Source: Nageia nagi (lineage: Eukaryota > Plantae > Pinophyta). Taken from it: DNA of 64,000 bases. Where the stretch lies: positions 133,300,001 through 133,364,000 of the forward strand of contig JBITNC010000001.1 of assembly GCA_050084985.1 (NCBI GenBank), read 5' to 3'. This document shows positions 1 to 64,000 of the stretch, piece after piece. Both the position numbers and the translations under genes were made by a program. Within the stretch, counting starts at the first letter, position 1, and each line of letters starts with the position of its first letter. The notes beneath the pieces were generated by a model. It did not search any database, had not been told where the DNA came from, and saw nothing but the letters and a program-made list of their open reading frames with translations.

Positions 1-1297
1 ATATTTCAAACTATGGTGGTCGGTTCTGATGATAAAATGGCGACCAATGAGGTAGGGTCTCCAACGGTGAATGGTATGAATGATTGCAAGCATTTCCTTT
101 TCATAGGTGGATTTAGCCAAGTTTCTACCTGAGAGGGTCGTGCTTGTGGTCACCTTTCTTGCATCAACACGGCTCCAATTCCCACCCTTGAAGCATCACT
201 CTCAATGATGAAGGTCTTAAAGAAATCTGGCATAGCCAATACTAAAGTAGAGCACATGGCCATCTTCAATTGCTAAAAGGATTCTTCGACAGCTGCTGAC
301 CAAAGGCATTCATCTTGAGCAACGCTATGAGTGGGGCTGCAATCTTTCCATAATCTCTCACAAACTTACGGTAGTACCCTATCAATCTGAGGAAACCCCA
401 TAAGCTTTTCAAGGATTTAGGAAGAGGCCAAGTTTGCATATCCTCAATCTTCTGTGGGTCCAACATGACGCCTTCTTTTGAAATAATGTGTCCAAGGTAT
501 TCGAGCTCTTACCGGCCAAAGCAACATTTAGAGCGCTCAGCATACAACTAATTCTCGTGGAGGAGTTGCAAAGTCTGATCTAACTGGGACAAGTGACCCT
601 CCCAAGTTTTGTTGTAAATCAAAATATCATCAAAGAAAACTAAAATAAATTTTCGAAGGTAAGGGCGGAATACCTGGTTCATCAGACTCTGGAAGGTGTA
701 CGGAGTATTAGTAAGGCCGAAAGGCATTACTAGGAACTCATAATGACCTTCATGTGTACGGAAAGCAGTTTTGGGGATGTCTTCCTTGCAAAGCCGAATT
801 TGATGGCACCTAGATCGAAGATCTAACTTGGAGAAATGTTTGGCACCATGGAGTTCATCTAACAATTCATCAATGATTGGAATGGGAAACTTATCCTTGA
901 TGGTCATTTTCTTTAGGGCTCGAAAGTCGATGCACATCCACCATAACCCATCTTTTTTGCAAACCACCAAAATCGAAGAAGAGTAAGGACTCACACTTGG
1001 GCAAATGATGCCAGCTTCTAACATATCTTCCACCAGCTTTTCTATTTCATCCTTTTGGAGACATGAGTAACGGTAAGGCTGAATCTTCGGTGGTTGACTC
1101 CCAGGGATTAATTGGATTGCATGGTCATGGGGGCAATGAGGTGGCAATCTGCAGGGTTCTTCAAAGACTTTAGTATGACAGATGAGTACCTATTGTAATT
1201 CCTATACATCAAGTGAGTCTTGCAAGGCTGGCTAAATAGAAAACAGTTGTCCCACCATTCCCTTACTTCTTTTCTTCAATAGTTTCTCCATGCGATG
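1..1297 (-). pseudogene. RT-RNase H portion of gypsy pol (stops/frameshifts)
   Basis: ORFs 548..1147 (RT) and 266..466 ([17 protein letters not shown]). Confidence 0.92.
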
Positions 1298-1585
1298 TGT
1301 TGTGCCCTACACAACTCGCCCCAAAATTTTGCAATTTTGGGAGCCCTTTGCAACTCAGACCTATCAAGGGTCCAATTAGAGCAACCTTCCAAAGAATCCA
1401 AAATCAAGCCTACCATCCTAGTGTCAAAGTGCAATCATACACCCAATCTCAATCATGTTGCATTGAAGAGTAAAACCCTGGAAAAATGGCTAAGTTTGGA
1501 GACTTCAGGTCGAATCTAGGGGGGACAAGGAAGTCCAAGTCAAGTCCAAACCAAGCAAGTCAGATCCAGGCCACTCCTAGGCCTA

Positions 1586-2532
1586 GCGCATGCTCCAGAA
1601 AGACAAAATCTTGTCTTTCTAAGACATGCGCTCAGGCCAGGAAGACGCCTAGTGTCAAGGTTAAGTCCCAAAACTCGAATTGGGTCACTCCTTGACCCAG
1701 CGCATGCCATGAAAAGACAAAATCTTGTCTTTTTGGGGCATGCGCCAGGCTTAGAGAGATGTCCAGGACAAAACGAAGGCCCAAAACGGACAAGTCAATG
1801 CACACCAAAGCTAGCGCATGTCTCAAAAAGACAATCATGTCTTTTGGGAGCATGCGCCCAAGTCAGGAGGCCACCCAAAAAGACAAAGTGCACTCACCCG
1901 AGGCTAGCGCATACCTCAAAAAGACAAAATCTTGTCTTTTGGGAGCATGCACCAAGCCTAGTAAGGCTTCCGGACAAGATGAAATGGAAAATTTGACTAA
2001 GGCACAGAGCCTCAAAGCCTGGATGCCTCTCAAGCATGACTAGAGAGGCTGGCGCATGCCTCAAAAAGACAAGTTCATGACTTTTGGGAGCATGCGCCAA
2101 GCCTAGGAAGACACCAGGACGAAGCAAGCATGAAAATAAAACTAAGTCCTAAGAGCAAAAAACCAAAACAAGGAAAATCTTACCATCTCCAACCCAACAT
2201 ATGCCTCAAAAAGATAGGATCCTGAATTTCTGGATCATGCACCCAGATTGGAGGAGCTGAAGAAGTTGGAGGGCATTTCGAAAAGACAAAATTTTGTCTT
2301 TTGAAATCATGCGTCGGGCTTGGAGGGGCCCCTGGATTGAGCCAATGGAGAAAAATGAACAAGTTGAATCCCACAAAAGTGCGCATCAAGCAAGATAAAG
2401 TCTCAAGACTGAGCTCTAGGGTCAAGTTGGAAGAAAAGGAGTGCAAGGAAGGCCAACATGGGGGAATGCATTCAACCCCAAGGCTCGCGCATTCTCTAGA
2501 AAGACAAAATCTTGTCTTTTCTGGGCATGCGC
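1586..2532. repeat. Array of 8 dyad-symmetric ~46-bp repeats, GCGCATG-N6-AAAGACAA-AATC-TTGTCTTT-N6-CATGCGC
   Basis: Copies start at about 1586, 1700, 1814, 1907, 2052, 2197, 2271 and 2487, separated by non-identical spacers. Confidence 0.92.
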
Positions 2533-2690
2533 TAGGCTGAAAGACACCCTAAACCGCCCACGTTTGGTCCTGATCGGCTAGAAGCAATGTTTCATGATGG
2601 CACACATCTCGAGGTCAACCACCTGGAGGGCTAGGATGTATCTTTCTCCATAATCTAGCCGAATGGGGTTTCAAGGAGGCCAACTTTAGC

Positions 2691-2698
2691 TATAAATA
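2691..2698 (+). promoter_or_regulatory. TATA box upstream of the LTR-encoded ORF
   Basis: GCTATAAATAC 220 bp upstream of ATG 2911. The same motif sits at the equivalent position in the second copy (34396-34403, minus strand). Confidence 0.65.
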
Positions 2699-2910
2699 CC
2701 AACTTGGAGGCTTCATTTTTCCAAAATTCAAATCACACTCCTCTTCTACACTTGCACCAAAATTGCAGAATTTTGAGTTTGAAATTCGTCCAGAAGCTGG
2801 GAAGGCTTGTGCATGGAGACAAGGAGGCTAGGAAGGTGACATGAAGGTCCTAGGCTAGCAAGAAAGCCAGCGCATCACTTTGGAAGGTCCTTGTCACTCG
2901 TCGAGACATC

Positions 2911-5900
2911 ATGACTAGTTTCAAAAGCAATTCGGCCAAGGACTATATGCGTGATCTGGAGAACATCAGGCATGAGTGCATCATCACTATATACGAGCGA
3001 CAAGACCCCTTGCCCCAAGGGGCTAAGTTCTCCAAGAATGGACTAGCCACTATCGGAGACACAAACTGGCAGAAGGTGGATCCGATGCAAATGAGGGCTA
3101 AGATCAAGAACAAGCCAAATAGCGAGCTGAAACAAGATATTGTCTTCTTCTCTGGGCTCTCAAATTGCACCTTCATCCCATTCATAGTCCCATTCCTAGA
3201 GTTCTGTTTGGAAGTCGGCCAACATTGGAAGAAGGGCGAGAGAGTACTCTATTACATCAAAGGCAACATCATCATGGATTTCAGCCCCGAAGCCATCAAG
3301 ATAGCATTTCAGTGGACTTCGGAGGGCAACTTTGAATACTTGGAGAAGTCGTTGGCATGCTATCGAGACACCAATAGGGCAGCCACAACAATCAAGAGTT
3401 GGATGTTGGACAAACATCATGGCCTAAAGGGCAACGCACTCATCAACGCCCCTCGCTCCCACTTCTATCTGTCCGTAAAATTAATGATCCTCATGTTGTC
3501 GTGAGTTCTTAGGAAGAAAGTTGCATCCAAATTCCGAAAACAGTTCTTCAGCTTCATCATGGAGATTGCTAGAGGGAAGAAGATCAAGTGGAGTAAGGAG
3601 TTGAGTGACAGCATCATGGATCAATTGTTATCAGTGGGGACCACACGCAAATTTTACCTCAACTCTTCCTTGGTATACCTGCTACTTTATGGCAAGCAAA
3701 GACCTACAGCTTCAGGGAAGGCAAACTTGATTGAATGAGGAACGTATGCCATATGGAAGTGCTACCTTAAGTGGAAGATTGAGAGGAGATGGGAAGACTT
3801 CATGATGAAGAGTGATGGATGGGAGCATGAAATTTACAAAGAACTCAAGGGAGAAATTACACTTGCTCAAATCTCCAATTCAGCCTAGGATGCGTTGAGG
3901 AGACATGGAGACTTTTTCATCCATCACCAACATTACTCTTACATTCGCCTCTACGGATAAGTCGTGGAGCCATATCAACTGCCTAGGTATGTGAGCAACA
4001 AGATGCTCCTAATGGAGATGATGAGGCAGTTGACCTACTTGCATGAGCATGTCTGGCAAAAGAAATCAGCCACTTCTAATTTACCGATCATAGTAGGGGA
4101 GCATCAGTGCAGAGCGTGGGCGGATGTGACCTCCATGATAGAGGAGTTGGAGAAGTACAACTTCCAGAAGATGTCAGTCACTAATCACTATGATCCTGAA
4201 CATCGGATTCATGACTTCTATATGAAGTAGAGGAAGAGAGCCTATGAGAATAGGCCACATAGAAATGAAGAGCCATTCTGGAACATCAGTACTGAAATGG
4301 AGGTGAAAAGGATCCGTGCCAGGATGCAAGAAGAGGCCCAGAAGCAACAACAAGAGGTAGAAGCTTCCATTGAAAAGAGATTGTCTCAATCTCGGGGAAG
4401 GAAGCCACAAGAATCCACATCTAGAGTCATCCAAGTTCCACCGACGATTGAGGAACCTGTCAAGCAGTATGCATCCACGCGTGGGAAGAATCCGGTTAAG
4501 TAGGTAGTGCAACAAGTCAAGGAGATAGTTGATGAACATGATATGAGAGAGTTGGAGCATGTGACGACTAATAAGGTGGTGAGATGTGTGAGAAATAGGA
4601 AAGTAGATTCGTCGCCACCCCAGAGGCCGCCAAGAGAAGTAGTGTAACATCCATCACAGACTATCCCACCATCAAGATCAGAATCCTCGGGCCGTTTATA
4701 TGAAGATCACAACATCCCTCAGAGAGAACAAGCAGATAGGCATGGAGATGAGGATCATCAAAGCATGCTTACAGAAGGGGAATATGAAAACATACCTCAA
4801 GATGAGTCTGATGAAGAGCCAGAGAACAAGCATGTAGCCAGTACTGTTCCCGGAGAAGATATTCAGGATGCACGGGGTGATGAAGAGCCGTCATTGGAGA
4901 TATTGAAGGAGGTTCATAATCATACCACCTCAAAGCCTTCAACATCTAGAGGGAAAAGCAAAACCCAACCCCTGAGTCAATACCAAGAAGAGCCCAACTG
5001 AAGAGGGGGTCTCAATCCAGATTATCAATGACACCCGAGGAATCTACAGGAAAAGAAGAAAGGCCTTTGAAGAAAATCAAAGAGAACGACATCACCACCG
5101 CTGAGGCAGTTGTTGAGACCCACCAACCTTTGCCTAATCGTGAGTGGGGTGTAGATATAAACGAATGTTTTGATGTCTTTAACATGGATGTGGCAGAAGA
5201 GTTCAGGCCGAGAGGAACATATGATCATATTGGAGAGAGTTCCACTCGTTTGGAGAGGAGTCAAACTTACATGCACATGACAGATAATGTGGTTTGCATC
5301 AAAACTATAGTGGCTGACAAGGATAACTGTCAAGGCCCAGGAGACTTCAGACAAATAAATCAGATCGTCAAGATAGGCCCCATTGGTGTGACTAGCAGAA
5401 AACATGTGATCGTCTCTAACACTAAGGCAATCGCAAAGGACGAGCTGCTAAAGGAGGAGATAAAAAGCTTGAAGAAAGAGCTGGCCGCCCAAAGGAGATT
5501 GACTCATGAGCTTGAGTCAACCAAAGTACCCACAAAAGAACTAAAGAAAGTCAAACCTCTCAAAGAAGGTATGATGGCAATGAAGCAAGAGGTGGTGGAT
5601 GAGATCTTAACAATATTGAGGCAATTCATTGAGGCCCTTCACAAGGTTTCGTTCGAAGAGAATCAGCTGAAGTACATTGTCACTGAAAGGGCAAGCTACA
5701 CCAGATTTTAGAGTCCCAGCAACCCATGATACTGAGGTATGAGACATCACAGGCTCAAAGGCCCAAGGATACTAAATTCTGCAAGGATTACTAGTTCTAT
5801 TGGGGTGTAAACAGCCAAGTACTTACCCACTTCCAGGAGGTAAGAAAGGAGGTGACCGCGATCAACGATAAGGCCCACTCATGCATTGAGCAGATGGAAT

Positions 5901-6216
5901 TTTAGGTGCAGTACTTGGAGGAAGACACCACCATTCGGGAGGCAGAAGAGGTAGTGGCAGAGGTCAGACACCTCCTTCAGAGCCTGATGATGACGGAAGA
6001 CGTGAACTCCTACCAGTCGGAGAGTAACTTGAGGCACATGCTACGACTCACACAGGGAGGATTGAGATGCAAAAGTTGGTGGACGAGGTCAAGGACAGTG
6101 TTGCTGTTAGCAGGCCGAAGTTCTCGGAGATGTTGTGTGGAGTGGAACTTACGACGAAATTCTTGGTCAAAGGTTTCGAAGACCGAGTTGTGGGCTTGGG
6201 CCCACCATTGGCTTAG
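2911..6216 (+). pseudogene. LTR-encoded ~1,100-codon ORF of unknown function (conserved N-terminal domain, acidic low-complexity middle, coiled-coil-like C-terminus), disrupted
   Basis: ORF pieces 2911..3504, 3964..4230, 4297..4503, 4765..5001, 5028..5711 and 5906.. are collinear with homologous pieces at 34180-30970 and 52986-56444. Confidence 0.85.
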
Positions 6217-7328
6217 CTATTATTTTGTTTTAAATTAAGTTTATTTTTATTTTCCAACTAGACATTTTCAGTATTATTTTATTCCCAAACTCGTGAAGGA
6301 TAAAGATTTGCTCCCAAGAGTTTGGAAGAAATTTTGTAATGCCATGTGGCGCATTTTTAATGAACCTCATTTTATTTCTGACATATATAACTAGGGTTAG
6401 GGCAACACTGTTGATTGCACCTAAAAATCATTTATACCCCATTTTGATTGATTTGTGGGGCATTGACATTTTGATAACTTAATAGAAACTTTGTTGGACC
6501 AAAATTGCTCTTAAGTGTTAAATGTGGTGTATATGGATGCTATTGTGATTTATTTACTTGTTCATGTTGGAATGTGAATGCGAATGAATGTTAGATAGTG
6601 CTATCTATGTTCATTCTATCATTGCTTGATGTTATTTCAATTGACTTGGTACATTTTGTAAACTTCATTGAGGTGGACGAAAGCTTGTTTGCATATCTTG
6701 AGAAGTAGTTGATTGATATCTCATGGATGATATTTCACCATTTGCAATATAGACTTGGTAATCTTGAGGGCTTCACTGATGATGTTCGCCATAGGAACTT
6801 CACCCAAGTCCTTTAGTTGTACCTTGGTCTCACCCTATCACATTGCCTCAACTTCACGCTCCATCCATTCAGCTATTCGTGTTGTTGGCTAGTTGATCAG
6901 ATAGTGGGTGCCTCGAAACTGCATTGAACCCAAGTGAACCAACTTCCGAGCATCCTTACCAGCCCGTGAGCCTGTATGCCCACTATTGCATCCTATTCCC
7001 ACAATCTTTCCACCATCTTTCTTCCTTTTATTTTACACTTTTTTCTGCGGTTTTCGCACCCCAATTTTCCCTTTTCAGCATTTTAGAAACAACCTTGTTA
7101 GAGCCCAAATATAGAACTCGGAGTCCCTTGAATCCACACATAATATTCATGTTAGTGGCAGCTCTAAACATCTCAACCGTATCCTAGGTTATTCTCGCAT
7201 AACTCACGAAGCCAAACCTTTGGGGTAACCAATCTCCATAGCGGGAGGGAGTAACGTCCCTCCACCTGAGGCGTTGGCATTTTTTCTCATTGCTTCAGGG
7301 TAGGAATGAAAAACTCCCCAACACGATG

Positions 7329-8780
7329 TGAACTAATAATTTGTGATTGCCCCGCCTTAATTCCTTTAAGAGTATATTTGTTCTCGTCAACTTTGAATTG
7401 CATCCACAACTCACGAAAATCCTAAGGAACAAGGCCTAATGTCATCATCCATTGTATACCAAGGACTACATCACACCCGCCTAATGGTAGAACATACATG
7501 TCGCTTTACATCTTGTAGTCACTCATATTGAGCTTGATGTTACGACACCATCCTTTGCAAGCAATTTTCCCACCATTGCCTATCATCACCTCAAAATTAT
7601 TATGTGGATAGATATAAGAGTGGTTCCGAATCCATAAAATTACGAGTGCTTCCGGAGTCGAGCAATATTATCAATAGTTGTCCCTTAAAATATCCCCAAA
7701 CTTTCATGGTTTGTGGAGATGTAAACCCATAGAGGGCATTGCAAGAAATTTCAGGACCGACTTCAGCTGGTTGGTCTGATTCCTCTTCGATATCTGCCAT
7801 AGCATCCTCAAAAGCCTCTTCTGATGGTTCTACAGGAGCATCTGAATCTAGGACATATAATTTTTGTGTTGCACAACGATGGCCCGGTGCAAATTTTTCA
7901 TCGCAATTATAACAAAGCCCTTTTTCTTGCGCTCTTCCATCTCGGCAAGAGTCAATCTTTTAACCGGCAGGGATTGTGGTGGTTTGTGACTACTTTGGAA
8001 AGTTTCTGGTTTCCAAGCGGTTTGCTTGGTGTTTTTGCTTTGTGCACTGAACTTATCCTCCGCCAACTTGGCAAGCCCTATCGTTGTTGTCATGTTGCTA
8101 GGAATGAACATTTTTACTTCCACTTGAATGTCTTCCTTTAGCCCGCTATTGAAACAACTACAGAAGAATCCCTTATCTAATCCTTCAATACGATTAGCCA
8201 ACTTTTCAAATTCCGTTTGGTCTTCTCTCACTAGTCATTTGACAAAATTTGGAGAGGGCACCAGTGAAATCCTCAAAATCTAACTAGGACGTTATGGGTT
8301 AAATCCATCCAAGATGGGGTGCCATTTGCCTTTTCAAACCATTGGATGGCTTCACGCTCTAGATGAAAAGAGGCAAGGTTCACCTTTTGAGCGTTGGGAA
8401 TTTGATTTAAAGAAAAATATTGCTCGACTCGATATATCCAACTAGTGGTGTCATCACCATCAAATGTTGGAAAGTCCAATTTGGATGTACACGAAAAAAT
8501 GAAGGCTTGTTGCGGTCCTTGAAAGTTCTCGAAGCCTTGGCCAATATATGGTTGAGATTGATTTGATCCACTTGCAACTAAGGATGTGTTATGAGTTGTG
8601 GTTTTGCTCCAAGATTTGCAACTTTCGATCTATGTAAGCATAAGCAATGGTTATTGCTTCAACTACTTTTTTGATTTCATCAATAGCAATGGGGAAGTGA
8701 TAGTCACCAATGAGGTCCATTATGTGGTTTAGACCCTGTGATATTTTATCCATATCCAAGGATCTTCGACCGTTAGCCAT
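7329..8780 (-). pseudogene. gag-protease portion of the same gypsy element
   Basis: ORFs 8273..8479 (FPTFDG...LASFHLEREAIQWF), 7848..8231 and 7600..7800 (LLDSGSTRNFMD). Confidence 0.88.
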
Positions 8781-9361
8781 CTGACTATTTCAAGAACTAT
8801 TATTTTTAGAAACAGCTATTTTTGAAAACTGAAAGTGTGGGGGTGCTATATATCAAAATGATCAGCACAAAAAAATAATCACAATGGGATAGGTTCCGAA
8901 ATGATGATTTTTAGAAATTTATACTCGTTGACATAGGTAACAAACCAGCCTTGTCAGGATCACCTAATTCTTCACCGTTTGCAAGATAACAACCTCTAAA
9001 GTTTTTGCCTGTTTTAGTAACTGCTATTTTTCGTAAGGGAAAATAGGGTTCCATAAGGAGAAAAAAGGTTGTTTCAGAACTGGTGGCGGCTTGAAGTATG
9101 GAGGTCATGAAACAATGAACAAAAAGACGGTTAGAAGCGCATGATGCAGGAATGGCGTGGTGCGAATGAAGGTCACAACTATGGTGGAAAAAAAATTGGC
9201 CCACTTCTGGAAAAAATTTGGCAAAGTTTCAACTGTAAAATGGGCAAAATTTAGGGTTTGAACTCGATGTGACCTTGCTGTTTTGGCAAAATTTTGGCAA
9301 CGTTTGGGTTTAGAACACAAAAATATCAATCCTTAACCAGCCCACAAGTGCCAAAATCGAA

Positions 9362-9373
9362 GCTTTAATACCA
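9362..9373 (-). other. Primer-binding site, tRNA-iMet type (degenerate)
   Basis: The minus strand reads TAACA-tc-TGGTATTAAAGC, against consensus TGGTATCAGAGC. Confidence 0.8.
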
Positions 9374-9793
9374 GATGTTAGGAACCCACAAGTTTTTAAA
9401 CGGGATTCTTGCCAAAATAACAGTGAAATAGTAACAAAGTGTATCTCAATCTCACAACACAAGCACCACGAATCTGAATAGAGCAAAATGATAAAAGAAT
9501 CGCTTTACTGAATAACCAAAATGAATCGTAGGCCACTTCGAGAGGGCTACCTCCTTACAACTAAAAAAATATATTTTCCAAGATACCAACTATTCTATTT
9601 CCACACATATTTATAGTCCGCCTACCCTAACCCTAATTGGTTGCTTAATACAAAATGGCAATTCACCTTACAAATATGTCGATCTCCTTACATTTAATAA
9701 AAACCAATATTCTAATTAATAAACTATTATAATCTAAGTAAATGTTAGGACCTGGTTTTAAGGTGTCCAAGCCAAGGGCATTGGTTGATATAA

Positions 9794-12758
9794 TGTAAGG
9801 ATCCCAAACACAACTCAAGTGTAAAATTAGCAAATTCAAACCCTTAAACTCTGACGTCAGGCCTAGGGCATCAATTACAAGCATATACCACACAATATTG
9901 ACGACATCTAAGCTAGGGCATCAATATAAAAACATGCACAACACCATGATACCAATGTCTGGCCAATACATACAATTATCAGTGAACAACACTCCACAAT
10001 GCCAACGTCTGGCTTACACGTGCATAATGAGACACACATCGCAACGTTGCATACATGGACATAATAACAATATAATATGAGATCCAGAAGTCCAACAATT
10101 GTATAGAAGATGTACAATGCTCAACAATACAATACCAGGCCCAATAGGGCTGACGTCTACCTCCAAGGAGCCAACTAGGGCATAACCAAATGCCTCTCAC
10201 TGATGGAATAATATCGAAACCATGGGACAATACGCTCCCTCAGAATCTGAATCCTCTCCACCGAAGGAGCCCTCCTCAAACCCTGGCTAACCACTGAAGG
10301 TAGAAGCTATACCTTGGAATACACCACCAGATGGGCAAGGGTGCTACACCAATGTCGCAGACGATCAAGATCCCTCAACCTGAAATCTCTCCTAGATGTT
10401 GCACCTAGGGGATGTGCTTAACGCCGCTAAGTCTTCTTGTCCTCTGGATGATATGAAGTATAATAATGATCAAGTATATCCAGTTATGAGACTCCAACGT
10501 CTCTTTATACACTTCTCACCTAGGAGTCATCACCTGGGTCCTCTAATCCAACGTTGGCCTCCTGGGGGCCCAAAATACCCATCGTGGATGTCTAAGGGTT
10601 AGACATGCCAACGTGGGGGCCTAGGGTGCATTAAGTGCCAACGTGGGAGTCTAGGAGTGCCACACATGCCCACATGGGTCAAGAGGGCAAACGTGGGGGT
10701 ATGGGAGCCTCCCCAAGACTAGTACATGCATACAAGTGTCTTTCTAGTCATCTAAGTGCAATAATAGACCTTGGGATACCCACAATCATGATCGGGATTT
10801 CCAAGTGCAATAATACCATCTAATGTACACTTGGGAGGGAGACGTCCTACTTGGGGCTCATAGTGGCGTCCATTAACCCATTAAGTCTTCTATCCCAAGT
10901 CAAAAACATGAAAGTACAAGGCATTAATAAAATATATTACAAAAGGAACCCATTAGGTTCCAAGATTAATTACAATTGTGCAAAGGGGACATCACAAAGC
11001 CTCCCCTCTCGAATTGCTTACCCTCAAGCAATGGTGGAAGACTGTAGCATATTGTCTTGCAAGAATCCTTCAATCTTGATAACAATGGTTGGTGAAGGTG
11101 AAATGCAACTTCAATATTCTTCATCCAGGATGGTAGTATAACGCAGACTACTAAAGCCTCATGCCCGTGCTTCACTGTAACTTGTAAACTCCCTGGTTTG
11201 TTGTAACTATCACTCCTCATCAACTACTCCATGGTAGTTCTCAGTACACATGGTGTATGTGTATCGATGTGGAGATGTACCTACAAGAACCTTAAGAAAA
11301 TCATAGATAAGTCAAAACAAGTTGGTGTCTTGCTCTTTAGATGAAGCCAATCCTCCCCCAAGCCCAACGTGGGGTCCCATGCTTCCCAATCACCCCCTAT
11401 GTATCCCAAGACTCCACTTCTCACTGTGGGGTGCCAAATTGCCACCTAACCCAACATTAAGTGCACAAACTCTTCTAGGTCCAACATGGGAAGCCAACAT
11501 CTTCTTATCCCAGCCGTTAAGTGCTCAAACCCCTTCAAACTGAATGTGGGAAGCCTAACCTCTCCAAGCCTCAATGTGGAATGCTCAGACTCCCTGAAGC
11601 TCAAAGTTTGATGGTGAATCTCCCACGTACCCAACATAGGGTGTCCAATCTCTCCTAGGCTCCATTTCTGATGACATATCCTTTAGATACCCAACATGAG
11701 GTGGAGATCCCTCCCAAGGCCTAACGTGGAATGCCTAGCTCCTCCAAGTCCCAACGTAGGCCCTTCGATCTCTCTGGGCTACAACGTGGGGTATGGAAGG
11801 TCCCCACTGCCCCTCATCTCCTATCAAGACTCCTCTTCTCCCAACGTGGCCCCGTCTTCCGCTTCCTCCTTCTAACATCACTCAATCACCTCTAGCCATT
11901 TGTTGTCCACTTGTGGACAATAATCTCTAATCCCTTGCAATGTGTGGGTCTTAGCATCCATCTCGAAATTTGTAGTGAGTTTCTGATAATTCGTATCAAT
12001 ATCACCCAAATCAAACAGCCACTGCACTCCCAATAATGTGAGGATGCCCCTTCAAGGGATAGATGTAGAAATCCTCCCTCACTGTACAACTTTGCAATCT
12101 TACACCAAACCTCTCAACGATGTGATCTACCAGTGTGAGTTTCCCATTGGCGTTGGAAACTTTGAATCACTCGAACCCTTTGGTCTTTAGATTCTTCTTT
12201 TTTGCAAAACCTGCATCGATGAAGTTGTGGGTTGCTCCTAGGTCAATTAAGACCATCACATCTTGTCCTCCCGCTTCCCACATAATCTTCAACGTGAGGT
12301 ACTTCTTTACCCCATGTAGTGAAGCAATCATGCTTCTCAATGTGCCTTCAGCCCAAGGTGCCACTTGATCTAGGATGTCTACTCCAATCTCCATATCTAA
12401 ATCATCTTACTCATCCTCAGAAAACACATTTATGTAATGCACTTGTCCCTTACCTTGACAACGATGCCCTGGATCCCAAGTCTTCTTGCAATAGAAGCAC
12501 TTGCCCTCCTCTCTCAACTTCCTTCAAGTGGTTGCATCCAATTGATTCATTCGAGGTGGGGGAAAGGGTTTGGCCTTGCTAGGCCCATCTTTATCAGCAA
12601 AAAGCTTCCGTGATTGGCCCTCTGTACATCTGACCTCCATTGAGGGATTTCACCGTTGGCTCCAGATCATACGCAGCCCGAATAGCATCATCAAGGTTCC
12701 TACGAGAGGACACCTTGACCATTCCCTGCAATGGCTCTATCAAACCCTCGATCAAGAA
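9794..12758 (-). mobile_element. Non-autonomous gypsy-type LTR element (3' part): 3' LTR 9794-10996, PPT 10997-11010, protease remnant; truncated at 12759
   Basis: LTR ends TGTAAGG.../...GACATCACA, PPT GAGAGGGGAGGCTT, VLIDLGATHNFID (ORF 12167..12394). Internal region is homologous to 44970-46784 and has no RT or integrase. Confidence 0.82.
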
Positions 12759-13370
12759 TGTTGTATCTTACACAACTTGCCCCAAAATTTCGCAATTTTG
12801 GGGACCCTCTACAACTTACATGCGTTTGGCACCTAGTCAATGCAACTTCTCCACGTTCCCAGATGAACTCAATATCATGCCTATTAGCCCATCACCCAAA
12901 TGTGCCCAAACAGCCCAATCCTAGTCATGTCGTGTTCAAGAGTTAAAACCCTCAAAAAATGGCTAAGTCTGGGAATTTAAGTCGAGTTTAGGTGAAACTG
13001 GAAAATTGGTATCGAGTCGGAGCCAAGCAACATGAATCCAGGTCACTCTTAGTCCTGGCGCATGCTCTAGGAAGACAAAATCTTGTCTTTCTACGACATG
13101 CGCTTAAGCCAGGAGGTCACCCGATTTAAATTCCAAGTGCGGAAAGTGGAACTAGGTCACTTCTGGACCCAACGCATGCCATGAAAAGTCAAAATCTTAT
13201 CTTTTTGGGGCATGTGCCAGGCTCAAGGAGGCATCCAGGATGGAATGAAGGCCTGGAAACAATGACTTAGTGCATTTCAAGGCTGGCACATGCCTCAAAA
13301 AGACAAAATCTTGTCTTTTGGGAGCATGCGACCAAGTCTGGAGACTACCAGGAGGGACTTGAGACCCAGA
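12759..13370 (+). mobile_element. Truncated 5' end of a third giant-LTR copy with three dyad repeats
   Basis: Starts TGTTGTATCTTACACAACTTGCCCCAAAAT, like position 1298. Repeats at 13058, 13172 and 13286 (114-bp spacing). Right boundary is approximate. Confidence 0.85.
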
Positions 13371-13418
13371 ACAATAAATTTGGCAGATAGAAGTATTTTA
13401 TTATTAGTTGCACATATA

Positions 13419-14690
13419 TGTAGTGTTCCAAATGAACACTTGTGCCAAACACAACCAATGAAACTAACAAAGGTTTCCAAACCCTAGAATCACACCTCCT
13501 AAGCTCCAACGTTGAATCTCTCAGGCAACCAACAACTCCCAACACCCACGTAGGGCTTCCCAAGCATACAAATACACTACCAACCTAACGTTGAGCTTCT
13601 AGGGTATCAAATACCTCCACAGACCTGACGTCAACCCTTCTACACTATCATTCACACTCTACAACTCACGAAGGCATACAATGATGAATTATTAAATGGA
13701 TATCATCACAATGACCATACACTAGAAAACCAACATAGACAAATGGTCCAAACCCTAACACATGCACATGAACATCAATCACACAACAAGAACGAGATCC
13801 CAAGCTCTCGGATATGTATTAACAATATGGAATGCAATACAATCTCATACAATGGCCAATAAGCAACCATAGGCTTCCCAAGCCAATTCGAATATACACC
13901 AATTGGAGTAAATCAATGGAATAGATCCGCTCCCTCAATCTTCGTCTTCTCCCCACCGAAGGGGTTCTCCACGAACACAAGATATCCAACTGAATGGAAG
14001 GAACAAACCCTCAGATTCCATCGGATGGGTTAGATGCTTCACCTAACCGTAGATGAATGGGATTCCTCAACCCAATCACCCTCTAGATGCTCCGTTTAGA
14101 AAAGTATACTTTCAGTACCGCCAAGCTCAGATAGTCACATAGACAAGAAGTAGTACTATCAATCATTCAGCTAACATCCAAATGAGCTCCACTTGAGTAT
14201 TTATAAGCTACAATCAATAATTCACCTCGAAGTCATCCATAAGCCTTCTAATCCAAAGATAGGCATCTGGAGGGGCCCAGTGACTTAACACACCATTATG
14301 ATGTCCCGAATTGCCAATGCAGCAACATAAGGCCCAGTAATGCCAACATGGGGTCCCAATCAACCTGAAGTGCCAACATGGGTATCCTGAAAGCCCAGTA
14401 AGCCAACGTTGAGGTGTGGGGCCCTCCTTCGAGGTGGCACAAGCATGATGACAATCCTAGAACACTAGGACTCGTTGGGATTCCCACAACTCGAGATCTC
14501 CAATCCTACAACACACTAACATGACTACTTAAGATAGAGATTTCCCGCTAGGGCTCACAAGTGGGGTCCACATGACCTAGTATGTCTCGTCTTAAGCTAC
14601 AAGCATGAACATGACCAAATACAAGGGATATCTCTAAGATATCTGCTTGACAACTACAAATTGGCACTATAGTACAAAAGGGATATCACA
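13419..14690 (-). mobile_element. Solo LTR (~1.27 kb)
   Basis: TG...CA ends, near-TSD ATATA/ATGTA, and motifs shared with the LTRs at 9794-10996 and 49946-51141. Confidence 0.75.
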
Positions 14691-14894
14691 ATGTATCTAG
14701 ACATTAATATAACCAAGCGAAGGGAATATGTCGATCTTTAGAACCAATTATGAACCCCAATGTGGGACATCTCCCTCCTTAGATAAATAGGAGTTATTTA
14801 GTGTTGTTACATTTGATTGTTAAGATCCCACGCTTGATTGTGCACATCCCAAGGTCACATTTAGAGGTTAAATCTTGGCACCAAGCATGGAATG

Positions 14895-17800
14895 TGAAAT
14901 GTACCTTTCTAGGCTTTATCCAATTTCTCACTTAATTCCACATTCATTCACAAATTAGGGCATCAAAGTAATTGCTCATTAATCATCCCAAATATGTGCT
15001 AAAAACTCTAATATAATAGCAGTAGCCAAATCTGATATAAAGCTACATGCGAATATGACCAAACTAAGGCACAATTTCATATCTGTAACATAACAAAAAT
15101 ATAGCTCCAAAATACTCTAATTCACATACATTCCCATGCACAATGAAGATAGTAGCATAGCATAAATATATAGGAACATTCATTCACATTCGAGACACAA
15201 TATAAAAGCCAATATCATCAATAATCAACCAAGAATAAGTATAGGGTTGTAACAAGCCTGTAACAAGTTCTAGGGCAAAGCCCAAGACTCAAAGATGCTC
15301 AATCTAGACTCCTCAAGGCTGTCGCAAATTCCAAGAAGGTTCCAAAGCTTGGTGCAAGTCCCAAGATGGCTCCTAATGGCTAGCGCAAGCTCGCAATTAC
15401 CAAAGATAGTTGGCGCAAGCTTTCTATGTGATGTAGAAGCGTAGAAGAGCCACTTCTAGGCTAGGGAGCAGCCCTAAGCCCTAGAAGGTATAGAAGGGGA
15501 GCATCCCTAAACTCCGAATGATCCAAGATCGAATGCACAAGATGATTTCTTCAAGTGGCCACAATCCATGCTTATATAGGTCTCCAAACTTGCAAATAGA
15601 GTCTCCCAAGGGCAACCGACTAGGAGGGAGCAATAATAAAAATTTAAAATAGCTCTGAAGTCTCCCCAGGATGACCAAAGTGGCCCTTTAATTTTAGCCA
15701 ATACAAATATATATTGCTCTTACTTGAGCATTTGCCTTATGGGGCACAAATATGAATATCCAAATACATTAATTAATAAATCAAAGACTCCTAATCTAAG
15801 TACTGAAAGTCAAAGTGAATAAGCATGGAGGTTGACTTCTAGATGTCCCAAATCGGGACATTTCAAGTCCTCCCTCCTCAAATTGCTTGCCCTCAAGCAA
15901 ATCCAATCACACCCCAAAGCGATGCTTGTCTTCTTGCTTTATCTTCAAATATGCCACACTGTCCAAGTGTTCCAAGTGGTGCTTGAGTCCATGGTTGTCC
16001 TCCAAATGTGGACAAACAATTCAAATACTCTTCAAAGTAGTCACTTGATGATATGAAGAAAATGCAATGATGGAGACGGCTATCCCAAGGGGAGAGGCAA
16101 GAAATGTTATTGATGATACATGCTTTTTCAACCTCCAACCTTGTGCCTTGCTTCCAAATGGGTCCCAATATTTTGTTGTTCCAAAACTGAGAGAAACTGT
16201 GACTAGTAAGGAGCTGGCCTGAGTGCTTTGGCTGATGAACAGGACTATTTCAACGACTGTAGCATTGGAAAAATGTCTTATAAATGCTTCCTCCTTATTA
16301 GGACTTGATGTTATGTCCTTGGTGCAAACTGTACTGTGTTCGAAAAGGGTGTTCCCCACCAAAACTAGGCATAAATCAGTCAATAGGGGATTGATTTTTG
16401 AGTCCACAAATCCTATCTTCTTCAACCCAATCTCTACAAAACACTCCCAAACTGGACTGTACTTTGAGTGTGCATAACCCATAGAGAAGCGATGTAAATT
16501 TGGTGCCAATAAACGTTAGAGAAAATACTTGACAATGCATACATTGATTGGCAACAATGAGATTCATAGGCTGAAGTGGCAAGGTTCCTTTGGTCACTTT
16601 GCAAACCCTTTCAATCATACTTGACTGTCCCAAACCTGAGTGTGTGTCAATCAGCAAGGTGTCTCTTGCAGCCATATAAAAAATTTTGTTGAGAGGGGCT
16701 AAATAATTGAATTTGACTCCCAACTTGTGCTCTTCGTCTTCTATAAGATAATTACAAAGATCAGAGATGGTGTCTTGGCTATTCCTTGTTATTGGTGGTA
16801 GCCTTTGTCCCTTTTTAAACTTGTAATGATTGCTGCAAACCCTGTAAGTGTTGTGGTTCCTTTTTGTTGCATGGGATAACCTTGTGGCAATATTCTTTAT
16901 TTGTTTGCATCTATAAGGAATATTAACATGTTTGGCAATTTTACAGAAAGGACAGTATGGTCCCCTTGTACCCTCTCTAAGAATGATAGGTGCAATCCTG
17001 CAACACTGATGACATACATACATACTGGAAAATTTGTTCAACTAAAATATGGCAGTCGTCCCATGGGATAGCATACAATCTCATTCCATCTCCCCAAACT
17101 TTATATCTTCATGCCATTTTCTGTCAACAACTGGCTGTTGAGTAAGAGGATGTATAGGGCCTTGGTTCCGATATTTTAACTTGTCTTCTTTGCAAGAGTT
17201 CACTGAATGCACCGATTGATGTTCAACATCTTCCCCTTTTCTTGGTAAATGACTCCCTAGGAAGTCTACACTCTTGGCATATCTTCCCAGGTTGCTACCC
17301 CTAACTGAAACTCGTTCATATGCCTTTAATGAGGGCCTCTATTGCTGTTGTTCAAGAATTGAATGTGATGACAAGGTCTGATTTATCTTGCTACATATGT
17401 CATATATCTTGCCAAGTACAATATGAAATGCATTTCTACCAATGATCCCAATTATACCAAACAATGCAAGTATGTTAACCCTCAACTTCATTCCTCCTTT
17501 TATCAATCCATGAATTTTCATCATCGTGTACCAAAGAGGGTAAACGAAATTTAATATACTGCTGTTACAAGTACTGTCATACCTTTTTGAAATTGCTTTA
17601 GAGTGCTGTCCAAAATCTGTAATTTGATTTGCTTCTATGATTGTGCCTACATCTCCAAATTCGTCCCTTATATCCCTTGTATGAAACGAGCCTTTAATGC
17701 CCTTCTTTACTTGCTTGTATCCAAACTTTAAGGGAGTCAAAAGGGGTGAGATTATACTCAGTATACTGCTGTCAAAATTAGGAAACTCATCATTCCTTGT

Positions 17801-20800
17801 GCGGGGAGTGTGTTGGCTAATTATTGCTATCAAAGGGTGCTTTTGATCTCTGTCCCATGGGGGGTAACTGCTGTGAGTGTTGGAGATACTGCTGTTCCCT
17901 TTTTGGGTGACGTCTTGGCTAATGTAATCTTCATGAAAGCTTTCCCATCTATTTATTGCAAGTAATGTGTATATAAGATGGATGCCCTTCAATGTCACCC
18001 TTCGCCCTTGTGTATCCAAGCATACAACAGGTCTGATATGACCCCCAAACCTTTCCAAACCTTCAACGAACAATCCCTCATCATTTCCAACTGAAGTGTT
18101 GTGCAAAGAAGTGATATAACTGATGGAATGTGGACTAGATGGTTGGTTCAATAGAATCGATATTGGGTCTCATTTAGTGCATAATAAGTGGGAACTCCCA
18201 AACTCTACATCCTCATTCACATAGTCATTTTCCAATACAGTCTCATTAAGTGCTCCAACTATCCACAAACATGCAGCCCATATGAAAAGTGAAAGAATGA
18301 ATAAGTATTGTGCTACAGTTCCATACTTGTCATTCCTTGTCCACCTCATCAAACACATTGTTGCCACTAGTCCTTGATATTTAGCTCTGAGATTGTAAAA
18401 ATCGGATGAATTTCATACCTTGTGGGAGAGTTGTCTTGGCTGATCCATGATCCCAATTAATATAAATATGACTTCAGATAGGAAATGTTCCCATTTGAAA
18501 ACCTTAAGACTGAATATGTGATCTCAACTCTGTCCCTGGCTGAATCTAAGCTAGGCTGAACTGAAACCATGGAATATTGTGATGCATTCTTCATGACATC
18601 TCCAAATTTAAATAAGACTCAATTCTATATCAGCAGTGATCATCAATTGTCCTTTACAATTAAAATTACTAGAATTTCGGTCATACCCCTTTGAAGTGTC
18701 TTCCATGTCGTTCCAACCCCCAAGAGAGTCTTCTTGGTGCCTGAGTGAAATCCACGTGCTTCAAATCCGCGTCACAAATCATGCTTTCCCTATGTATCAA
18801 AAACCTCGGATTCCATAGAATTATAGGCTAATGATACTTAATTGAAATGGTGTGCTCATGCTTATGTGACCATGCATTACCTTTATCTTCTTCAACATTA
18901 GGTGCTTGCCTACCTTCAAGATCAATTTTAGTTGTCCTTATGATATCTTCTCGACATGATTCTTCCTTGGCAAGACAACTTCCCCTTGTCTTGTCATAGT
19001 TCCCATACAAGGCTTGAGAACCAAGTTGTCTTTTGCGGAAAGATGTCATCATCTTCTTTCTTCGAAGGTGTATTGACGATCTTAACCATGTCATCAATCC
19101 CATTAGTGAATCTAATAGTTATAGAAATCTGATTGGATTTGTTTATTTGAACCATTGTTTTGTTCTTCTCCTCATGCCCAATATCAATACTAGTAGTTGT
19201 ATGCATTTCTATGCAATCATTGAGGAATTTCATCAAATATACCTCATGAGATCGGGTGTTTTCTTCATGTGATCCCTGCTCTTATTTTCTAATTTTCTCA
19301 TTCCTCTTCTCAAATTCCTCATGGATCTTTTGGCTAAAGTATTCAAAAGTGGTGATATGTTCATGGCCCAAAGTGGTGAGGCCATTGTACCACCATTCAT
19401 GTGCAATGTCCTCAAGGTGGAGGGAAGCATACTGAATTGCATCTTTCTCATCCATGGGATGGAGAAAGAAGTAAGTTCTCAACCTTTATAGCCATGCTCC
19501 AATGGAGATGTTGCTTCCGTTGAACATAGGCACTTGCAATTGCTTGTAATACTTACTTCCTTTGTCAATCTTCTTCCCCATAAACTTCAAATAACTCTCA
19601 AATGAAATCGCTTGTCTAAATTCATTGTTCTTGGCTTGGTATTGTGTGAAGTCAGAGTTCAAACCCTCGCTTGGACTTGCATTGCTTTCTTCATCTTGCA
19701 TAGCTAATGGGCAAGCGTCAACCTTCTTTATGGCTCTATTCCTTTGTCCATGTGTGGTTGACCCTGAAACTTCTTGATGGGACTAAGAGAGCCCATTTAC
19801 TTTGTTAACCAACTGTGTGAGCACATTGATCATAGACTTCAATTCTTCTTGTAGAATAGCCATCTAAACCCTAGGTAGCATTCCCCTCATAGGTTGGTAG
19901 CACTTTGAGGTCTAATACCATTGTAATGTACCTTTCTAGGGTTTATCCAATTTCTCACTTAATTTTGTATTCATTCACAAATTAGGGCATCAAAGTAATT
20001 GCTCATTAACCATCCAAATATGTGTTCAAAACTGAAATATAACAACGGTAGGGAAATCTGATATAAAGCTCATGTAACATGTGAATATGACCAAACTAAG
20101 GCACATTTCAGATCTGTAACATAACAGAAATATAGCTCCAAAATACTCTAATCTGCATACATTCCCATGCACAACGAAGATTCGATACGCAATATAAGAG
20201 CCAATATCATCAATAATCAACCAAGAATAAGTGTAGAGCTGTAACAAGCCTATAACAAGTTCTAAGGCAAAGCCCAAGCCTCAAAGATGGTCAAACTCGA
20301 CTCCTCGAGGCTGGCACAAATCCCCAAAAGGCTCCAATGCTTGGCACAAGTCCCAAGATGGCTCCTAAGGGCTGGAGCAAGCTTTCCAAGTGATGTAGAA
20401 GTGTAGAAGAGCCACTTCTAGGCTAAGGAGCAGCCCTTAGCCTTAGAAGCTAGAGAAGGGAAGCATCCCTAAACTCCAAATGATCCAAGATTGAATGCAC
20501 AACATGATTTCTTCAAGTGGCCACAATCCATGCGTATATAGATCTCCAAACTTACAAATAGAGTCTCCCAAGGGCAGCCAACTAGGAGGGAGCAATAAGA
20601 AAATAGCTCCTAAGTCTCCCCAAGATGGCCAACTAGGTGTGGGAGCAAAATCACTTAAAGTGGCCCTTTAATTTTAGCCAATACAAATATATATTGCTCT
20701 TACTTGAGTGCTTGCCTTATGGGGCACAAATATGAATATCCAAATATATTAATTAATAAATAAAAGACTCCTAATCTAAGTACTAAAAGTCAAAGTGAAT

Positions 20801-20846
20801 AAGCATGGAGGTTGACTTCTAGATGTCCCAAATTGGGGACATTTCA
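14895..20846 (-). mobile_element. Non-autonomous LTR retrotransposon with both LTRs (14895-15865, 19922-20846), decayed gag, no recognisable RT/RH/INT
   Basis: Long direct repeats, PBS-like TGGTATTAGACC (19909-19920), PPT TGAGGAGGGAGGACT (15866-15880), gag motif YASLHLEDIAHEWW (19282..19482). TSD not convincing (GAATG/GTAGG). Confidence 0.87.
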
Positions 20847-21547
20847 GTAGGAGTGAACTATCCGTCCATCTCATATCTATAGCAAATGCTCATGATAGAA
20901 GGACAACTTGGGGAAGAGAGGGGTGGGAAGGGAGATCATGTGTACCTAATGTACTGTTGACTAATGTCCTCATGGATCTTGCTCAATATCTTCTCCTTCG
21001 AAGGCAGAAGTTGCAAGGACGCTCCCAAAGAGAATTTGTAAGGAGGAAACCTACCAATCGGTGTTTGAATGCTGACCAATAGCATCCATAACAGTGCATA
21101 CAAACAAGTATGTGACTAAAATAAAAACGTAGTATTCAATGCAAACAAGTTCCTATATTCCTTTTGAACAAATTATATAAAGTTTTCAAGGATTAGCAAT
21201 TATTGACATCAATAGGTTTTTCGAATTATACTTATAGTGGGTGTGCATGCTTGGTAAAACAGGTTTGTCATTGTCTTAATTTGTGTAGACCATGCATAAT
21301 TCTAAAAACAATGAGGCTCGGGTTTGGAACATGTTACAGCTACACCCATAATAGTGGGCCCAGAGTAATATCCATTTAACGATATTATTAAAGCTTTAAG
21401 AATCTCAGAATTGGTCAACTATGCAAAGAAAATTACTTTTCTATAACTCACTGTTAAAGCCTTCGGTTGATTATATGACCATTTCAAAGATTGTTTGCAA
21501 AGGAAAAAATAACACTCAAGAAATGGGAAAGATTTTCAAATACATAC

Positions 21548-21679
21548 TTGCAGTTGAGTGACCTTTTTCAACAGCTTCAGCAGCATCCTCCTCTAGAAGA
21601 GTGCATTCATGAACAAGGGTATCTGCTCCAAAAGCTGCTGATTGCAATGAACGTGAATTGTATGTATCCCCTAGGATAG
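21548..21679 (-). CDS. tRNase Z exon (132 nt) with motif IV, HEAT-type and HST motifs
   Basis: ctgtctgtag|CT ATC CTA GGG GAT ACA...ACT GCA A|gtatgt. Encodes (A)ILGDT...VHECT...GHSTA. Confidence 0.93.
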
Positions 21680-24600
21680 CTACAGACAGAAATTAATACT
21701 TAGGAATCAAAGAGTTAACAAAATTGAAAAGATGAGAAAAAATCCAAAGTGGTCAGTATCAACATTCAACATGACAGCGTAAAAGTTGTTTTTCATGGAA
21801 AACATGGCCATTCCAACAGACAAAGTTGAGGACAACATCCTGAAAGTGACATTCTCATGAAATCAACTCTGTGCAAGGAAAGGAATTTGATCTATTTACC
21901 TTTACAGAGATAAAATGTCTTTTAATGACTGCACAAAAACAACTATTGTAGGAGGAATTGACCTTAGTTTTCTAGAGCAATCATTCAAAAAACAGGAAAG
22001 CTGACAAACACTTGTCAAATTCAAAAACGCAACTGTAGTGCTTCAAATTAGCTTTCTATCTTCAGGTTCTCCATTCACTGGACATTTTCAATTCTTTCCT
22101 TGCCACCAACATAAGCACATCTTCTGTGCAATCCATTTAGGGAGGAGAGCATAGAGCAGTATCCCTATTCGTTGCTCATTTTCTTGATTGTAAGAGAGGT
22201 TTCACTTTCTCATTGATTAATATATAAGGTTCAGTATAATCAACCTCAGATCAATAAGGAAGATTGTGTAAAGCAATTGTCACCAAGCAGTATGATAGTA
22301 CAAACTATTGCAAACACTCTTTGCTGTCATTATCACTCCAATGTACATCATATAGTTAAAATATTATTAGCTGGAGTATCCTTGGCTGGCTTGTGTGTTA
22401 GTTTACACTAATCTTATTTTCATTGCAGCAAAAGCTTACAATAAAATCAATGAGACATGGAGTAAGCTATAGTCATTCTTACACAGCCTATCAAGAGCAC
22501 CTAGATTTAACAACTAAGGCATGTACTTGCCTTATCCAAAATTGCGATTTTGACTTGCTAACAACTAGACTAGTTTGAACTTTGATCTTTCAAATTTTAT
22601 GCATGAACCTGTAATAGCTTTGTGAGTAATAGCTTTTGAAAGTTCATCTGTTTGTCGAACCTTCTCTCAAAATGTAAGCCTCAGTGATTCTACTAGGAGA
22701 CAACATATTTCATTACCTGAAGAATTGAGGGAATTGCAACCAGTAAGAAGGGACACTATTTTCATGAGGAAGAAGCACACAACATTGAACTATAAGCCAA
22801 TATGAAGCTCAAGAGATGCCCACTAGAGTTGTTGCAATAATATTGCTCACAAAACATATATAGGCATTTAAAGAAAGAATCCTTACTAAGAACACTACCA
22901 GAATGTATTCTAGAAAACTGAACATGCACCAAGGAGAAAATGAGGATTACAGTTCATGCTGAAGAATACAAGACAATATATTTGTGAATAAAGAAGATAT
23001 TAAAGCTCTTATTTCTAAAACTAAGCTGGTCAATTATTTGGTACTGCACAACAGACTTCAAACCTCTCGAAGAAATGCATTTGGTACCTTATGTTGCAGA
23101 GAATATTTGCTTTTGCATACAAGTTCTAGTATCACACTGCACAAAAAGCAATGGGAACGGGACAGAAAAGATTATTTCTTTCAGATTTTATGATGGATGA
23201 AACAAGAAATAATTATACCGGAAAGTCACATCACTCATTCTTGGCAAAAACTCAGTATGCACAAAAGTAGAGAGTATTACTCAGAAATAACCCTAAAATG
23301 ATTGGTCTTGGTGGTCTGATTGGTCCTGGCCCAAGAATGTCAATTTTTTGAAGTATAGGCCTCATCTTGGATATACTTGGCTTTCTCCCAATGTTCCCAT
23401 GGTTGATACTCTGAACTTGCGGTGGGATTTGGTGTCTTCTCACTCACGGTGGTCTCTCAAGTTCAATGTAGTCTGGTCTAAGTATTTAGAACCTAAGTAG
23501 AGTCTTTTTGCCTGGAGTTTGCTCCACCAAGGACCTCCTATTTGGGTGTGGTTAACCCGACTTGTGCTTTTCGTTTAGAACCGGCAGATTTTGTTCATGT
23601 TTTTTGGTCTTTTCCTAAAGCTCATGAAGCCTGGGATTGGGTTCTCCCTTTTTTCAATCCTTTCATTAATTCTCCTGTTATTTGGGTTCATGCTATCCTA
23701 GGAGATCCTATTGTGTTTTCAGAACCTCTCGGTGAAGTTTGGCATATTTTTCGGATTAGTATTCTCTATCATTTATGGAAAATCAGAAACAATATTATCT
23801 TTGGGAGACAAGAGGCTTCAACCTATTTCTCTCTTTTTGATAAGTACTCTGTATTTTTTGACTCTTGGTTGCAAATTATGGTTCAAGTTGAAAAAGTGAA
23901 CATGGAAGTGCCACATTTACGGAATCTGCTTAATTCTCCTGTTATTTGGGTTCATGCTATCCTAGGACATCCTGTTTTGTTTTCAAAACCTCTCGGTGAA
24001 GTTTGGCATATTTTTTGGAATAGTATTCTCTATCATCTATGGAAAATCATAAAAAATATTATCTTTGGGAGACAAGAGGCTTCAACCTCTTTCTCTCTTG
24101 CTGATAAGTACTTTGTATTTTTTGACTCTTGGTTGCAAATTATGGTTCAAGTTGAAAAAGTAAACATGGAAGTGCCACATTTAAGGAATCTTCTTGACCA
24201 CTGGGGGAATGCTCCCTGTACTCTCAATCGTGTTCCGCCAGAGGTTGCTCCACCGCCGAAGCAGTCTCGAAGTTGAAGGGGTTGTGACCATCGCCGCTCC
24301 TGTAGCTGCAATCCTAGCCATCACCTGTATAATGCCCATAGCTCGTCTCCTTTGCTATAGAGTCATTGGTCTCAACCCCTGCAAAATCCTCGTCATATGC
24401 CAGAAGCAGTTCTGGTTGACAGGATGTCCGACCTCCATATAAACAGCAAATGGAATGTTCGGCCCTCACAAGCTTCAAGGGAATGAGAAACGCTCTTCAA
24501 GTGAATGAGAAGTGTGCCCACGTTAAAGGAGGGGAAGCCAATGATGGAGTCTTCAATAATGATGGCTAGAATGTCACATCTGATGATAATGGGGGGTGAA

Positions 24601-27600
24601 AGCATATGAAATTTGTTGATAATTTCCACCCCCCCCCCCACTCTAATGTCTGAATATTGTTAAAATGCTTATTGGTTGGACTTTGAGATAAGTGTTGGTG
24701 GTAATAGTTTCTCTTGACAGCTATGCTTTTTTTGATTCGTCGCAATTTTTTGTAATGATGATTATTTTGTATAGTTGGTGGTGTGTTATATGGGGTGTGC
24801 AAATCCCACCCGCCCTTTTGTGTGAAGAAGGTTCTTAATATAATAGAAAGGATTTTTCATTCAAAAAAAAATGCATTAGACAGGTTTATCTCAACTAAAT
24901 CAAATGCATTCATGCACACTTATCAACACCGACTTTTTTATTATTGTCAATATGATAAAAATCTCAGATTTCACAACTATCAAGAGGTTTGAGACAAGGA
25001 AATGATGCGCAATACCCTTATTTCTTCATAATTATGATGGAAATTGTAAGGTATACGGAAAGCAAAACAAAACAGGTAAAATTACAAAGGGTCAAACCAT
25101 CTTCATCATTTCCTACCCAAACCCATCAACATCACATAACTTTTATATTAATCTCTTTTCTAAAGAAATAAGCAAACATGTGAAGCCTTGAGTCAACATG
25201 TGAATCTCAAAAAGAGAGAAGCAACATCCATAAACAACTCTAGCAGAAAGCAAGAAACTGAAAAGTTCTAAATGTTGATTCAAGTGAACTACAAATAACA
25301 TATCGTGGAAAGGTCAATTAGTTATCTTCAAAAATAAAAAGAAAGTATATTTTTTCACATTATGGCTTACACTTGCAGAACAGGTCAATTACATAAACAT
25401 ATTTTATGACTGAACCCCTCCATAAACAGATAGATTGCATTAATATAAGATAGTTTCTGCCATGGGAGAAAAGAGGAAAGGAGAATACACATTGAAACAT
25501 TGTTGTATAACTATAATGCTTCTATAGCATCATTACTACTACACCAAATTATCTTGTATAATAGGCGAGGTCTGATGAACCCAATAGTCTCTCAACATTT
25601 TTGTGGGAACTGGGTTGCTCAATTTTCTGTCAGTATCTCTCAAAGAGTCAAAAACATCAAGTTCTTGTGCCAAGAATTTTACTCCAGGTGATTTTGCTTT
25701 AGCAAATCCGCTAAGATCCACACTCAAGTTACTTGCCAATTACTGGCTAACCATCTGTACTCAATATACTCAAAAAAGTATTAGGAGTGATAATCAGGTA
25801 TTGGTTAACCACAGTTCAGTATTCCTTAGTTAATTGACACCATGTAGAATTACACTTCCAGTAGAATACTTTTGTTACACTAATTTTTGCATGCCTCTGA
25901 ATTTATTTAGCTCATAGGTTGTAAAAAATGTATCGATATCTACAAACCTATACAGTTTTTCACCAAATTCTTCTATACTTTTAGAGTAGACCTACGTTTG
26001 GCGGACACTGACAATAGTTCTATTGCAGTATTAGAAGGAATTTACATGAAAAAAATTAAAATAAACTATTTTGAAATGTTCAAACGTATTCAGTTTAGAG
26101 AAGAACCATCAAAATGTGCACTTGAGAATGAAAAAATTGAAAGCACAATGGTCTTTAATCTAAATAAATTTCCACTTATAATGAATTTAATCCAAATAAA
26201 TGCAACATTGATGTCGGTCTTTGGAATAAAATCACTTCTCTAAAATTTTAAATAAGCTAGTTGCTATTCCAAGAAAAAATGAATTATTGGAAAAATCCAC
26301 CAAAAAAGATTTTTTAAATTTCAGTTCTCAATAAATGAAAAAACATGCAGAAAACTCACCAATTTTCCGACCCTTACGAGGACAACCAAGAACATCCGAG
26401 GGACTCACCTGCACAAACAAGTCAAGCCATTGATCCAAATATTATTGGTATGTCGCTTCATGTTTTGAAAATGTCAAGAGAGGTATATTCAAATCAAATG
26501 ACAATTAAGGACCCTTAAGTCTCACACACAGCTGTTTTAGATGCATCTTCAAAGGAGTACAATGGCATATGGAAGTTGGAACCACTTGGATGTTTATTTT
26601 AAAAGTTTTTAGCATGGTAATGGCAAATTGTCCCAAAGCCCTGTATAATTCATTAAATTTGAAGATTTTTGGTTGTATGAACAATTAACTTATTGAACTT
26701 CAATATAATTCTTCGTTGGTTGCATCTGCTCAGGTCAAATATCAGTTATATATATTTGCAAATTGTGCTGGAATGCAAGGACTAATTTTGAATCAATCGG
26801 CTTCCTTGTGCAGTGGAATTCAACCATCATGAACCAAATAGGTTCATTTCAGCCAAACATAATAGACAGACTTGAGTAAATTTAATCTAGCATTGGAAAT
26901 TAAGGAGTCTATTAATATTCTAATCATGTACAACATTCTTACTAAGCCTGTCCAGGTAACAAATATATAAAACACATGCTTTTGAGTTCCAACAAGCTCC
27001 TTTGACTCCAGCTAACTATGAAAGAGATGCAGCTAAGGAAACATTGCCATGCACAATAGTTTCTCATAAACAGCCTACAGAGTTTTAGAAAACTTACATG
27101 ACTTGACATTTACTCTAAAACTAAATTCAGTGCCTACCAAAAGGAAGCAATCCGCCAACTTCAAATCATCACAGCCTGCAACTATACAGGTTCACCACAT
27201 TCAAAGGACATTAAAATTGGCAATGCTGCACAGTGCAGACTATACCTCCACAGTTTGTTAAGATATTAGAAGGACAACAGCTGTGAAGACAAACCAAGCC
27301 ACACAGTGCCACAATGACTTTCCAAACTTAAGCATTGTAATATCCCAAAAATTCTCCAACACAGGGATTAGCCAAATAATCACCAACAAATATCAAATTA
27401 ACAAATGCAAGATCAAACAAGTCACTCCCAAACCCAACGTCACACTAGGGCATCCAGTTATCATGCAAAACACACCATAAATGAGCCAAGAAACATGACA
27501 TCACACTCAAGATGGCAAGATAAATGCAACGCAACCACACAATGAGACAATATATGGAGATCCAATGCAAATGCCCTCAAATAACTGAAATAAGTGAAGT

Positions 27601-30600
27601 ACAATGCAATACCAGGCCCAAAGGGTTCAACATTGGCTTCCAAGGAGACAAGTAGGGCACACAATGTGCAAAATATGATCACTGAAGGAGATATGCTGCT
27701 ATGGAGTCTCAAACCCCAGATCTGCAAGATACATCAATGGTAGAACAACCACAATCTACCAGATCTATGGATGCCACATTGAAGGGCCTCCTCATAGGCT
27801 GGCTCCAAGCAAAGAGACCAAGTGCAATTTCGGAATACCACCGGATGGATTCAAAGATGATGACCACTATGGACACCTCAATGAAGGCCAAGCCTCACAA
27901 CACAAACAACCACCTCAACCACAAATTAGAAGGTGTTCTAATCCTCCTAAACTCTACCCTAAACTACACGCCCAAGGGTGCTTGATGCCACCAAGTCTTT
28001 AGAAGCTCCGAAGAGAAGAAATAGTTTCAATATCAATATTCAATATATCCTCACAATGATGCTCCAATGCCTTATATAACGCATCTTGGATCTAGATCTC
28101 ACCTAGGAGTTATCACACCAACCTCCAAATCCAACGTTAGCCTCCTAGAGGCCCTCAAATGCCCAAATGTGGGGTTTGGTGTGTTCCCCAATGCTCCTAG
28201 GTGTCATGCATACCCAACGTTAGCCTTCTAGAGGCTACCCAACACCAAATACATATTATCATGGGCCGACATGGGGTCTAGAGTCTTCCCCAAGTGTGGT
28301 GAAGGTGTGCAAGTGTGCAATGATGCTCCCCAAGTCCAACATTGGGGTCATAAGTGTCCATCCATGCCATGTGTTTGGCTATTTGGGTGTTATACAAAGT
28401 CTTGGGATAACCACAATCCAATCGTTGGGATCTCCAAATGCATAAAAATAACAATAAAATAAGTAATCCTATACTTGGAGGAAAACGTCCCACTTTGGGG
28501 CTCATAATGTGGGTCCAATGGACCATTATTATTCTATCCCAAGTTACTACAAATGCAATAAGACAAATTATTTACAAAAGGGATATCAAAGATCCCAAAT
28601 TTCCTCAATTTTGCTCAAAAGAGGATGTTACAAGCAACGCCCCTGATGGTAACAATCTTGTGTTCATTGCATTGATATAGAATAAAGATTTGCATGTGGA
28701 TGTTCCATCTATGACTAATACATTAAAATTATGTCATAGTGTGAAATGTCTAACTCTCTTGCAGAAACAAACCAGCCAAACTCTTGCTCATTAATGACTT
28801 GGGGTGCTTGAAAGGCACTTTGAAAACTCAACCAACCTTTTATCCTTTCATATATTTTCCTGGCTCTTCAATAGCTTTCAACCACTCAAGTATTATTCAA
28901 AAGCATGTGATTACTACACCGCTTTGACCAAATATTTTGAGATTTGATCATTATATAAAAGGGAATGAAGTGCAAACAAAGAAAATCATGAATACTCGCA
29001 AGTTTTTTAACATTTTTGGCATCCATGGTTATGAAATTTACCTAAATGTCATATGAATATTTTCTATATACTAAAATTATTGATTTGAATTGAAAGTAGT
29101 GCCAAGAATCATTTGACAGCATCCAAGCTCTTCTGCTCTGCTCTTGAGGAGATAAAACCAGCATTGTAATTTTTCTTTTTGAAGTGTTTTGGGTCTGTGA
29201 TTATAAAATTTCCAAAGTTGTCATTTGAATATTTTCTATATACAAAACTATTAATCTGAATTGAAAATATTGCCAAGAATCATTTGACAGCAACCAAGCT
29301 TTTTGGCTCTGCTCTTGAGGAGATAAAGTGGGTAATGTAATTTTTCTTTTTCCAAAGATAGTCACCAACTTCAAACATTTAGCCAGAATATATCATACTG
29401 AATGCACTAAAGTGGTTTGAAATTGCATGAGTTGGAGGGACGGCCTCTAAAGAGTTTCTCCTGTCACTTTCCTATAATCATAAGCTTTTTAAGAGTTTTG
29501 GCTGGTATGGTTATGAAATTTCCAAAAAAATAAGTAATTTGGATAATTTTTATGTCAAATAAGGTAAAAGTAAAACTATTGATTTGAATTCAAGGTATGG
29601 TCAAGAATTAATTGACAGCATGCCAAGCTCTTTTGCTCTACTTTTGAGGAGAGAACGGGTATTGCAATTGCTCTTTTTCCAGAGCTCATCACCAACTTCA
29701 AGCATTTCACCTCTAAAAAGTTTCTCACAATAATCTTACCCAGTTTGGAATTTGAACACAATAATCGTACCCAGAAATTGAACAAAGTTGAAGAATTTTT
29801 CATGCATTACAAGCCAATCTTCTATTCTCAAGATATAACTAAGGAAACTGTTGGGCGCTTTTTCTTTCCTACCTTGCTAATAGGAAATTGAACTTGCAAG
29901 GCCTGCAGAAAGACACCAACACCTGAGTGATAGGGCATGACCCCTACCCACTACAAGGACTAGTTACCTCAAAGGTTTAGTGATGGGTGTGCGAGAGGTT
30001 GCTCAGGTGACCAGTTGAGATGTTTCAAGCTATCTCCAACTCAAATACAATTTTTTAACCAAGGACTTGAAGGGTCCCTATCTCCAAAAATTGGAGTTTC
30101 TCAAAAGAAAAAGGAAAATGTGGTTGCAAAAGCTATGCAAAAAAATTAAAAAAATAAAAGTAGAAGGTTGAGAAGACAATGATATATGAATTCAGCACAT
30201 GAACTCAATGTTCTCATCGACTGGTAGAGGTTTTAAGACTCAACTCTCATGGGCTTGTCATGGGTTCCACGCACTCCGAATCCAACTTGTTGGGCAACAA
30301 CACGAATGACCTAACAAGAGGAGCTTGAAGCTAAGGCGATGGAGGTAAAAGGGGTGAAATGTAGGTAGACCTTGATCAAGGGAGTGAAGTTCCTATCCTA
30401 AGCGACATATGGGAGCCATCTTAAAGTGTACGAGTCCTAAATGCAAACTATGAATCATTACATAACCATGAGTTACTTGAAGTACTTCTAAGAATATTCA
30501 AGCATTCTTTTGTCCACCTTAAACCAAATTTACAAAATGCACCAAGTATTCAAGACAGCATCAGAAAGTAACATCCATTCACATTCATAGTTTCAAATGA

Positions 30601-33600
30601 AAGCATTCACAATTCAATTACTTGGAGTATATCACATTCACAAATTGAGAAAACTTGTGAGCTTGAAAGTATTAAGTAAGTTGTCCAATTTGCAAAATGT
30701 CTAATCTCCTACAAATGAGCCCAAATGGGCTATAAATAGTTTTTTTGAAAACCCTAAATGTTGCCCTACCTCTAATTTCAAAATACGAGAAAATACAAAT
30801 GGACAAACCACAAATTGCCACATGGCATTACAAAATGTCTTCCACGCTTATGGGAGCAAATCCTCTTCCATCACAAACTTGGGAAATTAAATAACAAATA
30901 TAATAAAAGTATTTTATCAAAATAAGTGTCTTTTCTTGGAAACAAAACAACAAACTATGTAAATTGTGACTAAGATGAATGCGGGCCCAAGGCCTCAACA
31001 TGTCCCTCGAAATCCTCATCCAAGAATTTGGTCGTGAGTTCCAATCCACGCAGCATCTCTTATAGCTTTGGCCCGTTTCTAGCAATGCAACGTCCAACCT
31101 CTTCAATCATCTTCTGCATGTCGTTCTTCCAAGCATGAGCTATCAACAGGTGTCTCAAGTGATTTCCAATCTGATAGGTGTCGATGTCATCAGTCATAAT
31201 CAAGCTGTAAAGGAAGTGTCTAACTTTTGCCACTACCAGTTCCTTATCTCTAATGGTGGCATCATCATCTATAAACTTAACCTAGACATCCATCTGAAGG
31301 CTGGTGTTAGCCTTATCATTAAGTGCCTCGACCTCCTTCTGCACCTAGAAATGAATAGCTATCTGATTGACAACACCCAAGTAGAACCAATAATCCTCGC
31401 AAAACTTCACATCCTCGAGCCTCCGATCCTGTGTCATTTCAAATTTTATTATCATTGGCTTTCAGGAATCCAAAATTATGAGAAAGTTGGCTCTCTCCAC
31501 TACAATGTCTTTCAACTTTTGTTCCTCAAGTGTGACCCTCTGCAATGCACCAATGAATTGTTGAACCACCACCAAGACCTAATCAATCACCTCTTGTTTT
31601 ACTACAATCATACCTTGAGGGGTTTTATCTTTCGAAGCTCCTCTGTGGGTACCTTAGCTGACTCTAGCTCTCTAGTCAATCTCTTTTGTGCAGCTAACTC
31701 CTTTTTGAGGCTTTTTATCTCCTTTTCTTTCATCATCCCATCTTTGGTAATTGCCTCAGTGTTGGATATGATTGCATGTTTCCGACCAACCAAACCAATA
31801 GGACCCGTATTGATGATCTGGTTTACCTTCATAAGGTCTTCAGGTCGTTGGGGATTCTCCTTATCTGCGATTATAGTCTTGATGTGAATCGCGTTCTTGG
31901 CCAAATGCACATAAGTCTAGGTCTTACCCAGGCGAGTGGAGCTTTCTCCAATCTGATCATTCTCTTCTCTTACTCCAAACTCCTCCCTGACATCCATGTT
32001 AAACACATTCAAACACTCCATATTAACTCCCCATTCATCTGTAGGTGATGGTTGATAAGTTTCAACAATTGCTTCCTGAAAGATGGTGGTGCCTTTCCTG
32101 GCCCTTTTCAAGGGTCTCACCTCTTCTTCACTGTGCTCTTCAGAAGCCTCTATTGTTCGAAACTGAGAAGTTCCTCTTCAACTGTGCTCTTCTTTGTACT
32201 GTGTCTAAGGTTGGTCCCTTACCCTTCTCAGTGGATGGTTCTCAAGCAACAGGATTCTAGACTAACTTCACTATCTCTAAAGATCTATCTTCTTGTTGTG
32301 TACTCAGGATGTTGTCACGTTGTGTTGCATTCACTTCTTGTTCACCGTCTAAATCTCCTACTTCTCCTTCCTCTTTACTATCATCGGGTTCATACCTAAG
32401 ACGAGAGGATGAGGACCCAGATGGTGCAACAACAGGTGATGGTCCTGCAGCTTCTTCTCTAGGTGGTCTGGACGGTGAGGATGGATCCTTCTCTTTGTTC
32501 CTAACACCTCACCATCTTGTCTGTGGCCACACGTTCCAGTTCTCTCACATCATGCTCATCAACAGTGTTCTTGACTTGTTGTACTACCTATTCCGCTGGA
32601 TTCTTGCCATGCATTGATGCATATTGTTCGACTAGTCCTTCAACTGTGGGAGGAAACTGAGTGACCCTGGAGGTGGACTCTTGTAGTTTTCTTCCCTTCT
32701 GCTATGACAATCTCTTGTCGATGGTGGCTTCAACAAGTTGTTGTTGATCATGGGCATCCTTGTGCATTTTGTCATGGACCTTCTTCATTTCTACCTTGTT
32801 GCTCACATTCCAAAAAGGCTCTTCTTCTCTAAGTGGTTTATGTTTGTATGTTTTCTTCCTCTCCTTCATGTAAAACAGGTGAATCCTATGGTCGAGATCA
32901 TAATGATTGGCGGCAGGCATCTTGAAGTTGAATCTCTCCAACTCCTCCTCATGGTATCAATGTTTGCCCAAGCCTTGCACTAATATTCTTCCACTATGAT
33001 CGGCAAGTTTGAAGTAGCCGATTTCTTCTACCACACCTTTTCGTGCAAATAGGCCAATTGCTTCATCATCTCCATAAGTAGCAATCTGTTGCTCACAAAA
33101 CTTGGCAATTGATATGGTTGCACAGCTAACCCATCGATTCTAATGTACAAATAGTATTGATGATGGATGAAGAAGTCCCCATGCTTCATCAACACATCCT
33201 AGGCTGAGTTAGAGATCCTAGCCATTGTGATTTCTCCTTTGAGCTCCTTGTAGATCTCATACTCCCATCCATCGTTCTTCATGATGAAACTATCCCATCT
33301 TCTCTCAATCTTCCATTTGGGATAGCACTTCCAAATGGCATATGTTCCATTCTCAATCCATGCTACTTCTCCTTTAGTCGTGGCCCTATACTTGTCGTGG
33401 AGCAACATGTATAACAGGTAGGAATTGAGGTAGAATTTATGAGTGGTGCACAATAGATGATAACTGATCAACGATTGTGTCACTCAAGACCTTGCTCCAC
33501 TTGATCCTCTTTTCTCTAGCCATCTCGACAATGAAGCCAAAGAATTCTTTTCTGAACTTGGAAGCATCTTCTTTCCCAAGAACTCTGGACAACATTAAGA

Positions 33601-36600
33601 TCATCAACTCAACTGAAGGGTTGAAATTGGAGCAAGGGGCATTTGTGAGAGCATTCCCCTTTAGTCCATGGTGTTCATCAAGTATCCAATTCTTGATTAC
33701 ACCGGCATCCCTGTGAGTCTCTTGGTAGCATGCTAGTGACTCTGCTTCACTGTACTCGAAATTTCCCTCAGAAGTCCATTAGAATGTCGTTTTGATGGCA
33801 TCAGGGCTGAAGTCCATAATGATGTTTCCTTTGATGTCACGAAGGACTCTCTCTCCCTTTTGCTATTGATGACCGACCTCCATACACAATTCAGGAAAAG
33901 GTGTTGTGAATGGAACGAATGCACAAGTGGAAAGCTCGGAGAAGAAGACAATGTCTTCTTTGAGGTCACTGATTGGCAACCCCCGTATTTTCTCCCTCAT
34001 TTGCATAGGGTCAACGTCTTGCCAATCTGTATCTCCAATGGTAGCAAGACCGTTCCTCAAGAATCTAGCCCCCTAGGGAAGGGCGTCTTGTCTTTCACAA
34101 ATGGTGATGATGCAATCTTGTCTCATTTGTTCGAGGTCCCTGGCAAATTCTTACACCAAATTGCTCTTGGAAGTAGTCATGATGCTCAAGCTTGCAACAA
34201 GATCTCCCAAAGGTGATGCATCAGTTGTGGTGAAGGCAACCAACATTGGATTGGCTTGTCTCCCAAATGCTTGCGCAAGCCCTAGGATGCTATGTGGTGA
34301 AATTCAAACTCAAAAATTTGTAATTTCTTACAATTTTGGCGCAAAAGTAGAAGAGGAGTGCGATTTGAATTTGAGAAAACGAGGTCCCAAGCTTGTATTT
34401 ATAGCTGAAACTGGTTTCCAACAAACCCTAGTCGGCTAGGTCAAGGAGAGAAATTCATCTTAGCCGTCCATCTGGCTTACCTCGAGATGTGTGCGTGCAC
34501 CAATTTTCATGTCTAGCCGGCCAGGACCAAACATGGGGATTCTAGAGCTCCTTCTAGCTTGGTTCATGCCTAGAAAAGACAAGATTTTGTCTTTCTGGAT
34601 CATGTGCTAACCTTGGGGGTGAGTGCACTTCCCACGTTGACCCTCCTTGCTTGCTTGTTTTCTCATCTTGACCCTGAAGCTTGTCCTGGGACCTGAACTT
34701 GCTTGATTTTTGCTCTTTCTGGGGTCTAGGCTTGTCAAATTTCACCTTTAAGCTCAACTTGGACACTCCCCAAACTTGGTTCTTGATTCAAAAAGTCATA
34801 TTCTTGTCTTTTTGAGGCATGCGCCAACCTCTCATGTCTGCCCAGTTTGAGCGCATGGTTTAAAAAGTCAAGTTTTTGGCTTTTTGAATCATGCGCCAGC
34901 CTCTGAATGTGGCCAGTTTGGCCTGTTTGCAAGTTCTTGCCTCCGTGGCTTAACCAAATTTTCATGATTTTTCATTCCTGGAGGCTTCCTGGGTTTGGCG
35001 CATGGTCCAAAAAGTCAAAACTTGTCTTTTGAAATCATGCACCAGCCCTCCTAGAGGTGCTGGAGCTGAACTTGGGGTTCTGGGCTTCATGCCTTGGCCA
35101 ATTTTTCATCTTCAAACAAATTGGAAGCCTGTCTAAGCTAGGCACATGATTAAAAAAGAAAAGATTTTGTCTTTTTGTGGCATGCGCCAGCCTCCTGGAA
35201 GCCTCAAGTTCACTTCTTGATCTTCAAACTTGTCATATTTCTCCTCCCACCCTAGTCGCATGGTTCAAAAAGACAAGATTTTGTCTTTTGAAATCATGCA
35301 CCAGCCTTGAAGTGTCCTTGCCTTGTCTTTTTCAAGCTTAATTTCGGTCCAATCTACTCCTTGTCCTTGACGCATGCTCCAGAAACACAAGATTTTGTCT
35401 TTTGGAGGCATGCATTGGGCTTGAAAGTGGCCTAGATTGCCTTTTCGAGTCTCAACTTTAGTCTGGATGGCTCCCTGACCTAGTCGCATGTTTCAAAAAG
35501 ACAAGATTTTGTCTTTTGAAATCATGCATCAACCCTAAGAGTTGCCCAGTTTGGCTTGACTCTATCCCGACTCATCCTGGGCTCCACTAGTTCACCTAAG
35601 GTCAACTTTTAGTTTTCTAGACTTTGCCATTTTTGAGGAATTTCAGTTTTTCAACTTGATATGACTAAGTCTAAGCAAAGAATGAGGCTTCAACCTGTGG
35701 GACTCGACAGTGAAGCTAGGTCTTGCGACATCACTTGGACTAGACAAGACAACAACATGACAAAGTGTTCACATAAGGCGTTGAGGGGGAAGGGTCCCCA
35801 AAATCGCAGGATTTTGGGGCATGTTGTGTTTTAGTCACAACAGAAACCATGGCAGCCATTTAAGTTGCGTGATGTGATCCAATGTGAGAAGTCAAGCACT
35901 TAGCAAGCATCAGCCATTTCACAAGACAACTTGCTTATCGCATTTTTATGAAAGACAAGAAATCCATGTGACTGGATGGATTCCCTTACAGTATACAAGC
36001 ACTTTTGAAATTTGTCAGTAAGTGAGTTCATCAACAGAAGGAGATCTAAATTTGTACTGAAAGCTAGCAATCCTGAACTCATTACAAGTTTGAGATCAAT
36101 TATGTGTGTTTGTTTGTTTCACATTATATTGTATCCTAGTATTAATTATACAGACTTTCATCATCTATTTAAGCGCTATTTAGTTATGAAAAGACACCTT
36201 GTATGTGTGCACAGTGTACCCTTGTTTCTGTCATCTTTCATCTATCATTGCACCACTTTCCTTATATATGATATTTGAAACTGTTTCATATATTCATGTT
36301 CACAAAGAGATTGTCCAACGACAAGTGGCATGAAAGCATTCATTGCCGAAACTTATCTTTATGCACGAGTGTTGGCTTGTAGCCATGGTCAGTGACAAAA
36401 GGGTTTGACTTGTTGCCCAATTTCTTTGTAGCTCATATTTTGCAGTCTGTGATCTCTCCTCTTAGTTGGTGGCATAAAGAACTTCAGAATATACATAGTT
36501 GTTTTCCTTAGATTGATAAACCTTGTCCCGTATCTTCTACATTAATATTTTCCCTGCCTTGTTTTCAACTCCCAGATTATTTGCACATGTAATCTACAAA

Positions 36601-39600
36601 CAGAAAAATATATTAAGTGGAAACACATGAGTTGGTAATCAACCTTTCTTCCATTTACAAAAACAGATTGACCCTGTTGCAGTAATGCCCGCTGTTCACC
36701 TGGTTCTACACCAATTTGCTCAGCACGCTCCACCATGAATCTGTTCAGCTGAATACAATTTTTTTAATTATAACACAGTAAAGTATTATTGATGCAATTT
36801 TTGTTTCCATGACTGATGAACACTGTAATGAATGGCATCTGCTAAAGGATAAGCAAGGTGAAGCTGCACAGAACCTTCCAATTCGTGGATTCTCTTCAAA
36901 AACATATCCCCAGCACGGTATGGTGTGTTTCAAAAGACCAGCTTGCATTCTATATTTATCATCTGAAAACCTAGTTTCCACAATCAAATCAGCACTCAGT
37001 AATCATTTTAAAATAAAATACATATAACTGCAAAGCAAATGGCCCATTGCTACAAGACTTCCAACAGCTCAAGCAACATTTGGAACTAAACTCCATAAAC
37101 ACATAAACCTATTATGCGATTTATCAGATAGTCATTTTTACTCTACATGTATCTCAGACATATAAGCTTGGCTTTCTTGGATATATCATAAGAAATTGAT
37201 TCTACTGAAAGCACTTCAGCCCTCGCAATTATTCACAGTAAAGTTACAATGTTTGCATAATATTATACATATGGTGAGACCCAAATACAGGAAAGTGATA
37301 ATGGAAAATAAAACACAGAAAAAAGAAATGTTGAAGTTAATAAAAACAAGAGAGTCAAAGACACTCCATTTATAATATGAAGATCCTATATCAGCATCAA
37401 TAGAAGTCTATAACAGAATTTAATAGTGCAAACAAGGGAATTAACAATGAAAGAGGCACAATTTTCCCTAAAGGTGCACTAAGTGCTGTCATAGTGTATT
37501 TTAGCACAATAGTTGCTAGAGGTGCATCAGGCTTGACAACAAAATGGCATGACAAACACCGAAAGCAAATGAGTTTATAGAGTATGGCACATTTGTTGCA
37601 CAAGCTACATGTAAACTAGATAAAAATGTCAAAAAGAGCTAAAAGCTGCCAAAGTTAAAGACACTTCGGTGCAGAACTTGATACATTAATTTTTGAGAAT
37701 GGATTTGTCCAATTAAAGTATCTGGATGGTATTTCACATGAAATCTGAAAAATGCATCAAAATGGAGAAGAAATTATGCTTGAATAATGCATCCCAGTCA
37801 AATTTCATGGAAATAAAAGATCTCCAAACTTTGAACAGGCAACTGCAACCCAATGAAGATAAAAATAACAAGGAGATAATTACATGCGGAATATGCATGG
37901 CCAGTTATCACTAACCACATATCGTGTTTGTTCTCAACCAAGAGTACTAGACACCTAATTACCGCCCAGTGTAAAAAGTAATCAATAAGAATTGAAAAGG
38001 GAAAGATCTAAATCAATCAGACATGTGGCTCCACCAACAGAAAGGGTTTTGAAATGCAAAAGAATTGTTAGAATGGACAAGCAGACTTATTTACAAGCTT
38101 ACTCCAATGCCATGCAAATATAGCTAAGCCTTCTGTATGTACAATGGACAAATTATATATCGAATCCTTGACTGGTTTGAGATGCTGCCAAAAAAGACAA
38201 AGCCTTTCATTAGTCCACCAAAACAACAGAGTCTAAATCCAAAAGCCAAATTGTTGAAGTTTCTTAGAGACCATCTCAAACCACATAAGGGATTGCTTTT
38301 TCTGAAAGAATTCCTGCAGCAGATCATGCTAAGACTGCTGAGCAACATATAATATCTTTGTGGCAATGGTCTACTGGTAAATCAATTGTTGTTTGGCCAA
38401 GGTGCTAAAGAAAAAATCATTCAGGGTTAGTTTTGGTTAAAAGCAGGAAATTGTTTTGAAGTGATCAAAACTCAAATTGTTGGGAATCTGTAGAAGATAA
38501 AAGTGGTCTATACAGAAAGATATGTGACAAATTTGTATATAAAGATATAGGATTTGTTATCTTGATGTTTTGTGCACAGTGCTATTTTAGATTTAGACAA
38601 TCATGTGATGTTCGAATTGCAATTTACACTATATAGTTATTGGGCCAGTAACACTCAAGAATCAAGTAATTACAACTAATTTCCCTATATCTCTGCACAT
38701 ACATGGGAAACTAGGACTTCAATCCACATGGTTAGGCTGTGACAAAATCCTACTCGAGAACTATCACAGTAAAGGTACAAATTTGATTCTGAAGAACCTT
38801 TAGGGAGAAAAATATGTATGGTTTTCACTAATGTTAATATTTGTCAATTCATCATCAACATCCCAACCAAAATAAGACACCCCAATATCACAGTCGAGCT
38901 GCATCTAACATCTCATTGACACATCTTAAAATTGTCAAATGAGACTCAAATACAGCCTTAGCCTCATGATGCTTAGAAAGCCACAAAGCAGCAGATTTCC
39001 ACAAGGTACAGGATTGGTGTTGAAAAATCTTTAGGGAAAGCTAAAGTCTGCCTTTCATCAATCTTATACTGGCAACCCAATAAGCACTAATTTTCTAATT
39101 CAAAATGAACACCCGCATGAAAATTAGCCTTGAAAAAACTTTTACGGAAAAAATTAAGAATGGCTTTCACTAATGTTAGAGTAACATCCTGAATAGTGTA
39201 ATATTCCGTATTAGAAATAACCACAAATTATATTAAGAAATGTAAATTAAGCCAAATATGGATGCCAAAAAAAAGATCTGATATTATTGTTGCTCAAAAG
39301 ATGATTACAAATTGTCCAAAGTGGCCTCTAGGGCTGGACGTCACCTTACAACTGCTCACAATGAAGCTACAAGGGCCCAAAGGGCTCAACATATGGCTTA
39401 CTGGCCAGATCTAGTGCTCCAACTCCTCCAGAAGGCTGACATCACACTCCTGGGCTAATGATCTCACTGAATGGTGAAGGTCTTCTCACAAGGTATCCAG
39501 AGCTTAATGAGGCTCCAATGGTGGCAGAAGCTTGATGAGGCTCCACCTAGACCACGAAAGCTTGATGAGGCTCCACCTAGACAACGAAAGCTTGATGAGG

Positions 39601-40769
39601 CTCCCGATCCTGAGTAACAAGGGTGGCTCTGGCCAAGTAGACAAGTAGATGATTGAATATGCTAATATGTCCCCCTCCCATGCATCCACTCCCCCTTATA
39701 CCTAGACGTCACACCTAGAGGCTAAACATCCACCTTGGGATGCCAATATTGCCTTGGGATCATACTAGCTTGGACGTTGGGCTTTAGGAAGCATGATTGT
39801 GCCTCAAGATCATACACATCACTCCTAGATATCCTAAATGCATTATTTCACTCAAGGTAGACCAAAGTCCCACTTGGGGCTCACAATTATCCTTGAGATT
39901 TACAAATAAATAATAAATTAGGTCTACTCTTACTAAAGAGGGACCTTTTACAATAAAATGAAAAATCTCTCCTAATTAATAAATATATTTTTGATATTTA
40001 TTTTAATTATGTAATATTCCAATTATGGAATGTTACAAATAGGCACTATGTGTCACTTCATTATCAGTATCCTACCAAAAACTAGACACTTTAGTCTCAT
40101 AGTTGGGCCACATCTAGCATCTTGTCCAAATATCTTAGACTTATACAATGGACTCAAAACACAATCTTACCTGCAAGGTGCTTAGCAACCCATAAGACCA
40201 ACAGATTTCCGCAGGCTGCCTAGGCACTCAGAAGGCACGTAAAAGTTTTTTGTGTTCTTAAAAGATTTAAATGGCCTTTGATTACTTGAGGACCTACTTA
40301 TTAACTTAACATCCAGGTCAAAATTTTGCAATTCATGTAAGGGTTTTGGCATCTGCATTCACTATGTTTTGAACCTGTATCATTTACATGGCCACACCCC
40401 ATCTCAAAAACTGTTCTTTAGAACAAATAAAATCCGAAAGTCATGTCACAAAACAATTAGAACAGAATTGTTTCCCTCTTGCTTGAATGACTTTCTTGAA
40501 TGCAAATGTTTATAGTTTTACTTTTTATGCACTCTTTATAATAAACAACATAAAAAGATAATTTTGACTCATTGACTTCAGCCTCCTTTTACATAAAATA
40601 AGTTAGCATTCTTAGTTACTTATTGATACAGTGACTAACAAAAAACACTAAAGAAGACTTACAAATCCCATAAACCATCTTTAGAGCAATACATATCCCT
40701 GCCTCGGAGCTCATCTTTATGTTGGACTTCATTCCTATCAGCTTTTGTAGAGGACTTTGCACCTTTGCC
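21548..40769 (-). CDS. rnz: tRNase Z (RNase Z), short form, bacterial/ELAC1-type; partial spliced gene, join of 5 exons (40769-40663, 36970-36875, 36740-36644, 26408-26360, 21679-21548)
   Basis: Five GT-AG exons with matching phases translate to GKGAKSSTKADRNEVQHKDELRGRDMYCSKDGLWDLFSDDKYRMQAGLLKHTIPCWGYVFEENPRIGRFMVERAEQIGVEPGEQRALLQQGQSVFVNGRKVSPSDVLGCPRKGRKIAILGDTYNSRSLQSAAFGADTLVHECTLLEEDAAEAVEKGHSTA. This contains motif III His (KHTIP), the exosite/flexible arm, motif IV (GDT), a HEAT-type motif (HECT) and HST. The HxHxDH and motif V exons were not found in the window. Confidence 0.93.
23306..24871 (+). mobile_element. 5'-truncated LINE (L1-type ORF2 C-terminus, 3' UTR, A-tail) with an in-frame 264-bp internal duplication
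   Basis: ORF 23542..24276 has zf-RVT-like HVFWSFPKAHEAW and LWKIRNNIIF. A9 tract at 24863-24871. Left boundary is approximate. Confidence 0.75.
26360..26408 (-). CDS. tRNase Z exon (49 nt)
   Basis: ttgtttgtgcag|GTG AGT...ATT G|gtgagt. Encodes VSPSDVLGCPRKGRKI. Confidence 0.9.
27282..28632 (-). mobile_element. Solo LTR (~1.35 kb)
   Basis: TGTGAAG...TGTTACA ends. Shares TCACCTAGGAG and GTCCCACTTTGGGGCTCA blocks with the other ~1.2-1.3 kb LTRs. TSD imperfect (ACAGC vs AGC). Confidence 0.72.
29048..29710. repeat. Degenerate ~172-bp tandem repeat (2 copies plus a diverged third)
   Basis: GCCAAGAATCATTTGACAGCA...GCTCTGCTCTTGAGGAGATAAA recurs at about 29100 and 29272, with a diverged copy at about 29600. 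Confidence 0.65.
30970..34180 (-). pseudogene. LTR-encoded ORF homologue, disrupted
   Basis: GLATIGDTDWQDVDPMQMR, KFYLNSYLLYMLLH, WKCYPKWKIERRW and KEIKSLKKELAAQKRLTRELE match the 2911-6216 ORF. Confidence 0.85.
34562..35529. repeat. Array of 8 dyad-symmetric ~46-bp repeats
   Basis: Copies start at about 34562, 34779, 34851, 34998, 35142, 35256, 35370 and 35484. Confidence 0.9.
36644..36740 (-). CDS. tRNase Z exon (97 nt), exosite/flexible arm
   Basis: gaacag|A TTC...AGA AAG|gttgat. Encodes FMVERAEQIGVEPGEQRALLQQGQSVFVNGRK. Confidence 0.9.
36875..36970 (-). CDS. tRNase Z exon (96 nt) with motif III His
   Basis: actag|G TTT TCA...GGA AG|gttctg. Encodes FSDDKYRMQAGLLKHTIPCWGYVFEENPRIG. Confidence 0.9.
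39197..40037 (-). mobile_element. Solo LTR (841 bp) with short 30-bp internal repeats
   Basis: TGTAATATTCC...GGAATGTTACA inverted termini and perfect TSD AATAG (39192-39196 / 40038-40042). Orientation inferred from a TATA-like motif. Confidence 0.85.
40663..40769 (-). CDS. tRNase Z exon (107 nt, phase 0 in / 2 out)
   Basis: ttttttccag|GGC...GAT TT|gtaagt. The TT|G Leu codon joins the next exon in frame. Confidence 0.85.
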
Positions 40770-41374
40770 CTGGAAAAAATACAATAACTTTCCATCTTGG
40801 AAGCTAGAAAGAGATGAACAAAAATACTTGCACATTTCGTAATTGTGGCACTTCAATTTAAGTGTTAAATGAGACATATAAATTTTTTTCCTTAGAAAAA
40901 CAATATATTTGACAAAGTTTAACAAAAAACAGGCATACATAGGCAATTTTTGTATGTTCAGACTCTTTTGAGACGGTTATTTTTGGAATCAAACTGCTTC
41001 CCATTATTGGTGTGCAACACTTCTTTATGCGTTTAGTAATGATTTTAAAAATTATTATGGTCTGAATGGTAATTATAACAATAATTTATCAAATACTTGA
41101 GTAGGATATAAAATTTCCAAATAAAAGAGTGCTGCATAATTTGGGTTTTGTGCATGTAAAGGTGCATATACACCTTACATATATCATCAACATACATACT
41201 TCTTCCTCTTTCTACATCTATTTTGTTCCATGATGTAATTGTTCTCTGTTCGATTTATATTTAAGCTGGTATGCTTTCTACTATGAGGAATATATATCAA
41301 TCTCCAATATCAATCCAGATAATACTCTGAAGTTAAATCAATCAACTCAAAATAAATCGTTGTCAAAAGATGTG

Positions 41375-42227
41375 TGTAATTACCCTATTTTTAAGAATAT
41401 CTTGCATTTGGGATTTTCCACAAATCTTTTCTCCTACAAGTCAGATATGGTCGTTGCACCTTCAGAATTGGATAGAGCATCTCGTGGCATTTGTTTTAAG
41501 TGGTCACATGACCCCTTTTGGACAAGAAATGAAGGAGTTATGGCTACTTGAAGTTCGCCAGTCGGACTAGTCTTCCATATCGCGCCTACACACGAAAATC
41601 CACTTAACTTAGTGGATTTTTACTTAAAAGTGCAATGTTGAATTATAATAAACTTTTATGTTATTCTAATATTATTTTAAGTACTTTAATTTGTAATAAG
41701 GCCAATCAATGGCTTAGATTAGCTTAGAGGGGCCAATGCAAGATTAGGGTTGGAGTCTATATAAGGAGATGCAACACTCCATTTTGGGTATGTTATGTTA
41801 TATGAGAATTGAATATTGAAACCCTAGAGTTTCCATGAGTTGAGATTGCAGGTCTTGCTCATTCCCATAGTGCATTGGAGGTGCATGGTTGGGGACTTGG
41901 CAATATCATTGAAGGTGTTATTTCCCTAAAATATCAAAAATACAAAAAGAGGCATCTATGAGTGGTTCGTGGCATTTCTTTTGTGGAGGGATTCACTCAG
42001 TTTGGAAAGTTTGTATCTGCATTTTTAGTTCCGTGAGGATTCCATTTGTCCATTCCAGCTTTGTATTGGTTTGGAAATATTTAATATATGATACTGGCTG
42101 ATTTCTCCTCATACTAGTGTTATTTTATGAGCAATTTCTGAGTTGTTTTATAGCTGCAATTTATTTCTGCATTTTTATGTTGAGGGTTTGCTAGAAATAA
42201 AGAAATAAAAATAAAAGGAACATCACA
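41375..42227 (+). mobile_element. Solo LTR (853 bp) inserted 4 bp inside the 5' end of the next element
   Basis: TGTAAT...ATCACA ends, TSD ATGTG (41370-41374 / 42228-42232), TATA CTATATAAG at about 41757. Confidence 0.82.
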
Positions 42228-44460
42228 ATGTGACATCCCCCTTGTACTTTTAGTGGGACCAATTTGGTCATCTTGTACTATATCTATTTGATGCATTTGC
42301 ATTTACATTGTTGTAACGCAAAATAGGAGTTTTAATGGGTCATGTGGACCACTCTGTGAGACCCAAGTGGGACGTCTCCCTCCTGAGTAGTAGATTAGGC
42401 ATGTTTTGAATTGGCGACCCCAGATTGTGGGAATCCCAAGGTATGTTTATGCATTATAGTGATTGACGGCCACTAGCATGCTAGCACCACACTAGGGAGG
42501 ACCCCATACCCCCACGTTGGCTCATGAGGACTCCGAGAACCCCATGTTGGCACTTCAAGTGCTAGGGACCCCACATTGGCATATGATGTGATCAAGACCC
42601 CCACGTTGGCATTATGAGTGATCATAACCCCCACATTGGCACTTAAAGTGATTAGGCCCCCCCAAGTACCCAACATTGGATTAGATGGGCCTGGGATGAC
42701 TCCTAGGTGAGTTCCAGACACAAGTAATGTATAAATAGACATTGGAGCTTTAGTATTGGACAAACATTATTGATCATTATTACACTTATTCTTCTACTTC
42801 GTCCAGTGGACAAGACCTTAGCAGAGAGCTAAACGTATTCCTTAGGTGGAGCACCTAAGAGGGTAGTCAGGCGTTGAGATCCTGATTATCTACGACATTA
42901 GTGGAGCACCTTTCCCCATCTGATGGCATCTCGAGGGTCTACTTCTACCGTTCGATCGGTTAGCCAGATTTTGAGGAGGGCTCCTTCAGTGGAGAGGATT
43001 CAGGATCTGAGGGAGTGAATCTATCCGTGGTTCTACAATTGTTCAGTGTTGAAGATTTCAAAATGTTGTGCCCTAGTTGGCTCCCTTGAGGCCAACGACT
43101 GCCCATTGGGCTTGTTATTGTATTTGCTACCATTGTATATCATTCGTGTTGACAAAGGGCATTTGGATCTCATGCTTATGTGTATTGCTTCATCTTGTGC
43201 ACACGTTGGATCTTGATGATTGTATATGTTTGTGATTATCATTCGAAGGCATCTTAATGTGTGTGGGTTTAGATTATGCATGTATGAGCTAGACGTTGGC
43301 TTTCTGAGATTGTATTCGTTGATGTATGCTTGCATATGCTAGACGTTGGCATTTTGGGTATCTGAATGTTTAATGTTAATGCCCTAACCCTAATGTTGCA
43401 TGCTTGAGGGTTTATTGTGTTGTGTATGATGCCCTAGAACTGACGTCAGGGCTTGATGATCCTGTATTGTTAGTGTGAGCTTGAATTTTAATTTTGGATC
43501 ATCACAAGTGGTATCAAAGCTTGGATCTAGCCAACCTATGCATGAGACCCAGAATCCACCGCTACTATACCAGATCTAGCAAGAGAGAGATGGCATCCGC
43601 TAGGAAGAGCGGAAAATCATAAGAGACCACAGAGAGAGCCATCCAAGGTGAGGAGAGACAATCGTGGATAAATGAGCTGCCGGAAGAGAGGGTTTCTAGC
43701 GATGAGGGAGAGGCGCAGGGGGTGCAAGGTGATAGGCAGAGGGCTGTCAGGAGGAGAAGCCCTACTCTGGTTCGGGGGTCCACTCCCGAACGGAAGTTTG
43801 ATGAGCTGATATCTGTTATTCACAACATGACTAGGGTCATGTCTTCTATGCACCGGTAGATGTCCAGACATTGGAGACATTCAGAGGAGCCAGAGAGGTG
43901 CCAGTCACCATTGTGGCATGCTAGAGATGATCAAAGAGCACAACACCATGTCCGGGATGAGAGGGAGCACCCACAACAGGCCAGGGATGAGAGGGAGCCA
44001 CCATGACTGGCTTGGGAGGACAGGGAGCAGCCACATTGGGCCAGGATTAAGGAGCACCCATGTCTGGCCAAAGAGGACCAGGATACCCCATGTCCAACCA
44101 GGGAGGGTAGAGGAGCTCCACGTTTGGCCAGAGGAGATGGAGATGACTAGATTTAGGAGGATCGGTATGACCGGGAGCATAGTTTGAGGAGATCGAGGAG
44201 CTTGGGAGATAGGGAATCCATCCATCATGGATCGTTGGGGCAGCCAGAGGCCACTTTCTTGAGATCAGATTCACACATAGCACCCTAAGGTACAAACCCT
44301 CTCCTAAGGAGGTACCTGGAAGAGGACGTTGGCAAAATGGAGGAGCAGACTGTGATTCCAAAGCCGTCCAAGCCCATGTTTGCACAGAAGATAGGGAAGG
44401 CTTTGAAGAGCAAGGCGCCTAGTCCATTGGAGTTGAACCAGATCTTCAAAAGAGTATTCC

Positions 44461-45720
44461 ATGTTGGATCCAGGATTGAGGAGGGGCATCAACTTCAATG
44501 GCTATCTTGAGCTTTTGGGGTTGCAGGGTAGCAGTGCGCATGGCCCACGGCAATCGAGGAGCCAATGGGAGGAGGACTTGCAGCATAAGATCAATATGAT
44601 GCAAGTGTCGTCGTATAATGGGAAGAAGATTATGACTAAGGCATGGTTACATCAACTGCAGACTTATTTCATATTGAACCCTAGCATGGTGGAGGTGGAT
44701 GCAATTCACTTTGCATCATTACACTTGGAGGGTGATGTCCTAGAGTGGCGGCATCATGGAGTTATCAGCCAAGGATATTCACTCATCACCTCATTTGATG
44801 AGTTTGCTAGGAGGCTGGTGAAGAGGTTTGACCGGAAGAGGGAGAATGATTACTTCTAGGATTTGATAGCGTTGAGATAGTCAAGAGCAGTGGATGAGTT
44901 TGTGACAGAGTTCCAGAGGTTAACCATCATGATCCATCATATTTCGGAGGAGAGGTTGGCTTACCATTTCATTGAGGGGTTGATGGAGCCGTTGTGAGGG
45001 ATGGTCAAGGTGTCCTCTCCTAAGAGACTTGACGATGCTATCCGGGCAACCTATACGACTTGGAGCCCACCGTGAAATCCCTTAGGGAAGGACCGGTATC
45101 CAAGGGGCCGGCTAACCGGAAGCCATTTGTCAAGGGGCCTAGCAAGACCAAGGAACTTCCTCCATCTAGGCCAGATCAGTTGGATGCAGCTACACAGCAG
45201 AAGCTGAGAGAAGAGGGCAAGTGCTTCTACTGTAAGAAGACTTGGGAGCCCGAGCATTGTTGTTTGGGGAAAGGATAGATGCACAATATTGAGGTGTTTT
45301 CGGAGGAGTCAGAGGACTCAGACTTGGAGCTAGGAATTGATGTGGAGGACTCGAGGTCACCACAAGTGGAGGGCACTCTTGGGAGCATGAATGCCTCACT
45401 CCATGGGTTGAAGAAGTACCTGACTTTGAAGATTGTGGGACAGGTGGGTGGATAGGATGTGACGGTGTTGATAGATCTTGGAGCATCCCACTTCATTGAT
45501 GTTGGTTTTGTAGAGCAGAAGAATCTGAAGAGGTCAAGGCATTTGAGAGGTTTCGAGTTTCCAATGCCAATGGGAAACTCACCTTGGTTGATCACATTGT
45601 GGAGAGGTTTGGAGTGAGGTTGTAGACTTGTGTAGTGAGGGAGGACTTTTATATCTAGCCTTTGAAGGGGTATCCTCACATCATTCTTGGAGTGCAATGG
45701 TTGTTTGACTTAAGGGATAT
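44461..45720 (+). pseudogene. Decayed gag-protease
   Basis: FASLHLEGDVLEW (44461..44859), KCFYCKKTWEPEHCC (45060..45278) and VLIDLGASHFID at about 45465. Confidence 0.82.
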
Positions 45721-47045
45721 TCATACCACCATGAGTTTCGAAATAGATGGTAAGACACACACACTGCAGGGCATCTGGGATGATTGTCCATAGGTGGACA
45801 ACAAGTGGCTAGAGGTGATCGAGTGGTGTCAGCAAAAGGAGGAGGCTGAAGGAGTGGCCACATTGCAGCAACAGGAGCCACCAAGATGGGTCATGGAGGA
45901 GCTAGTATCCTGACGTTGGACACCCAGGGCGTCTTCCACCCCACATTGGGCTCATTGGAGCATTTCCACCTCACGTTGGGCACACTGGAGGTCTACCAAC
46001 CCATGTTGAGCTTCCTGAGGAGAAGCCACCCCACGTGGAGCATCTAAGAGGCATAACTTGCCATGTTGAGCTGCCAGGAGGATCACTATCCCACGTTGAG
46101 CATCCAGAGGATTTGTGATGCCACGTTGAGCATGTGGGAGGATTGTCTTGCCACGTTGGGCATTCAAGAGAATTGGAGCCCCACATTGAGGATCAGGGAG
46201 GCCAGAGTTGCTACTGAGAGGTGTCATGATGATGGGCACCCCACGTTGAGGTTGGAGGAAGCCAGGTTTGCTCTTGAAAGGTGTCATGGTGATGTGCACC
46301 CATCATCGAGCTTGAGGGAGGCTGCATTCCCCTCATGGTGGTTACAAGAGCTGAAGGATGAGATGGGTTCTTGCCTCACACTAGCCATGAGGAGATTGGG
46401 AGCTTCTGAGCGGAGTTTGGAGGAGACCTTACCACTTGAGTGGAGCCTATGCTCTACTTGTTTTACACTGACTATTATCTTCTCTAGCTTTTTGCAAGTG
46501 CAGTTTAGCCTTGGTGTGCATGCAATTCCATGGCTATGGAGGATTATCATAGAGCATCTGCTGAGAAGCGGAAGATATAGCAGACCTGAGAGTTTATCGT
46601 TTGCATTGAGACAAGAGCTTGGAGTTCCAACTGTTTGCTTCTCACGATCGTCCAGCATGAGGCATACTGAGGTTGCATTCTGCCATCATGTACCACAGCT
46701 GACAGTTTCAGAAGATGCTTGGGAGCTTGAATGCTGTGATCTCTTACGATTGCTTAAGGGCAAGCAATTCAAGAGGGGAGGCTTTGTGACATCCCCCTTG
46801 TACTTTTAATGGGACCAGTTTGGTCATCTTGTACTATATCTATTTGACGTATTTGCATTTACATTGTTGTAACTCAGGATAGGAGTTTTAATGGGTCATG
46901 TGGACCCCACTATGAGACCAAAGTAGTAGATTAGGCATGTGTTGCATTGGAGATCCTGGATTGTGGGAATCCCAAGGTATGTTTATGCATTATAGTGACT
47001 GATGGCCACCAGCATGCTAGCACCGTAGTGGGGAGTGCCCCATAC

Positions 47046-47275
47046 CCCACGTTGGCTCATGAGGACTCTAGGACCCCCACGTTGGCTCATGAGGACTCTA
47101 GGACCCCCACGTTGGCACTTTAAGTGCTAGGGACTCCACGTTGGCACTTTAAGTGCTAGGGACTCCACGTTGGCATATGATGTGATCATGACCTCCACGT
47201 TGGCATATGATGTGATCATGACCTCCACGTTGGCATTATGAGTGATCATAACCCCCACATTGGCACTTTAAGTGA
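47046..47275. repeat. 29-30 bp CCACGTTGG-unit minisatellite in the 3' LTR (AABBCCDE pattern)
   Basis: Three consecutive units are each present twice, but only once in the 5' LTR (about 42511-42660). Confidence 0.85.
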
Positions 47276-49945
47276 TTGGGCCCCCCCAAATACCCAACGT
47301 TGGATTAGATGGGCCTGGGATGACTCCTAGGTGAGTTCCAAACACAAGTAATGTATAAATAGACATTGGAGCTTCAGTATTGGACAGCCATTATTGATCA
47401 TTATTACACTTATTCTTCTACTTCATCCGGTGGACAAGACCTTAGCGGAGCACTAAGCATATTCCTTAAGTGGAGCACCTAAGAGGGTAGTCAAGCGTTG
47501 AGATGCTGATTATCTACAACATTAGTGGAGCACCTTTCCCCATCCGATGGCATCCCGAGGGTTTACTTCTATCGTTCGGTTGGTTAGCTAGATTTTGAGG
47601 AGGGCTCCTTCAGTGGAGAGGATTCAAAATCTGAGGGAGTGAATCTATCCCATGGTTCTACAGTTGTTCAATGTTGAAGATTTCAGAGTGTTGTGCCCTA
47701 GTTGGCTCCCTTGAGGCCAACGACTACCCATTGGGCTTGGTATTGTATTTGCTACCATTGTATATCATTCATGTTGCCAAAGGGCATTTGGATCTCATGC
47801 TTATGTGTATTGCTTCATCTTGTGCATGCGTTGGATCTTGATGATTGTATATGTTTGTGATTATCATTCGAAGGCATCTTAATGTGTGAGGGTTTGGATT
47901 TTGCATGTATGAGCTAGACGTTGGCATTATGAGATTGTATTCGTTGATGTATGCTTGCATATGCTAGACATTAGCATTTTGGGTATCTGAATGTTTAATG
48001 TTAATGCCCTAACCCTAATGTTGCATGCTTGAGGGTTTGTTGTGTTGTGTATGATGCCCTAGACTTGACGTCAGGGCTTGATGATCCTATATTGCTAGTG
48101 CTAGCTTGAATTTTAATTTTGGATCATCGCAAAAGATAATCACATAACCCAATTCTAACATATGCTTGGAATTGAATCTGTTCATTGACTATATTGTATT
48201 AGACATGTAAGATATACAACATGAATGGTCCTTATATTTACCTCTTACAAGTACACACTACTAGAAGAAAAGCACCTACATCTACAAAATTTTATCAACC
48301 ACATAAAACTGCATATATTAGACAATATAAACAACAATACCATTTCTTAGATGTCACACTACCACATCCATGTTACTTATTAAATTACAGAGGCTCTTTA
48401 ACATTTTGGAATTTGTAATTACCCTTCATAATTTTCATGAGTTGGAAGATAAGGTAGGTGTAAACAATATCTTATGTGTTTGTAAAACAACTTGATTTGT
48501 GGATTAGTGAGAAATGTATACCATTCTAACCCATAAATAATGTTGTTTCTCTTCAAGGAATTTACTTACACTTTATTTGGAGTGGGACAGTTAAACTCGA
48601 AATTTTTAGGAAAGTGAAATGCAATTACAACGTCTTCCCTATCCCTATTTTATCACTAAAGCCAGTTTTTAAAATGAGTGAATCTGGCTTTGACCCTTTT
48701 TCCTTCCCAAATAAGTATAGATTTCCTTTTTTATATCATGCAAGCTGAATATTCTTAAGATACAAAAATCTAATGTTTGTCCATGTCAGGGGAGTTGGAG
48801 AAGTAATGGGAACACTCCACACCCTACATGGTAGAACAAGTAGAAAACCTGTGGATAAACAAGTGTTGTCCTGGGTGACTTTGACATATTAGATACCTCT
48901 GGTCGTGGCAACTAAGCCAAAGGAGGCTCCCACAAGGGTGGTTTTTGCCATATCAAAATAAAAAGATACAAGAATATAATATTAATGGATGTGTTTCCTA
49001 AAACCAGCTCAACAATAAACTACTAATATCACTACACATTGGAACTCTCGCTTTCTTAATAATTAAATTGCTAAAGCTTTTAATTTTACTAAATTTGGAT
49101 CAACTCTTCAACTATATTTTTTTCTTAAATGATTGCTCATAGTATGTATACGAGATTGCCATTACCAACAGTTTGTCTTGGGTTTTCCTTCTAATAGTTT
49201 CTTTTCTAATTTCCAATACTGATTGAAAAACTTTGATTATTGTGGGGGTACTTCTTAGGTTGGCCATCCTTATATCTTAATGTTGCATATCAAGAGATTT
49301 TGTTGAAAGAATGGAGTATAGTGCTCATTGGCGATAACTAAAGAAGAAGAAATTATTGAAAATTGGAGTCTTGGACAGATTCACAATTAAATATTTGTCT
49401 ACTGCTCTAGTTATTGCCCACGAACATTACACTATGTTCAATTGGCATTTTTAGATTCTCCTAAGAAGGATTCTTATTGTAGGATTTCCATGATGGATAT
49501 AGTTGTTTGTAGTTGATTAGGCCAGTCTCTTGCAACATGCTCTGATTTAGTATGCTCGATCCGTCTCACATTGTTTGGTGGTTTCAGGCACAACCTTTAC
49601 AACTACCATATTTCCTCTTGTGTCAAATTCAACAAGGGTTTCTAAAGATGCCTCTTCTTGCTAACGTCTATCCTCGTAGGGTCAAAAACACTTTATGATC
49701 CTTTTCAGCATTTGAAATTAAATGGTAATCTATCACCACATAATTGGCCACCCATCATGCAGAATTGATTGTCCAAGCAATTTAACCTAATTCAATATTT
49801 AGCACAATAGTTTGTACGTTATACATTCCTTTTTGCATTTTTCATGAGCTCATGCCATTCCTTAAACATTTGCATCCTTTTATTAAAAACAAGGTGTGGA
49901 CGAAGCAAAACCTGCCTCATTTTTTTTCAAACTTTGGGGACTCTC

Positions 49946-51141
49946 TATGACATCCCCCTTGCATGATTGTAAGTAATTATTGAATCCAACGGATTCCCCT
50001 TGTAATATATTTTATAATTGCATTGTACTTTCATATTGTAGCTTGGGATAGAAGACTTAATGGGTCAATGGACCCCATTGTGAGCCCCAAATGGGACATC
50101 TCCCTCCAAAGCATAGATTAGGTGTTTTATTTTACTTGGAGATCCCGATCTTGATTGTGGGAATCCCAAGGTCTGTTTTACACTTAGATGAATGGATGAG
50201 CACTTGTATATATGTGCCACCATTAGGCAGACTCCTAGACTCCCACGTTGGCCCATTATGACACCTAGATTCCATGCATGGCTCCTAGACCCACATTGGG
50301 CATGCATGACACTCCTAGACCCCCACGTTGATATTTATGGCACTCCAGACCCCCACATTGGCATGCTTGACCCCAAGGCACCCACGTTGGGCATTCTAGG
50401 CCCCCAGGAAGCTAACATTGGGGATTAAGGAGTTGAATGATGACTCCTAGGTGAGATCCAAACAGAGTTGAGTGTATAAAGAGACATTGGAGTCTAATTG
50501 TTGGATGTATCTGATTATACTATTATCTCTTGATACCATCCTGTGGACACAAGTCTTACCAGCGCTAAGCAATCCCTTAGGTGCAGCATCTAGGAGGGCT
50601 ATCAAGCTGAGGAATCATGATTGTCTACGGCATTAGTGCAGCACCCTTGCCCATCCAGTGGTATTTTGAGGTTGAGCTTCTACCATTTAGTTGGTCGCCA
50701 GGATCAAAGGAAAGCTCCTTCGATGCAGAGGATTCAAGTTCTGAGGGAGCGAGGCTGTCCCATGGTTCTACTTGTCCGTCTAGCATTGAGGATACATGAT
50801 TTTCCCTAGTTGGCTCCATGGAGGCCAACGTCCAGCTTTGGGAGCTAGGTATTGTATTGTTGTGACATTCATATCTTCGATACAGTCATTGGGCACTTGG
50901 ATCTCACTTTTGTGTTGTGTATACTTCTCTATTGGCATCATTTGATTACTTTGACATGTATGTGTTTGAATGAGCCAAACGCTGGCATTGTGGGATTGTG
51001 TTGATTGATATCTGCTAGTTGTAGCCACACGTTGGCATATTTGCATTATTGGGATTTGATTTGGATGTCCTAGGCCAGACGTTAGGGTTTATTGAATTGA
51101 ATTTGCTTAATTGCACTTGAGTTGGTGTTTGGATCCTTACA
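49946..51141 (+). mobile_element. Solo LTR (~1.2 kb) inserted near the 5' end of the giant Tat LTR
   Basis: T(A)TGACATCCCC...GGATCCTTACA ends, near-TSD CTCTC/CCCTC, related to 9794-10996 and 42229-43506. Confidence 0.82.
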
Positions 51142-51396
51142 CCCTCAGCCTAAGAATGAAGCCGAGAAGGTTCGCACATGGAAAGAGTATTTCCGGACGA
51201 TAATGGAGAGATGAACTAATCAGAAAAGCCCGAAGTGCAACTTTAAAATTCACTCGAAATACTTGCTTACAACAGACGAAATACTTTCTAAGTATCCACT
51301 CATAGAACCAAGAATGAAGAGATACAAGCATCCAAGGGAGTTCAATCATGTTTGAAAAATGGGCAAAATCATCAAGATCACACATTAAAGTGATGT

Positions 51397-52510
51397 TCGC
51401 ATGGCCGAGGAAAGATGCATTTTCATTTGTCCTAGAAAGAGCGACTGTAACTTGCATTACTCTTCTAAAATGGACACCCCTTTCATTGACACATGGCATC
51501 TGCAAAAACCACTATAAAAGCTCAAGAAGGGAGATAAAACGGCTAATTCATACTTCACTTCGACCCCCTCAAGGTGGTCACATGGTTTGGAAAAGTCACA
51601 TTTCCATCTTTCGAAAACGATGCGACCACCACCCTCAATCCAGTTTTGGAGCTCGAAAATCAGCTAAGTGTTTCAAACTCCTCCTCCAAAGGTGTTTGCA
51701 TGGTTTATAAAAGATGCATTTTTATCTTTCAAAAGGGATGTGACCACACTTACCTAGACGTTGGATGCACAACATGAAGCTCACTTTGATTCCATTGGAC
51801 CTTCATTCTGGTCGCTCGGCTAGAGACACTTGGCAAGAAAAATTGTTATAAAAGAAGGAAGGGCATTCATTTTTGCCTTAGCTGATCCAATGTAGTGCAT
51901 CTAAAGGTGGTCGCATGGTTTGAGAAAGTTACAATTTCATCCTTGTAAAACAAACCAACCACCTCATTTCTTACATGTTAGCCTCCAAAATTAGCTCAGT
52001 ACTTAGCCATAAGCATTTTCAAGGTGTTCGCATGATCCAAAAGGGTTACATTTTCATCTTTTAAGGGACATGTGACCACCCCTTTCAAGCGTTCTTGGTC
52101 CAATTCAGTTGTTTGCATGATTTGAAGAAGTTACATTTGCATCATTGTAGAGGCACGCGATCACATCCTTTGAATGAAAATGGACATTTGTTGAGGGTTT
52201 ATCATTAGTCCATCAAAACGATGCCACTTGGCAACCCAAAAAGCTATAAAACGTAAAGGGGACTTAGTTCATCATTGCAAATCATTTGTCCTCTTAAGGC
52301 TGGTCACATGGTTTCCATGTGTTACATTCTCATCTTCCTTGAGGCGTGCGACCGTCCCTTTTTGTTCTCACATCAAGTTAGATGGCCCATATGCATTTAC
52401 CATCATATCATTTAGTTTTTGAATTAGTCTTATCCTACAATAGTCAACTTAAATGCATATGGTCACATGGTTCCAAGAATATAGGCATCCATCTTTCAAA
52501 AATGTGTGCC
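51397..52510. repeat. Array of ~8 dyad-symmetric ~48-bp repeats (TCGCATG...AAAG(A/T)T(G/A)CATTTTCATCTTT...CATGCGA-like)
   Basis: Copies start at about 51397, 51578, 51696, 51911, 52028, 52113, 52304 and 52463. Confidence 0.75.
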
Positions 52511-52985
52511 CATTCAAGTTGCATTGATTTAGTCTTTATCAATGCACTGTTGTCTTAAGACACACCCGTACATCTATGAAAGCAATCTTGTGTTTGTTTT
52601 TAGTTAGTTAGTTAGTCATTTATGTCGTCCGTAGTCCTTTCATTTTGTTATGTACCATAAATTCAACCTTCCTTGTCGCATCATTTGCCCAAGATAGAAA
52701 TTTGGTACGACCAGGTCCCTCAAGCCTTGCTTTGCATTAAGTTGGGTACCACAAGGTGGCTAATGGGACATATGCATGCATTTACCATTTAAGGCATATT
52801 TTGAACATTGCATGTGAGGAGGCCGACCACCTTTCGTCATAAACATTTACTGTTTAGTTTGCTTCCATTTGCATGTCTCATCATTAAGGCATACAGGTTT
52901 GCCAGGCATTGTACACCTCCTGCATCACTCCACCACGCCCGTACAGTCGAACCAGTGTCAGTCAAGTCCAGTCGCTACGAACCCG

Positions 52986-55900
52986 ATGTATCTATGCAGG
53001 TTCAGAACGGCGAAAATAAACTCCAAGCTAGGAAAAACCCGAGAGCTGCAACTAGCCATGCTAACTAAGCCTAGCCATGTTCGATTTGCCAAGGAGAATC
53101 CTAAAGATCCATTGAAACAGGCCAAATTCAACAACCTCTCCAACATCCGGGATACCAATTGGTCACATACCAATCCTATCCGAACGTTGCAGGCCATTAG
53201 TGAGTTAGAAAAAAACCATATCCTCAAGCAGGTCATCTGCACGTCTAGATTGGCCACAACCACCTTAATCCCTTTTGCTATACCTTTTCCTGAACTTCGC
53301 TACAAAGTAGGCAGGCATGCCAACTTCAAAAACTGCACCTTCTGTGACACCGATGGCAAGAAAATCCTTGATTTCTCTCCACAAGGGACTAAGGAGGCCT
53401 TCAAATGTGGTGGCTAAGGAGTCGTTTACACTCAAAAAGACTCTCCAGATTATTATGAAAAATCTCAACAAGCCGGGGATCTCATCGGAGATTGGCTTGA
53501 GAATGAGAGCAAGCAATTCATAGGAAACAAATTCATAAATGCAAAGAGGCAAAACTTCTACCCCACAGTTTCCAGGATTATTAGTATGCTACTTAGAGGC
53601 ATTGGTAAAGAGGATGAATTTAAGTTTCAAAAAGAATTTATCGGATTCATCACTGTAATTGGAAACAGACAGAAGATAAAATGGAGCAAGGTGATAAGTG
53701 ACTCCCTGTTGTTCCAACTGGCTCATATTAACTCCTCAAAAAGATTTTACATGAATTCCTACCTTGTCTTCCTCCTCCTACATGGCAAAATAAGAAAATA
53801 GCCCATGCAGACATGGAAATCTTGAATAATCCGGAGAAACTTGTATGGAGAGCTTATCCTAAATGGTGGCTAGAGTTCAGATGGGATCATTATGCCATAA
53901 GAAATGATGGATGGGAATATCAAATATATAAGAAGATTAAAGAAAGGCAAATGGTAAACAGGATATCTAATTCTACCATTGAAGCCATCCGCGGACATGC
54001 AGATTATTTCTTGGAAGACCCTACACACACATATATTCGAGTCTATGGTTCTGAAGTCAGGCATTATCTCCTGCCCCGATATGCCAGCAATCGGTTGATT
54101 CTCATGGAGTTTTACAGACAGTTTTTATTTCTATATGAAAATGTCTAGAAGAAGAAAGATGCTACAACAAACCCCCCCATTTCTATCAAGGAATGCACTT
54201 GTTCTACTTGGCAGGAGGCCAAGGGAATGAGCATTGAATTGTCTTTTTATCACTTTAGTAAGGAGCAAGCAACTTCCCACTATGATCCTGAAGGAAGGAT
54301 CCAATTTTTCTATAGGCGAGCTTTCAGAAATCTTGTAACCTACGAGCATAGGCCTCTTGGAGATTAAGAAAGGTACAAGAATAAGAGAGAGGAAAAGCAA
54401 ATTCAAGAAGTGCACCAAGTTTTGGCACCTGAAGGTCGGATTGACAAAAGAATCTAGGGCTTAAATGAGCCACATACAGCCCTAGCTGAGAAATCCACTT
54501 CCTCTTCCAGAGTAAGGAGACACCAAGGACCGAGTAGGAGAACATGCCACTCTGGGCAAGACTGGACCTGAAATCTATTCCGTCATCAGAGAAATTACTG
54601 ACATCGATGTCATGATGAAGAAAGGGTATCCAGATTTTCCACTCCAAGAACTTAAAGATGCCATCCCAAAGGACATCCCCATGCTCCCTATCGTACCTGT
54701 CTGTGCAGAGAATCCCTTGGCTCTCCCAAATTTCTTGACGCCCGCCAAAGACTATATAGAAAATGAATTCTTAGAGCCTATTGAGGCAAAAACCTAGGAA
54801 AATGCTCAAAACACTCCCACAGCAAACCAACCTGAAGAGCCTGATCACTCTAGTTCATCCTCAGATTTTGAGACATCCTCTAAATCTTCAAGCCCGTATA
54901 AGACTCGCGGTCTGATACCAAAGATACCCAGAGTGTGGACATTGAAGCAAAATCCAAAACAGAGAGGATCAACGAGACTTTGCCAATTGAATCAATACCA
55001 GTGAGGCAGACCGCTTCTTCTGAATCTACCACTCTAAGAAGGAAGAGGAGATTGTCCCCCAAGAAAGAAGCCTCTAGAATAGCCCCTAGCAAGCCTTCAA
55101 ATTTGAGCAAAGCTTCTACAGTTGGAGGAGATGGAGGAGATGAAGAAGACAAAGGCAAGAGTGAAGACCAGAGAAAGAAGAGAAAGCAACAAGAGCATGG
55201 CAGCCATAAACCATCAAGGAGTAAGGAAAAACCAGTTGATATTAGAAGCTAGCAATTGAGAATTGAGATCCCTAGAGAGTTTGCTCCTACTAATACGGAT
55301 ACCACCCTGGCCAATATTGCATAAAGTTTTGGCCCTCAGAAGAAATATGATTTTGACATTGACGCAGTCATCAAAGATCTCCAAATGAGCTACCGAAGTG
55401 ATGATGATGAATCTAGCCAAAGGATGGAAAATGCCTTAGAGGACTCTCCGATTGAAGAAATAGATAGATTCATATCCATGAAATAGAACAAGGTGGCCAT
55501 CAATAGATGCCACTCCAAAAAGAAGCATCCTCAAAAAAACATGCGGGGACACATCGAGGAGTTCAACGTCAAGAAAACTGGGTGGGCAAGACGTAAGCAC
55601 GCCATCAATTACAACGTGGATGAGATGGTCAAACAAGGTATCGAAAGGGAGAATACAAAAGAGCTGAAAAAAGACCTGACTAGTATAAACAAACTGGTGA
55701 AGGAGATAGAAGCTGCCAAAAATGTCCATCAAAGACATCAAGGTGCAAGCCTCATTGAACATTGGCGTGACATCGACCAAGGAGACCCTAGTCAATGTTG
55801 TGACGAGAGTAGTCAACGAACTTTCGCTTTGATTGGCTATCCTCATGGATGAACAAAAGGCAAAAGAGAATATGGCCACAGCCGTTTCCCAGTTACTACA

Positions 55901-56444
55901 GAATTTTCAGAACCATGAGCATGCCATTCAAAACATAAGGAGGATGTCTGTAGGACAAGTGGGCCGAATATAGTATTGCCAAGAGTTCACCTACCATCTA
56001 TGTTGGCTAAGGTTCGTGGCAGAAGAATGCGCCAACCTCACTAAGGCTAAAGCCGATCTGTTGTTCACTCTAACTTTTCAACTGAGTCAATTTGTGCAAC
56101 CAATCAGTTTCATCAATGAGGACAGAAGCGCAAGGCGAGTTGAGTTCTTGATCCAAGAGGTCCAGAATGTATTACGTGAGCTCATCTTCACAAAAGATGT
56201 AAATCTGTTGAGGGCTGGAACTCACATTGAAAATCAGCAAAACCTAGCCGTTTGGAATTTTCAAATGGAGGCTACTTCTCAATTCATCTTAGATTTCCAC
56301 AACAAAAGGGATGAAGAATTGTTAGGCGCACTTGCCATAGGACTTGCTAAGGTTAGGGCCTTCTTCGATGACAAGTCTCATGGGATTCCTAAGGGTGTCT
56401 TTGTTGCCGCTCACGATGAAGTTGTTGGTCCCACAGAGGGATGA
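52986..56444 (+). pseudogene. Divergent homologue of the LTR-encoded ORF, disrupted
   Basis: NIRDTNW, ILDFSPQGTKEAF, KIKWSKVISDSLLFQL...RFYMNSYLVFLLLHGK, WRAYPKW...NDGWEYQIYK and YLLPRYASNRLILME align with the other two copies. Start codon is uncertain. Confidence 0.82.
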
Positions 56445-57724
56445 ATGAAAAATGCATATTTTATCAATTTTAAGACAATTATTATTTTTTTAAACTTGCA
56501 TTATGACGGATGAGTTTTTGCTCCCATAGCTGCAAGTAGACTTGATGTGATGTGATGTGATGTGATGCAATATGATCTGGTGTGATCAGATATTGATATG
56601 ATGTTTGAGCGATATTGTGTAGCCGCAGTTTTTTTGTTGTTGATGGTTTACTTTTGTCAATATGGTATTAGGGTTGCATGGGTGTTTAAAGAAACTCTGC
56701 AATTAATATTAGGGCGACGCTTCATTTAATGAAGTTGTCATATGTATGCTATAAGTATCCCTAGTCAGGTCATTTTTTGAAGATACACATGTAGAGAGAG
56801 ATAAAGACATATAGATGCATAGACGAATGGTATATACTATAGAGAGCTCTTCAATATATGCAAAGTTAGATACTTTTTGGAAGAAGTTCTCCATGATGCA
56901 AAATCTCTTTGATAGCATTTTGGATTTGAGGTTTCCAATGCATGTATGTATGATTTATCATTTTGGGAAACTTTGTAATTAATGCAAGTACAGTCTCTCG
57001 CTTCATGGGATTGCAGATGCCTATATGACATTTTTATCGTGTTGTGTTATTTATACATTTATGAACATTTGCCTTGAAAGTTTGGCACTTTAAGAAAAGA
57101 TTATTGAATATCTTTCTTAGATGTGTGATTGTTTCTGTAATTTGCATAAAGTTGTAGCATTTTGGGTAACTTTGCTCTTATGATATTTGATTGAAATCAT
57201 CTGCTAGGATTCGAATAATTGAATGATTCACTACATCACGTTTTCCATGCTAACTATTGCCCCGTGCTCTTGCTTAGGAAAGATCTGGACCCAGTCTTTT
57301 CTTTCTTTGCTTGATACTCTGAGCAAAAATTCCTAATAAATCTAAAAGTTGAAAGCCCCAAACCCTGTAAAACGGTGAGCAACTGTTACCTATTTTACCA
57401 TCAACTACCAAACCTCCTTATATCTCTCCATCATATTCTTTTGCTTTTGTGTATTATCACGTGAACATTAACTAAAAGAGAGCCCAATAGGTCCGCATAA
57501 TTGTGAGTTGACCATTCCCCAAGCGCATACCTCCCCCTGAGCGATCCTATTGACCATAAACCACCATAGTCCAACATCTTTTGCATTATAAAGTTCAAAC
57601 CATTCATATCAAAGAAAGCTTAGGGTTAACGTTCTTTCAAGCAAGGGTAAGTAACGCTACTCCACTCAAAGGCGGTGTTCTTTACTGCAGGGGAGGAAGG
57701 AATACGCATCAACAGCACCCGAAC

Positions 57725-57741
57725 TGGCGCTAGAAGGAGGG
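57725..57741 (+). other. Primer-binding site complementary to the tRNA-Asn(GTT) 3' end
   Basis: TGGCGCTAGAAGGAGGG is the reverse complement of ...CCCTCCTTCTAGCG-CCA, the plant tRNA-Asn 3' end as I recall it. Confidence 0.78.
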
Positions 57742-57871
57742 CCTACTCCGCTTTTGTCTTCAATTTTTGTTTCTTTTATCTAAAGCAAGTTGGAACCCTT
57801 CCCATCTAATTCGAATATCTTCGATTCGAACCTATTTAATTCACCACAAGTGTACACCCAAGCTAGGAGAG

Positions 57872-60800
57872 ATGCCAAGTTACCTGCTTCAACATCCCAC
57901 GCTTCTCAACAGACACAAAGATACAGGTCTTGCGGGATTAGCATCTAGTAGTACCATTCTTCCACAAACAGAGGGCACAGATTCCAGTAATTTGGGACTC
58001 CTACCTTTCACTCATATTTCTTCTCAAATAGTCCTAGTTGTACCTGATACATCCGATTCTTCTCCCACAATTCAGACTCTTGCTCAGCCCAGATCGATGG
58101 CACAACCTACTATGGCTTGGCAACAAGGAACACCTATTAATGTACTGGGTCAACAACATACTATGCCCAAGAATGCAAGTCAAAATATCACTAAGTTTAG
58201 GGCTAATGGAACCAGAACGGCCGAAGAGCATATCAACCTGTATAAAAAAGCTATGACCAGACTAAATGCTATTCACGAGGATGTGGCATGCCAAGTCTTT
58301 TGAGGATCAAGCCTTCGATTGGTATGTCAGTCTGCCACATGGATCTATTACCTCCTAAAGATCAACTGCATGCAGCTTTCATAAGTCAATTTAGAATACC
58401 AATAGATCCATCAGTATTGTACCATCAATTTGCTGTCACTAAACAACAAATCGGGGAGCCAATCAAGATGTTCCATGTCAAATTTCATAAGGCTTACTCT
58501 AGATTGCTCCCTCCCAATAACGTCGATCAGACTGTTATACGTCAAGTGTATTTTGGGGCTCTTGATCCTCTAATCTCTGCATTTGTTCATAGAGAAGGAA
58601 CAATCACGACCCTAGGTCAACCCTATGAGGAAGCTATCAAGGTCGAACAACAATTTTCGCCTCAAGCTCATATCCCCAGCCCACATAATAGTGCGGTCTC
58701 CGCGTCCCAATATTCAAATGGTCTTCATGCATCATCTTATTATCCACAGCTACCAATATCCCCAATTCCACCAATGCCTTAACAATTTGTCCTAGCATTC
58801 TGACTAAATCCAATGTTCCCTCAGTAACTAAATCCAATGCAAACCCTAAACCTTCCTTTCTACCCAGTGTTACTTCGGAGGCTTTTCCCAGTACATCTTA
58901 TTCCATAGCAAAGGATCCTACCTTTGTGAATATAGAAAGAATGATGCAACGACTTTACAACGATATGTCGCGGATGAAGCAAGACAAGGGGAACCAAGGT
59001 CAAAGCTATCAGAACGACAGGACTAGAGCCTTTAACTTTCAGAGACATAACAAGAGTTGGAATACAGGAGCAAACAATGGTCGAGTTCCTAATCCCGCAG
59101 ATGGAAACAACAGTGGTAGCACCAACACCAATGAAGTCAATGCAGTCCATGTTCCTATAGTGCCCCTGACTAATTGGTGTAGGATCCATTCCACAACTAC
59201 ACATGATGAGACTAGTTTTCCAGAGTTCAAGACTCCCTTGAATGTCTTCAATCAAGAGATTCAAACCATGGAAATAGTGCCTAAAACTGAGTCTGGCCCT
59301 TCATAGGCTAACCATCATTCAATCATGTTGTGACAAAGATCACCGATGCAAGCAGCTCTAAGGAAAAAGACCACGAGGTGTATACAAGTCAGCAACTTTT
59401 AGCTGAACAAGGATCATCTTCAAACGAATAAGTTTATGCAACTCAACTAGCTCCTCCTAAGATTTCTTACAACTTTAGAAGGCGAGATAAATCTTCAATG
59501 ACTACATCCACGCCTCTAAATAATCTATTCAGTCCACTGAACTTGACTTCTCAGGTCAACCCTCCTCCGCCTACTCAACCAACTTCACAAGTCAAGTAAA
59601 CATACGCTCATCGAGCAAACACACCCTCCTCGTCCTCCCAACCAACAACTGCACCTCATTGTCAAGAATTTGCCCAATCGCAGGATCAAAGTAGAGGAGT
59701 GACTGAAGAGGAGGATGAATCTCATGTTTCAACTTATGACCTCGTAGATGACCTCAAGAGAACCAGATCAAGTGCTTCCGTATATGATGTGATTCAAATG
59801 GATAAACAATATGAACCTATCAAGTGGCAGTTGAATAAGATTGCCCCAAAGTCAAGACAAAAATGGGTTCCTAAGAGCACAGGAGCTTTCAAGCCAAGTG
59901 ACACGCCCAAAGCTGTCAAGATGAAGGCCCTTACCATTCATAAAGATAGACACAAAGGAGATTCTCCGCCACCATTCTTACTGACATTGAGGATTGCTTG
60001 CAAAAATCTGCAAAACTCCATGGTAGATTTCGGAGCTATCAGAAACGTCATGCCATATAAGGTCTGCAAAAGATTGAACCTGCCCATCACAGAAAGCCCC
60101 AAAAAGGTGACACAATTAGGTAAGACTGAAGTCAAGATAGTAGGAATGTTGTCGCAAGTACATATCCACATTGCCTCTGAACCCTGAATTCAGCAACGTA
60201 TTAATGTTCAGGTTGTCGATATTCCCGACACCTATGGGATTTTGCTAAGTCAGGACTGGTCTCGACATCTTAATGGTTACATCTCCACTGACTATTCTCG
60301 TATGTGGTTGCTTGGAAAGGAAAACCCAACCACATTAGAATAAATAGTGAACCTAGACTCAAGGAACTTATCACAGAATACAATAATGTCAATGAAGTCC
60401 AATTCATGCAAGAGGAATTGGACGCCTAATCTTTGAACCTCAATCCCTAGAAGGACCTTCGGAAACACCTAGACGTACAAGTTGAACTACCCCTGTATAT
60501 CACAAACATCCGAAGTTTAAGCCATACACAAGAAGTCACTCTCCAGGATCTTGTCAGTCAGGAACCTGAAGAAGAAATTTTGGACCTGATGAGAAAGGAT
60601 AGAGAGGAACAACTCAAGAGACTCATGGAAGCTGGGTACATTGAGTCCAAAGATCAAAAGGGTCCGACCAATGAAATTGAGAATATCAATGAAAGGATCT
60701 CTAAATCGTTGAAGAAAATGCAAAGACATCATTTACTCTTAAGGGGAGAACCCCTGAAGCATTCCCAAAATCAAGTCCCCTGTGACAATCCCAGAGCCCA

Positions 60801-63800
60801 AAATCTTCCCTTTGTAAAGGACTGCAAAGATCTTGAGGAACAATTTTGGATTCTCAGGTTCAATGGTTCCAAATCCAAACTAGGGAATGGAGCAGGAGTA
60901 GAACTTCAAAATCCCAAAGGTAAGCGGTACCATGCATCATATCATTTACAATTTGAGTGTACCTATAACACTGCAAAATAAGAAGCTCTTATCCAAGGAT
61001 TGAAGATGGCTTTGAAGAAAGGGGTCAAGCACCTCCAGGTTGTCGATGATTTCGAGTTGGTGATAAAACAAATTTATAATATATAGGCCTGCAAGGACCC
61101 CAGGTTGAACCTGTACAAAACTCGAGTTTGGGACCTGATAAAGGATTTTGAATCCTTTGAAATCAAAACCATGCCCCGAAATCAAAATTTTGTAGCTGAT
61201 GCATTGGTTGTGATAGCCAGCACCTTTCCACCTTTCAACAATTGGAGAATGTCAACCTGCGAAAGTTCACAGTCCAAATGATTCCCACCCCTTCCATCCT
61301 CGACAATGATTACAATTTTCAAGTATTCCAAGATAAACAACAAATCAAAGATTTCATGTCCAACTCAAGCGTATTTGCTTCTCAAGTCATTGAGGAGGAT
61401 TCCGCCAATGCAGATGAGGATATCTCTCAAATTCAAGATGAGAGTCCAGATGGTGGAGTCATTCAATTAAGAACAAACAAGATCCCTAAAGGAATCGTCT
61501 CTCTGGAGCGATTGTTTGATCAAGACACGATTCAACATCATGTGGAGAATCATATCCAGGCTCAATATGCAGAAAGAGTCAATATAGGCACTAAAGCTAA
61601 CCCCAAAAATGTTTTGATTGGAAAATCATGCGTTGGGAAAGAAAGAGAAAAGATAATCAACATCCTCAAAGAATATATTGACGTCATAGCCTGGGAGTAC
61701 AAGCAGCTAAAGACCTACAATCCGACCATCATCACACATACTATACCATTGAAATCGGAAGCCAGACCTTTCAAGCAACGACAAAGGGTTGTCAACCCCA
61801 ATTTGGAGCCACTCACTCTTCAAGAAATTCAGAAGTTGGCATGGGCTAGTGTTATTTTCCCAGTTCGGCATTCATCTTGGGTGGCGAACATAGTACCTAT
61901 GCGGGAAAAAAGCGGGGAGATAAGGGTTTGCATAGATTTTCGACATCTTAACTAAGCCTTCGAAAAAGATAACTATCTCTTTGCCCTCTCAGGATGAAGT
62001 GTTGCAGATAGTCAATGGTTCTCATATGATGTTGTTCCTGGATGGATATTCAGGATACAATCAAATCTTGATTAGTGACATGGACAGATTGAAAATGGCT
62101 TAAATCACTAAATGGAGAATGTTTGCTTATAGCCATATGCCTTTCGGTCTGATCAATGCAGGAGCAACTTTTCAACTAGCCATGGATTTCGCTTTCAAAG
62201 GATTGATCAAAAAGTCCATTATCATTTATATGGATGATCTTATAGTGTTTTCAACAGATAACTCCCAACATTCAAAGGACTTGAGAAAGGTTTTTGAAAT
62301 ATGTCGGAACTTCGGGATTTCTCTTAACTCGAAGAAAAGCACATTCGGTGCCTCGAAAGGAAAACTGTTGGGGCACATTATCTTAGAACATGGAATTTCA
62401 ATTGATCCTGAGAGAATCACTGCCATTAAAAAGATTCCCTACCCTTCCAGTTTGAAAGACCTAAGATCATTTCTGGGAAAAATAAATTTTGTTCGCAAGT
62501 TCATTTCTAGATTTGCGAAAATTGCAAAATCCATCAATGATATGTTAAAGAAGGATTCAGACATAGTTTGGAATGCAGAAACGAAGAAATCTTTCCAAGA
62601 AATTAAAGAGGCCATAACCAATGCTCCAGTGTTAACCAATCCAGATTATGGTAGGCCGTTTTTCCTCTATTCTTTTGCTTCAACTCATTCCATTGCTAGT
62701 GTACTCACCCAAAGGGACGATGACAAGGATGAAAGTTCGATAGCGTTCATGAGCGCTCCTTTGCAAGATGCTACCTTAAGATATTGTGTATTGGAAAAGC
62801 AAGCCTACGCCTTAGTACTATCAATGAAGAAATTCAGGCATTATATTTTGCGAAACCAAGTTGTGGTCATTATTGCAAATACAGCAGCAAAATCCCTCCT
62901 AATTCAGCATGAGTTGGGGAAGAAACGAGGAAACTAGGTCACAACTCTGCAAGAATATGATCTATATATTCAATTGATGAAAATAGTCCGCAAAAAAGGA
63001 CTTACAAAATTGTTAGCCGATTGTGAGAACAATTCTCAAGTTGATGAAGTAATGACTGCCCAATACACACCCCCTAAAGGTTCTTGGTATAGAGACATAA
63101 TAAGGTACCTAACATTAGGAACTTACCCTCCTCGCTTCAACATGTCACAGAAAAGGGCTTTGAGGTATAAAGTTGCTAAGTTTATGAGTCTAGAAGGCAA
63201 ACTATACAAAAAAAGCTATGATGGATTGTATTTAAGGTGCCTAGAGGAATCCCAAACCAACGAAGTACTTTGGCAATTTCATGATCAAGAAAATGGTATA
63301 GGTCCTGCTCCAAGCGGCACTCTGGCCCATCATATCCTGAGAGTCGGATACTATTGGCCCTATATCTTCAAAGATGCCCATAAGTATGCAAAGAAGTGTC
63401 ATATATGCTAGACTTCAGCCGGAAGACAAAAAATTTCAAATATATCCTTACAACCTGTACTCGAGTCCAAACCGTTTGTGCAATGGAGACTTGATTTTGT
63501 TGGAGTCATCAATCCCCACTTTTCTTCAGGGCATCAATTCATACTGACAGCCACTAATTACTGCACCTGCTCGACTGAAGCACAAGCCTACAAAAATGCT
63601 ACTTTTGAAGTAGTGATAATGTTTCTTGAAGAACACATAATCACCGGCTTTGGTATGCCATATTCTTTGGTCTACGACAATCGCCTCGCATTCATATCCA
63701 TTCCCCTCTCAGAATGGGCCTACGACCATGGCATAATTTTGAAATTTGCAGCCAACTACTATCCCCAGGGAAATGGAGTGGCGGAATCTACCAACAAGAA

Positions 63801-64000
63801 CCTGATAGGAGTAATGAAAAAATTGCTTGAAAAAAATCAATAGGATTGGCTTAGCAATCTCAAATATGCATTATGGGCCGATCAAATCAAAATCAAACTG
63901 TCTCTTAGGATGAGTCCCTTCCAATTAGCGTATGCCATTAAACCTGTTTTCCCTACACATCTTAAGATAGCCACTTTACAATTCCTGAAGGACTATGCTA
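57872..64000 (+). pseudogene. Tat gag-pol (gag, protease, aRH, RT, RNase H, integrase), many stops/frameshifts
   Basis: PR MVDFGAIRNVMP. aRH WILRFNGS...GAGV...TYNTA (about 60845-61210). RT SSWVANIVP...RVCIDFR, MPFGLINAGATFQ, YMDD. INT GYYWP...CHIC, WRLDFVG, YPQGNGVAESTNK. Confidence 0.93.

Follow-up and report, generated by a model that had tools for sequence, protein, structure and literature searches.

Giant LTRs of a likely TatII-type retrotransposon in Nageia nagi appear to carry a gene of about 1,100 codons with a predicted VANC-like fold

Genes that are carried in a terminal repeat, and duplicated with it, are known from MMTV sag and lentiviral nef, which lie in or overlap U3 (sag takes up about 1 kb of a 1.3-kb LTR), and the LTRs of Cassandra TRIMs hold a 5S-like RNA. 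These are far smaller or non-coding, whereas here we describe a 3.3-kb gene that appears to sit in LTRs of 6-6.6 kb, perhaps in R/U5. Extra ORFs for a PMD and a coiled coil are known in other Tat lineages (PMC4408406). The Ogre/TatIII elements, which carry such ORFs, resemble our locus in belonging to the Tat clade, in LTRs of up to 6.5 kb and, for Ogre lineage IV, in a sense accessory gene upstream of gag whose product has a globular domain and then a coiled coil; in the available parts of these accounts, however, each element has a single copy of the gene, described as internal, whereas ours sits within the repeat ahead of the primer site and does not match Pfam PMD significantly (PMC4408406, PMC6431247). 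The role that extra ORFs play in Tat, Ogre and Athila elements is, in the text available, an open question in the field (PMC7264820, PMC4408406). In rice, Retrosat2/RIRE3 recall our locus in their LTRs of more than 3 kb, a TATA box near the 5' end, an R and U5 predicted to be long, an abundance of solo LTRs (429, against 162 complete) and an extra ORF0 ahead of gag-pol, but they belong to a different lineage and the account, as far as available, treats ORF0 as separate from the LTR (PMC3485330).

The TatII lineage (Neumann 2019, PMC6317226; lineage II of Ustyantsev 2015, PMC4408406; structure #2 of Biryukov 2023, PMC10508981) agrees with our locus in having an additional RNase H that follows protease and precedes RT, relatives among gymnosperms, a 5-bp target duplication and a tRNA primer site, putative in our case (tRNA-Asp or tRNA-Asn, with duplications of 4-5 bp, in PMC6317226). 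What is available of these accounts places no ORF within the LTR, and Ustyantsev 2015 gives lineage II no extra ORF (PMC4408406), both unlike the locus here. Of 27 TatII elements, 23% have forward extra ORFs 5' of pol and 26% have them 3' of pol, near-equal shares that would fit a gene present in both LTRs; the same survey was limited to LTRs of at most 6,000 bp and LTR distances of at most 20 kb (PMC6317226), and two of the three units described below (units 1 and 3) are longer than that LTR limit.

A further comparison is with the VANC proteins of VANDAL (Mutator) DNA transposons and the host MAIN/MAIL PMD proteins, which our gene product may resemble in predicted fold and coiled coil (structure 9LNK; PMC5735166, PMC13547354, bioRxiv 2024.09.27.615353, each in the parts available). 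The short motifs that VANC binds have been multiplied into repeats within the element that encodes it (PMC5735166), and VANC and the PMD protein MAIN are structural homologues (PMC13547354). PMD proteins counter silencing and bind motifs in promoters, of which one is palindromic (bioRxiv 2024.09.27.615353). In VANDAL elements, as here, a transposon gene lies next to non-coding motifs that are repeated, family-specific and diverge along with the protein, but those are eudicot DNA transposons with 8-9-bp motifs in tandem repeats, whereas here we deal with the LTR of a gymnosperm retrotransposon and palindromes of 46-53 bp (PMC5735166). In the literature we found no published account of giant LTRs carrying such a gene together with such an array.

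We analysed 64,000 nucleotides of N. nagi (contig JBITNC010000001.1, positions 133,300,001 to 133,364,000; hereafter the window), whose features are collected in Table 1. A preliminary description had reported two 6.0-kb units with TGTTG...CAACA ends and perfect 5-bp target duplications that lack gag, pol and a primer site, and we re-find both the ends and the duplications. The chance of such a duplication is about 0.001 per 5-mer, and both fully bounded units (2/2) have one. The insertion of unit 1 interrupts the pol frame of another retrotransposon, and separate translation of the two flanks shows them in register, the duplication being exactly 5 bp. Comparing the first with the last kb of units 1 and 2 reveals no shared terminal repeats (best E 0.01-1.5, at most 30 nt), the primer-site motif of the Tat element described below is absent within both, and the Tat gag-pol has no match in either; on these comparisons the units contain neither short terminal repeats of their own nor gag, pol or an internal primer site. 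In our view both are likely to be solo LTRs from a Ty3/gypsy retrotransposon of TatII type in a gymnosperm.

Table 1. Coordinates of features in the window.
Feature	Position	Strand	Details
Unit 1 (TGTTG...CAACA)	1298..7323	+	likely solo LTR, 6,026 bp
Unit 1 target duplication CGATG	1293..1297 (left), 7324-7328 (right)	+	perfect 5 bp
Unit 1 array	1587..2533		8 palindromes of ~46 bp, spacing 70-220 bp; candidate binding sites
Unit 1 TATA box	2690..2698	+	sense; ~220 bp before ATG
Unit 1 decayed gene	2911..6216	+	~1,100 codons; 3 frameshifts near 4960, 5690, 6047
Unit 1 tail	6217..7323	+	AT-rich stretch past stop; TATA-like site 6430-6436; conserved terminal ~100 nt
Fourth copy	12759..13350	+	5' 0.6 kb only; 3 palindromes
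Unit 2 (TGTTG...CAACA)	29849..35842	-	likely solo LTR, 5,994 bp
Unit 2 target duplication GAAAC	29844-29848 and 35843-35847		perfect 5 bp
Unit 2 decayed gene	30980..34180	-	N-terminal half 68% amino-acid identity to unit 1
Unit 2 TATA box	34404-34396	-	
Unit 2 array	34561..35528		8 palindromes; matrix trained on 5 of these 8
Unit 3 (TGTGG...CAACA)	49895..57714	+	putative 5' LTR of TatII element; ~6.62 kb net of nested solo LTR
Nested solo LTR, other family	49946..51141	+	1.2 kb; target duplication CTCTC/CCCTC
Unit 3 array	51394..52513		8 palindromes of ~53 bp, related but different motif; 7/8 trained matrix
Unit 3 TATA-like sites	51512 and 52244		
Unit 3 decayed gene	52953..56444	+	vs units 1/2: N-terminal half 40%, C-terminal part 20-25% amino-acid identity; start codon not identified
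Primer-binding-site motif	57725..57741	+	10 bp past LTR end; starts TGG
gag - protease - additional RNase H - RT - RNase H - integrase	57872..64000	+	decayed; TatII domain order

The link to gag-pol comes from unit 3, which had been described as a third homologue with the same ending, followed by a primer site and a Tat gag-pol. This stands, with the amendments that its start differs from that of the other two and that its span includes a nested LTR. Unit 3 shares homology with the other two units at either end and throughout its tail, which is collinear with five other tails right to CAACA. Its last 100 nt match unit 1 with a score of 54, reached by none of 2,120 background windows, while the match of its 3' end to unit 2 is weak (score 25, as high in 21/2,120). 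It represents a distant subfamily (40% protein identity), and among the copies examined we saw no close relative of units 1 and 2 joined to gag-pol. The primer site behind it is presumably that of tRNA-Asn. Further downstream a weak protease match (near 60015, E 0.011) is followed by the additional RNase H (60865-61200, RVT_3, E 2.5e-16) and then by RT, RNase H and the integrase zinc domain, with the end of the window falling within the integrase. With the additional RNase H placed after protease and before RT, the domains follow the TatI/TatII order; TatI, for which the available text gives the same domain order, is found in club-mosses (PMC6317226).

The homology of unit 3 before the primer site and gag-pol, together with four further contigs (L001-L004) that have the same boundaries with differing flanks, supports the earlier proposal that the ORF sits inside the LTR, and we consider it very probable, judging from sequence, that this is a Tat-lineage element with a gene inside its LTR. 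Since the second LTR would lie beyond the window, we infer the paired-LTR arrangement. The 5' boundary in L001 and L002 is identical to that of the units although the flanks are unrelated, and L002, L003 and L004 have the 3' boundary in common. Could the 6-kb units instead be a non-autonomous element with a single gene and TG...CA ends that a Tat integrase moves, with unit 3 beside a primer site by accident or recombination? The fully bounded copies do stand alone (2/2), a polypurine tract precedes none of the six 5' ends seen, the 10-bp gap between CA and primer site exceeds the usual few bases, and L002 has a pair of units with a gap of 31 bp and no internal region between them; a primer site follows one of the six 3' ends seen. 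Unit 3, however, is bordered by CAAGG and GCACC, with no target duplication, as expected of a 5' LTR and not of an insertion, and no other LTR lies upstream of its primer site. The units also lack the terminal repeats, primer site or transposase needed for such mobility, and in angiosperms, though not in Picea, solo LTRs form more readily where the LTRs are very long (PMC5751070). We find the non-autonomous element very improbable and continue with solo LTRs.

Each unit had been described as a repeat array, a TATA box and one long ORF, and of these only the TATA box holds in that form. A single long ORF per unit is ruled out: no open stretch in unit 1 is longer than 253 codons (the next has 216), and the ~1,100 codons emerge only against a frameshift-free relative (L004). 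Reconstructed in this way, the gene has 4 pieces, 1,101 codons and about 9 stops (10 with the terminal one) in unit 1; 6 pieces, 1,070 codons and 18 counted stops, some in piece overlaps, in unit 2; and 817 alignable codons with 9 stops in unit 3. None of the copies seen is intact, so that the statement that each solo LTR leaves a full gene cassette behind is right in that the gene remains but overstated in calling it full. In unit 1 the N-terminal part encodes a folded domain (about codons 45-425) with a predicted VANC/PMD-like fold, after which come a low-complexity charged linker and a coiled-coil-like, helical C-terminal part (the coiled coil judged by eye). The N-terminal half evolved under strong purifying selection, with dN/dS of 0.06-0.20 in 7 of 21 pairs and synonymous sites saturated in the other 14.

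The array is not a tandem repeat: the units hold dispersed palindromes of about 46-53 bp, newly noted here, and complete copies have 7-8 of these family-specific palindromes upstream of the TATA box. Scanning with a matrix trained on unit 2 gives 8 matches in the unit 1 array, none in the other 43.5 kb of the window and none in 20/20 shuffles. The motif of units 1 and 2 occurs 8 times in each of them, 7 times in L001, 8 times in L002, twice in the partial L003 copy and not at all in unit 3, whose own motif occurs 8 times there, in neither unit 1 nor unit 2, and once, as a borderline match, in the fourth copy; repeated family-specific motifs are thus present in the element's non-coding DNA. The TATA box is kept in 5/5 covering copies of the units 1/2 subfamily, while the TATA-like site in the tail is antisense in 5/6 copies (unit 1 included) and sense in unit 3 only. 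Because the sole conserved sense TATA precedes the gene, behind an enhancer-like array, a location of the gene in R/U5 would fit at least as well as U3 (unless the tail holds a second promoter). The suggestion that the cassette entered U3 through a shift of the PPT/LTR boundary is not supported in that form.

The same architecture would serve an ordinary sequence-specific transactivator or chromatin factor without direct effect on silencing marks, comparable to the LTR transactivators foamy-virus Tas and HTLV Tax, or the palindromes could be host-factor sites while the protein acts elsewhere. The array does occupy an enhancer position just upstream of the TATA box, the palindrome arms contain CATGC, which we take to resemble the RY element targeted by host B3 factors, and the array composition shows no methylation footprint (no clear sign of relief from CG or CHG loss; CG o/e 0.29-0.53 vs 0.34 in the rest of the window). 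For Retand, accessory proteins have been proposed as DNA-binding regulators (PMC11963269). The motif, however, changes with the protein subfamily, which is not expected of a fixed host factor, and the sole fold match is to an anti-silencing protein; we judge this alternative unlikely.

That fold match is to VANC21 (9lnk_A), the only one of 48,161 chains with Z of at least 5 for both AlphaFold models: Z 5.8 over 220 residues at rmsd 5.0 for the first and Z 6.8 over 239/362 residues at rmsd 4.8 for the second, where the next-best chain reaches 3.6. The two models are not independent, because most alignment rows are common to both, and with 6-7% identity and rmsd near 5 the match stays under the Z 8 caution line. 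Foldseek against PDB and BFVD (E<=0.001) gave no match and a PDB sequence search no hit; Pfam PMD (PF10536) was touched by 1/42 relatives at E 0.023, below cut-off, DUF1985 by 0/42, and the window's own proteins did not match the Pfam PMD/VANC domain profile. We read this as a predicted, moderate resemblance of the LTR gene product to a VANC anti-silencing protein; at 6-7% identity to VANC, binding and activity here are predictions only. The palindrome arrays and the VANC-like fold are additions to the earlier solo-LTR reading. MAIN-type proteins also promote transposon silencing, in the text available (PMC5418596), so that a shared fold does not show function. A product for particle or RNA handling (scaffold, nuclear import or integration tether), with the VANC likeness a chance helical arrangement, would suit the low Z, the empty Foldseek and profile searches and the long charged linker with its coiled-coil-like region, and a gene in R/U5 would, like Ogre ORF1, come first among the cistrons of the genomic RNA. 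Yet the match takes in 239 of 362 residues and lies 3 Z units over rank 2, and PMD-type ORFs are the commonest Ogre extra ORFs (57%, in the available part of PMC6317226), which makes this product improbable in our view.

We put at about even chances the whole explanation, a TatII LTR with an accessory gene for a VANC/PMD-like DNA-binding protein that protects its promoter via the palindrome array; the anti-silencing role of the modelled protein, taken by itself, is tentative and a little short of even. Reverse transcription would copy the gene into both LTRs, so that an element, when intact, would have two gene copies and measure at least about 21 kb, and recombination between the very long LTRs would leave solo LTRs that retain array, TATA box and gene. 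The protein, probably a dimer or oligomer through its coiled coil, would recognise the palindromes, protein and motif would diverge together between subfamilies, and binding would keep the LTR promoter open in a positive feedback loop to which solo LTRs, while still young and not yet decayed, could contribute in trans. Going further, the LTR might in itself make up a whole anti-silencing module, with an operator array, a promoter and the VANC-like gene, which, being doubled by reverse transcription and not removable by LTR recombination, would let solo LTRs keep supplying the trans factor that unsilences the family; we consider this extension rather doubtful.

A 3.3-kb gene in the LTR alters what a solo LTR means, because the usual removal route leaves the gene behind. 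If the explanation above is true, solo LTRs, usually read as dead remains, would be functional suppliers of a trans factor, a VANC-like system would exist in a retrotransposon and be common to conifer lineages, and the long survival of Tat elements in giga-genomes would have a candidate explanation. Since gene, co-varying candidate motif and VANC structural lead come together in one 6-kb unit, a direct test of binding and anti-silencing is possible. As LTRs of 6-6.6 kb reach or exceed the 6,000-bp survey limit, gymnosperm annotations probably overlook such elements or break them up. Gene models of Taxus and Cryptomeria include relatives of the LTR gene, and some gene pieces there are fused to host genes.

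The decayed gene of roughly 1,100 codons very probably lies inside an LTR of 6-6.6 kb. Both 6-kb units (units 1 and 2; positions of all features are collected in the table) have TGTTG...CAACA ends and perfect 5-bp duplications, as the preliminary description had read from the sequence, and unit 1 splits the pol frame of another retrotransposon; its two flanks stay in register with exactly 5 bp duplicated. The absence of gag-pol and of a primer-binding site, also claimed there, was borne out: a search within both units turned up neither terminal repeats nor the Tat primer motif, and detected no homology to gag-pol. The rival considered at that stage, that the 6-kb units are elements with short terminal repeats of their own, is rejected because none was found in either unit. 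Units 1 and 2 align at ~70% over 3.0 kb and at 67% over another 1.4 kb and would most simply be solo LTRs of subfamilies sister to unit 3, the divergent homologue; a fourth copy is represented by its 5' end alone.

Coordinates of the LTR units and of other features in the window and on further contigs
Feature	Sequence	Position	Strand
Unit 1	window	1298-7323	+
TATA-like site in the unit 1 tail	window	6390-6445	
LTR related to the 5.9-kb element	window	9794-10989	-
Fourth copy (start)	window	12759	
Direct repeats	window	14895-15865; 19922-20846	
Tandem duplication	window	23666-24195	
Unit 2	window	29849-35842	-
5.9-kb LTR element	window	42229-48132	
TGG primer motif of that element	window	43509	
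Unit 3	window	49895-57714	+
LTR related to the 5.9-kb element	window	49946-51141	
Splice-donor-like sequence	window	57645-57655	
Pyrimidine tract ending in AG	window	57747-57786	
Junction of two units	L002	2817-2849	
Duplicated 3' end, inverted	L003	1-102; 921-1907	
Primer motif	L006	140-170	

Unit 3 had been described as a homologue with the same terminal sequence, followed 10 bp later by a primer-binding site and Tat gag-pol. All of this stands except for the span: nested in it, between near-perfect duplicates of a target site, is a 1.2-kb solo LTR from another family, without which the net length is ~6.62 kb. Over its first 50 nt unit 3 aligns to five further copies at their 5' ends, and the idea that another family starts at this position was dropped on that match. 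At the other end, a 1.3-kb tail is collinear with five other tails up to the final CAACA; over its last 100 nt unit 3 scores 54 against unit 1, 45 and 41 against the copies on contigs L004 and L002, and 25 against unit 2, values reached by 0, 1, 1 and 21, respectively, of 2,120 background windows. There is no target duplication around unit 3, and a TGG primer motif 10 bases past it is followed by gag, protease, an additional RNase H, RT, RNase H and integrase, a domain order that the Neumann survey (PMC6317226) gives for TatI and TatII, with TatII the gymnosperm one. Taken together, the end homology, the lack of a flanking duplication and the primer motif with gag-pol downstream suggest that unit 3 would most simply be the 5' LTR of a Tat element; since the 3' LTR falls outside the window, we infer the paired state, with a copy at both ends. 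Read by eye, a splice-donor-like sequence lies near the LTR end of unit 3 and a pyrimidine tract after the primer site and before the gag ATG, and such sites could let a gag message bypass the primer site or the LTR gene. In viral contigs the primer motif occurs at five loci, none in a tRNA gene; the same motif, including its TGG start, is present in L006, a 5.8-kb viral-collection contig, possibly in an unrelated retrotransposon.

Further copies come from a second metagenome scan, in which 4 of 591 candidate stretches were confirmed as relatives; a first metagenome scan and a viral scan returned none. L001 and L002 share the 5' boundary in unrelated flanks, and L002, L003 and L004 share the 3' boundary. 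Over all copies, a purine tract precedes 0 of 6 5' ends and the primer motif follows 1 of 6 3' ends (the L003 end, of which there are two inverted copies, entered once), counts that fit mostly solo LTRs and show no 3' LTR directly. At the L002 junction two copies of like orientation follow each other at a distance of 31 bp, the first unit-3-like and the second unit-2-like, and the gap holds neither a primer site nor an internal region. The duplicated L003 end, whose tail piece faces a forward gene copy, is probably an assembly or amplification artefact.

The gene is intact in none of the copies. Of the single long ORF reported earlier for each 6-kb unit, the length of ~1,100 codons survives, as the sum of 912 codons kept in one frame in L004 (with 6 stops) and 190 N-terminal codons seen in L001, but the reading frame does not: unit 1 has 3 frameshifts and ~9 internal stops, and unit 2 has 5 frameshifts. 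In the N-terminal half, units 1 and 2 differ mainly at third codon positions (0.18, 0.16, 0.49), and dN/dS, which covers this half, is 0.06-0.20 in 7 of 21 pairs, the other 14 being synonymously saturated; in the C-terminal half L004 shares 52-67% identity with units 1 and 2. A profile search finds 112 relatives at E<=0.001. Three of the ten looked up are named and come from Taxus and Cryptomeria, and among further matching Taxus gene models one is a 28-member cluster and two are fused to host genes. In three Cryptomeria and Taxus models (P0102, P0127 and P0148), pieces of the LTR gene are fused to a mannosyltransferase, an arabinokinase and a cyclophilin-RRM protein; these fusions are either chimeras of annotation or genuine exonisation. 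The gene has no significant match in Pfam, and a PDB sequence search with its product is empty; none of 5,019 candidate proteins of 1,202-3,430 residues, a range that excludes an 1,100-residue protein, is related. The ESM Atlas offers low-score leads alone, to Transposase_32 and ATHILA (0.81), and no usable named match for a distant relative.

The N-terminal domain was modelled twice with AlphaFold (mean pLDDT 73.7 and 80.8), and with Foldseek neither model returns anything at E<=0.001 from PDB or BFVD; with an exhaustive aligner run over 48,161 chains, the single chain at Z>=5 is both times VANC21 bound to DNA. For the first model Z is 5.8 with 220 residues aligned, for the second it is 6.8 with 239 aligned (rmsd ~5), and the second rank stands at 4.7 (one helix) and 3.6. 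Because these scores lie below the aligner's caution line of Z = 8 and the two models share data, the predicted VANC-like fold is a strong lead and not proof. VANC proteins remove silencing, and the motifs to which they bind have been amplified into repeats within the element that encodes them (PMC5735166). In structure, VANC is a homologue of MAIN, a PMD protein (PMC13547354). PMD proteins counteract Polycomb silencing and bind motifs in promoters, including one that is palindromic (bioRxiv 2024.09.27.615353). ORFs with a PMD plus a coiled coil are the extras known from TatIII and Ogre (PMC4408406).

The units carry dispersed palindromes upstream of a TATA box. A matrix trained on 5 unit 2 sites matches 8 times each in unit 1, unit 2 and L002, 7 times in L001, 3 times in the fourth copy and twice in L003, and has no match in unit 3, in the remaining 43.5 kb of the window or in 20 shuffles. 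A related yet distinct motif occurs at 8 sites in unit 3 and is absent from the other complete units. Motif and protein thus differ together, in a comparison of two subfamilies only.

Most likely, the operator array, promoter and gene would be carried together in the LTR, and binding of the protein to its own array would keep the promoter open. Through reverse transcription the cassette would come to stand at both element ends, and after LTR recombination every solo LTR would retain it for as long as mutations spare it. That the gene product is expressed, binds the array and acts against silencing is what we infer here, and a VANC/PMD-like anti-silencing role is a tentative reading, somewhat short of an even chance. 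Against it stand the CG/CHG composition, by which the arrays are not separable from background and carry no sign of lower methylation, and the capacity of MAIN-type proteins to promote silencing as well (PMC5418596).

The position of the gene within the LTR depends on where transcription starts. The only conserved sense TATA (in five copies of the units 1/2 subfamily) is ~1.4 kb from the 5' end, downstream of the array and 220 bp upstream of the ATG. Because this TATA, read as part of a normal U3, precedes the gene, we lean slightly towards a gene in R or U5; for rice Retrosat2 a long R and U5 are predicted (PMC3485330). Were genomic RNA to start at a second TATA-like site, which is ~900 bp from the 3' end, the gene could lie in U3. 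That site is antisense in 5 of 6 copies, and we give the U3 placement first proposed a little under half the weight. In unit 1 and at the matching place in five other copies, this site lies ~200 bp past the stop codon. Motifs beside it, which we take to resemble site-II and telo-box, have the layout expected of a promoter directed back into the gene.

Genes within a terminal repeat have precedents in MMTV sag, nef and Cassandra. For plants, a literature search within open sources, with subscription journals beyond its reach, found no element with a protein gene inside its LTR. Reviews assign the extra ORFs of plant elements to the internal region (PMC7264820; PMC11963269), Ustyantsev gives no extra ORF in lineage II (PMC4408406), and the accessible portions of PMC13468544, PMC6431247, PMC5751070 and PMC11728184 contain nothing like this arrangement. 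Neumann's survey capped LTR length at 6,000 bp and reported forward extra ORFs of TatII elements 5' in 23% and 3' in 26% (PMC6317226); the cap and the near-equal shares may hide a gene in the LTR. The arrangement is apparently a real and so far undescribed variant of TatII elements.

The window holds other elements. A complete-looking 5.9-kb element has LTRs of ~1.3 kb (94% alike over 943 bp), a TGG primer motif, a Ty3 capsid domain (E 1.6e-10) and 30-bp tandem arrays, and is probably non-autonomous because no RT domain was detected in it; relatives of its LTR occur twice more in the window and also in L001. Elsewhere, a 264-bp tandem duplication (93% alike) lies within a 259-codon ORF that resembles a LINE end by eye and has no Pfam match. 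Two direct repeats of ~0.95 kb, 84-88% alike with ~4 kb between them, are probably another LTR element.

Follow-up and report, generated by a model that had tools for sequence, protein, structure and literature searches.

What do the long palindromes clustered near one end of a plant long terminal repeat (LTR) do, and which protein, if any, binds them? The question is raised by a 64-kb stretch of Nageia nagi DNA (64,000 nucleotides, hereafter the window), for which an original prediction had described operator-like groups of palindromes and had named the protein encoded beside them as the candidate binder. A search tolerating up to 12 mismatches returned 20 rows representing 19 sites (one unit was listed twice), with eight at 1586–2532, three at 13058–13331 and eight at 34562–35529, bearing out the numbers and positions first reported; the mean was 0.03 sites per window in 30 dinucleotide-matched random windows. 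The consensus quoted for them describes real sites but is matched exactly at only two of the 19, and its inner arm (AAAGACAA) does occur but often gives way to AAAGTCA(T/A). Small deletions shorten unit 1814 by 2 bp and unit 34998 by 1 bp. Metagenome contigs carrying the motif numbered six, and one locus (L006) was dropped as a 99.9% duplicate of another (L004); the viral contigs yielded neither a motif match nor a relative. Window and contigs together gave 59 motif hits, from which 54 in-register units were analysed after five off-register or degenerate ones had been dropped. These units define a half-site of about 23 bp, consisting of GCGCATG, six pyrimidine-then-A positions, AAAG(A/T)CA(A/T) and two central bases, with ten positions at 1.6–1.9 bits. 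Position 18 is a T in 33 of the 108 half-sites, so that TGTC becomes TGAC in about a third. The six-base linkers, said to drift, are indeed less conserved than the arms, but their length is fixed and their sequence is not free (0.3–1.4 bits per position); likewise the spacers between units drift in sequence but do not vary freely in length.

The first array comprises eight imperfect 46-bp palindromes on the plus strand (1586–2532; unit starts 1586, 1700, 1814 (44 bp), 1907, 2052, 2197, 2269 and 2487; spacings 114, 114, 93, 145, 145, 72 and 218). It occupies the 5' end of element A, a plus-strand solo LTR of 6,026 bp (1298–7323) with the ends TGTTG..CAACA; it interrupts gag-pol of a minus-strand Ty3/gypsy element not related to it (whose reverse transcriptase, RT, was identified by Pfam at 548–1186). 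The array is followed by a TATA box (TATAAATA, 2691–2698, plus strand), about 160 bp past the last unit and found at the same place in element B and in the contig copies L005 and L003b, and then by a gene; we infer that this TATA box is a candidate promoter. Element B, a second solo LTR of 5,994 bp on the minus strand (29849–35842), is 64–68% identical to A and contains eight units (34562–35529), a TATA box (34396–34403) and a broken gene starting at 34180. Element C (12759–13350, plus strand) is the 5' piece of a further LTR of this family; it shares 72% identity with A and has units at 13058, 13172 and 13286 (spacing 114 and 114). Both A and B show the TG..CA termini and the target duplication of 4–6 bp that mark an LTR (CGATG at 1293–1297 and 7324–7328 for A, GAAAC for B). 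A-type segments are regarded as LTRs because a distant relative, element D, has a homologous 3' end followed by a primer binding site (PBS)-like sequence and gag-pol; a full-length element of family A was found neither in the window nor in the six contig loci. The family is abundant, as 7,200 contigs of one sequencing run map on A, in 30 of 30 bins, most of them less than 95% alike. A search of sequencing runs listed one run with a small share of the sequence and no RNA run, which says nothing about expression. A second TATA-like sequence with TAGGGTTAGGG lies 3' of the gene in A (6384–6405), with only its TAGGG part present in B and L003b; possibly it is a separate promoter for genomic RNA, in which case the gene would lie in U3.

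Several other features share the window. Short minus-strand exon-like pieces (21530–21700, 26340–26410 and 36640–36740), two of which were scanned and gave no Pfam hit, resemble what we take to be a tRNase Z; B and elements like it apparently lie within a host gene whose introns are very long. An element at 14895–20846 has LTRs of about 950 bp that are 83–88% alike; its minus-strand ORFs (276, 221 and 164 codons) gave no meaningful Pfam match, and an RT was not noticed in it. Contig L005 contains part of a related LTR (4295–4723). Another LTR family (42229–48132, 9794–11006, 49946–51141 and 13900–14600) carries 30-bp tandem repeats with a CCACGTTGG core in its LTRs and internal region, possibly host-factor sites. 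A 264-bp tandem duplication (94% alike; 23666–24195) lies within an ORF fragment without a Pfam hit, which we assume to be LINE-like.

The arms of the palindromes proved more conserved than their surroundings. Between neighbours in the 114-bp monomers (15 pairs), 85–92% of positions were shared in the arms, 51–70% in the six-base linkers and 44% in the mid-spacer. Identity between A and B was 102/112 in the inner arms, 71/98 in the outer arms, 46/84 in the linkers and 381/621 in the spacers (where gapped alignment inflates the value), and across nine pairs it was 88% (inner), 79% (outer), 73% (linkers) and 68% (spacers). The original prediction would have been weakened by arms no better conserved than spacers, and they are better conserved, in units that were picked by their likeness to the motif. 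Purely neutral tandem duplication, with palindromic cores homogenised by template switching or gene conversion, could be envisaged, as parts of two reports describe tandem repeats as frequent in LTRs and in Tat internal regions (PMC11963269, PMC6317226), and a symmetric arm change in contig L003 (see below) could be a template-switch correction. We consider this extremely improbable: conservation of the arms extends across families that are close to saturated at synonymous sites, both arms match the family consensus rather than each other, CpGs persist in the arms (72 of 108 survive, against a CpG ratio of 0.31–0.36), and the architecture recurs in family D. An arm that tracks the family consensus and not its partner is the pattern expected of two binding half-sites, and, judged from these sequence comparisons, the array is very probably a selected protein-binding array.

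The same units allow the folded nucleic acid to be weighed as the selected entity. In L003 (946–1799 and 9489–9868), eight units of one subfamily have both inner arms changed symmetrically, from AAAGACAA to AAAGTCAT, which is possibly a specificity shift or a template-switch correction in progress. This change is what RNA hairpins in the 3' LTR copy of the genomic RNA, serving packaging, template switching or as a small-RNA decoy, might leave behind; the units can fold, and inner-arm complementarity is 0.884 within units vs 0.823 between units (0 of 5,000 shuffles). However, that signal comes mainly from the eight related L003 units and may represent one event, and mixed inner-arm units, present in L004 and in the window, are equally frequent (12 in the classes listed). 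The covariation analysis suggested at the outset for RNA hairpins thus went against them: only the inner arm covaries, the outer arms (p 0.10) and linkers (p 0.18) do not, and G-U-type mismatches (75) are not in excess over A-C-type ones (88). Since there was also no Rfam match near threshold (two at chance level), and hairpins give no reason for the 10.5-bp phasing described next, we give this explanation almost no credence.

The spacings between units follow the helical repeat. The recurrent values 72, 93, 114 and 145 equal 10.5k−1.5 within 0.5 bp, and 207, 217/218 and 291 are sums of two recurrent spacings. For the four spacing classes, which were picked after looking, the phase concentration R was 0.99 at a period of 10.5 (p 0.0006); 36 of 43 spacings lie at most 1.5 bp from a multiple of 10.36, three single spacings are off phase, and their inclusion gives p 0.32. 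Joints of 71–72, 114 or 145 between units also occur in other copies, in eight of the best 12 of 24 rows. These values are to be read with the caveats that spacings are inherited, that the 93 of array A includes the unit with the 2-bp deletion (L003 has an intact 93), and that a 441-bp spacing crossing the boundary of two nested LTRs in L003 was left out. The linker between neighbours (spacing minus unit length) exceeds a whole number of turns by about 5 bp in family A and by about 6–7 bp in D. In arrays A and B, the periodicity of AA/TT dinucleotides is strongest at 10.35 bp (reached by 0 of 200 shuffles), and it is weaker in D (p 0.015), as would suit a structural element without a dedicated sequence-specific binder, either A/T tracts in phase, which would bend the DNA or place or keep off nucleosomes, or palindromes that extrude cruciforms; single units also fold as RNA at −15 to −29 kcal/mol (seven units, without a shuffle control). 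Yet the AA/TT periodicity resides in the units and is gone from the spacers once units are masked (p 0.26), base identity beyond mere A/T content is kept at 1.6–1.9 bits at many positions, and the arm-to-arm covariation predicted for cruciforms is absent in the outer arms and linkers, which together make a structural role very unlikely.

A candidate binder is encoded next to the array. The LTR-borne gene of element A (2911–6216, plus strand, about 1,100 codons) is broken by in-frame stops (seven in 2911–4977) and by frame changes near 4960, 5700 and 6000, and the copy in B is broken as well. Identity between the two copies is 26% at synonymous and 84.5% at non-synonymous sites; by this measure the gene is under purifying selection. 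Its product comprises a folded N-terminal region of about 480 amino acids, an acidic low-complexity middle and a helical C-terminal region. The predicted fold of the N-terminal domain (about residues 46–320; 3046–3870, plus strand) aligns end to end with VANC21 (PDB 9LNK_A, residues ~297–636) in two predicted models, that of the window protein and that of a 69% identical copy from L005, and neither model gave a Foldseek match against the PDB at E ≤ 0.001; on these models, a VANC-like fold is probable. Sequence comparison gave no similarity to VANC21, whose chain matched none of the family profiles at E ≤ 10, and searches of solved structures returned nothing below E 0.2. Pfam returned nothing meaningful for the LTR protein, with no match to PF10536, PF04195 or PF03078 at the curated cut-off, and DUF1985 was absent among the best 25 of the 44 families listed (108 members; the other families had one member each, at E of about 0.07 or weaker). 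Word-based homologue searches retrieved 1, 3 and 3 proteins, none informatively named. In the ESM Atlas, a C-terminal fragment gave a weak lead (score 0.77) to TRP28/PF04195. A crude coiled-coil score flagged only P0112 (residues 736–772) and nothing in P0001 or P0002, and a coiled coil in the protein is an impression from its sequence.

Taken together, we propose that the product of the LTR gene immediately 3' of the array would bind it through a predicted VANC21-like DNA-binding fold. Each 23-bp half-site would take one subunit and the palindrome a dimer, and the near-constant linker phase would let neighbouring dimers cooperate. Unbroken copies would supply the protein in trans to LTRs that are broken, solo or without the gene, and the array, once occupied, would hold the LTR promoter in an active or unsilenced state.

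Central to this proposal is a second family, represented by element D. Its 5' LTR (49893–57714, plus strand; start approximate) measures about 6.6 kb without a nested LTR (49946–51141) and ends in CAACA, and at the 3' end it can be aligned with A (score 117 vs at most 107 in 500 shuffles). The LTR contains eight 48-bp palindromes (51397–52510, plus strand) of the type TCGCATG-N7-AAAG-N12-CTTT-N7-CATGCGA, starting at 51397, 51578, 51696, 51911, 52028, 52113, 52304 and 52463 (spacings 181, 118, 215, 117, 85, 191 and 159). This array was not listed in the original prediction and became central evidence. The D motif resembles that of A in its outer arms and in the AAAG..CTTT frame, but has seven-base linkers and a different core; it is absent from the six contig loci. 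The eight units ranked 3–9 in leave-one-out searches, and a ninth candidate at 52869 was discarded at rank 739. Six of the seven spacings exceed a multiple of 10.5 by 1–2.5 bp (p 0.009; 0.026 with 117 and 118 merged). Downstream lies a broken gene (53060–56444, plus strand; ends approximate) whose product is 36–41% identical to residues 31–468 of the A protein. A PBS-like 17-mer (57725–57741, plus strand), presumably for tRNA-Asn, follows 10 bp after the LTR end, a distance (57715–57724) greater than usual, and the internal region (57734–64000, plus strand) encodes gag-like and protease-like domains (both weak), RNase H, RT, RNase H and integrase. The RNase H between protease and RT (60790–61230, RVT_3, E 1.8e-17) is of the archaeal type and gives D the TatII layout; family A would be TatII-type by its homology to D. 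Across these two families, motif and protein have both changed and the geometry has been retained.

Copies that lack the gene bear on where the binder comes from. Two whole LTRs carry the array and no gene, namely L004 (2,974 bp, 320–3291) and L003b (3,067 bp, L003 9191–12256), in both of which tblastn for the LTR gene was empty at E ≤ 1; their flanking repeats match at four of five letters, and L004 has also lost the TATA box and has 10–11 units. A further gene-less LTR that keeps the array lies at about 2600–4790 of L002. Retention of the array in such copies fits a cis element served in trans, and fits equally an enhancer for host factors. The array might indeed be an ordinary LTR enhancer, bound by B3 factors at RY-like CATG arms, by ARFs at TGTC or by others, with the gene doing something else. 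It lies upstream of the TATA box, the usual place of LTR enhancer repeats; both families carry the GCATG arm; TGTCTT occurs 63 times in the 54 units, with TGTC in most inner arms; and phasing and retention would suit any cis element. The RY core is CATGCA, and the auxin response element is TGTCTC or TGTCGG. In the 54 units, however, CATGCA occurs 11 times against 60 for CATGCG, so that the RY alternative raised earlier for the CATGC arms does not have its canonical core prevailing, and TGTCTC occurs four times and TGTCGG not at all. The change of TGTC to TGAC noted above and the different core in D also speak against host factors, as does a 23-bp half-site with fixed inner spacing, which exceeds the typical site length of plant factors, and the VANC21-like predicted fold of the adjoining gene would be left unexplained. 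A host-factor enhancer is accordingly unlikely, and the LTR protein is the likely main binder. The interpretation first offered, in which this protein binds the array in parallel to VANDAL/VANC, is supported in part. If it is, its effect would quite likely be activation or anti-silencing and not repression or tethering. The full proposal, in which a phased array and the element's own VANC21-like protein keep the LTR active, seems reasonably probable by analogy. The generalisation that gymnosperm TatII LTRs each hold a self-contained, co-evolving anti-silencing switch, made of a VANC-fold protein and family-specific phased palindromes, is tentative and somewhat doubtful.

If true, this generalisation would provide the first VANC-type system in a retrotransposon and would mean that VANC/PMD protein–motif logic predates angiosperms. 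Because gene, promoter and sites all lie inside the LTR, solo-LTR formation would leave the module intact, and the switch would outlive it and serve gene-less LTRs in trans, which could help explain the expansion of such elements in heavily methylated giant genomes. A candidate binder beside candidate sites in two families with different motifs permits a direct protein/array swap test, and long phased palindromes with a dedicated binder are possible tools for sequence-specific chromatin opening.

The proposal can be set against known systems, using the available parts of the sources cited. No LTR-borne VANC/PMD-like gene with its own array was found in the literature titles and abstract openings searched. 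An RNase H between protease and RT is the layout of TatI (club-mosses) or TatII (gymnosperms) (PMC6317226), and TatII is reported as unique to gymnosperms (PMC13477047), by which the host would probably be a gymnosperm; D shares with TatII this RNase H position, and the 5-bp duplications are a further likeness. REXdb gives, for 27 TatII elements, sense extra ORFs in 23% (5') and 26% (3') with no domain assigned, and a tRNA-Asn PBS in 15% (PMC6317226), although lineage II is stated elsewhere to lack extra ORFs (PMC4408406). Sense ORFs at both sides are the pattern that an LTR-borne gene would give, and these ORFs may be uncharacterised copies of the gene described here; in the available text, by contrast, they are not described as LTR-borne and no array is mentioned. 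For Tekay, REXdb Additional file 5 gives sense extra ORFs in 33% (5') and 18% (3'), and descriptions to date may understate how common LTR-borne genes are. The function of Tat extra ORFs is left open in parts of three reports (PMC7264820, PMC11963269, PMC4408406). The antisense TRP28 ORFs of Retand (PMC11963269) are likewise Tat-lineage accessory ORFs, proposed to encode a DNA binder and located near family-specific repeat arrays, but they lie between pol and the 3' LTR, and the excerpted text shows no link between array and protein.

Another comparison is with the plant mobile domain (PMD, PF10536) proteins MAIN, MAIL1 and MAIL2 and the extra ORFs of Ogre and TatIII, the retrotransposons from which PMD ORFs are known (PMC4408406, PMC5418596); PMD-C is reported to be structurally VANC-like. 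Many extra ORFs of Tat elements encode "PMD plus coiled coil" (PMC4408406), a layout like that of the LTR protein, whose own coiled coil is the impression mentioned above. Known retrotransposon PMD ORFs, in contrast, are described as located 5' of gag or antisense 3' of pol and not in an LTR, and these excerpts mention no motif array that would be cognate to them. For MAIL2, association with a palindromic motif in promoters and an action against Polycomb silencing are reported (10.1101/2024.09.27.615353), PMD and VANC are described as structurally related, with VANC dicot-specific and Mutator-borne (PMC13547354), and a meeting report mentions unpublished VANC–DNA structures (PMC12859917). VANDAL provides an established case of a transposon protein that counters silencing in a sequence-specific way: VANC21 binds to repeated motifs, and methylation is lost as a result (PMC5735166). 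VANC21 and VANC6 of these Mutator-like transposons (PMC5735166; PDB 9LNK) are, like the LTR protein, transposon-encoded accessory proteins, and the predicted fold of the latter aligns over the whole VANC21 domain. In both cases repeated motifs lie in the element's own non-coding DNA and differ between related families, of which there are two here. The differences are that VANDAL is a Mutator-like DNA transposon whereas the elements described here are LTR retrotransposons (TG..CA ends, 5-bp duplications), probably of a gymnosperm, that its motif has 8–9 bp compared with a phased palindrome of 46–48 bp, and that gene and candidate sites lie together inside the LTR. By analogy, the system probably works like VANC/VANDAL yet is no member of it, being of the wrong element class and having no DUF1985 match among the best families listed.

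Genes within or overlapping an LTR, such as MMTV sag and HIV nef, and proteins that transactivate their own LTR, such as HTLV Tax and foamy virus Tas, are familiar from retroviruses. The likeness lies in a gene within the terminal repeat and in an element protein, here a candidate, acting on repeated LTR sites; the proteins are unrelated, however, and the elements described here unite the gene, the promoter and the putative targets in a single cassette, which persists in the form of a solo LTR.

Follow-up and report, generated by a model that had tools for sequence, protein, structure and literature searches.

The ORF copies and the LTR units that carry them

The window, that is, the whole 64-kb stretch of DNA that was analysed, contains three homologous copies of one open reading frame (ORF), recognised by translation and local tblastn and all interrupted by stops and frameshifts (Table 1). 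At the core, copy 1 is 70% identical to copy 2, and copy 3 is 38% identical to either of them. The region of copy 1 is a single long ORF, because its frame changes near 4960 and 5700 are spanned by stop-free ORFs in the relatives L005 and L004, of 554 and 562 aa respectively. The sequence blocks that the earlier note had named as persisting in the three copies were recovered in each of them, with such small departures as YLKW and SDGWE in copy 1, TTF, RIKWSK and SDT in copy 2, and QGTKEAF in copy 3. Its RRKRRLSPKK run is present in copy 3 (frame 54902-55252), the acidic/basic low-complexity stretch reported behind the blocks corresponds to the charged linker of copy 1, and the heptad-like tail reappears by a crude window score only. 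Beyond that note go the findings that the ORF is enclosed by the two ends of the LTR, that a palindrome array and a second TATA block are present, and that derivatives without the ORF exist.

Table 1. Coordinates of the ORF copies, their LTR units and associated elements (window positions unless a related locus is named)
Feature	Position	Strand	Description
Copy 1 solo LTR	1298..7323	+	6,026 bp, TGTTG...CAACA, 5-bp target duplication CGATG
Palindrome array, copy 1	1579..2535		8 imperfect ~45-bp palindromes; candidate binding sites
TATA box 1, copy 1	2690..2698	+	~220 nt upstream of ATG; likely ORF promoter
ORF copy 1	2911-6216	+	decayed, ~1,100 codons
Conserved globular core, copy 1	2911..4245	+	~445 aa
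Linker, copy 1	4246..5010	+	low-complexity, charged, Pro/Ser/Thr-rich; predicted disordered in homologue
C-terminal part, copy 1	5011..6216	+	purifying selection, heptad-like helices
Conserved cis block after stop, copy 1	6290..6445	+	TTGCTCCCA, TTGTAATGCC, TAGGGCAAC, second TATA-like box at 6429
Fourth copy, truncated	12759..13349	+	LTR 5' end, 3 palindromes, no ORF
Copy 2 solo LTR	29849..35842	-	5,994 bp, target duplication GTTTC
Palindromes, copy 2	34575-35497	-	7 palindromes
TATA, copy 2	34404	-	
ORF copy 2	34180-30970	-	decayed
Second TATA-like box, copy 2	30738	-	
Copy 3 5' LTR	49895..57714	+	~6.6 kb minus unrelated nested LTR; 5' end set by eye
Palindrome array, copy 3	51592-52330	+	variant array
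TATA, copy 3	52244	+	
ORF copy 3	about 53.0-56.44 kb	+	decayed
TATA-like box, copy 3	56749	+	
PBS-like sequence	57725..57741	+	starts 10 nt past LTR end
Decayed gag-pol	57800..64000	+	weak capsid and protease matches; integrase runs off window
aRH	60.85-61.27 kb	+	RNase-H-like RVT_3 pieces between protease and RT
RT/RH	about 61.8-62.9 kb	+	RT match at 62104
ORF-less short clade A LTR versions	L009 3004-1258; L009 16323-about 13800; L008 1687-1	reverse	

The solo copies 1 and 2 both possess TG...CA ends and a 5-bp target duplication, within the 4-6 bp expected for a solo LTR. Copy 1 interrupts another Ty3/gypsy element, whose RT match lies at 548-1186 on the minus strand, and the empty site is represented in the contigs of runs X1 and X2 (2/2), which join 1291-1293 directly to 7324-7325. 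The LTR of copy 3 terminates in CATCAACA at 57714 and is the only one followed by a PBS-like sequence and gag-pol; its 3' boundary is fixed by L007, which shares the identical LTR end and then continues into unrelated DNA. The element of copy 3 runs off the window end, with one of its LTRs in view, and no 3' LTR was found behind pol in the related loci listed. The ORF sits inside the LTR, between the LTR's own ends.

Several other elements accompany these units. An LTR family with ~30-bp CCCCACGTTGGC tandem repeats occurs at 10078-11006, 42229-43507, 46785-48132 and 49947-51141, the last of these being the unrelated LTR that interrupts the 5' end of copy 3. A ~6-kb element at 14895-20846 has ~1-kb LTRs that are 81% alike and minus-strand ORFs (16021-18169) without a Pfam match. 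In L009, 1.5-kb LTRs (3962-5463 and 8514-10011, 91% alike) belong to an element without a long ORF, inserted in a family ORF core. Two short AG...GT-bounded frames at 36671-36963 (-), with no Pfam or PDB match, resemble exons of a host gene that may be tRNase Z-like; copy 2 may therefore lie within a long intron, in the same orientation as that gene.

The element behind copy 3

The domain order behind copy 3 places the RNase-H-like aRH between protease and RT, with two RVT_3 pieces exceeding the curated cut-off (60982-61272) and a weak protease match (E 0.06). The PBS-like sequence presumably corresponds to tRNA-Asn, which, like tRNA-Asp, is expected for TatII. The 10 bases that separate it from the LTR (57715-57724) exceed the spacing of 0-5 nt applied in PMC6317226, where a PBS was assigned in only 59% of the published TatII elements. 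The protease-aRH-RT order is given there for TatI and gymnosperm TatII, and the TatII lineage is tied to gymnosperm hosts in PMC13477047, so that the host is probably a gymnosperm. By this domain order, as read from the decayed sequence, the copy 3 element is assigned to the TatII-type Ty3 retrotransposons.

Selection on the ORF

The ORF was under purifying selection before the copies decayed, as the earlier note had proposed. The pairwise check that it suggested gave, for 431 codons of copies 1 and 2, dN 0.175, dS 1.87 and dN/dS 0.094 (bootstrap 0.05-0.14), with codon-position identities of 0.83/0.85/0.52, whereas pairing the same copies in two shifted frames raised the ratio to 1.42 and 1.32. 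Synonymous divergence approaches saturation between copies 1 and 2 and has reached it in comparisons with copy 3; the ratios are therefore rough, although their direction is clear. Against the closer relative L005, the core of copy 1 gave 0.12 at dS 0.90, the linker 0.21 and the C-terminal parts 0.13-0.25; the comparisons of copy 3 with L006 and L007, which mixed frames, were left out. Although their synonymous sites are nearly saturated, copies 1 and 2 share stops at two identical codon positions (3886-3888, 4501-4503 and the copy 2 equivalents), which would fit recurrent decay at methylated sites.

Homologues and predicted fold

A profile of natural fragments retrieved 73 proteins at E <=0.001 among 1.84 billion representatives, and a second homologue search gave 13 of 2,755 candidates; one of the ten clusters looked up carried a name, 'hypothetical protein'. 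At least nine loci were confirmed among the 581 pattern matches listed from a metagenome scan, and the contigs of run X2 (6,349) were spread across all 30 bins, which agrees with a high-copy family. In the tree, clade A comprises copies 1 and 2 with L001-L005, clade B copy 3 with L007, and the rest are single deeper lineages. The N-terminal fragment as query found no homologues among longer proteins, and viral contigs contained no relatives. One fragment of the family, P0081, comes from a Logan-type record in which it is joined to an Alg9-like mannosyltransferase; the fusion may reflect a chimeric transcript or an assembly error. P0081 was excluded from the folding alignments, together with several very short or frameshifted matches.

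Neither the window fragments nor the homologues matched a relevant Pfam family, Transposase_28 (PF04195) and ATHILA ORF1 (PF03078) included; for the Plant mobile domain (PMD, PF10536) this held for the window fragments and for all 55 members at E up to 1. DUF7405 appeared in one of the 55 members over 35 residues, below the cut-off, and was set aside. No sequence match was found to DUF1985 or to the 9LNK sequence, PDB sequence searches gave chance matches only, and Foldseek gave no match against viral models or in its search of the PDB. The structure prediction that the earlier note had recommended was performed on homologues: in two diverged models VANC21 (PDB 9LNK) was the best structural match, over >200 residues at 6-8% identity. 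From these models, the first ~300 aa of the core are predicted to adopt a VANC/PMD-like fold, VANC-MAIN and PMD being similar to each other (PMC13547354, bioRxiv 2024.09.27.615353). The element behind copy 3 is Tat-type, as the earlier note's comparison with PMD/Transposase_28-type accessory ORFs implied. The likeness to PMD is a predicted one, at the level of the fold and indirectly via VANC21; the Pfam searches bore out neither PMD nor Transposase_28.

Palindrome array and promoter-like blocks

The imperfect palindromes, with GCGCATG arms around an AAAGACA-n6-TGTCTTT core, lie in the 5' 1.3 kb of the LTR. The window contains 19 core matches, versus 0-3 in 10 shuffles: eight in copy 1, seven in copy 2, three in the truncated fourth copy and one in copy 3. 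The 18 matches outside copy 3 all fall in the 5' part of their LTR copy. Variant motifs were found four times in copy 3 only and, another one, six times in L006 only, with patterns derived from the same sequences in which they were counted and with L007 represented without its 5' part; such clade differences in the arrays are predicted by shared descent alone. In all clades seen the gene is directly preceded by the array. The CpG depletion is alike in arrays and ORFs, and there is thus no sign of protection.

A CTATAAA box (TATA 1) precedes the ORF in all eight sequences scanned. A 3' splice-site-like sequence occurs just before the ORF start in L006 (2790-2817) and at about 52890 of the window; together with a TATA 1 situated about 750 nt upstream, it points to an intron in the 5' UTR of clades B and C. 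The second TATA-like box, in the conserved cis block behind the stop, is likely the promoter of the genomic RNA. It is of the TATTTATA type in clade A and L009, of the sense TATAAGTA type in copy 3 and L007, and TATAAATA in L008. At 6390-6445 of the window and in the U2, L005, L009 and L004 ends, this box is flanked by GCCCA sites and the telomere-like word TTAGGGTTAGGG, a pairing that we take to resemble the telo-box/site II promoters of dividing cells.

Three reversed LTRs in L008 and L009 have a clade A-like start and retain 3, 5 and 8 motifs, with no protein match in any of them. The 3' cis block with the second box is kept in all three, and TATA 1 is absent from two. Each of the three is nested in, or adjacent to, another member of this ORF family, and a second clade A piece is present in both L002 and L004.

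Proposed mechanism and alternative explanations

About even weight is given to the following reading: the ORF would be a TatII-type accessory gene inside a 6-kb LTR, likely in its U3, encoding a likely nuclear DNA-binding, VANC/PMD-like protein that acts on its own array against silencing. The protein would bind the palindromes of the LTR that encodes it and, once bound, would keep the family transcribed against host silencing, as an activator or an anti-silencer. The array, TATA 1 and the ORF would constitute a cassette in U3, in which TATA 1 would drive the gene and TATA 2 the genomic RNA; this cassette may have entered U3 from a 3' internal position as plus-strand priming shifted upstream. 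A gene inside U3 would therefore be copied into both LTRs and persist in every solo LTR, and the protein would serve, in trans, those ORF-less LTRs that have the array. More tentatively, the whole may be the LTR counterpart of the VANC system, a 6-kb unit of promoter, anti-silencing gene and array, in which solo LTRs would serve as trans-activators and ORF-less LTRs as cheaters, with clade-wise co-evolution of protein and palindrome in a high-copy gymnosperm lineage.

Somewhat unlikely is the possibility that an LTR-internal gene with a PMD-like fold is a general activator or works through chromatin proteins of the host, the array being a host-factor enhancer whose palindromes are unread by the protein. 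The retention of the array without the gene in three LTRs agrees with this, as does the statement in the literature that direct DNA binding by PMD-C proteins is undemonstrated; however, the factor that the models match best in structure is sequence-specific and bound to DNA, and the array stands immediately upstream of the gene wherever the clades were seen. The assignment of the ORF to R/U5 is likewise unlikely and slightly more so: TATA 1 would be the sole true promoter, the ORF the first of the genomic RNA, like Ogre ORF1, and the second box an antisense promoter. TATA 1 is indeed canonical in 8/8 sequences, and in clade A the minus strand reads as a canonical second box in 5/5 ends aligned, the first base being a variant in one of them; yet a sense TATA-like box occupies the same position in copy 3, L007 and L008, and it is TATA 1, missing from 2/3 ORF-less LTRs, rather than the second box, present in 3/3, that is dispensed with. 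It is improbable that the VANC match reflects a chance helical arrangement in a new fold with a post-transcriptional role, for example in the export of genomic RNA, in packaging or in integration targeting, given that two diverged models picked the same plant transposon accessory protein over >200 residues and that PMD extra ORFs occur in other Tat lineages (PMC4408406). That the 6-kb units represent a DNA transposon, non-autonomous and bearing sub-terminal repeats, is hardly credible, for although 9/9 related loci listed had no gag-pol similarity to copy 3's element by tblastx and palindrome arrays recall TnpA-bound sub-terminal repeats, the TG...CA ends, the 5-bp duplications and the PBS-like site with gag-pol directly behind copy 3 speak for LTRs.

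Comparison with known systems

What the extra ORFs of Tat elements do is still an open question, and in the literature surveyed sequence-specific anti-silencing is described for DNA transposons only. Under the preferred reading of an LTR-encoded regulator, a candidate DNA-binding protein and a short clade-specific candidate site are found in one LTR, which makes the question testable by a binding assay. A gene in the LTR also alters the solo-LTR outcome, as recombination drops gag-pol and the regulator stays; the retained regulator could bear on the many retroelements of gymnosperm genomes.

Extra ORFs are reported absent from Tat lineage II in PMC4408406, and forward extra ORFs without a CDD domain are recorded in 23% (5') and 26% (3') of 27 TatII elements by Neumann et al. 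2019 (PMC6317226). The latter are of the same lineage and may be this ORF family; their position relative to the LTR, fold and function are not given in the portion available. Additional ORFs are placed in the internal region by the review PMC7264820, and the LTR-internal case is absent from the accessible parts of PMC3485330, PMC12859917, PMC11728184 and bioRxiv 2026.08.24.746577. The literature search found no LTR-internal or VANC-like ORF in TatII, with most subscription journals, Steinbauerova 2011 and bioRxiv supplements outside its scope. The LTR-internal position could explain why such ORFs were missed, or assigned to the wrong place, by surveys that looked at internal regions.

Among the PMD systems compared are Ogre PMD-A and the antisense 3' PMD ORF of gymnosperm Tat lineage III, with the fold link provided via VANC. 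Like the PMD extra ORFs of Tat, the present one is an accessory ORF that has a conserved domain at its N-terminus and ends in a coiled-coil-like tail (PMC4408406, PMC5418596); unlike them, it has no PF10536 match, is in sense orientation and is LTR-internal rather than in the internal region. VANC21 (DUF1985) is the anti-silencing protein of the Arabidopsis VANDAL21, a Mutator-like DNA transposon, whereas here the gene is LTR-encoded. VANC acts on VANDAL motif arrays, and family-specific repeated motifs in the element's own non-coding parts are common to VANDAL21 and the present family (PMC5735166). Shared with VANC21, the best structural match, are the status of a transposon accessory gene, variable low-complexity regions and a helical tail; the differences are the 6-8% identity, the lack of a Pfam match, the retrotransposon setting and a role in anti-silencing that is here a candidate one. 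The motifs differ in length as well, ~45-bp palindromes here versus 8-9-bp words for VANC21. In layout alone the gene resembles the sag gene of mouse mammary tumour virus, which codes for a protein, lies in U3 and hence is present in both LTRs and in solo LTRs; the protein and host are unrelated.
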